Below the pieces are notes generated by a model that was not told where the DNA came from, ran no database searches, and saw only the letters and a list, made by a program, of their open reading frames with translations. A DNA stretch of 60,526 nt, filler included, from Platydemus manokwari (taxonomy: Eukaryota), in the NCBI GenBank assembly GCA_037951405.1. It is 5 parts of 5 records of this genome, joined end to end, with 100 filler letters (N's around TTAATTAATTAA, not from the genome) between each part and the next. Parts side by side here need not be neighbours in the genome. Positions count along the whole stretch, not along the records: positions 28,478 to 38,614 come from JBBMOY011164769.1; positions 38,715 to 49,294 come from JBBMOY011122329.1; 3 more parts are not named here. The stretch is one strand, 5' to 3'. Below are positions 1 through 60,526 of the stretch, in pieces (position 1 is the stretch's first letter; each line of letters begins with the position of its first letter). The position numbers and the translations under genes are program-made.

Positions 1-294
1 TCAAGCTTGTATGATTATGTAGGTGTACCAATGTTTAAATTGCTAAAACAAGGGTTTCAAGGTACGAAATCGTTTTTGTTTTTCAGGATTTTGTCTTCAC
101 TCAACAATATAATTATTATTTGTTTTCTTTTTATTAGCATCATTACAGTTATTTTTTATAAATATCCACCAGATTTATACTTATTTATATTTTACTATTA
201 AATTCATAAAATAAATTAATGTAACATAAAAATCGTTATTCACATTGATAAATGTGATCATCAAATTACACTGTTAGTCAAAATTTAACGAAAT

Positions 295-809
295 TACCGT
301 AAATTACGTGTATTAAAACCCTCCTCATTTTTAGATAAAAAATTTTGGGAAAACCTAAATTACTTTATTAGTCATAGAAACCATGAAATTCGTCTTCACT
401 TTCAAACATATCTTCTGTTTCTGCGTGTTGATTAGCCAGTTTTGTAGCTTATTCTTCAATTTCATCATAATCTGTGTCTGAGGAGTCACTTTGGGCAAAG
501 ATAGCATCATCCTCAGAGCTTATTTTGGCAAATTTAACCACTTTTAGCTTGTATCTTTCAGTATAGGAATTTAGCCTTTCAGCCATTTTATGGGAATCAG
601 AAAATTACACACAAATTTGTTAGCTGTAATATCAATTTCTTGTGTAGCATCATAAAGCAGCTGAATAACGGCAGAAAATCAGCTAATATCATGCACTAAT
701 GATTGATCCAGCAAGCCAAGTTTCTGACTACACCTATTAAGAGCCCCCTGGATTTTAGACTGAATTTTTTTGCTAAAAAGGTAGGTCTTAATGCTCGTAA
801 TCTACGGTA
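295..809 (-). mobile_element. Internally deleted pogo-family DNA transposon (non-autonomous)
   Basis: TIR pair TACCGTAAATTACGTGTATTAAAACC (295-320) and reverse-complement TACCGTAGATTACGAGCATTAAGACC (784-809), 22/26 identical, with TA ends. The minus strand carries a pogo-like N-terminus (MAERLNSYTERYKLKVVKFAK) joined to an acidic C-tail (DMFESEDEFHGFYD). Confidence 0.75.
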
Positions 810-2149
810 TATGATTTATTTATAGTCACATTTGCATTGCATTGAATTGTATATTTGTAAATTGAGAATTTTTTGTAGCAAAATAGGCATTTTACAGAAT
901 GCTATTAAAACAATGATTGGAATAACTTAAGGCTAGACTGCGGTCCAAAAAATCTTTGAAAAAAATTTAAAGATTAAAAGATATGTGTTCATAGTTCAGT
1001 TTCTGGGCATTTTGAAAGAAGCAATACAGGCAGTAAGTAGTACCAATAATACTGAAGGTGAGAACCTACAAATTTTTTATCAATTTCTAATTCTTATTCA
1101 ATTAACTACCAATTTCTAATTATTATTCAACCAGTTCTAACCAAAATAAATAAATTAAAGAAAATTAGCTTCAATTCATCTTTTGCAATTCTCATTATCA
1201 ATCAATTCTCAATTCTCAGTTTTTAATCGCATCGACATTGTTCAAACAACTCAGCATCGAAATGCAAAATGGAAATGACATAGCCTTCAACATCATGTTT
1301 TTGACATTATGCTCTGTGCTTTTGCTGGGTGAGCATGGAGGCTGCGGCCAAGCAGAGAAAGAAGACATCTTGAGACTGAGGATTCAATCGATATGGTGAA
1401 TCAGTCAACATTATTAATCAAATGTATTGTTTGATATTGATATTTTGATATCCCTGATTTATTCTGTACCCTTGTTATCTTGAACATCTTTTAATGTAAA
1501 ATGTATTTCATGAAAATGAAAATTAATACTATGTGTGTGTCTGGTAGAAAGGAAAATAGTGATGAGGAAAATATTGTAAATTAAATAGATAATGATTTTG
1601 AAGATGATAAGGAAGAACATAATGAAATTATAATTAATGAAAATAATATCGAAAACAGTGAAATAATCAATAATAAAAAACAAAATTGTGATACTGCTGA
1701 TTTTGAAAATATATTAATTTGTTTCGAAAACGTTGAATCATTTTGATTGATGAATTATCTTAGAATACAAACAGTTATGTTTTTTTTTACTGAATAATTA
1801 AGAATTTTCCTCGCTCGTAGTCCCAGATATCGTTTTGATAAAATTCAAATTTTATTGTTTTCTCAATTTTCATTTAGTCAGTGAGAGATTTTTTTGTTCA
1901 GATTTTGGACAAAAGTTATGACAGATATCGGCTCTTTATATATGATATTCTTTATTGGGCACATTGTGCTATGTCATTCATATCAAAAATCAATTTAAAA
2001 TCAAATGTCAAATATCAGATTTTAGAAATCAAAAATGAAAAGAATATAAGCTAAAATTAAAAATAAAAGTTTTTCAATGACATATAATCAAAAAATAATC
2101 GAAATTCAGATACACATTGGGATTGGATTGAGTTTAAATTAAGTATGGG

Positions 2150-3070
2150 ATCTGGATTTGGATTTGGATTTCTTGAATTTATAAGGACATTCGAAGCTCG
2201 ATTCTTTTCACCTTTTATATCTTTCTTTTCCAATTCTCTTCAGTCCAGATTTTCAATTATCTGCTCGACCATCATTTCTTTAACTTACCCAGTGGCCACT
2301 GGATGTTAAAAAGTGCATAAAAATTTCGAAAGCATTCAGTGAACTTTTGGCATGCAATGACAGGTAAGAGAAAAGTAAGAAAACAGTTATCATAATCGAG
2401 AAAATTAGTAGTTGATATCTATTCGACAGATTCACGGTAAAACAGTTATCTGGGCATAGAATAAATCCTAAAGATAAAAGCTCAACACAAGAAAGCCGAT
2501 AACAAATTGTGCATGAACATTATCATTTACCTTCTTGGTTATCTTGTTTAATACAAAATAATCTCATAATGCATTCATTCATTGAATAACTGAAAAAGTA
2601 AAAATATAATATCTGTAAATTGTTTATTCCTTTTTTACAAATTTTTGTCCTTAATTATGAATTTTTTATAATGAATTGATCAGTTCGATTTTTTAGTAAA
2701 ACCTATTTGTTTTTGAGTGTGCAACTTAACCAACGATGGGAACAACCTTCAAATGACTGACACTCACAAACATAATAGATACATGTGCCTGCAGTCATTT
2801 AAAATTATCAATTCTTAATTGGATTTTGATAATTAATGTTAGCACGTCAACACTAATCAACAAAGATAGAGATTCACCAACAGTATGAGAGTTAGAAAGA
2901 AATTTTTCAATAGGCTAGTCTTCAGATAATTTTAAAAAAGAAAAGCAGAGCAGCAAAACACCAAGTCTTTGAAAGGAGTTGATTCTTGATGACAACTGCC
3001 AGTCTTTTATAGTCGGTAAACTCAGTCATTGTTTTTATCTCTTATTCTGATTTGAAATTTGCTTCTTGGA
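2150..3070 (-). mobile_element. Degenerate L1/Tx1-like LINE ORF2 fragment
   Basis: Minus-strand peptide RLAVVIKNQLLSKTWCF resembles the post-RT 'GR.LVIN.LLLSK.WY' segment of L1-Tx1 ORF2; the rest is heavily decayed. Confidence 0.3.
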
Positions 3071-3880
3071 GTATTTTGTATTGGCAATTTTATTGAATTT
3101 GAAGATATTGTTATTTTGAAAATAATATTCTTCTGACATTCAGTTTTAATATTTATCATCACAGAATTTATAAATAATCAAAAAGATAAATGAATGGGGC
3201 AATGAAAAATAAAAATCATTTATAGTATAACAGAAGGTATGTAGAAAATATGTTTAAATTGTATTTATATTATTGGGTTATCAATCAACAATTGAGTTCC
3301 GAAAATTTTTATTAACTAAAAAATTACACTCAAGGTCTCAACAGCAACAGTTAATCTTTACGCGATTCGCAAAGAAAATCATTCAAGACGGCACCAACGC
3401 CCGAAAGTCATAAACAGAATGAAGAGTAATCAAACAGACTGATTACTTAAATCACACATAAGCTAAGTACTGAAGTTACCGACCAAAGAAATGGCCATTG
3501 TTGTCAAAAATGGGATATTTTTATAATATTCTTACACACATTATTACATTGATTAATTTAAACGAATTGTTCTGGAATATTCTATAAATTTTTATTTTTT
3601 GGTTTAAGCAAATGATTAATGATTTTCTTTGAGAATATTTCAAAGTATATATATTTAGAATTTTTTAATTATTTCTAAAGGTCATCCTTTACCAATAATA
3701 ATGTTTTGTTTGATAACAGCAGAAATTAAAATAAAAATGAATAAAATAGGAGGTTAAAATTAATACAAAAATATTTGTCACTAAGTATGTTCAGTTTTGA
3801 AGTTAAACTTTGTGTATTTGTTAATAATCGCGAGAACAAAACATTCAATCATGTTTCGTGAGTAAAAGGAAATGCAATTA

Positions 3881-4290
3881 ATGTCAAAAAAGAAAAGTTA
3901 GATGAAAACAAAGAAAAATTGCAAGAATTACAACTAAATATCAAACATTTGCATATTTTATAAACTAATTTATTTGTGACATTTTTGAATTGATATTTAC
4001 TGAAAGTAGCTGGGAAATTGGATTTATTAGAGCTGAAAAAAGACCATGCATTGCAAATAGGAGACAAAGTTTCTTCTATGATCAAATTTTGAGATTCGTG
4101 CCAGAATCAAAATATACAAACTTAAGAAAAACAGCCTAACAATTAATTTCGATTTTTGTTTGCATTATATTGCTGTGAATCTTTGTTCTCTACAATGAAA
4201 TTCGTGAAGTCTCAACAAAAGCTCATTAACGAATTGTCAACATTTTACAGAATTTCTGAAACTGCTTTAACTAATTTTACACTAAATTTT
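3881..4290 (+). mobile_element. hAT (Charlie/Buster-type) transposase remnant
   Basis: C-terminal dimerisation-like motif CCESLFSTMKFVKSQ near 4170-4215, preceded by VPESKYTNLRKTA; a basic start at 3881; stops and frameshifts present. Confidence 0.6.
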
Positions 4291-6229
4291 AAAATTTTTA
4301 CCAACGATTGTCATTAGATGTTTACTTTTTATTAAGAATATTATATTTGAATTTAATTACTGAAATTTTTCATTTCAAAATTTTTTAATTTGATCCTATA
4401 TAAAATTCGTGAAAATATTTAACCACTTTAAATATAAAATTTTAAATTTTTGAATCTATATAATGTTCCTTTAAAAACAGAGCGGCTTTCTACAGTACCT
4501 TGTGTGACCACTCATGTCTTATTGAAGTAAAAATAATAAAATCTGTAAAATTAATTAACTAATCAACCAAAGTGCACATTTCTAATATAATAAATATAAT
4601 AAAAACTCAAAAGTAAAAAATTTAAATTCACTTTTATAATATTGTCTTTTCTGACTTGATAAATTAAATTATAATTCTGTATGAACCTATTTTATAAAAT
4701 TTTAAAAATGCAGCATCATTTCCTTGAAAATTATTCAATCGTTATCATTAAGTTTCTTTTTTATTAAATTATTCAGAAGCCAATTCGCCCTTCTGCCAAT
4801 TGCCCGTAGGATTAATTTGATTTGGATAATAAAGTTAATATGAAGTTAATATGAAACAAAATGTACTTCTTGAATATATATATACATATTTATATTTAAT
4901 ATTAAAAATTATTATCATTATATAAAATATTTACCCCTTGTTTATTAAACATAATACTATATTACTATAAAGTAATAATAACAGAAGATAGTAGTAAATT
5001 CAATTTTATTAACTAAGTTATGTGGCTATAAAAACAAAAGAATGCAATTTTTGTAAACAAATGTAAATTGCAAAAAATTAAAACAAAAATGTAAAATTTA
5101 AATATTATTTCTATAATCATACATTTTTAGCCTTTTTGGTTCTTGTATATTTATTGCTTCTTTTTGTTCATTCTTGATATTTTCATTTTTGTTGATCAAT
5201 TAGCTATACTCATATTTGATCATACTAAGGTATCACAATTCTCAATTCATTTACTAGCACTTCTTTGCATGGAGCTATTAATCTTATTTTGTCCAATTAA
5301 TTTTCTGTGCATATATTTTAGTTATTGATTTTCTTCAAATTTAATGAACACTATATACCTTTATATTGATCTTTCATCCTCGCTCCATAAAAGATTATTT
5401 CTAATAAGGCTTGCTTTTCCTTCTGTAAGGGTGAACCAAAAAAAATATGGAAAATAATAATGAGAAAATATAAAATATTAAATATAATGAGAAAAATAAA
5501 CTGCTGTTATACTGAGAAAGCAAAACAGAAGAACAAATATCTATGACCGTAAAACCCTGCTAGCAATGAAAAAGGGATGCCTAAATACAAAATGTAAAAT
5601 ATGGGACAACAACAAATAATGAAATTTAGGTTCATGGGAGTTAGAACAATGGGATAAGTTAAAGAAATTATAGGAATGACTGAAAGAGATAAGAAGTAGA
5701 TCGAGCAAAGAATTGAAAATCTGGAAAGAAAATAATTTCTAGAGGCAGTTATGAAAAGATGAAAAGAACCAATCCAAGAGTTTATTACTGATTTTCTACT
5801 ATTTGTTGATGTGACTGAAACTTTTAAATCTTATTAGAATTGATATTTATTTGATGTTTTATATGTTATTATTATTTTATGATTCTGTATAATTTTTAGA
5901 TAACCACTATAATATATTTATATATAAAGGGATTAATAAAAATGGTATTATATTTACATTTATAATAGGATGCAAAAAATACTCAATCAAACATATCATA
6001 TAATATTATCATAATTTTCACCCGAAGCTCTAACTAAAAATAAATATATTATTGGATCAATAAATTAGGAAAGAAGTTGTAGACCGAAACATATTAAAAT
6101 TTCAAAACAACGAAAGGTTCTATCACTTTAAATCATAGTCACCTGATTGATTTTTTAATATTTAGTTATTTGATACTGTTTTTGAATATACACTTAATAT
6201 AATTGTCACCAACGACTAAGCTGTGAAAA

Positions 6230-7640
6230 TTAATGCCATTACTAGGAACCAATGTCGCAAAATGTTACTGGAGTCGCTGAATAAGAAGAAACGCGAGAAC
6301 CTGAATTTTAATGTTCGAAAATATTACGGGTAAGACCTGAAAAAAGCTGCACGATGATATCCTAGATTTGGAAGACTGGTTATTAACTCATTATCTTGAC
6401 ATCATAAGCTTTTTGACCCATTATTATTGGAGGAAGCTGGGATCTAATGAAATATTTTCAATAATAAAGTAACTAAAGAATAAGACACGAGACGGTGGTT
6501 CATGGACACATTTTACAATAGGAAGTCGATTAACGACTTAATTGTTATATTGGTAAGAGCCCAAACACAGTGGTAATTCGCTATATTCGATATTCGAGGT
6601 TGAAACTGGTAGAATTTGTTCTTAATTTGGGTTTTATGTGTGAAACGATTATTGAGAACATTGTTTATAATGAGCGTGAGATACATGTTTAAATTAAGCT
6701 TTTGACAGAGTCAGAGATTAAAATGTCCAAAATTTAATCCCTTCCTAATGTCTACAGAAGTAGAAAAGTATCTCAACAAGTATCTGCAGTTGGAAACATA
6801 AATTGGATACGATCAATGAAACGAATTGACAGAAAACCATACAATGAAAGATGCGATTTGTCTGATCTGAAAGACGGAAGATTTCCATTCTGGCATGGAT
6901 TCTGGTGTGACCAGGTTGTTCATTTTAGATGTAAGTGTGCATTTAGAAACAAGAAGTCGTCTATTCCTTAATTGTTACATATCGCACAGTCCTATACATC
7001 CATGTTCAAATTGAAAGCCAATGTGACGGTGATGATTAATACATAATGCACCAAATAAATAATCAACAAATCAAGATCATCTCATTACTTACATTTTATC
7101 AGTAAAGTTGGATTAATAAGAATCGAAATGTACAGAAAAGTAAGAATAAAGAATGATAATAGAACGTGGCGTTAGTTTATAATGTCGGAATAGAGATGCT
7201 GTATGAATAATGTTCTTCAATTAACCCTATAAATGTGGTGTGTTGTAAGGAAATTGGAAACCCCAGAATAAATGATCCTGAATGATATATTTTACACAAA
7301 CGGAAAACAATGAATAAGTTGGGCCGAAATAACAAATTTTTTGAGGAATGATGAAAATAGCATTAACATTATCAGTGTTAAACTTATTTAACTTTCATAT
7401 AATAGATGAATAGATATGATAAATATATTGGAAATTCGAATAACAAAAATCAACAAAATCGGTTCGTCATGCCAAACATCAGAATTTTAAAATTACTACA
7501 GAAAATACATAAAAGGCTATGCACTGATAATATCACATCTGTCCTCCGTAATATCCCAAAATGATACAGCTTAACAATGGGCTAAAGGATATATAAAGAG
7601 TTTCATGAAATTGAAGACAGCTTTGTGTGAAGCCACTCAA
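6230..7640 (+). mobile_element. Decayed Gypsy LTR-retrotransposon gag-pro-pol fragment
   Basis: Degenerate zinc knuckle FWCDQVVHFRCKC (~6900-6940), degenerate aspartic protease site MINT*CTK (~7032-7055), and RT connection/RNaseH-start motifs KYIKGYALIISHL and SFMKLKTALCEA (7500-7635). Confidence 0.55.
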
Positions 7641-7729
7641 TTTTTTGAATTTTTGGCTGTCCCTGGAAATCAAGAAGAACTTGATGTGGGCTTAAAAATT
7701 TCAAAATTCTGTGAGGACATTTATAATGA

Positions 7730-9729
7730 TCTCCGTTATTCTTAATCTTGTGTGGTTCTTTCTTCACTAAAACTTTTTCTCCAACCTTGAAAATTCTATA
7801 ACCTCTTTTTTGAGCATCGAATTTCTTTACGTTTGTGGCTACTGATTTTAGCTAGTTTTCCGTTTCTTTGATGATCTAGTCGTGATGGCTTAATTCATTT
7901 AGTTGTAACCCATGCCTATTAATTCTTCGTTCAAACAATATTTCAAAAGGAGAATGTTTAATTGAGCTCTAATATGTTGCATTGATGATAAATTCTATGA
8001 GGTATTAATTTAACCCAAGACAGTTTCCCTGATGCTAGTCTAGTTACTACCATGTCTAGGACTGTCATATTCATCCTTTCGGCTTAGCCATTGGCCAGGT
8101 GTTGGTATTGGGAGGTAAATTATTGTTTTATTCCAAAACGTATCGCTAATTCCTTCATTTTCATTCCCTCAAAGACTCTACCCCAATCAGTGAACATCAT
8201 TTTTGGAGCACCATACTTATAGATCCAATTATAAATGATAGAATCGGAAATAATTATCTCGTTTTGTCGAATAAGTGGTACTAAGGTTACTAACTTACTG
8301 AATCTATCTACAATAACAAACAGATATTTGATTTTAGTCATAAATTCCCTAAAGAACGTAACATCAAAAACAAAAACTTTTCCCTTGGAATCATAACTTC
8401 TTTAGTCCGTCCGGTGTACACCATCCGTTTATCAAGATTATCACAATTCCGTACTTTGTGTTCGATGCTTCGTGTCATATTAGGCTAGAAGTAATCTATT
8501 GAATTTAATCGACCAATTTCTTGTTATCGATATGGCACAACTCCTCATGAAGGTATCTCATAAGTTTCTGTGAAGGAACCTCTGGCACAACAACTCGCTT
8601 CTTTCCATTCTCATAATACAACACCATATCTTCAAACAATTCATATTTCTCTAAACTGTTAAATATTTGCCTTTCTTGACTACCCATTTGACGCCCATTT
8701 CCATTTTCTTTAACCACTTTAGAAGTGAACCAATAACAGTTTATTTTTGTTGAATCTTTCTTAGTTCGTCATTATTTGCAATTGAATGCTCGAGAACATT
8801 AATAAACCGACTTTTTGGTTTGCCTTCTTTAGCACCTCGATACTGAGTTAAGCACTGTGAACAGAATGCTTCGTCTATCTTTGAGAATCCATCTCATTTC
8901 CATGATCTGACCCCTTCCGATATTGAAGTTCGAAATTGAATCCGGTTAAGTTTGCAAACCATGTTTGAAACTGAGGGCTTATCTGTTTCTTAGTTTTCTT
9001 CATGCATGTCAAGGATTTGTGATCAGTGTGAGTCACAAATACCTTTACCACATTTAATATTTAAAATACATAGTGAACTCGTGAATTGACAAAAGCTCCT
9101 TTTCCGTGTGGCAAAAACTGTTAAGACTGTTAAGAGTTCTAGAAGCATAGGCTACTAATCTCTCATTTCCAGTGTCATCCAACTAACCCAGAACACCACC
9201 AATCGCTTCGAAACCAGTGTTGGTATCTAAAATCATCTCTTTGTTTGGATCCGGAAATGTACATAATCGGAGATGTACATAATTGTTTCTTTAGGTTTTC
9301 AAAGCTTTCCAGTCATCATGGCATATAACAAAGCAGTATTTAATGAGCAGTCTTTGATAAATTGTCTGTAATAATTACATAATACTAGGAACGACCCCAA
9401 CTGAACTAAACAACCTGGTTTAATTGCCTCCTTAATCTTCTTTACTTTATCGTTATTAGATTCTATACCTTCTATACTAAACGTATGACTCAGGAACTTC
9501 AATTTTATGGTTCAAAAAGCACATTATTCAGGATTGATTTTCAAACCTGATGACTTAATCAATCTGAATACCTTGTACAGTTACTCATTGTGTTCCTCTA
9601 CTGTTCTTTCACACACTAAAATATCGTCCAAATAAACAAGAACGCCTTTGTAAATCAATCCCTTGAATATCGTAATCATTAGACTCGAAAATGTTGCTGA
9701 TGCGGTACACAATCCAAAATGTAATCTTT
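7730..9729 (-). mobile_element. Decayed Gypsy/Ty3 pol (RT-RNaseH-integrase)
   Basis: RT VYLDDIL (~9620-9640), FLSHTFSIEGI and SFLVLCNYYRQFIKDCS; RNaseH VAYASRTL and THTDHKSL; integrase LHEELCH and YLFVIVDRFSK...YGAPKMMFTDWG. Domain order is RT-RH-INT, with many stops and frameshifts. Confidence 0.9.
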
Positions 9730-9981
9730 TATTAGGCTGAGTCAAAAGTTATTCATGTTTTTTAGTTGTTTAAAGTTTTTGTTTTACCAAATCATTTAAA
9801 CATANNNNNNNNNNNNNNNNNNNNNNNNNNNNNNNNNNNNNNNNNNNNTTAATTAATTAANNNNNNNNNNNNNNNNNNNNNNNNNNNNNNNNNNNNNNNN
9901 NNNNAACTTATTTTTTAAGCGAGTTATAGTCTTTTAAAGTTGCTGTTAGATAACGGCCATTATTTTTGCACCAACCTAATA
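9730..9981. mobile_element. Mariner-type element ends flanking an assembly gap
   Basis: TATTAGGCTGAGTCAAAAG at 9730 and TTTTGCACCAACCTAATA ending at 9981 (reverse complement of the mariner TIR TATTAGGTTGGTGCAAAA). It cuts the Gypsy RT; the interior is lost in the N-gap. Confidence 0.55.
9805..9904. other. Assembly gap with artificial TTAATTAATTAA spacer (also 28378-28477, 38615-38714, 49295-49394; plain gap 53887-54141)
   Basis: The same 100-nt block of Ns around TTAATTAATTAA occurs four times. Confidence 0.97.
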
Positions 9982-12781
9982 CTTTAAAATACACATATTG
10001 AAAAAACGAACTGAAAAGTCAAAATTATACAAAATGAAATCTTAAATTTTTTATTCAATTTTGTGATTTACGTCGTTGATGTAAATATGAGATTTAAACT
10101 GGTAAGAAAACATCACAATACACATACGAATATTTAATAAATTTCATTAAACCCACGCATCATAAAAAGACCAGAACTAGTTTCATTGCATCAAATATTT
10201 CGAATTTCCATTCATTTATACTGATATACAGCTGAATATAGTAAAAGTGATACAAAAGGAACACAAAAAATAGATATAGTTGATGAATATTTACAGGAAT
10301 TTGTTTATTTGTTAATAACTCATAAATATATTTCTTGTATTACTGTCTTTTAGTAAATAAATTCTCTTCAACAACCTACTCAAAAAATTGTTATGGTTTG
10401 AAATTCATCAACTGTTTATTTAAACACGCAGTATTTCAATCTAAAGAATTATTTAAAGAATTCTATGAAATTGTTGTCTCATGAATTCCATCCATCAATT
10501 ATTCACGATCAACGACGCTCAATTTATTAATTGGATCTATGGAAACGCTAAAAACAATCTTATCCATATTTAATTATCCTTTCATTTTATTAGCATTATA
10601 ATATGAATTTGAAATTTGTTTTTTTAATTTGCTATATTATTTGTATATGTTTATGAATTTATAATTGAATTAATTCGTGATCTTCATAATCAATTTCATT
10701 TTTGTTTAAATAATGTTGATGATTTGATTGATTTTCATGTATAAAATGATGAAAACATGATATTAGCGATGTGTATAACTTCTTGTGACAATGTTTATAT
10801 TATCAACATGAGAATGATTTTAATATATTAATTTTTTATATTTTTATATTATTTTAAATATTTTAATATTATTTTTGTAGGTGATAATATTGTAAGGTGT
10901 CAAAGGTTTTAGAAATGATCGATGTCTGAAGGCAATGTAAATAAATAATGTACGAGATTTGAATTATAAATAAATAAATAAATACAATATATATTTCTTC
11001 GGGAATAAAATAATGAATGATAAACACAACAAAAATTCAATAACAATAATCAATAATAATCAACAGATATTGTTTACTAAATATTTTTCAACAAATAACG
11101 AAGAATTTTTTTCATTAATTAGATTATTTAATCGCCCGCTATTGTTTTCTTAAAAGTTTATATGATCCTCGAGCGGAGAGCAGCAAGGTCCTTGATTTAT
11201 TATTGATAGTTGTGACCTAATAGTCTGGCAACTATAAGGATAATTTAATATTATTTATATATTTAAGTTTAAAAATTAATTAGATCGCATTTGGGCTGGA
11301 CCCAAGACAGGATTATTAATAATGATGAGTTTTATAAAATTTATAAAATAATTTTATTTGTGAAAAATAATCGATCGGTTCCTCGTCTTTTTTGTTTTTG
11401 TGGTGCTTCTTCATTGGGTGTCAGGCTCTTTTATAATCGAAATGTCTCACGGCAATTCCAATGTGTGAATTTCTCATTAATTCCGATTTATGCTAATCAC
11501 TCTCTTTTTCAGTACAATTAACTACTATACTATTAATTAATTAAATTATAACGCTATTTATACATTTGATAATGATTTTGATAAATTTTGAAAAAAAAAC
11601 GTATATTTTAATATTATTATTTTAGGGTATTTCTGTACCCAGCAATATTTATGGAGCTTATTATGTCAATATTGTAATATGAATGAAAATAATTCATTAA
11701 TAAATATGTTATCAAAATCAATGTGGTGAAATATGAATTTTCTTTGGATTGAATAAAGAATAGTAAATAAATTATTAATAGTATGTTATAGTTTTTATAT
11801 AAACTAATCTGTTATAATATAAACTAATATAATATTTATGGTTATTATATGCTTATCATGATACTTATAATAATAATAATCTTATTATTATTTTCTTAGT
11901 ATCTCTGGTGGTTTTATTAAATGTCATTTGTAATATTATCCTGTTTATTAATAATGACTTTGTTTTTATTTTTAGAAGTATATCTAGCGAATAAATAACT
12001 CAAAATCAAAAACAAGAGTTCAGCACTAATTAAAAACTATTTTATCAATCGCAACATCAAATTGAATTCATTCAAAATGACCTTGACAATTAAAGTTATA
12101 AGCGTTGTTTTGTTTGGATTGAATCAAGACTTACACTTAATCTAGTGTAGTGTATCATCGATTCTCGAGAAGTTATTTTCAGGAGCACATATTTCTGTTT
12201 GATATTTATGTACATGTATATTTCTTAGAGCCCTTAACACTTGAGGTTTTCAATAACAAAGATTTTTTATTAATATACCGTTAGTACAGTTTTATTAATA
12301 TCGCACTCTTTACTACCCGATGTATACCCAAATTTAAAAAATAACAATACCAATTCACGTGGACATAACAACATTACACAAACGTTTGGGCAATATAGAG
12401 CTTCATGATCTAATCGTTTTAAATCTAAGCTGTCGACTCTCGGTCGATTATTCATTTTGGCAAATTACAAGAATAACCAATCAATTCTGGAATTATCAGA
12501 TAATTGATGAAATTGAATTTATTTCGCCAGACTGTTACTGAAATAGTTTTATCTAAATTTATTTTATCATATTTTTGGTAATTTGATAAATTTAAATTTA
12601 ATATATTATCCATATAGTATTTATTATGATTTTGGTAAATAAATACTTTAATAGTTGGATAAATACAATAAAATAGGAAATTATCTTTACTACGATTATC
12701 ATTATTATTACTATTGTGTTATTATATAGAATTTGTGTTCAGGTAAATAATAACTAAAATAAATATATTAAATAATCAAAC

Positions 12782-15700
12782 CGAGAATAGAGGTCTGCCA
12801 GCATAGAGTTCAAACATGACACATCCAACTGACCAAATGTCAACAGATCTGCCCCAGCCAATTTCTGAAATAGTTATTTATATATTAAATACTATTATAT
12901 ATATTATCAAAGGCATCGTCTAAGATGAAGAATTAATTATTCAAATATCTTGAAGATCATAAAAAACTTAAAATAATCACCAAGTATTAATAATATTGAT
13001 GAAAACCATTCTCGAAAGACAGAAAGAAAAATTGATAAAATATTTAGAATCTTATATTAATCACTTTCGTCATCTGCTGATTTCCCCGATGATTCTAAAA
13101 TCATGGTTAATGATGCTTGATTGATCCAGGCTATTGTGAATAATTGTCAATTTTGTCGTAACCTATTGATAAAAGTTCAAGAATATTTGTGCGTTATATT
13201 GTTTGGTTTTACCACCCACCGATCACTTATACCTACTTATAGTGATTTGTGTAACTGAGGATTCTATCTCTTTAACCCAAAGACTAATGACGTGTCTATT
13301 CCGAAAAAGATCAGTGCAGATAATTCGGTCAAATACATGTTTATTTGTTCATATCTCCCAGGAAATTTAGGGATTTTTAAATTCAATTTCAGTCGAGAAA
13401 ATTGTTTAAAATAAGTATTTTATATGGCCTTACATCATTAGAAATTGGTGCAGCTTTAACCAATGAAACATTTTCTTTGATTTCACCAGATATCTTACAG
13501 GCTGATTAAATATAATAATTACAGACATCCAGATCTTCTAGGAGGTAATCTTCATTTATGGTAATCCTAGGTCTTATTTGAGGAGGTTAGTTACAAAGAT
13601 TTTATGGTTTTTAATTTATTCTGATACCTGTATATGTATATCGATCCAATTCATAATGGCGATGACTTATAAAATTTGTTGGATGAAAACTATCTCCGAC
13701 AAATTAACTGAGTTTCTAACCTTATTAATTATCTTGAAATACAACATTTAATTTTGTCATGATTAATCATGACAGCTGAATTAATTCATATTATAAATCA
13801 GCAACTCGATAAAATAGCCCTTTGAGAATTTGGAATCACATTGCACACATTAACCGGGTGATAATGAAACTTCGTTAAATTCATTGAGATTGAGCGATCC
13901 CAAAACAGAATTCAAATTCGTATGAACGATTCTGTTTGCCATAATAAAGTGTTACTTTGATAAATTTACGGATAACGCAGATTGCCGATTTTTATCCTCA
14001 TAAATAGCTAACTAGGAATAATTCAAACCTAATAGCTCTTGTTATTAGTTGGAATGTCAGATACAACGGCATAGTCTATGGTGGCTTCATCGTCATTTAT
14101 GCTTGATACTTAATTCATCGTGCTAGGCTTAATACATTGCTTGTCAGTGGAAGCATCTCTGTAAATGACACCATTAATAGCAACGCCAATGTTGAGTCAT
14201 TGATACATGTACTTCAGCCTTGTGTTCTGTGCCTTTCGTTTATTTTTCACTGGCACTATGATTGCTTGACACTTGTCCATTAATTTTTCCATTTTATCAA
14301 TTTGAAAATGAGTATACGATCATCATTGGAGACCATTGGGCCATAGGAAGACTGTTAAGATACAAACTAAGTATCTTGAACTGAGAAATATGCAACATTT
14401 TGCTAGGTTCTAGTATCATTATCCAGCTGATGTTATTTCTATAATGCTGAATAAGTCTGATTTAAAAGCCTAGTAAGAGATCCATTAACGCAGCTACCAC
14501 GTGGACTACAAAAAGCAATGATAACACTCACCAGATATTTTTCTTCTAATTTCTGATATTACTGAATATATTGCGAAAATTCCATGCTATCTTTGTACTT
14601 GAACTATTAATATTTAAGGAAGTGATTCGAGTGACTGAAGAAATCAATTCACTCAAAAATCAGAAACAGATAGAATCTCCAAACAATTCCATTTTAAACT
14701 CAATCACCCGGTGCGACAATACAAGTCAACCCAAACTCAATTTTCATTATAAATTCTGGGCATCGCATTTGGAATTATACATTCTCATTTACCAATGTAC
14801 TTCAAGTCTCTTTTAAATGTGACATTCACGTTTTGTACATCACACCAGATAGTGGTCTGGCATTCATACTTTTAGAAATATATGGATTTGATAAAGCTAT
14901 GGTTCAGATTCGATCTTTTATAAAATTCATAAACCGTGCATTCGTCAATTTCTCGAGAATATATCACATTATCTAGAATAAATTATGGGTATATATCGTA
15001 TGTAATTGCATAATAACAAAGTGTCAACTATATGATTTATATTTTGCGTTCAAAATGTGATAGAAGAATCTGAACAAACGCATCACATGATAGAGTGCCT
15101 TGATTGTGAGTAAGTCTCTATAAGGTCCAAGGGTAAATTACCCACATATTCAAAATGCCAGTGCAGTGATATTTCAATAAAGATATATTTTTAGAGTATG
15201 AACACCTCCCGCGTGACAGGGGTAATTTTATTTCTATTTTTTAATATTTTAATTCATATTTAGCTTTCAATAACTAATCTCTGAAAGAATAATTTATACC
15301 CAAATAAACTTCAGGTGGTCTGTAATACCGCGTGACAATCACTTTAGGTTTTGAATCAGTTCCGCATATTCCATTCCCAAGATCAATTAAAACAATGTGA
15401 GTATCCACAGGCGTTTTAATCAAAGAATTCGAATGTAGACTGGGTATATATTTGTATTCTTTGGTAATAAATAACAAATTTTCAGGCTTGATATCAGTAT
15501 GGACAATCACCAGCCTGTGGAGATAATCTACAGCTCTCCACAACTGGCAGGAAATACGTCTAACATCTCCCAGCTTCATTCCATGATGATTGATTGATTT
15601 CTTAAAATGAAAGAACGGAAATTAAACATATGGAAAATCAAACAATTCCTAACCAAATAGTTGTAGAGATCATCCCCATATTGAGGGAATATTAGCATAA

Positions 15701-17473
15701 TGTGTGAATCTATTTCAAACCAATCCTTTAGTATTATCACGAAACTTAATTAAAGTGACATAAATATAGATATTGTTACCAAAGAAGCATCTCTGATTAT
15801 TCATTCATTGCATTTTACATTCGGACACAATGTTTATTGTAACTTTAAATGAGATCCGTCAAATCAAAATCATTGATAATGGTTTCATAAATTGTCTTTA
15901 TTAATACTGACAATTTGTACTCGATTTTGATATTGATTTTTTTAAATTAAAATAAAAAATCATTAAAATTATTGACAGAACATTTATTTCTAACATCAAT
16001 TATAAAATATATTATCTGAAGGTTATATGAGTATGCAGGTTAATTAAATTAGTGGAAGAAATCAGGTCGTTACGGAATTACAAGAAATTAAATTTTCGAA
16101 ACTTAGACAGTAAAAGATTTTATTTAACAGGATTTTTAAGTTATTAAAATTATTCAGATGAAATCTAGTGAATATATTGCATTGAATGAAACAAAATGAT
16201 TTTTGATAAAAATTAATGGGATAATGTATGATTTGATTCAAACAAATTAAATACTGACCAATAAATAGATTTATAAACAAGACTACTTTTTAATAACATT
16301 CTAACGAAAAATTCTTGAAGTTTATTATTACTTTCTAAAATTACAATCTGTTAACTATTATGTTAATATATTTTCTATTATAATGACTAAATACCTATTA
16401 TATCAACAGCCTGAATATAAGGTATTCTTGTTAATTCCTTCAAGATATTGCTATTCATATCGGAGCATTTTAACACTGAATATATTTTTAATTATTCAAT
16501 CCTTTTTATCCATCCACACACCGTTTATAAATTTGCAGTTGACAACAGCTTAAATAGTCAAGTGCCAGTAACAATCTTTTCTCAAAATTATTGATTAAAA
16601 GTTGGACACAACAAATACAAATTTTCATTCATTTAACATTTGTTTTTGAGTAATTTCTAGACGTTAATTTATTAATTTATTTTAACAAAATACTCGAAAT
16701 ATCGTCTAATTCATTGATTTCCAAAGTGGGCACTGCAAGGATCCAGAGGGTCAGTGGTGAATACAAGCTCATTTGGGTGTGATATTACTATAAGAATGTA
16801 AGAAAATGATTATTAAAATTTTGATGTATCTCGTTTGCTCGAAACGTTTAATTTGTCTTTAAATAACGTACCTTACGTTCTCACTAATTTTTATTGAAGT
16901 ATGTGTAATTGCGCACGCAATGCTACTCCTTGTGAGCTTTGTCACTTGCACCACCGAAGTCTGGTAGTAGAGCGGTAGCATTTCTAGGATTCCTCGTTTG
17001 GGTTAGTTTCGGAGCGCTAAGTAATATTTATTCTGAGAAGGGGGTACGCCCGAAAAGTTTGGGAATCACTGGTTTAATTTATTAAATTAAAAGATAGCAT
17101 TGGAACACTACCAAGACTACTTAAATTTTTCTTTGTTTTCCCATGGTTTGTTTAGCGATATAAACTGGAAATAAGAACGTTTTCGATCACAGAGTTTTAC
17201 AATTACGAAAAAAACAATTTATATAAAATTACTTTTCACCATTGGGATCAAATTTTTTGATTTTCTTTAATAATTCGATTTCGTGTTTGGCTAAACGACG
17301 ATATTTTTCATCTTTCCTATTGACTTTTATCGCTACCAGTTCGTCATTTCTAATGTTTTATTTTCTAGATTGTTATTACTTTCCATTTTTATTATTCACA
17401 ACTTACGATTTTTTATCAATGTATGACATCACTTTTCCAAACGTACCTTCTCCTAGTATATTCTTATAATAAT
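12782..17473 (-). CDS. CLK/LAMMER (Doa-like) CMGC protein kinase, partial (subdomains I-IX)
   Basis: Five phase-consistent GT-AG exons: 17407-17473 (LGEGTFGKV), 17233-17349 (VAIKV...AKHEIELLKKI), 15654-15744 (DWFEIDSHIMLIFP), 15300-15600 (IVHTDIKPENLL, LIDLG, TRYYRPPEV) and 12782-12864 (IGWGRSVDIWSVGCVMFELY). Start and C-terminal exons were not located. Confidence 0.88.
12960..15215 (-). pseudogene. Decayed coding-like insertion in kinase intron, possibly viral/retroelement glycoprotein
   Basis: ~2.2 kb less AT-rich block with long minus-strand frames broken by stops (e.g. DECTVYEFYKRSNLNHSF...YECQTTIWCDVQNVNVTF), ending in a hydrophobic stretch; no diagnostic motif recognised. Confidence 0.3.
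16752..17071. mobile_element. hAT-Charlie-like MITE in kinase intron
   Basis: Right end GGGGGTACGCCCGAAAAGTTTGGGAATCACTG matches Charlie-type termini; the left CAGTGGT at 16752 is an imperfect partner. Confidence 0.5.
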
Positions 17474-19431
17474 CTAAAAATTATACGACGAAAATTAAAA
17501 GACATTCAATTTTGTTTAATTTTTTTTGACTGAAATTAAATGTTTTACAGGAAATTAAATGAAATACTTCTTTATTAACATAATATTTTTGTTTTGTAAT
17601 TTGTTTCAATAAATCATTTGATTGAGAAAAGGTTTCAATTTTATGTCAAACTTTAATTCAATATCGACAAATTGAAACTATTCAGATGTCAATAACAAAT
17701 ATCAGATATCGAAACACAAAATTACTTTTCAAATCATCATTTTAAAAGTATTTTTTTACAAATTCAGTATATGAATTTTGAAAGTCAAAAGCTAAATTTA
17801 AATTTGTTTATTAAAAAAACGTCAAGCGATATTGAATAAGTAATGTTTGAAAGAAAGACAAGCACAAGTTTTACGAAGGCGTAAAAATATTTATTTGTGG
17901 AGTTATACACATCTAATGTGACATATTATGAATCAAACGATAAGACATTGATATGTTAAACACTAAAAAGCTTTTTAGCGAACTCGTGCTTCTTATATAT
18001 AAGTTGATGAATGATTAAATTTAGAAGAAATTTCCCTTCTATTGTCTCGTCATGACACAAATAATAATAAAATCTCCATTTCTAAAAACAATCAATGAGA
18101 TGATTTCTAAGATATGTCGATAATATTGGAAAATTGCTTTCTTCACTACTTTGGTCCAACTCGGGTATGAACACTTCATTCGATCCAGAAAAAATAGTGA
18201 TATAAACCAATTAGTTAGAATGTTAATCAAAATTTAAACCTAAATATTGATTAAAACCACTTATTATGTTTTTTGCACATCTTTTTTGTTTTGAATTTGA
18301 AATTTTAACTAATTAAAAGGAGATATTAATTTAACTCTTCCAAATGAGTGAAATTATTTATACTAATTGATGGTTAGAAAGATAAGATAATACAAACCAG
18401 AATATTTTCAAAGTAACATTATCTATTAAAATCTATAGCTATTGTATGTGAATACTTATCAACATTTATTTAATATCCCAAAATAACTATGCAAACCAAT
18501 ATTGCAAACCAATTGAACAGTGCATTTAAAAGTATTCACTATTGATAATAATTTCAAAACAATTTGTTTGTCGATTAATATATACAACAGAACACATAAT
18601 ATTACGATATTTAATCAATACTGTTGTATTGAGCACAAGCCAAATATTTTCAAATCTTTAAAATTAATAATTGCTTATGATATAATTTATTCATATTTAT
18701 GAATTAAATAAATTTTAACAGTCACGAAAACTTGACGTCTTATTTAGTAGAAAGATATGAAATTAAAAAAAAGTATCTTCTAATTAATTAATTAAAGTAT
18801 TAAAAAAATTTTGCTAGGATTTGGCGAAAAAGTCACATATCTACTGCAAGGCTTTTGGATCTTATGATAATGAAAGTGATAAGGTCAGATAAAGATAATC
18901 TAACTGAGCATTATCATAATTTTCAGGTGGTGTGTAGTGCTATGATTTAAATCATCCTGAGTGAATGCTTAGACAAATCTTTACTGCACAACTCAGATCA
19001 CAGTCGTAACTGAGTTAAACACATTTTATCACTATTACCATTGATTTTTATCATCTTTATAATGGTCAATATTTTTAATGTTTTCTATTAAGTTTCCACC
19101 AATTCCGAAACAGGGAGTTTTACAATTACTACTCGATGGATAGCTTGTCATCTGTGGATTTAAACGGCCTACCAATCTATCTCTAATTCCGGATTGATTG
19201 TACTTCTAACGATTACAATAAGGTAAGAACCTGTACGGTTCAATAATATTATAATCCTAAAGAGTCTAGAGGTCACTAAAATTCACTTCTATATCCATGC
19301 AAGTGACAATTGGATATGTTTCATTTGTTATTTATTATAGGATAACGTTTGAGGATCTGGAAATACACTCAACTGAACCACACAAACTAATCCAAACACA
19401 TTGTATATGTTAATCCAATCATATATTTTCT

Positions 19432-19620
19432 AAGTAGCTACTATTTTATAAAAGATACATCGAAAACGAACTGAAAAGTCACGACAACAAATTATGTTGT
19501 GAAATACAATTATATAAACAAATCAATATAATTTTATATTAAATTAAATTCTATACAAAATCAAATGTTCAAAAATTTAATTCAATTTAATATTTTCACA
19601 TACTTGATTTAATTAAGTAC
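19432..19620. repeat. Interspersed repeat with copies at ~9980-10090 (direct) and ~26300-26480 (inverted)
   Basis: Shared core AAAACGAACTGAAAAGTCA; the 19.4 kb and 26.4 kb copies also share the flanking GCTACTATTTT. Confidence 0.6.
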
Positions 19621-20583
19621 ATGAATATTAAAATTACATAGAAATTCTTCTTGTTAAAGAAAGCTATCATCATAGTTTATCAGTGATGAAAAAATCTCTT
19701 CTTTCGGCTATAATTTTCGGTATTAAGATTTCCATTAACAAAAATAATCCAATAAATATGTCTCCTCATATCCTGATCCACACCATCACTTTATCTACAT
19801 TCTGAATATTCATCGAATTTAACTAATGAATGTTACCATTGCTCCAGTATAGTAGGCATTATTGACTAACCTTATTGACTTTAAATCCCCTTCATTATTG
19901 AACAATATCCTGATTGGGACCTGTATAGTTGAAATTCATCATCTAAATACAATACCATATGCAATTTGCATGACTCGGATTTATTTTTTTTATCAAAGTA
20001 CAGGTGATATTTGATTATCAACCACCGATTTCTGCACACATTTGTCATATACCTCTTAATGAACATAAGTGTTTTAAAGCATTAAGAATATCTTAGGTAT
20101 ATTGGTTGCACTTTTTAATCTTATTTTCCTTGATCTGTAGCACCTCTTATTTGTTGTAAACTTTACAATAAATTTTACTAAATGATTATGTGTGATATTA
20201 GTTATCAATGTGTCCTGAACTGACTTTTAGAATGATTTCAATTTTGTTTTTATTTATCAAACACATTTTCTATTTTCTGAATTATTAAAAAACGTTAAAA
20301 TCCACCCAGTAATATGGTGCATCAATAATTTTTAATAAGAAGAATCAGTATCAGAGCTGACTTGTTGAAATTATCCTGAATCCGTCTCTTCAAACCTAGT
20401 CACAAAGTAATTTCAATATTAATCGTTAAAATAAGATCTAAAATTGAACTCATACTGTGAACCAATTAATTAAGACAAAATCAAAATAATATAAAATTAC
20501 GAAATAATAATATTTCAAATTATATTTTCAAGCTTAACTATTGATGATTCAATTAATTTCAATTTAAATCGAAATCTTTTTCT

Positions 20584-22964
20584 TTAATCCGATTGAAACT
20601 CGTCATTATCTATTTTATGAAGAATTTCATTAAAATTTTTTTCGAAAGAGGATATCCTGCAAATTAACAGTTTTCTAATACAGATATCTAATGATGTTTC
20701 CCTGTAAACAAGAAGGATTGTGTGAAGAAAAATAATTTCATAATTCCTCATTTAGTCTGAGATAAACTCGTTTATTTATCAATCATTTCTTATTAAATCC
20801 TTTAAGAAAGTAATTTCAATTAGACTTGTAATTTTAGCTTGCGATATTAATTTGAACAACTTTTACTTCAATTTTAATAAATATTTCTAAATGAATTGAA
20901 GTTTCTAATTACTCTCTGTGAGGAATGAGCATCAGTTTCAATATCCTGTAACAGACAGTATAGAAACATAAGGACTTAAACTAGATTCACTATATATAGT
21001 TGGATACTGAATCATATCATAATAACAACAATAATAATAATACAGCTAAATTAATTAAAAATTTATTTAAATCATTATTTAAATATTTTAATTTATGAAA
21101 AAACGATGAAACTTTTATGCAGAATTCTTAATGGTCACTCACTAGTTTAAAAGCTGTACTGATTTCAAAATATTCAAGTCAAGTTCAGAAAAACCTTATG
21201 AAAAACGTATGATAGAAAATAAGTTTATCACAAATAAAAAATTTACTTTAATTTTTTTTAATACACACTAATAAGATGATAGAAATAAAATTTTGTTGCA
21301 ACCTATGAGTTAATTACAATCCAATTATTATTTTTGAGTCTATACTAACTGCACAGACATACCTTGTATCAATCCTGGACTTATCTGACTTCTTGTCAAA
21401 TCCAGTTCTTACATCACTATTTTCTGCTAAATGTTCTAATGACGATAGCCACTTTTTGCTTTTCGTTATGTACTAATTTGACATTTAGTCATCATAATTA
21501 TACTTTTATATACACGATTCAGCTCAAATATTCAATGTTCATGTTTGTTTTATTTTATAAACACCATCAAATATTAAACAATAATTTTTATTGTGGTTTC
21601 TCATTTTGTTTGTTGTTGATTTTGATTGCTATTACTTTGATTTATATACTGTTGGTGCAGATAAATAATTTTTTCATACCTTTCGCATCGAAAAAACAAC
21701 GAATATTCCATCGAAAATAGAATTTGTAAAATAAAATGACACTCATTATTAAATTATGATAATTTCTAATTAGGATATATATTAGTATTTCACAATAATA
21801 CACTCGAATTTTGAAATTATAGTTATCAATCAAATCCAAACTACGTATGACATAAGATAAAACCATAACAAGAATTCAAATCTTACACCGATCTTTTATG
21901 GGATTTATTTTTATTGATCTTATAAATTCATCTTCTTGGTTTTGTAAAAGCTCCTTTTCCTATAGAAATGGATTTATTTTTATTAGAATGTTTCTATTTT
22001 CCAAAATTTACAAAACCATTTTCATTTCTGTTTGACCTTCTGATTCGAATTTTGATATCCTTTCGGTATGTGATACGGTTTTGGATTTACTTTTCATCGC
22101 ATCACTATCATCAAATATTTTATCTCTTTCTAATAAATCAGGTAATCTCTGTCTCGATACCAGTTGTACATCTAACATTTCTATCTAACAAAATCATTAT
22201 ACATACACGACCGTTATTAATAATTAAATTTATAACCTTATTAAAAATTAAATCATTCGAAGTTCCGGATTGATTCAAATAATTGGAATCATGAATGCTA
22301 CTCTGTAGATTTTCAGCCAATAACATTTCAAAGTTTGAGTGGTCAGTCTGAAAGATAAATATTTTATTATATTTTCTTGAATTATTAAGCTCACTCTTGG
22401 CTCGCCATTGAATACATCTGTTACATTCTCTGTTGGAATGATAATTTCTGGAATTGATAATAATTCATCATTCAATGGCAATTGTTGAGAAAATTGATCA
22501 GCATGATAGTTTCGGTATATTTTGCCGTCATCACGTATCTTCTCATGGGTTTTCTTTTTCATCGACGGAAACGATTCAATACTCGACTGTTTGTGATGTC
22601 GAAAACATCTAGTAAAACAATTTATAGTGTTTTTGGAATGTTTAGATGATTTTTTATTGTTGTTTGCAAATACATTCTTCTCAAATGTTGATGACTCTTC
22701 AACTATTTCATCTTCGAATATACTGATGATTTTCTTTTTGAAAATAAATTCTTCCTCGATTATAAACGTGCTACGTTTGAATCGTTTTCCTTGATATTTA
22801 TTTTCATTAGAATATTTTCTATTTGGAAAACAATTCCGTGATAAATGTTTCTCGATTGATGACAGCAATTTATTACTGGAAAATAAATTTAAGTGAGATT
22901 TCATTAAATTGGTGTTTTTGTCAATGAAACGCTGGTTGTCTTTGAAATTTATCTTAAAAGCCAT
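20584..22964 (-). CDS. Multi-exon protein-coding gene of unknown function (hydrophilic, S/K/E/N-rich)
   Basis: ATG at 22964 opens a ~190-codon exon; short GT-AG introns (e.g. GTGAGC...CTTTCAG ~22349-22395) keep the frame through TDHSNFEMLLAENLQ, IEMLDVQLVSRQRLPDLLERD and EKELLQNQEDEF; a further candidate exon reads KWLSSLEHLAENSDVRTGF. The 3' exon structure is tentative. Confidence 0.6.
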
Positions 22965-23037
22965 GAAAAGTAACTAGAATTATTATTGATTTTTAAAAAT
23001 CAATAAAATAATTTTGCTTATTTTACATTATTAATAT

Positions 23038-23797
23038 TACACTACAACTCCATAAATTGGAACATTCTCAAACTGGACATCCTGAAACTGGAACAATTTG
23101 TAGCTTATATTTTTACCATAATTTTAGGAGAACGGATAATTGTGCTTTGTTTAAATATTGTTGGCCAACATTTTTTTTATTCCGAAAATAAATCAAAGGA
23201 TTCTTGTTCAAATGTTCAAAATGAAAATTGTGAACCGATATCATTGGAAAATGCAGAGAAGTCAATGGCAAGTGTGCTTAAATTCATAGAGAATAATCCT
23301 TGTTTTACAGAAAACTGCCTTATGTAAGCATATGCGTTGCAAAGATAAATAGCTAAGCAGAAATTTCAAAACCTTCTTAATCTTTTTAAAGACACTATAG
23401 AGGCAGCCGAGTATCCAACAAATGAGTTAGTCATTGTTGAATTTCAAGGAGAAGAAGCCAGCACAACAGACGAATAAAGATTTTATTTCATTATAACACC
23501 AACTACCTGTAAAATTAAATATTAATAAAATTTGTTTAAGTAGTCCATGCTTAAAAGAGTATAAAATCACTAGTTATTCAGTTTAGAGAATACCGTTTTT
23601 TTATTTAAGTGTATGAAATGCATTTATTATCTAATTTTAAGCAAATATCTGTAACTATATACATACAGTTAACAAAATACACTTGTCTGATTTGGCAAAT
23701 CTTTTATTTTAACTAAAACTAACTTCTTACCGAAACTGGAACGACACTCCCAAAACCGGAATATTGAACGCGTTCCAGTTTTGGGAATTATATTGTA
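23038..23797 (+). mobile_element. Tigger/pogo-derived non-autonomous DNA transposon
   Basis: Imperfect ~26-bp TIRs (TACACTACAACTCCATAAATTGGAAC vs reverse-complement TACAATATAATTCCCAAAACTGGAAC), subterminal AACTGGAAC repeats, and a Tigger-like C-terminal remnant EPISLENAEKSMASVLKFIE. Confidence 0.6.
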
Positions 23798-24559
23798 TTA
23801 TTATAAATTATTATAATAGTATTATAATTTAAACTTAAAATATAAAAATAAATTAAGAAATCTATCATTGGTTCGCATATGGTAACAATAACATGGTCAT
23901 AACACAAACTAAATAAGATTCTCAAATTATAATCAATTATTATTGCGGGATTTGACAATGTTTTTGAATTAAAGATTGAAATTATGAGAATGTTGAGCAT
24001 TATAATTGTAAATTTATTGAAAAAATAATAAAATTAATTAATAATTACCCCTTTGAGGTTTAGTAGCTGTCTTTAAAAGGCTTCTTTTGGTCCTCCAAAG
24101 AGCAGTATAGAAATGGAAAAAGTTTTGAGATTCTGACATTACTCAAATTCAATAACAATTGTTGTCGACTAAAATCGGAAACGAATTATTAACAATAATC
24201 CTTTATTATTACCTTTTTAAGGATATGTGAAAATGTAGAATTATATTTACGAAATGTATAAATATGTGAAGGACAATATATTTCATGTTCGGTAAAAATG
24301 TTCATAATATCGATGTATATTAGTAAAATTTAATTTGTAGCGAAAAAAGTTGTATAATAATTTTTAATATAAATTCGAAATTAATTATTTTCTATTAGTG
24401 AAAATATTGTGAGAAAAATCCTTTTTAAATCCATTAAAATTAAACCTCATTAAATAAAAAAAAAACAGCAAAAATAAATTCTTTTAAATATCCCGAATAA
24501 TGCCGCATAATTAAAAAATAATGCAACTGCCAAAAATTCCGTAATGAAGAAAAGAGAGA

Positions 24560-25900
24560 AAATTAATCTCTCATTAAAATGAAAAATTGCAAGAATAAAC
24601 ATAATCAATTGGATTATTTTTCAACAGCCAATCAACGAACAAACATCGTATGAACCTCGATTAACAGTAAACATAGCCCATAACTAGAAACCACTAGAAG
24701 TTGTTATTGCACTGAAGAAAATATATACCCTTGTTATTAATTCTTAAACTACTACCAATTGTAAATGCCTAGTATTTTACAGGAAGCTTTCAAGCCATCA
24801 TTTACAACGACCTTCTACATCGATCAAGGTAAAACACCTTTATTTTACAAAGTATTATATCATAAATAATTAAAGTGTACTGAAAGTTCTATTTAGTATT
24901 AAACTTAATGCATACGCATTGCTGTCAATGCCGTTGATATTGTCATCACGAGGCGAAGAAACTCTAAATTTGTTATAGTTACGCATAATGCCTAAAAATC
25001 AAAATCTTTGAGATTTATAATAATTTAATAATGTTAGATCACAAGGCAAACAGAATATTCACGAAAACCATGGAAATAACCATTAAAAGATCGGTACAAA
25101 AGGATTCGACAAACACATGTGCCAATAGCCAATCAGAATCTTCCTATATATCAATCCATATATAAAACTCGATACTATACCAATACCAGGCAAAAAACAT
25201 CGAGTTACACCAATGGTACGAGAGATACACGAAAACTTGCAAACAAACCCATGTGTGAAAAGCAAAGACATCAAGTGAACACACACAATGAGCTTATAAG
25301 GAGTTGGATCTTGCCAGTATTTACCAGTCTTTTTGGTGGGTAACTTATATTCTTTTTTTCTGACAACCAGTCTTTGTAGTTGTCTTCCGTTTTATTGTTT
25401 GATTTTCGGGTGGTAATCTCGTCTTGGGTTGATCATTCTTTGATTAGTTAGAGCGATTTCGATTGTATTTAGATATGATTCGAGTTTATTAATCTATTGT
25501 GATTTACAATTTTAATTTTCAAATATTTATTGCCAATTGATAACCGTAGCAATAGTGATACAAAGAAGGTATACTCTATCATTTAAGATAGATAATCAAG
25601 CTATCTCAAAACCGAATAGCCTCAAACATAACTTACAACGACTGAAAAGAAATCAGCCAATCATAAATCATATAATAAAAAATCATACACCAGAATTCGG
25701 AGAACATTGAGTCACAGATCTCGGTGGTTGACTGAAAGACAGAATTAAAAAAGCTGCTTTTCAAAAGGCATTTCACCAATAATTGCATGAATTGTATCTG
25801 AACCATTTTCATCAGTGAAATATAAATAAATTCAGTTTACGATAGAAGAATAAGCTTCAATAACGAATCCTTAATTATAATTGGAAACACCAAATAACAA
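24560..25900 (+). mobile_element. Possible degenerate non-LTR retrotransposon fragments
   Basis: A-rich plus strand with broken frames and a weak 'TLSH..GG' Zn-knuckle-like remnant near 25703-25730. Confidence 0.25.
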
Positions 25901-28900
25901 TCAAGATTAAATTAATTATAAGATCAAATAATAAGATGATTGTAAAAGAAACAATAAATTAATAGAATACATAAAGGAATAGAATGTTAAATTTAAAAGA
26001 ATTTCATTTTTAATACTTAAAATAACAATAATTATCTTATGATGAGAAGTGAAAAAAAATAATGGTTTATTATTATTAGAAAAAGAATTAATTAGATAAG
26101 AAAAAACATAGGAAAAGCTAGACTGTCGACCAATATATAAACAAATACCAAGCTACATAAATTCAGAAACTAAAAATTGAGCATAAAACCTCGATCAACT
26201 AGTTTGCTGATGAAATCAAAATTAGTCTGTCAATTTCTGAAATGCAATACAGAAGAAATCACAGAATTTTAATCAATGCTTTCTAGCATTAATTAAATTT
26301 AAATTTAATTCAAAACAATTTTTAATTCACATTTAATTGAAATTTAATTCAAATTTTATAAAAATATATATTAACTTAAAATTAGATTTATTTGTTTAAA
26401 TATATGTATATAAATAGATTTTTTATGTCTTGACTTTTCATTTCGTTTTTAATGTGTGGTTTTTTAAAATAGTAGCCGCTAACAAACGTCTCAGATGTTC
26501 ATAATTTTAAAATCAATCAAAGTATTCTTAAAATCACACAAGGCCAATAATATGGTGGACAAGTGGCATACTTTTCACAGAGGAATTGAATGATCTCTAT
26601 ACACCTGCATATAATATACTGTAAATATTTGTAGTAGTTTGGAATAAAAATATTCGGTGATAAAAATGTTTTTGTTGTATTACAAGATAAGATAAGATGG
26701 AATCTTCAAATAAAATAGGATGCAAAAGATCAATCATGATTTTACTGAGACTGTGCGCATTCATGCTTTCGCTTGTAAAAGAAGTCATTATTAAGATTTC
26801 CTAAATATTTATTTAATTCCAACAAATATTACAATTTTTAATAAAATTAAAATTCTTTTTCTAGAGAGATTTCATTATCAATTTTAATTAGGTATAGATA
26901 AAATATATAAATAATTTAATAATTATTTCATATTAAATATTCCAAAATAAATTTTTGTTGCGTTTTGTGCTTGCTTATTTATTTTTTATTCATCTTATCA
27001 GTCTCAAAATTAATTTATTGTTGATCACTGTTGTCTTAATCAGTGCACTTGTGGTCCTGATCGAGCCCTATGTACGAACTATTGAACCTATTTGTTTATT
27101 TCTTCGCCTCGCGTTTAATATTGTATGACGACAATATCAAACTGCAACAATGATCAATGGGTATTAAAAAAAACTATAATGATTTCAAAAGCTATCAGTC
27201 TCAAATCAAATTAATAACAAACACTTGAGTTTTATAAAACGTTTATTGACACCAAAATTACAACTAACACCAATTATAAATTACCACAATAGCCAAATGG
27301 TTAAATAAAATATACAATTATACGAAAATTTCTATCAAGCCTCAGGATAAGTTACAAGGTTAATAAACTGCATGCTCTAGCAGCAAAAACACTTTCAAGG
27401 ACATGCGACAAAACTCTACAATAGGAGATTTACACGAAGTCTATATTAACGATCAGTTTTTTATATAAGATCAGAACGTGTAAATGTTATTATTAATATA
27501 ATTATTTTTATTCTTTTCAACTAAATTATCCGAAAGCTTGATTAACAATTTTAATTAAAAATAAAATAAAATACAATGCTTGATTTATCAAGCTTAACAA
27601 TAAAATTGCTACAACTATATCTGCTTGAACTATCAAGCCAAAATTGATACATTGTATTAAAAGATAAAAACTGTTACAGTCAAGTCATGCACAATAAATG
27701 TTTTTTGATCAGTCAAATGAGACAATTTAGTCACAATTGAATTGATGAAATTGTTAATATTTGGATGAGACTTGGTTAGTAAAATTTTGCTATTATTTTG
27801 TTGAATCCCCAACATTTTAAATTGTAATTAAAAAATTTTTATTAAAATTTTCATTTAAAAATATTATTTAAAATTATTATTATTTAATTGGAATTCTCCT
27901 CACATTCATAACATAATAAATAAAAATATTCCTAACAATCATGTAATATTCATACGAGATTGTGTAAATATTTCAATAAATTTACTTTAAGAATTCAAAA
28001 AAATACGAAATCTAAATTATTTAAGAATTGAATATCAACATAGATTATCGATTTCAGATCTCTAAATGAGAACAAGGTATATAGTTAATTTAATTAAAGA
28101 ATGAATGAATGAACATTATCTTGTCAATTGCTGTTACAATTCTGTCACATACATTTATGGGTATATCTTGTCCGGGTGACATTCGATAATATTAAATGAC
28201 AATAAAATGCTAAATTACAGCAATAGAATAAATTTAATGTTAGTAAATGGAATTATAAAGGGTTTTATATTTTGAAAAGATTGGTGAAATCAACAATAAC
28301 GCCACTAAATTTAAGAATGAGAAAATAATCAACGAGAACAATAGTTTTATTAGAATCGTTTTGAAAATTATGCTGAGNNNNNNNNNNNNNNNNNNNNNNN
28401 NNNNNNNNNNNNNNNNNNNNNTTAATTAATTAANNNNNNNNNNNNNNNNNNNNNNNNNNNNNNNNNNNNNNNNNNNNAAAAATAAGCAGTGATATTATTA
28501 AATATATCTGTAATTAACTAACCAGATTTATAATAATAAAAATTTAAATTTAAAAACTCAAATAATGATTAGAATAGGAACTTGGTTTTAAAACTATGTT
28601 AGACATCTTTAAAGAGATATTAACTGAATTATACGAATATATCAAACATAGTAGTTATAAATAAAATTAAGTTATAAAATTATCTCATGCGCGAAAATTC
28701 ATTGTAAAGAAAGTAAGTTAAAGTACCCTTTTTCTTAACTTAAGCCAATATATTTAATGAAATTATGCTTGCTGCTGTTATTTTATAAAAAAACGAATCT
28801 AAGAACTTTAAATCATAAAAATATATTTAATCGATTTATTCAAATGAATTATGTATATCAATTATTCAATAAACGAATTAATTCATTATCAATGTATTAA

Positions 28901-29828
28901 ATCCAATGTACTTAAATCATCGCAAAAAATTGAGCATCATATTGAGTTTTATATTTATAGAAAAATATTTTATGTGCTTATTTTTCAAAAAATATTAGAT
29001 GTCATGAGAAAAAAATTCCCTAGTGTTGAAATGTTAATCTGCCAATAGTGGGCGTGGATATGCGTATATCGTTTGTCGATTTTACATCTAATGTTTGTTT
29101 GTATTCAAATCGTACCCCCCTACGTGATAAATGTAGTTGTTAAAGTTGAATTTCGTTAAATAAAATTGTCTCGAAAACGAATTGAATGAAATAGTGATTT
29201 GTCGATTAATATGTGAGTGAGTGAGTGTGTGTGTGTGTTTTGGATATTTAATTTCATATAATATTCAAGTTTCGCACGATGAAATATGTTTTCAATTAAC
29301 TGAAGATATATCGCAATTGCGTGAAAATTAAAATCATATGTTAATCGAGAGAATTTCTGTTTTATTTTCGCATACTAATAATTAAATAGCACGTTGACAG
29401 GCTGTTATATGCGAATTGCGATTTCCTTGTTTAATGAATGGGTTGGGGAAATTATTGAAAATTGGAGAAATTAACTTGAGATTATCATAAACAATCGAGA
29501 AACGTCATATCTTTTAAAAATAATGTCTTATCTGGGAGAAAATTTAATATTTTTAAAAATCAATAAATTATAATTCTAAAATTGTGGTTTCAAAATTGAG
29601 GTTGACCGTTTGATATGGTGGGTATGGCATTTATGGAAATGGGTTTCATTTGTGTTGATTAATTCTTGGCCACAAAAGTCATTTTGAGTTTTAAATACCT
29701 GAAACTATTACGTTTTATATTGATTTTTAGCAGTTTTTTAATTAGTTAATCATTATTACTTGAAATTTGTATAAATGGAAAAAAGTATGTTTTACTTTAG
29801 AAATTTAAGTTATTGTAAAGTTTTTTAG

Positions 29829-30963
29829 GCTGTCTTAACATTGATTGGATTGGAATGCATAATTATAATAACTATAGATATCTGTGTTCGCTTCATGTAA
29901 ATTTCAACGCTTTCAATTAATATTAAAATTTGTATATAGCTTGCTTATAATTGATATTTCGACCATATATGCCATTGATTTAGTATTCCTTATTTTGATT
30001 TTTTGGAACTATCTGTGCTATGGAATAATGTCAATGATGTGGAATATGCCAACGGAAGGAAAGCAATGGTTTATTATAATTTTAGCAGCGAATCTTAGCT
30101 TTATAATGATCAAAATAATCCACCCACAAATAATATGGGTTTTCATTTTAATATTATCCCTAATAGGTTAGTAAGATTTTGATTAACAATTTATGCTCCT
30201 CAGATTTTTTATGGGAACTGATACCGTATTTTCGAATAACGGAGACCGAGTTTACTAATGATCTTGATGTAAGGTTAAAATATGCCTTAATGTATACAAC
30301 GTTGCCAATGACAAGTTCGTCGATAATGCATGATTCGTCGATTGCAAATACATCAGAAAACAACATTTTCGAATGTTATAAAAATGAAGATAAAGATTTT
30401 TATATTTTTGACGACTTTAACACATTTACAACTAATAATTTTATAGGTTCTACGAATGATACGATAAATAAATATAATTCATTAGACAGAAACACTTCCG
30501 CTTTATCTCAGCCAAGTTATAGTCACCATAAAGTAATTTGGTTTCACAATTTTAATAATGTTCAACGTATGATTAGAGGTTACCCAAGGAATTAAGAACT
30601 TATGGACTTCGAGAGATCAAATTATTACAAGTAACTTTATTTAGTTTTTAAATTATTATTTCTCTTTAGAATAAATGCATAAAACGAATCAAATCAGGAG
30701 TCCAAATCCCAGTATCAAACTTATTGATGTACAATTTATTGTTCGCTGTCGTCGGATCTCGCCAAAATGCCTTAGCTCTTTATTATTCCTTTTTGTGCAC
30801 GTTTTTTTGTATCCTTATTAAAACTATATTCCATATTCATTTAGAAAAATCATTTCCAAATCAGTTCTTCTCTTTATTTTTAATATATACAATTACAACA
30901 TGTGTTACCGCATTTGTAACCACACATAATGAAAAGAATTTTTTAAACAGTATATATCCATGA
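29829..30963 (+). CDS. Divergent presenilin-like protein (TM3-TM9), predicted catalytically inactive
   Basis: Phase-consistent exons 29829-29896, 29940-30166, 30204-30532, 30577-30630 and 30670-30963. The spliced product YAIDLVFLILIFWNYLCYGIMSMMWNMPTEGKQWFIIILAANLSFIMIKIIHPQIIWVFILILSLIDFLWELIP aligns without gaps to presenilin TM4-TM6 (VAVDY...[63 protein letters not shown]). A hydrophilic loop and three further hydrophobic segments follow. The N-terminus is unresolved. Confidence 0.8.
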
Positions 30964-30972
30964 AACCTTTAT

Positions 30973-33058
30973 TTACAAAAAATGCTTGTTTAACTGTTCT
31001 GTTTTTGTAGTTATTTGATCATTACATATTTGAAATTGTTGAGAATAAAACATGGCCCATTTGGATAATCTATCAAATTCATTTTCTAGTTCAAGGATGT
31101 CTTCATTAGATATACGGATATTATTATTATCTGTATTTTTGATAATTTCATCTTTTGATTTTTGATTATCGATGTCAACATTGGCTGTCTGATAAATACG
31201 ATTTTCAATTAATTTGTATAAATCTGAATTGAAACTTCCAGTGATTTCAGGCAATTGAGAAATATCATAATCAACTGTTCTAGATTTAAATGATTTAAAT
31301 ATATCATAAAAATCATTTTGTTTATGATTTTTTGTTGAGAAATTTTCAACGATTTCTGATATTGATTTAAATTTAATGTAATCGTTTTCTTTGTATTTAT
31401 TATATATTTTAAAACCTTCGTGTAAAATGTTGGATTTATCAGCTTTATTTAATTTCTTAACTATAACATTGTCAACTTGGGCATTAATTAGATTTTCAAG
31501 TAAATCACATGGAATTTCACCTAAACAAAATGTAAAACAATGATATATGAATTATTTAAAATACTAGGTAATTGATATAAATCTATGCAACATTTTTCTT
31601 TTATATCATTCAATAAATGCCACTCTTCTTTTGTAACAATACTAATTACAGCACCATGAGAACCTATTTTAAATAAATTAATTATAAAATAGGCAAGTAA
31701 ACAACCATATCTTCCGGCCCGGCCCATTCTATGTAAATATGTTTCAAAATCCCATGGCAATCCGAGATTTATCACCAGATTGACATTTTCAGCATCAATA
31801 CCCCTTGAAGTCTAACATTATATTAAAACGTGATAGCAATTCAAATGTGACATTTATTATTCACCGGATTTAATAATTCATAAACATAAGCTCACCAAGT
31901 CTGTCGTAATTAGTACTCTACAGTGGAAACTTTTTAACTTGTTATATATGCCAATTCGCTGCTTTTGATCCAAACTCCCTGATATATAAGCACTTGACCA
32001 ACCTTTCGAATCTAAGATATCGCATAAATCTTGTGCTCTATTTTAAAATAATTATTCATAATACATAATGTATAAATTACATAGATTGATAATTTGAAAA
32101 CACAATACACTGTTGAAAGTCAACAGATGACAAAATTTCCAAAAGAACTTCTGTTTTCGAGAAAAATATTTCTCTAGGTGATAAATCTTCACAAATAAGC
32201 TTATAATAATGCGTTATTCCAAGTAATGTAGCCTTTTCGTTTTTATTAAGACGAATCATAACTGGTGAGTTCATATAGGTTATTATAGTGTCAATCATTA
32301 CATCTGTATAAGTTGCTGAAAGAGTAAGCATTTGTTTGTTCATAGGCAAAGCATTATAAATATAACTAAATAGATATTAGAATGATTTCCAAATTCAAAT
32401 ATTACTTCATCGTATTTTGAAAATTATCAGTAAAAAGCATATCTGCTTCATCTAGAATTAATAATCTGATCGAATCAGTTTGAATATGATTTTCTTCGAT
32501 TAAATACTTTATTCGGCCTACAATTTATATAATTCTCTTTCAATAAATGTACATTTACCTGGAGTTCCTACTATAATGTGGCAATGTTTGATTTTTTTCA
32601 AATCTTCATGAACCTTAATACCTAACACAAACTTTAATTGACAAATTATTAAAATTATTACCGCCTATAAATAATTGACAATTAAGATTTTCAAGAAAGC
32701 AACCGATTGATTGTATAACATTTAAACTTTGGAAAGCAATTTCTCGAGTTGGTGATACAATTAATACTTGAGCAACTTTGCTGGGTATGTGAATGCATTC
32801 TAAAGCTATTACTGAAAAAACACAAGTCTTTCCTGTTCCAGATTTAGCTTGAATAATTAAATCTAAGCCAAGCAAGCCCATTGGTATTGCCTTTACTTGA
32901 ATAGGTGAAGGATAATTAAAACCATTAAACAAAAGTCCTTTAAGAACATTATCTTTTAAATTAAGTTGAGTAAATAAAATGTTTTCTTCGGATAAAACAT
33001 CTTCAGTCCTCTTTCTTTTTTTATTAAATTCAATATCACCTTTATTTATATTAACCAT
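30973..33058 (-). CDS. DDX20: DEAD-box RNA helicase DDX20/Gemin3
   Basis: Q-motif [52 protein letters not shown] and [10 protein letters not shown]. Introns at 32622-32661, 32518-32558, 32366-32405, 32038-32080 and 31812-31895 plus two more; long last exon 30973-31520. The [13 protein letters not shown] and [12 protein letters not shown] strings are DDX20-like. Confidence 0.9.
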
Positions 33059-33599
33059 AAAAACAAATTTTCTAAAACTTAATGAAAAGTTGAACTATAA
33101 AGCATAAAATTTGCATTATTTAAACAAGATATAAAACAAAATTGCACGCTAAATTTTTTGTTTTTAAAAATGTTGCTTTTAAAATGCAATAAGGTATAAC
33201 AAACTTTTTAAAATTTTATTAACATTAAAAAATTTTTTACAAAAATGTTTCAACACCCATTAATCAGTTTCATTATAACTAATTTTACGTTAAAAATTCA
33301 TAAATACTTATAAATAAATACCTTTTAATTTCTATTATATCTTATAACTATATTGTTTCAATATATTATAACATCCTAAGATAATCATACATGTCCTGTT
33401 TAACATTTCCTAGTTGTATTAATGGAATTAACTTAGTGGCTCTATATTTTTACAATTACAACATTATACAAAACTTTAAGTTACAACTATTTCATTTCAA
33501 CAAAATGATACTCGATAACAAACATTAACCATTAAATTATGTAAAAACCATATTCTAAGTCAATTTATAAGAATATAATTTTAGACTAAATGCCGAAAA

Positions 33600-34762
33600 T
33601 TAATTTGAATTTTCCGAATCACTTCTGCTTCTTGAAAGATTTCTTTCTTCGAAAGAATGATCTTTCGATAAACTTCTTTCACGATTTCCTTGTACAGATT
33701 CTTCCTTTTCACTTTTCTCTTTCTTCACAGAAGAATGACTGTCATTTGAGTGAACACTATACCCTCTCGACTTGCTTTTATCTCGTGATGTAGAATGTTT
33801 TCTTCTTGAGCTGCTCCTACTTTCCTCCTTTGAAGGACTTTTTCTTAAAGGTGAACGACACCAATTATTTCCGTTTTTCAAAGGACTGTTTGATCTTCTA
33901 ACACTTTTGCTTCGACTTCTGGAACTTCCTGTTTTAACTTTTTTCTTAAAATAATAATAAATTAGTATTATTGAAAATTAAAAATTACAGCTGGACTTTT
34001 TGATCTCGATGAACTGCGTCTACTTTCATATGATTTACTTCTCGATGATGATCGACGAGATGATCGTCTTCGGCTACTGGTTGAGCGACGAGTTGATCTT
34101 TTCCTACCTTTACGGTAGGACGTGGATCTGCTTGAATGGGATCTTGACCTAGTTTTGGTCCTTCCTCTTACACTATCTTCATATACACGTAACTTTCGCC
34201 CACTGATTTCATATCCATCAAATTTTTTAAGAGCAGCTTTCATATCAGCCCGAGTTTTAAATTCAACTATTCTATATGTTCAAATAAATGAAATAATAAA
34301 AATAAAAACATTTAACCCTTCGTTTTGTCTTCTTTTGTGAGCATCTGCAAACATAACCTCCCCAGTTTTCCTCATTAAATCTTTTAAATCTTGCCAGCTA
34401 ACTCTAGATGGCAAATTTTCTACTAACAATCTATAATCAGTTCTAATGGGAGCATTACCGGCAAATCTCCTGCTGCTACAATACATATAAGGAAATAAAT
34501 CTTACAAAAAAATTAACCTATCAAATCGACGAGGACTTCTTCGACCAGATCTAGCATGTTCCAAAACAACTCGACCTCCTGCCAATTCTTTGTGGTGTAA
34601 ATCATGAATCGCATCATCGGCATCTCTTTCATTATCGAATTCAACAAATCCATAACCACTTTTCAATCTAATATCTTTAATCCTTCCATAACCTTTGAAA
34701 AACCTTTCAACATCTCTTTCACTTGCTCTATCAGATAATCTTCCAATAAAAACCCTTGCCAT
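33600..34762 (-). CDS. SR splicing factor, SRSF4/5/6 (B52/SRp55) family
   Basis: RRM1 ([16 protein letters not shown]), pseudo-RRM2 with SWQDLKD, and an RS domain. Exons 34518-34762, 34317-~34475, 33989-34271 and 33600-33944. Confidence 0.93.
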
Positions 34763-35599
34763 AGTTTAAAAACTCTAACATGTATAAAATAAAATATTTA
34801 ATAGCAAAAATTTACAAAATGCCTACTTTTTAAAATTAATTATTAATAAAACAAAATAGTAAAAATTTATAGTTTTTTAAAACAAATTAATACCTGATAG
34901 TTGTTTTTTCATAATATAATAAAGTATTAAATTCATAAATGTGAGTATAGAGAAATAAAGAAATTTTCAATTGGAGTTTGTTATAATTTCATAAATTTTT
35001 GTAGATATAAAAGATTTGAAAATTTGCTAAGTACATTATTTATAAATAATATTGTTTTACAATTCTAATAACATAAAGTCATAGTCAGAATATATAATTA
35101 ACTTTATTGGAATTATTAAATAGTATTATGTGAAAAAAAGTTAACAAATAGTTTTGTCTTTACTACAAATGATTGATTTGACGTTGGGCCTGACTGTACA
35201 TGTTGTGAATTAGTGTAGTTTGAAAATATAATACGGTTGATGGACTGAGAATATGTTGATTAAGAATTATTATTGATCCTAAACTCAATAGATTTATGAA
35301 TTAACAATAAGATTAGCCATTTATTTTTATCAATATCACACCAAGTAGTAATTATTGTTTTATTTTGATAAAAAAAATATAGTTTTTTGTAACATGTTGT
35401 TATCGTTGTAAGTATGAAAAAAACAAATTCAAATAATAAACATAATGAATATTTTAAAAATAATCACAATAAAATAAAACACCTATAAATTTAAAAAAAT
35501 ATTACTTAAGCTAGATGAAAACACTACCTAGAACAAAAATCACAATCGCTTAAATGAAAAACTATTAAAGGCATGATTTGCTTCGCTCATTTTTTCGAT

Positions 35600-37660
35600 A
35601 ATTCTATCAACCTAAAGTCAACCAATAAAAATAAGCAACAAGTTCATATTAATGATAATTATAGCTATATATGTTGAATAAACCTCAATTCATTTGTTAT
35701 ATAATTATTTATACCAATTATTAAAATCTAAAACTGTAAGTAAACTTAATTCTGCTTCAGTGACTTATTGATGATGCTTAATTAGAACCTTTATCTTTCA
35801 TCATAAAATTTAATAAAAGGTCTCACAAGTTTCATCTATCAGAAGTATTGTTGATACTGGTTGAACTTGAGTGTTTAATCCATTTTATTTGTCATTTTTT
35901 ATGTTAGAAATTAGACTTGAACTAAACTTTTAAATTTCACTTCTGCTTAAAAAATTTAAGTGTATGTATTAATCTTTTTGTCAGTAACTAAACACCAAGC
36001 TTTTCTCGAAGTCTCCTCAAAAATATATTAAAATATTTTTAAATTTCCTTCTCAAAAACTTTTGCTTTTCTGGCCCCAATCTCGATCAACTTCCATTTTT
36101 CGTTTCCAACAATTCATTCAGTTTTGAATCTGGTGAATTCATATGTGTAAAAATTGAAAAAGTAGTTAATCTTTTAGACTTCAAAGTATATTCCTATCAA
36201 AATTACAAAAATTCTATGGTTGGTTAAGAGACTATGTATCTGGTTTCGACAGGGACTCTAAATTTCTCATGTCTTGGCTTTAAATAAAGTTAGTTTGGTA
36301 TGTGTAAAGGTAGTCGCATATATGTAATCGAAGAACCTTACTAGATCTGTTAGGGGGTTGAAATGTTTGTGAGAGAGACTTTCAATATCTTGCTTGCTGC
36401 AAAACACTGGTTGAATTTGTTGGGAAGTCGGTTAATCAAACAATCTTTAAATTTCAAAACCAAAGATTTTGAACAAAACTTTTTAGTTCAAACACAGTGA
36501 TATTCAGCATTTTGTTAAGCTTCAGCTGGAAATAGGTCGTGTTTGCTACAAAATTTATAGCCAAAACTTAGTGTGTTAACTGTACCATAATTCTATTCGA
36601 TGTTTTGATTTTTAAGATTTCAGTTGAAGTTATCTATTTATGACAACTGGAATTAGTCAGTCGTTCTGTAAGTTATGCAAATATGTATTTTATAAAATCC
36701 AAGATTTCGGAGTGCCTTCATTTAGCTTTCTTTGGTGATAGAGGGCTTCCTTAATCTTTTTGAGGACTCAAATACTTGGAAAACTGAGGTTATTTAAAAA
36801 AATAGCTGTGCTATATACCGGTGGAGTGCCGCAATGACATCCCAATGTTGCTGAAATAAGGTTAATCGACCTTTTAGTTAAACCAAAACGAAATTTAAAA
36901 TATGGTGTCGTAAGATCTCTCCTTTGTGTCACTGGTTATTAACAATGCTATGTTATTAACAAGCTCAATCCTGGTTCAATAATACTTATTTTAATAAGTG
37001 AAAATTTAAATATTTAAAAAAGATAACACAAAAGTACCAAAATGCATGATGCCACTGTACTAGCAGATGGTCGTGCGAATGCCAGAACATCTTCAAATTG
37101 GAAAATAATACGTAAATCTTTGTCGCTAGCTTGATAGTGCAATAAAAGCATTAGATTTTAAAAATGTATAATTAAAGCAACTCACTTCTTTAATTTTTTT
37201 CTTGAACAAATCATTCACTAAAATATCCTCTTCGTTCCCTGCTGTGCCGTTAAAAACTCAGCTTCAACTAATTGTTATTCAGAAATTGCAAATTTGCGTT
37301 TAGCTAACTATGATAGTAAATCCGCACCATAATTTGTCATTTTAAATTCATTTATCTCATTGTACATTTGTACTTCTGTCCTTCTTAAATTTCTAAATAT
37401 AGATATATTACAAGGAGTTTGAGAGATACTACCTTGACGATGGTATTTGGTAGTATTTGATGTGACTATTTAAAGATAATTCATCTAGTAATAACTCGTT
37501 GAAAAATCTGTAAATTAGATAGAGATTATTAAAGTCAGAACAATAGAGATTACACCAATTCTGATAGGTATCCAAATCAGAATAGTAGGTTGCGTGCATA
37601 ATTCGGATAGTATAGTAATGATAAAATAATAAAATAATGAACCAATGATATGAATACTTT
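35600..37660 (-). pseudogene. Decayed Cys-containing coding-like segment, possible env/viral glycoprotein relic
   Basis: Minus-strand fragments with hydrophobic stretches, N-x-T sequons (FNGT, FNYT) and Cys clusters (TKRSINLISATLGCHCGTPPVY; KFCSKHDLF; FCSKSLVLKFKDCLINRLP); many stops. Confidence 0.3.
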
Positions 37661-37949
37661 TATTATAATATAAAATTATCGAATGTGTAATGCTAAAATA
37701 TTAACAAAGGTTTAGTGTTGATGAGAACCAACCGATGTAGGGAACTAAGTGCCGCCCTACTTAGGACAATAAACTATAGATGTGAGTTTTCATTGCAAAC
37801 CTTTTCGGCTTTACAATTAGTATTTTAGTTCTGCAAATTTCAACGAGCTTTGCGAGGGGATGAGTGAAGTTAAATCAATAAAATCTACCATTGGCATAAA
37901 TTTATAAAATTGATTAAAAATATAAAAGGATTATAGGATGATGTGTACC

Positions 37950-38480
37950 TAAGCTTAATGTTGAGGTATCCCTAAGCTGAGTGAAGATAATTGATTCGAA
38001 AATTTCAATGAAGTGAAGCTTGTCCAAGAAGAATGTAGTCGCTTATGAGTGTAGATAAAACAGAATGTGGAATTGCTACGAGTCGAGATAGTGCACCGAA
38101 AGTAATGTACTGAAATTTTCTCCCAGAAATTTATGTGCCATTTCCCAATTTTGAGATTGGTTTATATATTTTCTGTGAGAGTGGTGATAAATTTTCCTCG
38201 AATTATTTTTTCCCTTAGTAATTTATTTATTTTCCGTTGTGATTCAACATTACTATTGCTTTCGCCTTAGCAATATGCAAATCACCATGGTGATGTGAAT
38301 TAATTTCGGGGTTGGCTTATTCAACTTATTATTTACATTATTAGTGTGGGTGGGATGTAGGCTGAATGTTCCCAACAACTCACTCACTACAATCGTTTGT
38401 TTATAAATTCTGGAAACCAACACCAAGGTGTGGTTTATACTACTATACAACGCATATAAAATTTTCATTCCGATTCTTCT
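37950..38480 (-). mobile_element. Degenerate LINE AP-endonuclease fragment
   Basis: Ordered remnants SAYIPP, HGDLHI and LISDY match the APE motifs Y.PP, GD.N and SDH. Confidence 0.35.
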
Positions 38481-41255
38481 CAATTTGAAATATAATTTTT
38501 AAAAATCGGTTCAGAAGAAAATTCTAATAAAAATAATATATTAAAAATGATTGAGAATAAATTCCAAATTTGAAATTTAACTATCAATACTATTCCAGCC
38601 CTTGAAATATATGANNNNNNNNNNNNNNNNNNNNNNNNNNNNNNNNNNNNNNNNNNNNTTAATTAATTAANNNNNNNNNNNNNNNNNNNNNNNNNNNNNN
38701 NNNNNNNNNNNNNNTTTATTATAATTATTATTCTTATTACTTTTATTATAGTTAACAGTAGTATCGACATGGAAAATAAAATAATGGATTTTATCAAGTT
38801 AATTCTTTTCCACCAGCTTAATAAATGAAAACCAACATTGTGTAAATGAATTATTTGACTAACAAATAAATCTGATCATCATTGCAATTTATGATATCAT
38901 AACTTGATAATAATTATTTTAATTGGTTATGTAAACAAATTTTAAAATAAATAAACAACAACTGAGCAATAATATTTGCTTTATTTACACTGGGAATTAC
39001 ATTTGTTACTGCTATTCGTACGTATGCGATTTTATTTAATTCTGGCTCACAAATTGTGATAATTATCAATGAATTAAACTATAATTTGACATTACGTAAC
39101 AGGTTATTTATTAATCGATTGTTTTATTATATCAAATAATAAATTGAAAACAAAATTGATTTATTATTTTTCAAGAAACAAAACATAGTGACGGTTATTT
39201 TGATGTTGTGCGATGATCTATTTGATTATACATAAATTTCAAATGGGTTGGAATACCCCCACCTCCCTTGATTGTATTACAGATTCGAAACTATTCTCAA
39301 TTTAATTTTATGAATACATAATTTTCAATGATTTTATTGTTTAATTTTTATTGGTTTTCATTTGACTTATTTCAATTTATCGTTATAAAACAGTAATAAT
39401 ATACGATTTTTGTTATCAATTATTTCCATACTAATAGACAGACCAACCATCATAATGGATAATATTATGTTTTAAAAATTATCTAATATACAAGCCTTAT
39501 AATATTATGTAACATATTTAATATTAATGTAAGCCACTACTCTTTCATAGAATGTGCCTTTCAAATTTTGATTTAATCTAATGATTTAAACAAATAAATT
39601 GATAATTTATATCTTTAAGGTATAATATTTTAAATTTGAATTTATCTAATAGCCCTCGGAATAGTTTGATAATTCCAATAAGCATTTCGCGAATCAGTTT
39701 TATAGTTTGCTTTATTCCACGTCATATGATCAGACCGATAATCAAAGATTTAGTAATTCGTTTATTGGTGGATTTCTCCACATAGTCATTTCACTCACAT
39801 CTGATATGACCTATCAATTGACTGTGATCAGCTTTTAAAATTGGATTTTAAATTTATATTAGCTCACTACTCACACATATTTCTGATTAAGATTTTCATT
39901 TAAACGTTATCTAGTTTTGCTCTTCCGTACTTTTCTCAGTTTTTGTATTTCAATTTACACACAACCGTCTCATTATTGTTATGTGACATCTTCATAATAA
40001 TAATTGGAATTTATAGGAAATACAATAAGATAAACAAATTAAACACGCCATTCGGTACCATAAAACGTTTCGAGTTATTTTCTCATTATAATGACAGAAT
40101 TTACACTCTATTATCTATTCAGACATCTTTATCATTTATTGAATTCTTAAAATTGATGAATGGAAGATTTTGAAAATATTTTAAAATTGTTTATCGTTGT
40201 GATCGGATAAACAAATTATCAAACGGTTTAGAAAATCACAGTACTTATTTTCACGATGAAAACTGATTCCAGTGTATAAACAATTCGAGAAATATGCAAT
40301 GAATTGGAGTGATTATGTAATTATATTTTCCAATACAATGTATTTATCACCATGTAAAATATATTTTGTTGATTTTATATTAATATGAGCTTCATTGTAA
40401 AATTTACTGCAGCTATGACTGATAGTTGGTTAGCAATAATAATAGGTAATAATAATTACATTATTTATTTTTATTTTTGCTTATGGAAACATAAGGAAGC
40501 ATTATTATATTCTTAGACAGACATTCAAATTAATATTTTCAAATATAAATAGAGAGAAATTAAAGTTTAATTCAATAGCATCTTGTACTACATAATAAGT
40601 AGTAGGAAATATTGTTTCCCCATAGCGTTAATATATGGATAATGGTTACTATATGGATTTAATGAATTAACAGTTCGAGTTCAAGGAAAGATATTCGAAG
40701 ACTTTCAATTCATTTTTGATTTTTATTAAATTTTCTTTTCCTATCATATCAATCGCATTATAAAATTAAATCCTATTCAATGATAAAAATACTTACAATC
40801 CATTGATGAGGAAGGGTAATTGTAATCGAAACATTCAAACCTTTTTAAGCCACATCAAATAAGATTGAAATACACACATGAAAAATTGTGGCTTATTTTT
40901 GTAAATAATATGAAAATAAAAAATGTTTATAGCATAATTTAAGTGAAGAATTAGAGATCGTGAATCATGGATAAGGTTTTTATTTGATGAATACTGAATA
41001 TCAGAAGAATACCTAATGGATCATAGAATTGGAAAATCAATAGGAAAATATTGAATGAAAAAATACTTAAAGCTATCTGGCACCAACTCAAATGAATCTT
41101 ATAATAAATTATTAGCAGCTAAAAAAGGAGGAAATAATAATTTTTATAATTCAAAAAATTGTATTTTAATAAAATTGCATAAGTTATGGTATATAACCAA
41201 AGATAGAAAATACAAAATAATTAAAAAGTATTATTATTAAGTTCTATTTTAGAAA

Positions 41256-42430
41256 ATGGTATCAAAATTAGATGCAAATCATTATTAATTTAAAGATGAA
41301 ATTAAAAAAGAAGATTCATATATTATTAACCCACCATCAACCACAGCAACAAATTAAAATAAAGCCACTGATATTAATTTCGAATCTCAACAAACTTCAA
41401 ATCCTGAATATATTTGTAATAGTTTTGTAAGGTATGAAATTAGAATTCAAATAACAGACAAAAAATGCTGCTGGTGTAGAAGAAAATCATACTATGACTT
41501 TAGAAAATAATTTTTTCACAATTTATTTCACCTCCATGAGATTAACATTAAAACATATGAAATTGAAACTCATGTAAGTTTTGGAGAAACATCTAGTATG
41601 TTACATTTTATATTACTAGATCAATCTGATGATAGAACTGGAAAGTTGGCATCATGGATTCCAGATAAAACTAATGAAGATCAATATAAAGACAATAAGG
41701 GATTCAAAAGAAGAAAGGCCTTTTATAATTTAAAAGTAAGTTTGGATTTTTACATATTTAGATTTTAAGAAAACTATCATAGACCGTTATTTTTGACGAT
41801 GATTAAATTAACCTTAAACAGAAATATGGATGATAAAAAAATATTTTAAGGAACAAAAGGTAAAGGAAAATTAACTATCAAATCATTAGAATTTTGTATG
41901 CCCAAATTATTGAATTATTGCAAAGAATTCAAACTGATAAACCAATTCAAGTTATTTATTTAAATATGCTTTCAAATCTAATTTATATTTCAGAGTAACA
42001 CATCTTGGTCTATTCTTTAATACATGACAATTAGCTTTATTAAAGAATAGACCAAGATGCATTATAATTGGTTTTAAAGTTCCTGAAATTAGCTTTACCA
42101 AAAATAATTTAAAATTCATTCAAAATATTGGAAATGATAAATATATATAATCATTAAAATTTAGATTGAATAGCAGTAACTACCCAGCTAATAAAATGCA
42201 ATTTGAAATCACAACAAATAATCAAAAAATACCCTCAATTGAATATGTTAGATTTTCAAAATTTATACTCAATATTTTGTTTTGATGTTAAATCTCAAGA
42301 TGAAAAATTAATAATTAGAAGAAAAATCTGTTGAATTATTAATATGTTTACAGTAAAAACACAAGACTGAAAGCTGATTTCATTTTTCGTAAACTTATTT
42401 TATAACCCAATTTTATTGATTCACAATGAT
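41256..42430 (+). pseudogene. Polinton major capsid protein (double jelly-roll), decayed
   Basis: DEIKKEDSYIINP...DINFE...NSFVRYEI, TLENNFF, RPRCIIIGF, LNSSNYP and YSIFCFDVKSQDEKL occur in the order of Maverick/adintovirus MCP motifs. Confidence 0.8.
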
Positions 42431-43020
42431 TGATGAAAAACATTCAAAACAAATAATAAAAACTGTAAAACCTAAATCATTTTACTACGAGGGAAAAACA
42501 TAAAAATATCTAAAGAAATTATTAACAAATTAAAACAAATATTAGACACCGAAAGCTGAAGTCCAAACACAAAGGAGACTATAAGAAACAAAAATCTGGT
42601 GGAGTTTTTCTGTTATCAGCTGCAATACCCGCAAATCATAGCAGGTTTAAGTGGAGCTGCAGGAATTGGTAGGAAAGTTGCAACCGCGGTAAATCAAGCA
42701 AAACAAGCTAAGAAAGTTGACGCGGAGACTTAGAAAGTGAAGAAAAAATAAGCGCAACTAAAAACAAAAGGTGACTTGAAACAAAAAAACGAAGTTACTA
42801 AAGGAACCAGCCTTTATTTAACTCCTTAAAAAGGCAGAGTTATATTTGATTTCGTACAAAATACTAGATATGTAAAGATATCATTTTTAAAACGGATTAA
42901 AGGTGAAGGACTTTATTTATCAACATCAGACTTTGTCTGACCTTCAGGCATATGAACAATAGGAATACAAAAACTCATAAATAATAAAAGTGATAATTTA
43001 AATTGGATGAAAAATTGAGT
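42430..43020 (+). pseudogene. Polinton core/protease-substrate protein, decayed
   Basis: KSGGVFLLSAAIPA..IAGLSGAAGIGRKVATAVNQAK, followed by repeated G.GLYL-type motifs (KGTSLYLTP, KGEGLYLST), as in adintovirus-like core proteins. Confidence 0.65.
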
Positions 43021-43046
43021 GAATTAATAAATATTATTTCTAAATA

Positions 43047-43765
43047 ATATAGCACAGTAATAATATCTAGTAGTAAAGATTCTAAATGGAAATTTGGTTT
43101 TCCAATACCTTTAAAGTTAGATAAAAGATTTGAATATGAAATTGGTTTAATGTCTATAAGTGTTTCTAATTCTGTATATTATATTGATGATAGTAATAAT
43201 TCATTTGAATATGAAAAAAAATTATATAAAATTCCACCAGGTGTTATAGAAATTCCGGATATAAATGAAGGTCTACAAAATGTTGTTGGTAGGTACAAAA
43301 TTAATGGAAAAACACAGGTTGATCCTAATAATAACCCAATATATAATGTTAAAATGGAACCTGATAATGCCACTTTAAAATGTAGACTAATTACAAATGG
43401 TCATAAAAAATATTACTTGAGGTTCTGTTTTAGTATTTGAAAATAATAAAATATATCAATCTGGAACCCATTTTTCAGAAAATACAATAAATATATCTGA
43501 GCTTACGTTAATAAATGTCGAATGTTCAATAGCTGATGGTAGTTATATAGCACAATTTACGAATACGCATAAATAAAATCGAATATTATTTATAATTTTA
43601 CAGCCAATAGATTTGGCCCCGGTTATTTAATAAAGAAGTAAAACAAGTAATATATTTTCCAATATTTACTAAACTTGTTAGTGAAATTACCTTTAATAGA
43701 TTTAATAAATTTTGGTGTAGAAGAAATATCTTTGAAACTTCATCTCAAACTGGTTTATTTTATTT
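43047..43765 (+). pseudogene. Polinton minor capsid protein (penton), decayed
   Basis: FPIPLKLDKRFEYEIGL...SNS...NNSF...IPPGVIEIPDIN, SENTINI...INVECSIADGSY, APGYLI, IYFPI and LINFGVEEISLKLHLK. Confidence 0.85.
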
Positions 43766-43892
43766 TTCGTCTTAAATTAGTTTAAAGTAGGAATGGAATT
43801 CAGCTTCTCAAACAAGTTTTTATTCTATTACTTTTTTATTTTTTAAAATGGATGCAGGAGATTAAATTAATTTAATTATTTTCCAACTAAGT

Positions 43893-44270
43893 ATGGTATT
43901 AATGAAACTTCTAATTTTGATTTAATGGATATTTCTAATGATTTACACTAATATGTTGAAATTATTATGAGAGATGAATTAAAGAATTTTACTTATAAAA
44001 ATATATAATAATGAATTTGGAAACTACAAAAGAAAAGGATTCTCGTTGGGTTTCGATAAGTAAACCTCATAAAATTTATTTTGATCCCTATGGAATTTTA
44101 CCAACTAGAGAAGTTTATAATTTTTTTGCCTATGCTGGAGACCAGACAAAATCCTAATCCGATTTTGTTTTTTATAAAATTCAAATAGAAACAGAGGGGT
44201 AATTATGCGGACAATTATCTATGTATTATTATTAGATAAATTACTTGAAGAATTTGATAAACCATTTGAA
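43893..44270 (+). pseudogene. Adenain-type cysteine protease, decayed
   Basis: IMNLETTKEKDSRWVS (consensus IINLD...GTHWV), IYFDPYGILP and IQ...LCG. Confidence 0.75.
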
Positions 44271-44831
44271 ATTATTTTATATATTGGTAATATATTTCCA
44301 CATATACCATCAAAGAGTAATCTGTTGGAAACTATACTGATTAATATTCTGATATCTAATGAAGAAAAAATTGAAATCAAAAATCTAATTTCAGAAAATT
44401 ATCACGACATGCTGTATTATTAAATTTCATATTTAACTTCCGAAAATGGATGATCAAAAACTTTTTCCCGCTTTGATAATTTTAGTAATCCTAGTGCTCC
44501 ACCAGACTCTTAGAATATGAGTCCATCTTATGTGGGTTATAAAAATGATACATTAAAGTGAATATTAAGTGAATTTTATGAATGAAAAAAGGGCTTTAGA
44601 AGAATTATTAGGTCATAATATTAAGTTTTAAAAAATGGGCAAAAGTTGATTGTGGATTAAAGTGGTTTATTTTAACATCTGGTGTAATTTTAGATGTATT
44701 ACTATCTATTTTACCAATTATTTCGGGTTTGGAATTTTAGCAACAATTGATTTATATTGTGGTGCAAGAGTTGCTTTATTTTACAATCTAATATTGGGGA
44801 ATCATTTCATAGTGAGTTACTCTATTATTTT

Positions 44832-45667
44832 CTAAATATAAAAGTTTAATATCTTGAAGATGTTCTTCTTTTTTGAAATAAAGATTGGGAATAATTTGTA
44901 ATTCTTTCTTTTATTTCCATTTCCTTTAATTCCATAAACATTTATTTTGAAATTATTGTTCCTCTCAAATATTTTAATTTCATTTATGGATGTTGGAAAT
45001 GATATTCCTTCAAGATTTAATTTATCAAAATGTTTTTTATAATGCCTTGCTCTTTTTGAACATCTATGTTCTTCTATCATATATTAATGTGCTAGCATAG
45101 AATATAGAAACTTTTTTATCATAGTTTCTTACATTTCCTATGTTATTAGACAGAAATGGAAGAGGTGAAAATTTTGCTTCCTGATAAAACATTTACCTTT
45201 GAAATATTTACAGTTATATTTCTTAATTCAAATATATTTCACCCACTTCCTTTATTCCTCATTAAATCATTATCTAATTGTTCGGGAAAATCTTTAATTA
45301 TTTCCATTAGGTCTTCTCCCCTAATATTCTTCAATCCAATTTAAAATATTTGATATGTAAATAATTTTTTTGTTGCATATTCAAGTTCTTCAGTATTTGG
45401 ATTTATTTTTTGTAATAACATTTTGATCATTATTTGGAGTTTATGATTTGATTATTTATTAAGAAATCTTAATATTTCATTAAACTCTTCTGAAATATAG
45501 GAAATTATATTTTTGATTGGTTGAGATTTTATATTAATTTTATGGGTTTTGTAAATATCGTCCATAGTTGATGAAGACGAAGCTCCATCAATTTTAATAT
45601 TGTTATTGATCTTATTATTGTTATCGATCGTATTATTGTTATTAATAGAAGGGTTAAATTTCGCCAT
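44832..45667 (-). pseudogene. N-terminal region of Polinton protein-primed DNA polymerase B, truncated
   Basis: KGSGWKIFELRNITVNISKVNVLSGS, FLYSMLA and LNLEGISFPTSINEIKIFERNNNFKINVYGI are typical of the pPolB N-terminal region; no catalytic core follows. Confidence 0.85.
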
Positions 45668-46099
45668 ATGTTTTAATGATTTATTATGGGCTTTTAGACA
45701 CTGAATTGTATCAAACGTTGTATCGAAAATTTGGCATTTATTTATTTTTTATTGTTATTATTCTCCGAATGTTCATTTTTCAATCAGATAAAATCGAATA
45801 TAATAGATATTTTTTCGTTACTATTTTTACTTCTTTGTTATTCGATCTATTTCGTTTCTTTTCGATAAGATAAAATTTAACTTATTTCATAAGTCGTATT
45901 TTTATTATTATTACTGTAGTTATTATTACTATTATCATTATTATTATATTTATCAATGTCGTTTTTATTCTTACTGTCAATTATACTTTTGTTTTTGCTA
46001 ATCTTGTTTAATATTATTCTACCGTCTATTTTCGTTTTACCAGTTATTATATCTGTCAATAATTTATCACCCAACACTCATCATTGTGTCTGTTACGAA

Positions 46100-47390
46100 T
46101 AAGTGGTTTAACTCTAATCATTATGTCTTTTCATGGTAATCTTACCTTCCAGTTTACAAGGATAAAGTTAAACAATTCACAAAATAATTGTTATCAATTC
46201 CGACACAACTATCAAAATTCAAATAAGCGAATAACAAGTAATAAAAATAAGACAGCAAATATTGTCAAAAATCAAATCACGGCAACAATCGACTCACTAA
46301 TTGTTATTTTTCTAATATCAATTTTGGATTTGTGGAATCAACTGATTGGAATTAAAGTCGAAGATGGAACTGGTTTTGTTGAATTATTGGATTGTGCTGA
46401 ATTTGGGTTTTGCGAAAAATGGTTGAAGATTTGTTGAAGATTTGATCATCAGATATTTGATGAAGAGAAATTGCTTTTTTGAAAAAGGTTTGAAAGAAGA
46501 ATAGTTTCGAAGAGGGTTTGAATATTTGAATATTTGAGGAATTTTGAGGATTTGAACATTTGGATGTTAAATTTGGTTTGAGAATTAGAAAATGTTTGAT
46601 GATGAGGGTTTCGAGTGGAGTGTCAAAAAGACACGTCTCCGAATTTCGGACATCCTGATTTCAAGGGCCTACACTTTCTCTTTCAAATTGTGACCTATTA
46701 TAATATGCACTTTGATCTCTTCTATATCAGATTGGCCTCTTAGTTCGTAGTTACCTAGTCCATTCTATTCCACAAAATATTCTCTTATTCCGGCTTTCGG
46801 AAATTAATTCTATCCATGTGGGATAGTGTTTTCCATAATAGTCTACTCCTAATTTGGAATTCAAAAATATGATATTCTTCATCTCCTCCTTGAGCAACAG
46901 ATTCCTTTTTATGACGGATAAATGTATTCTTGCTGCTTTGAATGACAGCTCAATGGTCTCTCGGGCACGTCTATAATCCTTTTGAATTATTCAGGAAGGA
47001 GTTGTTCCACTGGCAGGTCTGAGGTACTAATTACTGCCTGCGTGCGGCTTCTCAGGGATGACATTCCAATTTTGCTTCTCCTTATAGACTGAACTCTTGT
47101 TTAATTCAATTTTGCTTCCAAAACAATATTTACATGTCACTCGAAAATGAGAAATATTTTGTTTTGTTCAGTTGCTATTTCAAATGATTCTTTTAAAATT
47201 TCATTCATGTTTTTCTCTGGCTTTATTTCAAATTGCTTGTATCACCTTCAATTTATTAATTTCTTGGAAAGTCGAGTAATATGTCATTATCTACTTACTT
47301 AAATACTCAAACACCAAATATTATTTTCATATTTTATTTTCAAATGTACAATAATTTTTAATATTCAATTCAGTCACCATATGAGTTTTA
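46100..47390 (-). mobile_element. Possible decayed gag-like retroelement segment
   Basis: PBS-like TGGTGAC on - at ~47373-47379, followed by broken frames with an S/N/P/Q-rich low-complexity tail. Confidence 0.25.
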
Positions 47391-49689
47391 TTATATTGAT
47401 ATTGGTATAATATTTCATTCGTTCAGCCAAGGAAAATTATTATCAAAAATGTAACACAATCCAAAAATTACTATTAATATTAGTAAATAGTTTGGTACCT
47501 TTGACAATATCAATGTGAATCTATACAGTGTTCATGTTAATATGTATGGAGTCTATTGCCATTTATGAAAGATTGTGGAAAAGATGTGAGAAACACAAAA
47601 GCATCAAAAAATGAGAATTTTCATAATAGAACTGGGTCGAGAAATCTATCTTCTCAATCAATTCACCGTGCTTCTAGATATAATTCCAAGGGTTCATTGA
47701 GAGAAAAATGTTTAAGATTGTCGGGGTTGTATTATTATAATAATAAGTTCAAATTTCAAAAGCACAATTTGTAAAAAGATAGAGATTAATATCTAAATAT
47801 ATTCAGAAGGATTTTTAGCGCTAAATAGATTCCCAAATATGGTCAACCTAGATCTTCAACTTATCTGGAATCCAAACAGATAAGAGATTGTTGTTGCTTA
47901 ATCACTCGGGTTATGTAGTAAAAATAATATTTAAAATATAAATGATAATAAAATATAATAAACAATGCAAAATAAGCCAAAATAAAATGTATTGATCGAC
48001 AATTGAAACTCTGATAACAACAAATTTAAATACCAAAGGCGTCGTACACTATGCTTAGGTAAGTCTCTCGTGACACAAATTGAAAGTGTGGAACTGTTAA
48101 GTAGAACCTAAATTATTTTAATAGACCTCAAGACTAAGACTAGCAGGGAGTCGCAAATTAATTGAGCAGTTAAAAAATATACTTCGAATCTTAATAATCT
48201 TCGAATTAAAATTGGTATACAAAAATATCTTCAAAATGGTAAAATCTGCGGATCGAGATTAACATACATTTAAAAAATAGATAGGTTTGGAATTGAGCTT
48301 GCGAAAATTCGTACAATTTTGTAAATGTGATTGGACTTGTTGCTATTTTTGGTAACATTCTATACTTAGTACCATATGTTGCTAAGTGCAGCATATGTTC
48401 AGCATAGGTTACTATTTTTAGTCCAAGTGACTATTTATAGCAACTAGTGTTGTTATTTATAATTTCCCTCCATCGGGGTTTTTATTTTTAGATTTCAATG
48501 CGGATTTTCCTTATGACCTTAATGTCAATTAGTTTTGATGCAATAAAACAAATTTAAAAATTTTATGAATATTTTGTAATTTCTGGCATTAAAATTTTAT
48601 TAATTTGAGACTTAATTTTAAAAATTTTTTATATCAATTTATTTTTATTTTTAGTTTAATTTGGTTGGGTCAAAATGGCCTGGTTAGTTCCCAACAACAT
48701 GCCGAATATAGATAATAGCTTTTCACGTCCTAAATTGATAAAGGATAAAATAACTGTATTCGAGATTGTTAACGAATAAAAATACAAATCAAGCAATAAG
48801 AAATTCAGGACTATTAAAACACAATTGAGTATAACCAAATTTAAATAAGATAATGATCTCGATATAATACCACTATTTACAGCCACGATAAAACTATGAA
48901 CAAAATTTAGTGATTAAATCGAAAACACTAGCGTAAATGCTGAAATGTTAAAATGGACTAAATTTCTAGCACCAAATTGTAAAAATCTTTTACGAAGAAT
49001 ATTTTGATTTCTGGAATTTAATGATTCTTGCTCAATTATTTTGAGTAGCCACTTATTATCTCTTATAAGTATTAACTATAGCATCAAATAATTAAATAAT
49101 AGTAGTTGTAATAATAACTTCAGTCACTTTTATTTATTTATTTCCTATATCCGTCCAGCAAATATTTTGCAGTTATCTACTTAAGAGGCGCATTTATTCT
49201 CTTTTCACTGTTACGATTTCTTATTTCAAAATTAATTTTATTAAGCAGTGATTAATCATCTTGATCAATATAGCACAAATTGAAAAATAATGGTNNNNNN
49301 NNNNNNNNNNNNNNNNNNNNNNNNNNNNNNNNNNNNNNTTAATTAATTAANNNNNNNNNNNNNNNNNNNNNNNNNNNNNNNNNNNNNNNNNNNNACAATA
49401 AAAAGAAGCAATAAGTAATAATGCCATGATGATTGATACCCGTTTATAAAATAAATGTAAATATTTACATATAGAAGTAAACGCAGAAACTTAAAAATAA
49501 TATTTTAAAACCGAATATTTAAATTAAATAATTTTAAATGATGTGAATATACTTTAGGAAATAATTTAAACGTTCAATTAATGGTAAAATATTTTTTAAA
49601 TAATTAAGTAATGCATAATACAAATAATTAACGTTGTTATACTGCATTAAAGTGTTTTATTTTAAGTTTTACTTTCACTTCCTAATTTT

Positions 49690-49726
49690 GATGACTCACA
49701 ACTCTTTATGTCAGATTATATATATA
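49690..49726 (+). promoter_or_regulatory. Candidate profilin promoter: AP-1 site plus TATA box
   Basis: TGACTCA at 49692-49698 and TATATATA at ~49717-49726, about 60 nt upstream of the ATG. Confidence 0.4.
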
Positions 49727-49782
49727 CAACAAATTTTTAGAAAATATTAGATTGATTTAATTCTATTAAAATTTTAGAAAAA

Positions 49783-50193
49783 ATGGCTTGGGCTTCATGG
49801 GACGCAAATTTAGATAGCTATATGGCTTCGAACTTTACTGAGTGCAACAATATAACAATTGCTGCAATGAATGGTGCTCTATGCACTTCAAGAAGCAAAG
49901 ATAAAGGGCCAGTACCAGATGCCAACGAAATTGCTGCTTTGGTTAAATATCTTACATCCAAGCAAGGATCTTCTCTTACTTATGGTGGGAACAAATTGAT
50001 GTTTACTCGTGAAATTGAAGATTCTATTTTGATTTTCAATCTTATCGGAGCAAACAAGGGAGCTCTAGCTATTAGTAAGACAGCTAGTAATAACTTTGTA
50101 ATTTTTGCTTGTGGAGCTGGGCCTGACAAGAATTCTCAAGCTGTTGGTGTTAATGCCGTCAAATGTGTTGAGTTTTTGAATAAATCATTATAA
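49783..50193 (+). CDS. Profilin (divergent, intronless CDS)
   Basis: 136-aa ORF with N-terminal Trp helix (MAWASWD), IAAMNG, LTYGGNKLMF, GALAISKT and a C-terminal helix VEFLNK; size and motif order fit profilin. Confidence 0.85.
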   Translation: MAWASWDANLDSYMASNFTECNNITIAAMNGALCTSRSKDKGPVPDANEIAALVKYLTSKQGSSLTYGGNKLMFTREIEDSILIFNLIGANKGALAISKTASNNFVIFACGAGPDKNSQAVGVNAVKCVEFLNKSL

Positions 50194-53100
50194 ACGTTTA
50201 TTGAAAACAATTCTATAGGATTGTATTATTTTTCAATACTGATTTTGATACGAAAGACATTTAAATATATTGTGGTTTTATATTGGATGATTTTATTTTT
50301 TTGAGGTTTAAGGTTGATTTCTACAGTTCAAGTTTGATTTTTTTAGCACAAAATTATTTGTTAAGAGTTGTGATTTGAAAATTCGAGGATTGCTTTTTGA
50401 CTTTTGTTGCAAAGATTTTAGAATAACTCACCACGATTCTAATTAATTTTGATGACATCAGAATTACTTATTTCAATGACTTGATAATTTATTATTCAGC
50501 TTTGGTCGTGACATGGGCTTTACATGATTCATATCATTATATAAGTTAGCATTACGTAATTCAAGATTAGTCATAATTTGGATTTATTATGCAGGTGTTT
50601 TATCGAATTACCGTGTAATATTATGAGTAATCAGTAAACAAACTAATTTATTATTAGTAAACCTGATAATCAGATTTTTAATCATTTGCAATGGTTACTG
50701 TTTCCATCTGGTTAAAATTCTGGATACAAATCGCCTAATATTTCAATTAATCGAGTGCTTAAGAATATATTGTTTAGCAAATAATTAAATTTGAGCTCAT
50801 ATATTAATGTTCGACGTATATTTACTGTAAAATTTTTGATATTGGAATCTAAAAATCAATTATAAAAGCATCAATTGGTCTTAAATAGATTTATGTAAAT
50901 ATTCCATTCATCAAATTACACGTTTAATAAAACAAATTTTAGTATCTACACCGGATGACGCACATTTGCTAATTGTTATTAATGATGAATGAGACCGATA
51001 AATATTTTTGTTAATAAACTTCATGTTTACGTAATATGGAACATTAAATGTTAGTAATTGTATATAAATTGTAATAAACACAATTATTGTGATGTCTTGA
51101 ATTTTAGTATTTATCGGTAAATATTGATACAAATTAAAAATAATAAGTTATCGACTAACAAACAGTAAATATATTGTTCTCTGAATGATGGACTAATCTT
51201 AGAAAATTATTTTGATGTGAGGTTAACACTTTCGACGATTAGGTTGCTAAAGGTTTATTTGATTTTGTAATAAATCCTAGCAGTATTTATTATTCATCAA
51301 TATTGGATAGGCTCACTTATAGGTGGATTTAAATCTCATACCATTTCGCTAACATTCACTATCAGTTAGTTATTAAAATATTTAATATGTCTATATTAAA
51401 TTAAGGATTGTGAACTATATATAGTTCATATGTTATTTATTATAGATATCAAGACAACCAATTTCCGTTTAGCTGAAGTCGTCAGTATCTTAGCGGTATA
51501 TCAGCGAAAAATTATTTATTTATCAATCTCAAATGCTAATATTTCATAAGAGTAATATTAATTTTATTAAAAAAATATATTTATATAACACACCGAATAA
51601 TTTGGTTTGAAAACTTTATCAAAATTAGTGACGAAATATATTGAAGTGGCAAACTCAAATTTGAATTACAATATTACTGATAACATTCATGCTAATTGAT
51701 TCCATATATATTTTGGCATAGAATGAATCCATTGATATTGGTATGTGAAATCTCTCCAAAAAAATACCGTTCAAAAGGTCACAGATAGCGAAACTATTTT
51801 GATTGTTTTATTATTATTACATTCGAATTGAGAAGTTTCAAGTGGTTTTAATGAATCGACAAAAATGGTAATTTATTATTTTGATGAATAAGAACATCAA
51901 CAAATAAAGGGGCGAGTGGGAAATAAAGAGAGTAACACTAGCACGGGAACGCCTTATGAAATGGGATTGATTGAATAGTGGTTGGTTTTTTGTAAACAAC
52001 CGTTGTCAAGGTGTGGATAAAAATAATAAAAATTAAACAAAAACATAAAATTTATTATTAATTTCATAAATTATATTTTCTGATTCGATGGTATTCATGT
52101 TGGCCTAACTGGCTAGGGCAATGAAAGGCACTGGATTCGCCAGACATCCACGAGATTTAATTAATGTTTTATATCGATTAAAATATGTTTCCGTGGGTTT
52201 GTAGGTTGACTTTGTAGTTGGGATTTTGAATAATAATTTTGATATACATTTAATACGAGTTTAATATTGTATGGAGAATTATAAATTTGATTTCACAGAG
52301 ATCAATGCGGTAGAATTGATTATTTTAAATGGATGATCATATCATTGTTGTCATTAATAGAATGTTATCAATGATACAATATTAGTTGAGATAATCTATT
52401 AAAATGAGTATTTTATATTTCTATCACATCTAATATGTGCATATTGGAGTGTTGTAGAATATCGATTCTACAGATTCATTAGATCTGTTGTTTCTAATCT
52501 ATTGTTAATGATAAACAGCTTGCTACATTGTTTCCTATAAATCTACAAAATGGGCGTTTCCTAGATGAATGTGAAATAAATGGGTATCTCTTAACAACCT
52601 ATAAATAGAAAATACATAATTTCATTACATGATGAATTCATCAGGTTGCTCTGACAACATTGGATAAAAAATGGTAAAATCAAAGCGTTATCAATTAGTA
52701 TTACTGATATTAATTCGCTTTACCAGAAGGAAAGATTTGAAAGCTAAACAGAACTGAAAAACAATAATTCTATCACAATATATGTATATATATATATTGA
52801 TTAAAGCAGACTCAAGATAAATTTTGTTTTAACAAACCACTTTAGTAAAATCTGAAAGTTTTATTTAAAGTAGAAAATTCCTGAACTAATCATGGACAGA
52901 ATTTGACTCGTCTGTGATGGTTGGTGGACGGAAATTGTCGATAGATTCTTAATACAAATTGATTGGATATCAAAGTCAATGAAATTAGACTCCTTTCATC
53001 AAATAATACTGTGTAGTAAATTATTGAAATTGCAGTTATCGACAAAATTGTTAAATAACTTGTGTTCTGCTTAATAATAACGAATAAAAACCATAGATCG

Positions 53101-54491
53101 AGTAATTTTTCGCATATGACGACTGGTGGTGTCCTTATCGACCAATAAAATGACCAACGAATATTTGGTAGACAGCTTATTTCTGCATTTTTATTATCAA
53201 CTCTAAATAATCTCGTCAACTATTGTTGTACATGTGAAATATAATCGAAATTTGAAAATCTATTAATAAAAATCTACAATAATTTTCCGGACAATAAGAC
53301 CGGCACACAAATCACCAACCATATTTCGTTCAAGAACCAGGTCCATACTTTGAATAATTTAAGTGGACGGTCGACACAAATCTAGTATGCGATTTAATAA
53401 CAATTGATGGTTTGAAATAAATACAATGAAATCTGTTTTGCAAAATATTTATCAAATTTTACTGTTGGTAAACTAGCTGAATAACAATTGATATTGTTCT
53501 CGATTTTCCTTTTGAATATATCAAATGATTTCTAATTCGTATCCAATGACAGCCAACACTTATTTATAACTTTTGTCGTGATTTTCAAACGATTATGAAA
53601 TTCGCAATTTAAAATGAAATATATCTTTCTATCAAATTATTATATGTTCCACATTGGAAAGGTAAAATCATCAAAACGTGCGATAAATTTCCAAAATATT
53701 TCATCAGAAAATTTTATAATATAAATTATAATTAAAATATTACTTCTATAAATTATTTCTCGTGTTATGAAAAGGTTTTTATTGCTATTGTGGAACTATG
53801 TGGATGGATTTAGTAATGTTGAAAGGTTGAATTTTAATGAAGCTGACTATTTTCTAATAAAACAACTTAAATAGCTGAACACTAANNNNNNNNNNNNNNN
53901 NNNNNNNNNNNNNNNNNNNNNNNNNNNNNNNNNNNNNNNNNNNNNNNNNNNNNNNNNNNNNNNNNNNNNNNNNNNNNNNNNNNNNNNNNNNNNNNNNNNN
54001 NNNNNNNNNNNNNNNNNNNNNNNNNNNNNNNNNNNNNNNNNNNNNNNNNNNNNNNNNNNNNNNNNNNNNNNNNNNNNNNNNNNNNNNNNNNNNNNNNNNN
54101 NNNNNNNNNNNNNNNNNNNNNNNNNNNNNNNNNNNNNNNNNGGTGATAATATCCTCTATCATATGGCCAGATTTCGGAAGTGGCATAAATTGCATGAGTC
54201 ACGAATTGATGAAGGCACACATACACAATTTGTATCTACCAACCGAATAGTGTACATTATCGAAACACCAATGGTTCATAGATGCAATGTCTAACGATGA
54301 TATCGATGGTACATTGTGCCAGATGGGAAATGCACACGTGCACACATACAAAATTCAATTACAGATAATGTCCCACAACAATTACGTTTCATTAGACAAT
54401 AAATTAGCCAATGAGATCGATCTGTTACGTATTGGAGTAACTGAAAGCTAAACCTAACAATTGCAATTTTCCAAATCAGAAATATCGTAAG

Positions 54492-56024
54492 ATGCTTTCG
54501 AATAAATTATTACGATTAAATTTGTTGTGGATTTTATTATTAACGGATTTCCATGTGGACTGTTGGTCAGCTAACATATCAATTAAGGAAGAATTCCAGC
54601 CCAATCAGGTCATAGGAAATATCAAAATGGCCCTCCGTGAAAAGGTAAAAGTATCTCGTTTACAGTTTACGTCTGATAGCGAATTCCTGCATGTCAAAGA
54701 CAATGGTGATGTCACATTGAAGAAAAAGATTGACCTTGAAACTCTTTGCCAAACGTCAAAGATCTGTTGTGGTCAATCAGTTTGTTATATCCAAACCAAT
54801 GTACTCGTAAGCGAAAACAATGACTTTCTGGGTTCTTTAAATTTGAATGTGAAAATCGACGATTTAAACGATAATGTTCCTCGCTTTCCAACAAATGAAC
54901 CCATAATAGCTTTAAGTGAATCGCTTCCCATAAATTCTTCTATTTCACTTGAGTCGGCCGTTGACAATGACTTTTCAATAGAAAATAGAATTTCTTATTA
55001 CAAACTTGAGGATTCGTCAAACAAATTTGAACTGGACTCATCGAAGTTTCCTCAGATTGGTTTAAGATTGAAATCCGGACTAGATTATGAGACAAGAAGG
55101 CAATATCCATTGGTATTGAAGGCCTGCGATAAGGATACGTGCACAGAGAAGAGTCTTACTATTGAGGTGAGAGACGAAAATGATAACAAACCTCAGTTCA
55201 GTCAGAAGTTATATCGCATTTCTATATTAGAGAATACTGAAACAGGAAGTTTGGTATTAACGGTAAATGCTTTCGATTCCGATTCAGGTGAACTTGGCCG
55301 AGTAACATATGGGATCGAAGCTCCTCTGGATCCCGATCTTTTACAGACTTTTGGTATTGATTCTCGATCAGGACAAATTCGATTGGAACGACGTTTGGCT
55401 ACAAACTTTCGTAAATTATATTCATTCCACGTTGTTGCTAGAGACAATGATAATAATAATCCTCAGAAAGATAAAGTTCCTGTGGAAATAAGCATTGTAG
55501 ATATCAATAACTATTATCCAACAATAACAGTATTAGCCAACAATGAACGAGTGGAAATCCGTGAGAATGCACCTGCAGGGAATCTGTGCACAATAAAGGT
55601 GACTGATAGTGATATCGGGATAAATTCCAAAGTATCTTGTCGGCTACTGCCGGATTCTTTAAGTGACTTTCAATTACTGAAAAAGTCAGAAAGCCTATAT
55701 TCGCTGGCTTCTATACGATCTTTCGATTTTGAAAGCGGCCAGATGAAAAGTGCAGGCATAAGCTGTAGCGATTCGGGTCAACCACCCAAGACAACCGATC
55801 GAGTTATATTGGTTCATATTACCGATGTCAACGAGTATGAGCCGACTTTCGTTCAGCCCATTTACGAAGTCAGTCTCAAAGAAAATTCAGCGACCAACAA
55901 AATATTTCTTCGAATAAATGCCACAGACAAAGATGGTGCCGCTCTGATTCGTTACAGCATCGATAAGAAAGGATCGAAATACTTCAAAATCGAACCCGTT
56001 TTGGGTTGGATTAAAACTACCAAT
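54492..56024 (+). CDS. Protocadherin, large first coding exon (signal peptide, about 4.5 cadherin repeats)
   Basis: Signal peptide; IDLETLC and Cys-rich EC1; DLNDNVPRF, LDYE, DENDNKPQF, AFDSDSG, DINNYYP and DVNEYEPTF. Donor AAT|GTAAGT at 56024/56025; no downstream exon recognised in the window. Confidence 0.93.
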
Positions 56025-57474
56025 GTAAGTTGTTTTAATTTGTAATTTTCCTCTATCGATTCCATAAAAACTGTGAAAATAATCGATAATCAATAAAATA
56101 ATCAATTCTCAAAACAATTTATTTATTTATATCGGACAAAATGTGGAATAAGAAAATATAAAATCAATACACGAAATAATTATCGAAGCGAGATTGATGA
56201 ATTAATTTTGTTTAAATCGGGTAGCCTTGAAATGTGATTGCTGCAGTCACAGAATCATTCATCATCCATCTGAGAAATGAATCAAACAACAGGAACGAAC
56301 ATACGAACGTTTAAGAATCCCTTATTAGTATGAACTAATTTGATTTACTAAAAAGTTTCCCCTAATTTTTCTAAGACTTTTTCTGTCGAACAATTTAATT
56401 TTCTCAGCTCTTTATTAATATGAATCTTTTCTGTCGACTTTCTCTCTTATTCAATTTCGTATGAGTCGTCCTTTATTCTGTTCCATTAAAGATTGTTTTC
56501 TTTATCGAGTAAGATTTTAATTAATGAGACTCACTTTTCAAAGGATAATTGAAAAAGATGATGATTTGGTAAAAGGAGAAAGGAGATTGTATTTAATTAC
56601 TTGAATCGAATCATGAATTGAACGCATGTGGCTGAAGAATGCCGAAACACGAGGATAAATATGTGATATTTGATATCTGTGTAATAGATTTTTCCTTTCA
56701 CAAGTTGCTGATCATATCAAAAAAATCGATCGGTATATTGGAGAATGTATCGATCGGTTACCACAAGATACGTTTTATCCATTACAGACTCAGTGAATTG
56801 GAATGTTGTGTTATGATTTGCCACTCCTGTTATCCAAGAACGAGCACCACGTAGACCACAAATATTCACGTCCATGCCTCTCTCGATTTTGTTTGGAAAT
56901 GCAAATACCGAATATCATTTTATATTTCGTGTGACAAGCAGAACAGATTGATTTCTTAAATACAATCCCCATTCATTTAGGAATGCCATTAGAATTTTCT
57001 TTCATTCAATCGACTGACTTACATGATATTCTTCTGAAAATATTATCTAATAAAATATCGATTTAAAATTTGATGGGGAAAAACATTAACCATTAATTCA
57101 ATAAATTTATTGATTTTATAAATTACATGTAATATTACAAAATGGATTTTCTGAAAATTCAATAAAAATTCAAGTAATCCAATCTCGTAATAGATTTTCA
57201 GAAAAATCGATTAACAAATTAATCAGAAAAAATTATCCTTAATCTTTGTCTGTGAAATCTGTGATGCAAACTTTTGCTGTATTCGTAATACATGTAAATG
57301 ACTATCGATTTTATTTCTTTCATTCTGGACAGGCTTTTTATTCATTTTCCGGTTCGAAGTACGCACGAATTTAGACGAATTTCTTTTTCATGTGTATAAT
57401 TTTCATACCGTATTAGCATTGATTTAATTGATTGATAACATGGTTTCATGGCCACATGAATCTGTCGAATAATC

Positions 57475-57475
<1 letters not shown>

Positions 57476-57521
<46 letters not shown>
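57476..57521. repeat. (ATA)n microsatellite
   Basis: About 15 tandem ATA units in the protocadherin intron. Confidence 0.95.
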
Positions 57522-60419
57522 TTTCATTATTATTCAATTGAATGAAAATCACTCTCCAATCATTGAAACACGCCCATTATCAAGTTTCAAGAATTTATTT
57601 AACGTATTTGCAAAAAATATTTGACTTTCCTTCAAGCAAAGAAAATAAATACGTAAACAATATTTTGTTTATCATTTCAATATATAATAACAAATATTAT
57701 CTATGGAATCAGATATTGTTTATTATTATTGGTAACTGATAGTGTTTTTGATGAATTTAATCCAGATAAGAGTTTTCAATATCGAAATACTTATTCCCAG
57801 TAAAAACTAATAACGATTGCTTGGAGAACCACTTGTGATAAACGAATTTATTGATATTGATATATGTTTGGTGATTAACCAATGTACTTTTATAAGATCT
57901 TATATTGCTTAGAAATGTTCATATTTAAATTGCCTTTTCTTTTAATTCGTGATTTTCTCACCTTTGATTTTTACAAAATATCATTTCCATAATTGTAATG
58001 GAGAGATTTAATTGTAGTGATTTATGGTTCAAAGTCATTGATATGAGACGCTTTTACGTGTTTAGGAATTCCATGATGTTTCACAACAGTTCATATATGC
58101 TTTTAATGAGTCTACGACAATAATAGATTTGATTTTAATGCACAACATTGATTTGTTTTGAGAATTATCATTCGAAACGTTTCATTTTTCGAAAACAATG
58201 TTGAGCGGGTAAATCATTCCACTCCAAAAATGAAATCTAACCTTCTAATAAGATAACCGTTTAATAATAACACGATTCTACAAATTGTTGGGCCGTTTTC
58301 AGGAACAAGACTTTCCGTACTGACAAAGTTTTACTTCTAGGGCAATTACTTTTGTGTTGCCAAGATACTAATGGGTTTAATGAATGGGGATTTTAGTTGG
58401 AAACGATTTTTTTCTGCTTGTCTTATTTGTTTATCATTAGCACATCACAAATAGTTTTTAATCCTCCCAATCTTAATTTACTAGTTTTTTTTGAATTATC
58501 TGGCTGCGATATAGCAAGTTACAGGCTTTGCTCATTTAAAAACCCGTAGAAGAAATTCGATGTTTTGAAATAACGAGAAAATGTAAAACATCATTTATAG
58601 AAATAAAGTTCCACTCGAATTTGTGACAAATAATTTCTTTTTAAAATTTAGATTTAAAATGAGCCTTTACTCAATTGATTTTCTAACGTTTTCGAAAACA
58701 TCCCTGCAATTTTTTTGATCGGTTTTCATTGGAGATCGAATCGATAATTGATAAACTTATATTTTAAAATGTTACTGCTTAGAATCGATCATATCATTTA
58801 ATTTTGAAGATTTTATTCTATGGTTGGAAAAATCTTTTCTCGCTACCACAGCAATGACACTTGTGAAAATTTAATTAAATATTGAAAAACGTAAAATAAG
58901 AAAACTAAATAAACGATACTCTTGAGGGATTTGTCAAACGAATTCAGATTTTCTGAAAAGCAAAAATGAAAAGTAATTTTGAAATCATCTGCTTCGCATA
59001 TAAAGCAATTTACTAAAAGGAACGATTTTCATTGTCGTTATACGATTTCAATCGGATTACAGTGGGGAAATATTTGAGGAATATATCTCGAAATGATTAG
59101 TAGACGTGAGTGGGTAATTTCGGCTTTATTTTTGGATGAAATTGATAAATTAGTTAAATTTTAATGAGGACGTTTAAATTGTTTTTCTGTCATTGATTGA
59201 TATCATCATGAAAACATAAGGAAATCGTTGAATTTTTTGTAATAAAGAAAATCAATAATTATGAATTCATTTCGATTGGTGATTGAAAATGATTTGTATC
59301 GATTTGAAAAAGAATAAAATCGGGCTGTTATAATTATGAAAAATAATTTTCGAAGCTGATTTGTCGGCATTAAAAAGTATATCGAGATCAGAAAGATTTA
59401 CGGACAAGTACTCTATTGATAGAAAAGTTTTATAATTCTTTCTACTCAACGCTATCTGAGAAGACTTCGTACCAATCGTTTAAAAATTCAGTGATTGGAC
59501 AATTCGACATCTACAATCATTCCACTGAAAATCACTACCAAATGAAACTTAGCCATTGGCTTTCCAGTGAGCATCGATTGCAATGACAGCCATGTCAAGG
59601 GTATCACTGGAAGAATTAAACTATTACGGTTTCAAACTCAAAATCTAATGACGGAATCTATTAACAACTTGAAATTATAATTCGAAATAACAATGGTCAC
59701 GATCTGAGATATTTTTCAAAACCAGGAATAATTATGAAAGCATGGAATATCTGAGCAATCAATATAAATTTATCGGCATAATTGACTCGATGAAAAACGT
59801 TTTAGTTGAATATTAGTAAAATAACCTTTGTAAAAAAATTTTGTTGATAAAACCGAGAAATTCTTCAAGTAAAGAATGTCGGAATGAGCTGACTTTTAAA
59901 AAATGAGAAAAGATTGATGAATAAAGTTCATAAATGAAAAATTTCACCTAAAAGTGCAAAATTATTATTTAGTTTATCCAAAATATTGATAATATCGCGA
60001 ATGCATTCATTGTTATTGTTGGCTGCCAAAATTTCTTCATTCTTCATATTCGGATCAAAGGTCATGTTTACAACAGAACAAGAATCCATTCGTCAACACA
60101 TCGATTTTTAAACCAATTTTAAATATTAATTTTAAAGTTTATTTCCATCTGATTTGTCTTCATCTTTAATTTTAAGAAAATGCCCACATCTTTATGTTAC
60201 ATCTTATTTTATTTGAAAAGATTTAAATTTTACTTTTATTAATTTAAATAATTTTAATAATTTTAAAACTGAGCTAATAATAGTATTTTTTTAAGCAAGA
60301 TAGATCCTTTTATAAATATCAATATGGTATATTTATTTTTAATATTATTTATTTTTAAAATATTTTTTAACTCAATTGTTTATAATTCTAATCTTATGAA
60401 AATTTTAATTATTTATCTT

Positions 60420-60526
60420 ATATTTTTACTTTATCAATATTTCTTTATTGATATTACTTTATCGATATTTCTTTATTGATATTTTTTTATCGATATTACT
60501 TTATCGATATTACTTTATTGATATTA
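60420..60526. repeat. 14-bp minisatellite (TTTATYGATATTWC)n
   Basis: About 7 tandem units running to the window end. Confidence 0.85.

Follow-up and report, generated by a model that had tools for sequence, protein, structure and literature searches.

The locus and its gene model

The piece of Platydemus manokwari DNA described here (positions 28478–38614 of the window, by which we mean the whole stretch of 60,526 nt that was analysed) has a G+C content of ~27% and carries very short GT-AG introns. A presenilin-like gene lies on its forward strand (29829–30963), followed by two genes on the reverse strand. The nearer of these, at 30973–33058, encodes a DEAD-box helicase in several exons (Pfam DEAD and Helicase_C), which by its N-terminal motifs we take to be DDX20/Gemin3-like. 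It is convergent with the presenilin-like gene and the two stop codons are 10 nt apart, so that the helicase gene bounds the 3′ end of the presenilin-like gene. The farther one is an SR-protein-type gene (33600–34762) with two RRM exons and then Arg/Ser-rich exons. Its introns start with GTTAA or GTAAT and end with AG (TAG or AAG); at ~42–45 nt they are of the same size class as those of the presenilin-like gene (37–44 nt). Beyond it, nearly 4 kb (34800–38614) contain a single ORF of at least 60 codons and no tRNA or Rfam match, and represent either a gene of very small exons or non-coding sequence. The tRNA and Rfam scans were blank for the whole 28478–38614 piece. A short GTGA/GT microsatellite is found at 29205–29249, upstream of the presenilin-like gene.

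An initial annotation of this DNA, made by reading the letters, had proposed five in-frame exons of ~320 codons, and frame translation together with a phase check bears this out. Joined over 29829–30963, the exons give 972 nt (323 codons plus TGA) with no internal stop, and the introns (43, 37, 44 and 39 nt) are all GT..AG. Exon 1 (29829–29896) is hydrophobic and TM3-like, an uncertain assignment with no Pfam match. Exon 2 (29940–30166) covers presenilin TM4, TM5 and most of TM6. A GAT codon for Asp (30166–30205) is interrupted by the 37-nt intron at 30167–30203. Exon 3 (30204–30532), a 109-codon open frame, completes TM6 (D-FLWELIP), continues with an ALMYTT stretch whose likeness to P-ALIYSS is by eye alone, and turns into an Asn/Ser/Thr-rich hydrophilic loop; beyond the initial residues it has no hydrophobic stretch. 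Searches of Pfam, PDB and Atlas with exon 3, whole or reduced to its first 37 residues, gave zero matches. Exon 4 (30577–30630, flanked by introns 30533–30576 and 30631–30669) adds 18 codons of loop and, by sequence reading and phases, is the sole in-frame bridge between exon 3 and the last exon. A four-exon model with a later donor at 30579 was ruled out on the same grounds, as TAA follows right past the junction. The last exon (30670–30963) encodes three predicted helices, read as TM7–9, and ends in TGA after a conserved tail, NFLNSIYP. In a nine-TM test the architecture reads as a TM3-like segment, TM4–6, a loop of ~125 residues and three C-terminal helices, and the exon order is colinear with the presenilin family profile.

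One could suppose that such frames are open by chance or through recent loss of function, in a decaying and untranslated relic of a presenilin. Single open stretches of ~95 codons do arise in shuffles of the piece (the longest ORF in shuffles averages 94 codons), the catalytic motifs are gone (see below), no start codon is secured, and among public runs no RNA run matched. However, the locus combines five open exons with matching phases and canonical tiny introns. Open stretches of at least 95 codons number nine in the piece, three of them within the presenilin-like gene, versus a mean of 0.49 in mononucleotide shuffles. A frame disruption test detected zero stops or frameshifts and four canonical introns, and so did not class the gene as a pseudogene. 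Together with the conservation of the last exon described below, these observations make a decaying relic very unlikely.

Splice sites and phases support the five-exon model as first described, but its 5′ end does not stand equally well: exon 1 has no ATG, an in-frame TAG directly upstream (29826–29828) doubles as the acceptor, and other 5′ models fit equally. Enumeration of GT-AG chains returned several complete alternatives, all on the forward strand. Model B has a first exon at 29775–29819 with an ATG at 29775, a 58-nt intron (29820–29877) and then an unspliced stretch, 29878–30166; with the extension 29878–29939 the Pfam Presenilin match grows to profile positions 100–183 at unchanged score. 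Model C draws its 5′ exons from 29615–29744, with an ATG exon (29615–29642), a 36-nt intron and an exon at 29679–29744; from exon 1 of the described model it uses the last 19 nt only (29878–29896), and it proceeds from 29940 onward (7 exons in frame, 1017 nt, 338 residues). Its second exon encodes FKYLKLLRFILIFSS, which resembles the YKYRCxK...LIxSS boundary of TM2/TM3 and is the best upstream piece against a custom presenilin profile (colinear positions 108–127, 1.6 bits, a score that ~3.5% of shuffles reach). By this resemblance model C is a possible true 5′ end, and we treat it as a lead. Upstream ORF pieces gave zero matches in Pfam, and neither Pfam nor the custom profile located TM1, HL1 or the greater part of TM2 within the 1.35 kb upstream of the gene. 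No 5′ model supplies TM1/HL1, and the protein may be N-terminally truncated.

An independent public run, the sole one with this stretch, aligns to it as genomic contigs without splice joints. One of its contigs is letter-identical to the window over 29769–31300, with zero variants. Nothing from the run aligned to 29000–29540, and upstream of 29769 the contig has 15 letters that do not match the window there and are absent from all of it. Hence, the assembly upstream of this position may differ between samples. The mismatch could be a structural difference of the sample, an assembly join or a contig-tip artefact.

Exon 2 and the presenilin family

The comparison with Pfam Presenilin (PF01080) that had been suggested for the spliced protein was run exon by exon, and gave a match for one exon. 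Exon 2 (75 residues) matches by itself with an E-value of 9.3e–5 (21.8 bits, profile positions 119–183), which is below the gathering score of 34.3, a mark set for the whole protein, whereas exon 2 was scored singly. The other exons of the gene gave no Presenilin match. In a phmmer search of the PDB, exon 2 retrieved PSEN1 and PSEN2 exclusively (E 0.002). Its residues 10–74 fall on PSEN1 191–255 in a single gap-free block of 65 residues that ends two residues before Asp257, and extension of the alignment by two residues brings the split GAT codon onto Asp257. Two features read earlier from the letters are thereby confirmed, namely the gap-free alignment of TM4–6 to presenilin and the retention of the TM6 Asp in a codon split by the intron. 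The TM6 motif reads ID, with Ile in place of the Tyr of YD. In blastp, the best partners of exon 2 are animal-type presenilins (27–33% identity over 63–64 gap-free residues, E-values down to 3e–7). At 30004–30012 the exon reads WNY, at the position of the TM4 WNF site that has been linked in presenilin to PEN-2 binding (PMC9504248).

We also built custom profiles from 38 full-length presenilins and 58 C-terminal fragments, taken from metagenome contigs with the canonical GLGDFIFY; contig L035, labelled human gut, was excluded, and none of the contigs was considered to be human. Many of the contigs drawn by the GLGDFIFY pattern (L002–L121), which come from metagenomes or metatranscriptomes of marine and freshwater origin, carry full-length presenilin ORFs free of introns; a few encode unrelated proteins in which the pattern occurs by chance (e.g. 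L034, L110 and L116). Against the custom presenilin profile exon 2 reaches 17.0 bits, whereas the best of 2000 full or block-8 shuffles is at 10.1 bits.

The high bias term in the custom profile search and the sub-gathering Pfam score could be taken to mean that the gene encodes an unrelated multi-pass membrane protein, and that the match of exon 2 is an artefact of hydrophobic composition. A phmmer search of the whole library with exon 2 may be read in the same sense, as it returned just three biased, multi-stretch matches that are unrelated by Pfam. A further search for homologous proteins with this exon found nothing. However, the shuffles keep the composition of the exon and do not come near its score, all PDB matches are to PSEN1/PSEN2 in one uninterrupted block, and none of ten further hydrophobic ORF pieces from this region matched Presenilin in Pfam. 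The last exon independently indicates the same family by its Atlas features (see below). A composition artefact is thus a most improbable explanation. Judged by these alignments, exon 2 encodes genuine presenilin TM4–6, and the proposed presenilin descent of the gene is supported through this exon by Pfam, PDB, the custom profile and blastp alike.

The last exon and the active-site motifs

With the last exon as query, a single protein was retrieved, P0001, which is encoded on a genomic Logan contig of 1368 nt from another run (L001, 49% G+C). The last exon and L001:51–341 are identical at 70 of 97 residues (72%), gap-free; this orthologue evidence is one fragment and covers the last exon only. 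The orthologue shares the acceptor site ahead of an identical NKCIKRIKSGVQ and the residue at which the protein ends, and the same helicase gene lies downstream of it in convergent orientation. The C-terminal tail of that helicase is just 44% identical between the window and L001, and gapped. Used as a query, the two-species alignment of the last exon yielded no further relative, and a metagenome scan for relatives of this exon found none.

GC3 of the last exon is 28% (30670–30960) versus 85% in the orthologue. For exons that are 72% identical in protein, such a difference in composition between related genomes is extreme. We estimated dN at 0.19, with dS saturated. Since the last exon is conserved at saturated dS, and its acceptor site and its neighbour are shared, the gene appears to be maintained and not decaying, in support of the earlier suggestion of a gene kept by selection. 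A dN/dS near 1, which had been named as the signature of a plain pseudogene, was not seen for the last exon in this comparison with one orthologue. As far as the two sequences tell, there is strong purifying selection on the translated last exon, which argues against a pseudogene. In particular, a relic would hardly retain such identity with zero indels across the shift in GC3, or a stop codon and an acceptor site at the same positions in both species.

It is less straightforward to establish that the last exon corresponds to presenilin TM7–9. The gene could be chimeric, with a presenilin NTF-like half (TM3–6 and the loop) fused to a C-terminal module of three helices that is not derived from TM7–9, in which case the change from GxGD to PVSN would be a replacement and not a series of substitutions. 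Conventional searches are consistent with a chimera and gave the claimed equivalence no support. The last exon had no match in Pfam or PDB phmmer in either species, whether as a single sequence, as the orthologue or as a two-row profile, and against the custom profile of C-terminal fragments it scores 2.2 bits, which 15–31% of shuffles match. When the two-species alignment was compared with the alignment of C-terminal fragments in hhalign, GVQIPVSN fell on GIKLGLGD and FPNQ on LPAL, but with a P-value of 0.05 that 13% of block shuffles equal. Thus neither the HMM nor the profile–profile test separates the last exon from shuffled controls. An AF2 model of the exon (two-row alignment) is of low confidence (pLDDT 53), and a Foldseek search of the PDB with this model returned no match at an E-value of 0.001 or better, with potassium channels in the top rows. 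Because the model is too poor, the outcome of this fold search is meaningless.

However, a language-model feature search of Atlas with the last exon alone does support the equivalence. Its top three clusters are Presenilin C-terminal fragments (scores of 0.88, 0.88 and 0.86, with 194, 191 and 178 shared features, respectively), and SPP families come next. All three scores fall short of 0.9, and the recognition value, 2247, is just under the mark of 2300; such scores are rated as leads. As exon 2 had already pointed to this family, a chance match to it is improbable. The number of helices also fits presenilin. They span residues 15–28, 34–58 and 64–95 of the low-confidence AF2 model, with VSN and PNQ at helix starts, and GxGD and PAL in PSEN1 are likewise located at helix starts. 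By hand count, the GV[QK][IL] anchor is separated from the P of the PAL site by 46 residues here versus 48 in PSEN1, and the register is the one recovered by hhalign. We therefore regard the chimera as unlikely, and homology of the last exon to presenilin TM7–9 as very likely.

The initial annotation had read Asn in place of the second catalytic Asp and PNQ in place of PAL. These letters are as claimed: 30706–30720 reads IPVSN, with AAC (Asn) at 30718–30720, and 30856–30864 reads PNQ at the expected PAL site, where Pro alone is retained. Their exact equivalence to GLGD and PAL is less secure, given the hhalign statistics. In the orthologue the two expected sites read MPMSS and PIQ, so that the would-be Asp is represented by N in this gene and by S in the orthologue; both species retain the P, S and LL around it, as well as P..Q at the PAL site. 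The D-to-N change is thus not conserved as such in the one orthologue. Variation between N and S fits a site that would no longer have a catalytic role. In neither species does the first helix of the last exon, between KSGVQ and HLEK, contain an Asp or Glu. We searched all six frames of 28478–38614 and found that no G.GD is encoded, nor any PAL with a hydrophobic residue or Pro directly after it (the pattern used). The claimed loss of GxGD and PAL is borne out by this search, as well as by the orthologue. Because no frame supplies either motif, the first helix is non-acidic and the convergent gene follows 10 nt on, we consider the canonical second catalytic site to be absent. With one aspartate and no GxGD/PAL pore, the product would be unable to act as a di-aspartyl intramembrane protease.

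Activity might nevertheless persist if the gene model were incomplete, with an outside exon or an alternative transcript that carries GxGD and PAL, or if a non-canonical residue had taken over. Several 5′ models fit the gene, and the divergence of the second dataset upstream of 29769 means that the assembly near the 5′ end may be imperfect. However, the place of both motifs is 3′ of the loop, and there the adjoining convergent gene leaves 10 nt past the stop and is the same neighbour in both species. An alternative exon supplying GxGD, which the initial annotation had named as evidence against its own reading, is encoded in none of the six frames of the 10-kb piece, and the orthologue is also devoid of GxGD and PAL. 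As for a substitute residue, Asn or Ser cannot stand in for the general-acid/base Asp of an aspartyl protease, according to established enzymology. A still active protease is therefore extremely unlikely.

Overall, a dead presenilin is probable, since the middle of the gene is clearly presenilin-related and yet all the cutting motifs are gone. We find it rather likely that the locus holds an intact presenilin-derived (A22A) gene, without the TM7 Asp, GxGD and PAL, which is kept for a non-catalytic membrane role. Going by its sequence, it is probably a natural presenilin pseudoprotease. The earlier claim to this effect holds for protease homology, catalytic loss and purifying selection in the parts that could be tested, but not for exact positional equivalence across TM7–9.

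Relation to known presenilins and pseudoproteases

Compared with PSEN1 and PSEN2 (A22A, PF01080; e.g. PDB 5A63 chain B), the gene shares the gap-free TM4–6 at the identity to animal-type presenilins given above, the placed TM6 Asp, a W-N-aromatic motif at the TM4 PEN-2 site, and a long loop followed by three C-terminal helices. It differs in having ID for YD, IPVSN for GLGD (MPMSS in the orthologue) and PNQ for PAL (PIQ in the orthologue). The search for TM1 and hydrophilic loop 1 was negative, and the C-terminal third has diverged too far to be picked up by HMMs. The SPP/SPPL (A22B, PF04258) and archaeal PSH (PF06550) families belong to the same GxGD clan and are the lower-ranked Atlas neighbours of the last exon. 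However, exon 2 matches Presenilin only and no SPP models. SPP family members bear the YD, GxGD and PAL motifs. Within the presenilin family, C. elegans SPE-4 is described as the member that has diverged most; it has been aligned with presenilin-1 with the catalytic aspartates indicated, and cleavage of a target by SPE-4 has been proposed by the authors (PMC2383881). The gene described here resembles SPE-4 as a strongly diverged, lineage-restricted and presumably specialised presenilin relative, but differs from it in being without the TM7 Asp, GxGD and PAL.

Protease-independent roles of presenilin (calcium handling, trafficking, lysosome function and scaffolding) are debated, and have been studied mostly via engineered Asp-to-Ala mutants. 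Dead presenilins (PSEN1 D257A/D385A and Dictyostelium PsenB D348A/D394A) can still restore non-proteolytic functions in both moss and Dictyostelium (PMC4927835), which sets a precedent for non-catalytic roles. They resemble the present gene in having a presenilin body without a working dyad, and by analogy may serve as a functional model for it. However, they are laboratory point mutants that are otherwise intact, whereas the present gene is natural, and its active-site region has been remodelled throughout and is conserved as such. Among rhomboids, iRhoms and derlins are family pseudoproteases (PMC3149277). They likewise have an intramembrane protease fold, have lost the catalytic residues, are under selection and act by binding membrane proteins. 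Their fold and class are unrelated (serine rhomboid versus GxGD aspartyl), and the likeness is an analogy only. In the literature searched we found no description of a natural presenilin stripped of its active site, which does not prove that none exists.

Taken together, the parts of presenilin that appear to be kept are the TM4–TM6 core with the TM6 aspartate, the TM4 WN[FY] site, the large hydrophilic loop and a C-terminal module of three helices with its conserved tail. The TM7 aspartate, both GxGD glycines and PAL would be lost, and probably TM1 and hydrophilic loop 1 too. Such a protein might function as a non-catalytic membrane scaffold or as a binder of transmembrane segments in the ER and the secretory pathway. 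By one route, it would be a dead subunit that docks to gamma-secretase partners through TM4 and the C-terminus; the WN-aromatic site and the conserved C-terminal tail make this putative docking plausible. By another, it would act as a stand-alone protein with no gamma-secretase partners. We tentatively suggest, as a possibility that falls somewhat short of an even chance, a ‘pseudo-presenilin’ that lacks TM1/HL1, the TM7 Asp, GxGD and PAL and either serves as a non-cutting gamma-secretase-like subunit or decoy, or binds transmembrane segments by itself.

If this reading is true, the gene would be a natural experiment that shows which parts of the presenilin body serve non-proteolytic roles. 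The GxGD clan would then gain a pseudoprotease branch, a counterpart of the iRhoms, which reshaped the understanding of the rhomboid family. The meaning for the organism depends on the rest of its genome. With a canonical copy elsewhere, the gene would be a paralogue and a possible regulator; with none, it would be the sole, degenerate orthologue. In the latter case it would indicate that a streamlined animal lineage has lost gamma-secretase proteolysis and, probably, canonical Notch cleavage as well.

What the first reader, a model, noticed from the sequence alone, without database searches (positions are those of the whole stretch)
40880..46080. Endogenous Polinton/adintovirus-like virus fossil with most of its virion module
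Seen: MCP, core protein, penton and adenain protease tightly packed on +, with the pPolB N-terminus convergent on -; all are frameshifted and almost invisible in the ORF track. Known: this gene set defines Polintons/Mavericks (polintoviruses). Inference: a capsid-encoding DNA virus lineage colonised this germline, and intact relatives may exist elsewhere in the genome.
Basis: partly seen in the sequence, partly recalled or inferred. Interest (0 to 1): 0.7.

Follow-up and report, generated by a model that had tools for sequence, protein, structure and literature searches.

The report
Decayed Polinton virus capsid gene block
A 5-kb stretch of an animal's DNA holds broken remains of five genes of a Polinton/Maverick-type DNA virus (shell, shell-corner, core, maturation protease and the front end of its polymerase); it is likely a dead, cut-down copy of a repeated family, a kind of viral fossil already well known in animals.

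Summary
Profiles from intact metagenomic relatives find, in order, a double-jelly-roll major capsid gene, a protein-X-like core gene, a penton and an adenain-type protease on +, and a convergent pPolB N-terminus on - (134, 40, 29, 45 and 13 bits; shuffles at most 3.8). pPolB is the weakest match. The matched pieces hold 16 stops and 11 frame changes and no intron-sized inserts. The packaging ATPase, integrase, terminal repeats and at least 3 kb of polymerase are missing, so this copy is likely dead. In the one run holding it, thousands of related contigs lie on about 41.0-45.8 kb while the flanks look single-copy: a repeated family; intact copies are not shown. Its closest capsids are unnamed environmental sequences (35-42%). 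Decayed Polintons are common in animals, planarians included; the host is only 'probable flatworm' by an unchecked scan note. The scan noted similar elements in other genomes, none with look-alike DNA. New member of a known kind; strict Polinton/adintovirus membership not shown.

The parts
40968..41240 (+). Broken small reading frame upstream of the capsid gene; unassigned, probably part of the element from about 41005
   Evidence: 61-codon stop-free piece at 41055-41237; high summed depth from the bin 41005-41305; resemblance to the ORF beside the ATPase in relatives not above shuffles (-2.7 bits)
41257..42400 (+). Double-jelly-roll major capsid gene, pseudogene (5 stops, 5 frame changes in the matched pieces)
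   Evidence: (134/49/25/11 bits in collinear pieces)
42427..42960 (+). Core-protein gene with an adenovirus protein X (mu)-like segment, pseudogene (4 stops in the matched piece)
   Evidence: 31% over 125 residues to L006:19-603, E 5e-9; 40.2 bits; relatives match PF05829
43000..43760 (+). Penton (single-jelly-roll minor capsid) gene, pseudogene (1 stop, at least 3 frame changes)
   Evidence: model of intact relative L008 (pLDDT 68.8) matches mavirus, adenovirus and Sputnik pentons and viral minor capsids
43849..44300 (+). Adenain/Ulp1-clan maturation protease gene, pseudogene (3 stops, 1 frame change; Asp, Gln and Cys positions kept, the catalytic His position substituted)
   Evidence: E 2e-18 to L002 protease
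44446..44830 (+). Broken reading frame with one hydrophobic stretch, part of the repeated element; unassigned (GasderminX-like is a recalled guess only)
   Evidence: high summed depth; hydropathy 2.4 over 19 residues; no Pfam or locus match
44835..45750 (-). N-terminal quarter of a protein-primed B-family DNA polymerase gene (region that by position would hold the terminal-protein and vOTU domains); catalytic part absent (3 stops, 2 frame changes in matched pieces)
   Evidence: L002 protein passes PF03175 (41.3 bits, cut-off 25.8); domain order from PMC11161782 passages
45750..46080 (-). Low-complexity stretch, possibly the start of the polymerase gene; not shown to be part of the repeated element beyond about 45880
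   Evidence: summed depth falls to 12-20 in 45878-46093, with repeats skipped there

Best explanation
This stretch holds broken copies of five Polinton-type virus genes and is likely an old, non-working chromosomal copy of a repeated Polinton/Maverick family, cut off on the left and internally deleted at about 44830. Shown: the five gene remnants, their stops and frame changes, the absence of ATPase, integrase, terminal repeats and polymerase catalytic part, and many related contigs in one run. Inferred from what is known of Polintons: the intact ancestor (15-20 kb) would copy its linear DNA by protein priming, insert into chromosomes by a retroviral-type integrase, pack DNA into an icosahedral shell of major capsid plus penton with a basic core protein, and mature it with the protease. 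Inferred for this copy: after insertion into the germ line it lost at least 3.2 kb of polymerase and both ends and has since drifted; it can make no particle and cannot move, and at most would act as a source or target of silencing small RNAs (untested).
For: Five collinear matches far above shuffles. Fold of the penton relative and protease profile hits. 16 stops and 11 frame changes in the 15 matched pieces I chose from the alignments; spans equal to relatives within -32 to +10 codons, so no introns. Relatives jointly carry the rest of the Polinton set: pPolB in L002, rve integrase in L001, L005, L014, A32-type ATPase in L008, L014. In run X1, summed contig depth is 1010-28201 across 41005-45820 against 18-46 on the left flank and 31-148 on the right; of 6113 contigs laid on 39500-48500, 382 are >=99% alike and 4844 under 95% (this count includes a second repeat from 47627); on 44150-46300 alone 807 of 967 are under 95%. 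The L002 pPolB has at least 1414 residues and the match stops near 331, hard against the convergent frame; one 255-base contig fits 44825-44994 and then runs on unlike (record 2; orientation read by me). GC of element and left flank is the same, 0.247 and 0.243.
Against: No integrase, ATPase or terminal repeat on this piece, so integration by its own enzyme is inferred. The piece 38715-49294 lies between two spacer gaps and shows no Pfam-detectable host gene in the flanks scanned, so the link to the animal genes elsewhere in the window rests on the assembly. X1 is one run, may be the source sample, and the tool warns that summed depth is no copy number and includes other organisms. No listed X1 contig bridges either element boundary (tables cut). 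The pPolB match is modest and rests on one relative (1 of 20 shuffles reached 12.5 against 16.8 bits); two scans of viral contigs found no second relative. All 32 strong capsid relatives are unnamed or 'hypothetical' environmental-type records; no named animal Maverick came up.
Confidence: 0.8

Rival explanations
1. The short form is itself the family: a non-autonomous derivative that kept the capsid block, lost polymerase core, ATPase and integrase, and spread with help from a full-size relative before this copy decayed.
For: All parts of the stretch, on both sides of 44830, have many related contigs; no ATPase between core and penton, where relative L008 has one. A scan note reports a non-autonomous Maverick family in another genome (e1-7470081, unchecked).
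Against: One contig of another copy diverges at about 44825 (record 2); summed depth dips to 183-404 around the junction; no terminal repeats flank the piece; gene order varies among relatives (L002, L008, L014), so the ATPase may simply lie elsewhere.
Confidence: 0.08
2. It is the relic of an integrase-less midsize linear DNA virus or Polinton-like virus of a microbial eukaryote (food, symbiont or contaminant), captured by chance or assembled in from another organism.
For: Nearest capsids come from environmental collections; no integrase here; integrase-less relatives exist in hydra and spider data (PMC8502044 text part 3); no host gene found on this piece.
Against: Thousands of diverged related contigs in one run and flanks at the low depth expected of single-copy DNA fit a self-spreading genomic family; the capsid falls in a clade (support 0.88, 31 of 50 rows) with integrase-linked L001 and pPolB-linked L002 (P0043).
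Confidence: 0.08
3. The genes are working, spliced or domesticated genes whose frame changes are short introns, as the host has introns of about 40 bases.
For: Host genes in the window have short introns (read by eye); scan notes report intron-bearing Maverick capsid genes in other genomes (e1-7369141, e1-7368032, unchecked).
Against: Capsid and penton spans are shorter than in relatives; the other three exceed them by 3-10 codons while holding several breaks each; stops fall at conserved aligned positions; the protease has lost its catalytic His, kept in 17 of 18 relatives.
Confidence: 0.02

Closest known systems
Polintons/Mavericks (polintoviruses, class Polintoviricetes), including degraded vertebrate copies (PMC8097293; PMC4028283)
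   Same: Double-jelly-roll capsid (PF21738), penton, adenain-type protease, core-like gene and pPolB; two gene blocks on opposite strands pointing inward, as in vertebrate Mavericks; decay by stops and frameshifts.
   Different: Gene order capsid-core-penton-protease differs from the vertebrate layout; ATPase, integrase, terminal repeats and polymerase core are absent from this copy; capsid has no named close relative in the searches run.
Adintoviruses, Alpha and Beta (PMC8502044)
   Same: Same virion module; a protein-X-like segment; a hydrophobic unassigned frame directly after the protease, where the label GasderminX stands beside Adenain in the Beta map text.
   Different: PolB class cannot be told without the catalytic core; neither PLA2X nor GasderminX was matched by any test; no flatworm name found in the stored, cut supplement (Table S1 not seen).
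Unnamed metagenome elements L001, L002, L008 and proteins P0005, P0006
   Same: Closest sequences: capsid 35-41% over the tested half, 61% to the 112-residue fragment P0005; L002 shares pPolB, protease, penton, capsid; L008 shares capsid, core, penton, protease.
   Different: They have open frames, other gene orders, and no known host; L001 and L005 carry a PLA2 domain with the integrase.
Planarian Polintons/Mavericks (Schmidtea, Dugesia) and Rhabditophora Orthopolintovirales insertions
   Same: Abundant, piRNA-silenced Polintons in low-GC flatworm genomes (passages).

Membership tests
Polinton/Maverick (Polintoviricetes) | [quoted passage not shown] | tested here: met
   (12 of 15 relatives pass PF21738)
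Polinton/Maverick (Polintoviricetes) | Single-jelly-roll penton | tested here: met
   homology to L002/L008; L008 model matches mavirus and adenovirus pentons; shown through the relative, not by folding the window's gene
Polinton/Maverick (Polintoviricetes) | Adenain/Ulp1-clan cysteine protease | tested here: met
   Pfam C5 matches in 7 of 18 relatives, best E 0.0014; inactive in this copy
Polinton/Maverick (Polintoviricetes) | Protein-primed B-family DNA polymerase | tested here: met
   N-terminal remnant only; summed E 1e-10 to one PF03175-positive relative; catalytic part absent
Polinton/Maverick (Polintoviricetes) | Retroviral-type (rve) integrase | tested here: inconclusive
   none on this truncated piece; the rve at 8120-8401 belongs to an LTR remnant on another piece; present in relatives L001, L005, L014
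Polinton/Maverick (Polintoviricetes) | FtsK/A32-type packaging ATPase | tested here: inconclusive
   no match in the window (best -2.0 bits); copy is truncated; present in L008, L014
Polinton/Maverick (Polintoviricetes) | Terminal inverted repeats and 6-base target duplication, 13-25 kb length | tested here: inconclusive
Adintovirus, Alpha or Beta class | OTU-PolB of Alpha or Beta class by catalytic core | not testable with these tools
   core absent from this copy; no named reference sequences were obtained
Adintovirus, Alpha or Beta class | PLA2X (Alpha) or GasderminX/Cupiennin (Beta) accessory genes | tested here: inconclusive
   no PLA2 match in the frames scanned; frame 44446-44830 unassigned
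Polinton-like viruses (Aquintoviricetes) or virophages | Own capsid clades, mostly without pPolB plus rve | not tested
   no named references in the tree; of 32 viral-contig loci found by the protease only L014 matched the capsid profile

The most novel reading that the evidence does not exclude
The very deep, near-identical contigs beside this fossil come from a young or still-replicating polintovirus of this invertebrate, one that makes particles, and whose capsid clade is so far known only from host-less environmental DNA; the fossil would give that clade its first animal host, and a 17-kb contig in the same run may be a whole natural copy.
Probability: 0.15. Interest if true: 0.6.

Novelty: new member of a known kind. 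Interest (0 to 1): 0.27.

Why it matters
Modestly. It adds a divergent Polinton capsid lineage (best full-length relatives about 40% identical, all unnamed) to an invertebrate genome and ties an environmental clade to a likely animal host. Whether animal Mavericks form particles is an open question (PMC8097293 abstract in the listing: particles not observed), but this dead copy does not make it testable; only natural full-length copies of the family could.

Tried and rejected
Pfam on the window's fragments: nothing above cut-off. Word-based homolog searches with the penton: 0 of 91 and 0 of 127 candidates. Viral-contig scans with penton, capsid and pPolB queries: 6 of 7 found nothing; only the protease scan did. 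PDB sequence searches blank or chance for P0004, L002 protease, A3, A1. First penton model unusable (pLDDT 39.8; its fold search had no hit at E<=0.001). Atlas hit for the penton fragment (0.97-0.98, hypothetical/DUF5901) had a low recognition value, lead only. Introns as cause of the frame changes: rejected. Shared TATAA(A/C)C box before capsid and core genes: 2 seen, 2.3 expected, rejected. Upstream frame as the ATPase-neighbour ORF: not above 20 shuffles. Host taxon from the profilin: not in the collection, PDB and Atlas uninformative. No RNA holder listed: no evidence on expression. IQ-TREE timed out; FastTree on about 209 columns, 50 rows, rooted on L014, used instead: hits under 370 residues other than P0005 and three loci with very short capsid pieces (L006, L010, L012) were left out, L002 stands as P0043; the window's deeper placement is weak (0.57-0.66). 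Literature searches; none was aimed at proving absence from print.
Full report
Setting. The window is AT-rich (GC 0.20-0.40 per kb) and carries animal genes: a protocadherin exon, an SR protein, a DEAD-box helicase and a profilin, with introns of roughly 40-45 bases read by eye. Four identical spacers (N-run, TTAATTAATTAA, N-run) split it into pieces; the finding lies on the piece 38715-49294, whose flanks gave no Pfam match. No whole genome is held. An unchecked scan note calls the host a probable flatworm (e1-8642850); my attempts to test this with the profilin were uninformative.

Check of the observation. The longest stop-free piece on the coding strands in 40880-46080 is 130 codons, and Pfam finds nothing above cut-off in 28 fragments or 9 single-frame reads. 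The way in was the capsid: one frame read with X at stops (P0001) hit 33 of 1,835,955,588 proteins at E<=1e-3, 13 at <=1e-10. Of 15 scanned, 12 pass the PF21738 double-jelly-roll cut-off, and they align back to 41253-42310 in three successive frames. Open frames of these loci then identified the other genes. With only the first 345 residues of the L002 pPolB the score is 16.8 bits, with 20 shuffles giving 12.5, 0.9 and less; three collinear pieces sum to E 1e-10.

What the relatives are. L002 has a PF03175 polymerase (41.3 bits), protease, penton and capsid; L008 has capsid, an Adeno_PX-like core gene, A32-type ATPase, penton and protease; L001 and L005 have rve integrase with a PLA2 domain; L014 has capsid, ATPase and integrase. 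The L008 penton, folded on a 9-row alignment (pLDDT 68.8), matches mavirus penton (E 7e-11), adenovirus penton bases and the Sputnik minor capsid, and viral minor capsids including MELD, adomavirus LO5 and adintovirus entries; TM-scores are only 0.3-0.5. The 18-row protease profile hits ASFV S273R (6e-8) and adenovirus proteinase (1e-6) among other clan members; Asp, Gln and Cys are invariant and His is present in 17 of 18 rows.

State of this copy. The 15 matched pieces hold 16 stops and 11 frame changes. Spans are within -32 to +10 codons of the relatives, so short introns do not explain them. The protease's His position is substituted. The polymerase match ends near residue 331 of at least 1414, abutting a convergent broken frame at about 44830, so at least 3.2 kb is missing (inference). 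No ATPase or Polinton integrase is found; the integrase at 8120-8401 sits with RT and RNase H in an LTR remnant on another piece. No terminal repeats.

Other copies. One public run, X1, holds 0.51 of the sampled words; it may be the window's source and is not independent. Summed contig depth is 18-46 left of 41005, 1010-28201 over 41005-45820, 31-148 over 45821-47626. Of 967 contigs on 44150-46300, 64 are >=99% alike and 807 under 95%. Single contigs reach mean word depth 683 against 5-32 for listed flank and near-identical contigs, which suggests a group of near-identical copies or free viral DNA; the tool cannot tell which, and warns that the sum is no copy number. The longest record laid is 17,126 bases; it could not be read. 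One contig fits 44825-44994 and then departs, a hint that the deletion is private.

Placement. A search with the capsid alignment returned 32 proteins among 7298 candidates, none with an informative name, none listed from NCBI or UniRef; the search is word-limited, so this is no proof that named relatives are lacking. On the N-terminal half, the window is 61% identical to the fragment P0005 and 35-41% to the next 13. FastTree joins it with P0005 (0.99) inside a 31-row clade (0.88) that holds L001 and L002. No named reference was available, so Alpha/Beta or PLV class is open.

How it works. Shown: a truncated, multiply broken capsid module of a repeated element. Inferred from the family (PMC4028283 passages; PMC11161782 passages; PMC8502044 section 3.1 and text parts 2-3): protein-primed replication, integrase-driven insertion, a jelly-roll capsid matured by the protease. 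This copy can do none of that. Rivals: a mobile deletion derivative (0.08), a captured or contaminating integrase-less virus (0.08), spliced working genes (0.02).

Comparison and novelty. In vertebrates only 134 Mavericks were intact and 2,166 lacked terminal repeats (PMC8097293 passages and section 7). Polintons are piRNA targets in a planarian (PMC8532177 passages), expanded in Dugesia (10.64898/2025.12.11.693146 passages), and Orthopolintovirales insertions are reported in flatworms (10.1101/2025.04.19.649669 passages). The Starrett supplement was cut when stored; I searched it and read the text of Fig S2; Table S1 and the sequence files were not seen and may list related elements; preprint supplements were closed. 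The label GasderminX for the frame after the protease is recalled and rests on position only. Verdict: a real, well-read fossil; new member of a known kind; works like a Polinton, strict membership open for want of integrase, ATPase and ends. Interest 0.27.

Noticed in passing
window 9805-9904, 28378-28477, 38615-38714, 49295-49394: Four identical 100-base spacers (44 N, TTAATTAATTAA, 44 N) with stops in all frames; pieces on either side may not be neighbours in the genome.
   Followed up: partly
window 6500-9800 (-): Decayed LTR retrotransposon pol: RT, RNase H, integrase in that order (Gypsy-like order); not part of the Polinton piece.
   Followed up: partly
window 47627-48500: A second high-copy repeat (summed depth 1555-15258 in X1); no Pfam match in six frames; unidentified.
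   Followed up: partly
window 41996-42064: A 27-base inverted repeat (93%) inside the capsid gene; the downstream arm matches the conserved coding motif, so the upstream arm may be a template-switch scar.
   Followed up: partly
window 46100-47300 (-): Low-copy (depth 30-150) broken N/Q/S-rich frames right of the element, perhaps another decayed element; no Pfam match.
   Followed up: partly
window 30973-34765 (-), 49783-50193 (+), 54441-56045 (+): Compact host genes: DEAD-box helicase and SR protein with introns of about 40-45 bases, a very divergent profilin, a protocadherin exon.
   Followed up: partly
L001:1535-2353, L005:2-1171: Parvovirus-type PLA2 domain next to or fused with the rve integrase in two relatives.
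   Followed up: no
L017:234-14707: Viral contig with rve integrase, A32 ATPase and protease whose replicase is a primase-polymerase plus helicase, not pPolB.
   Followed up: no
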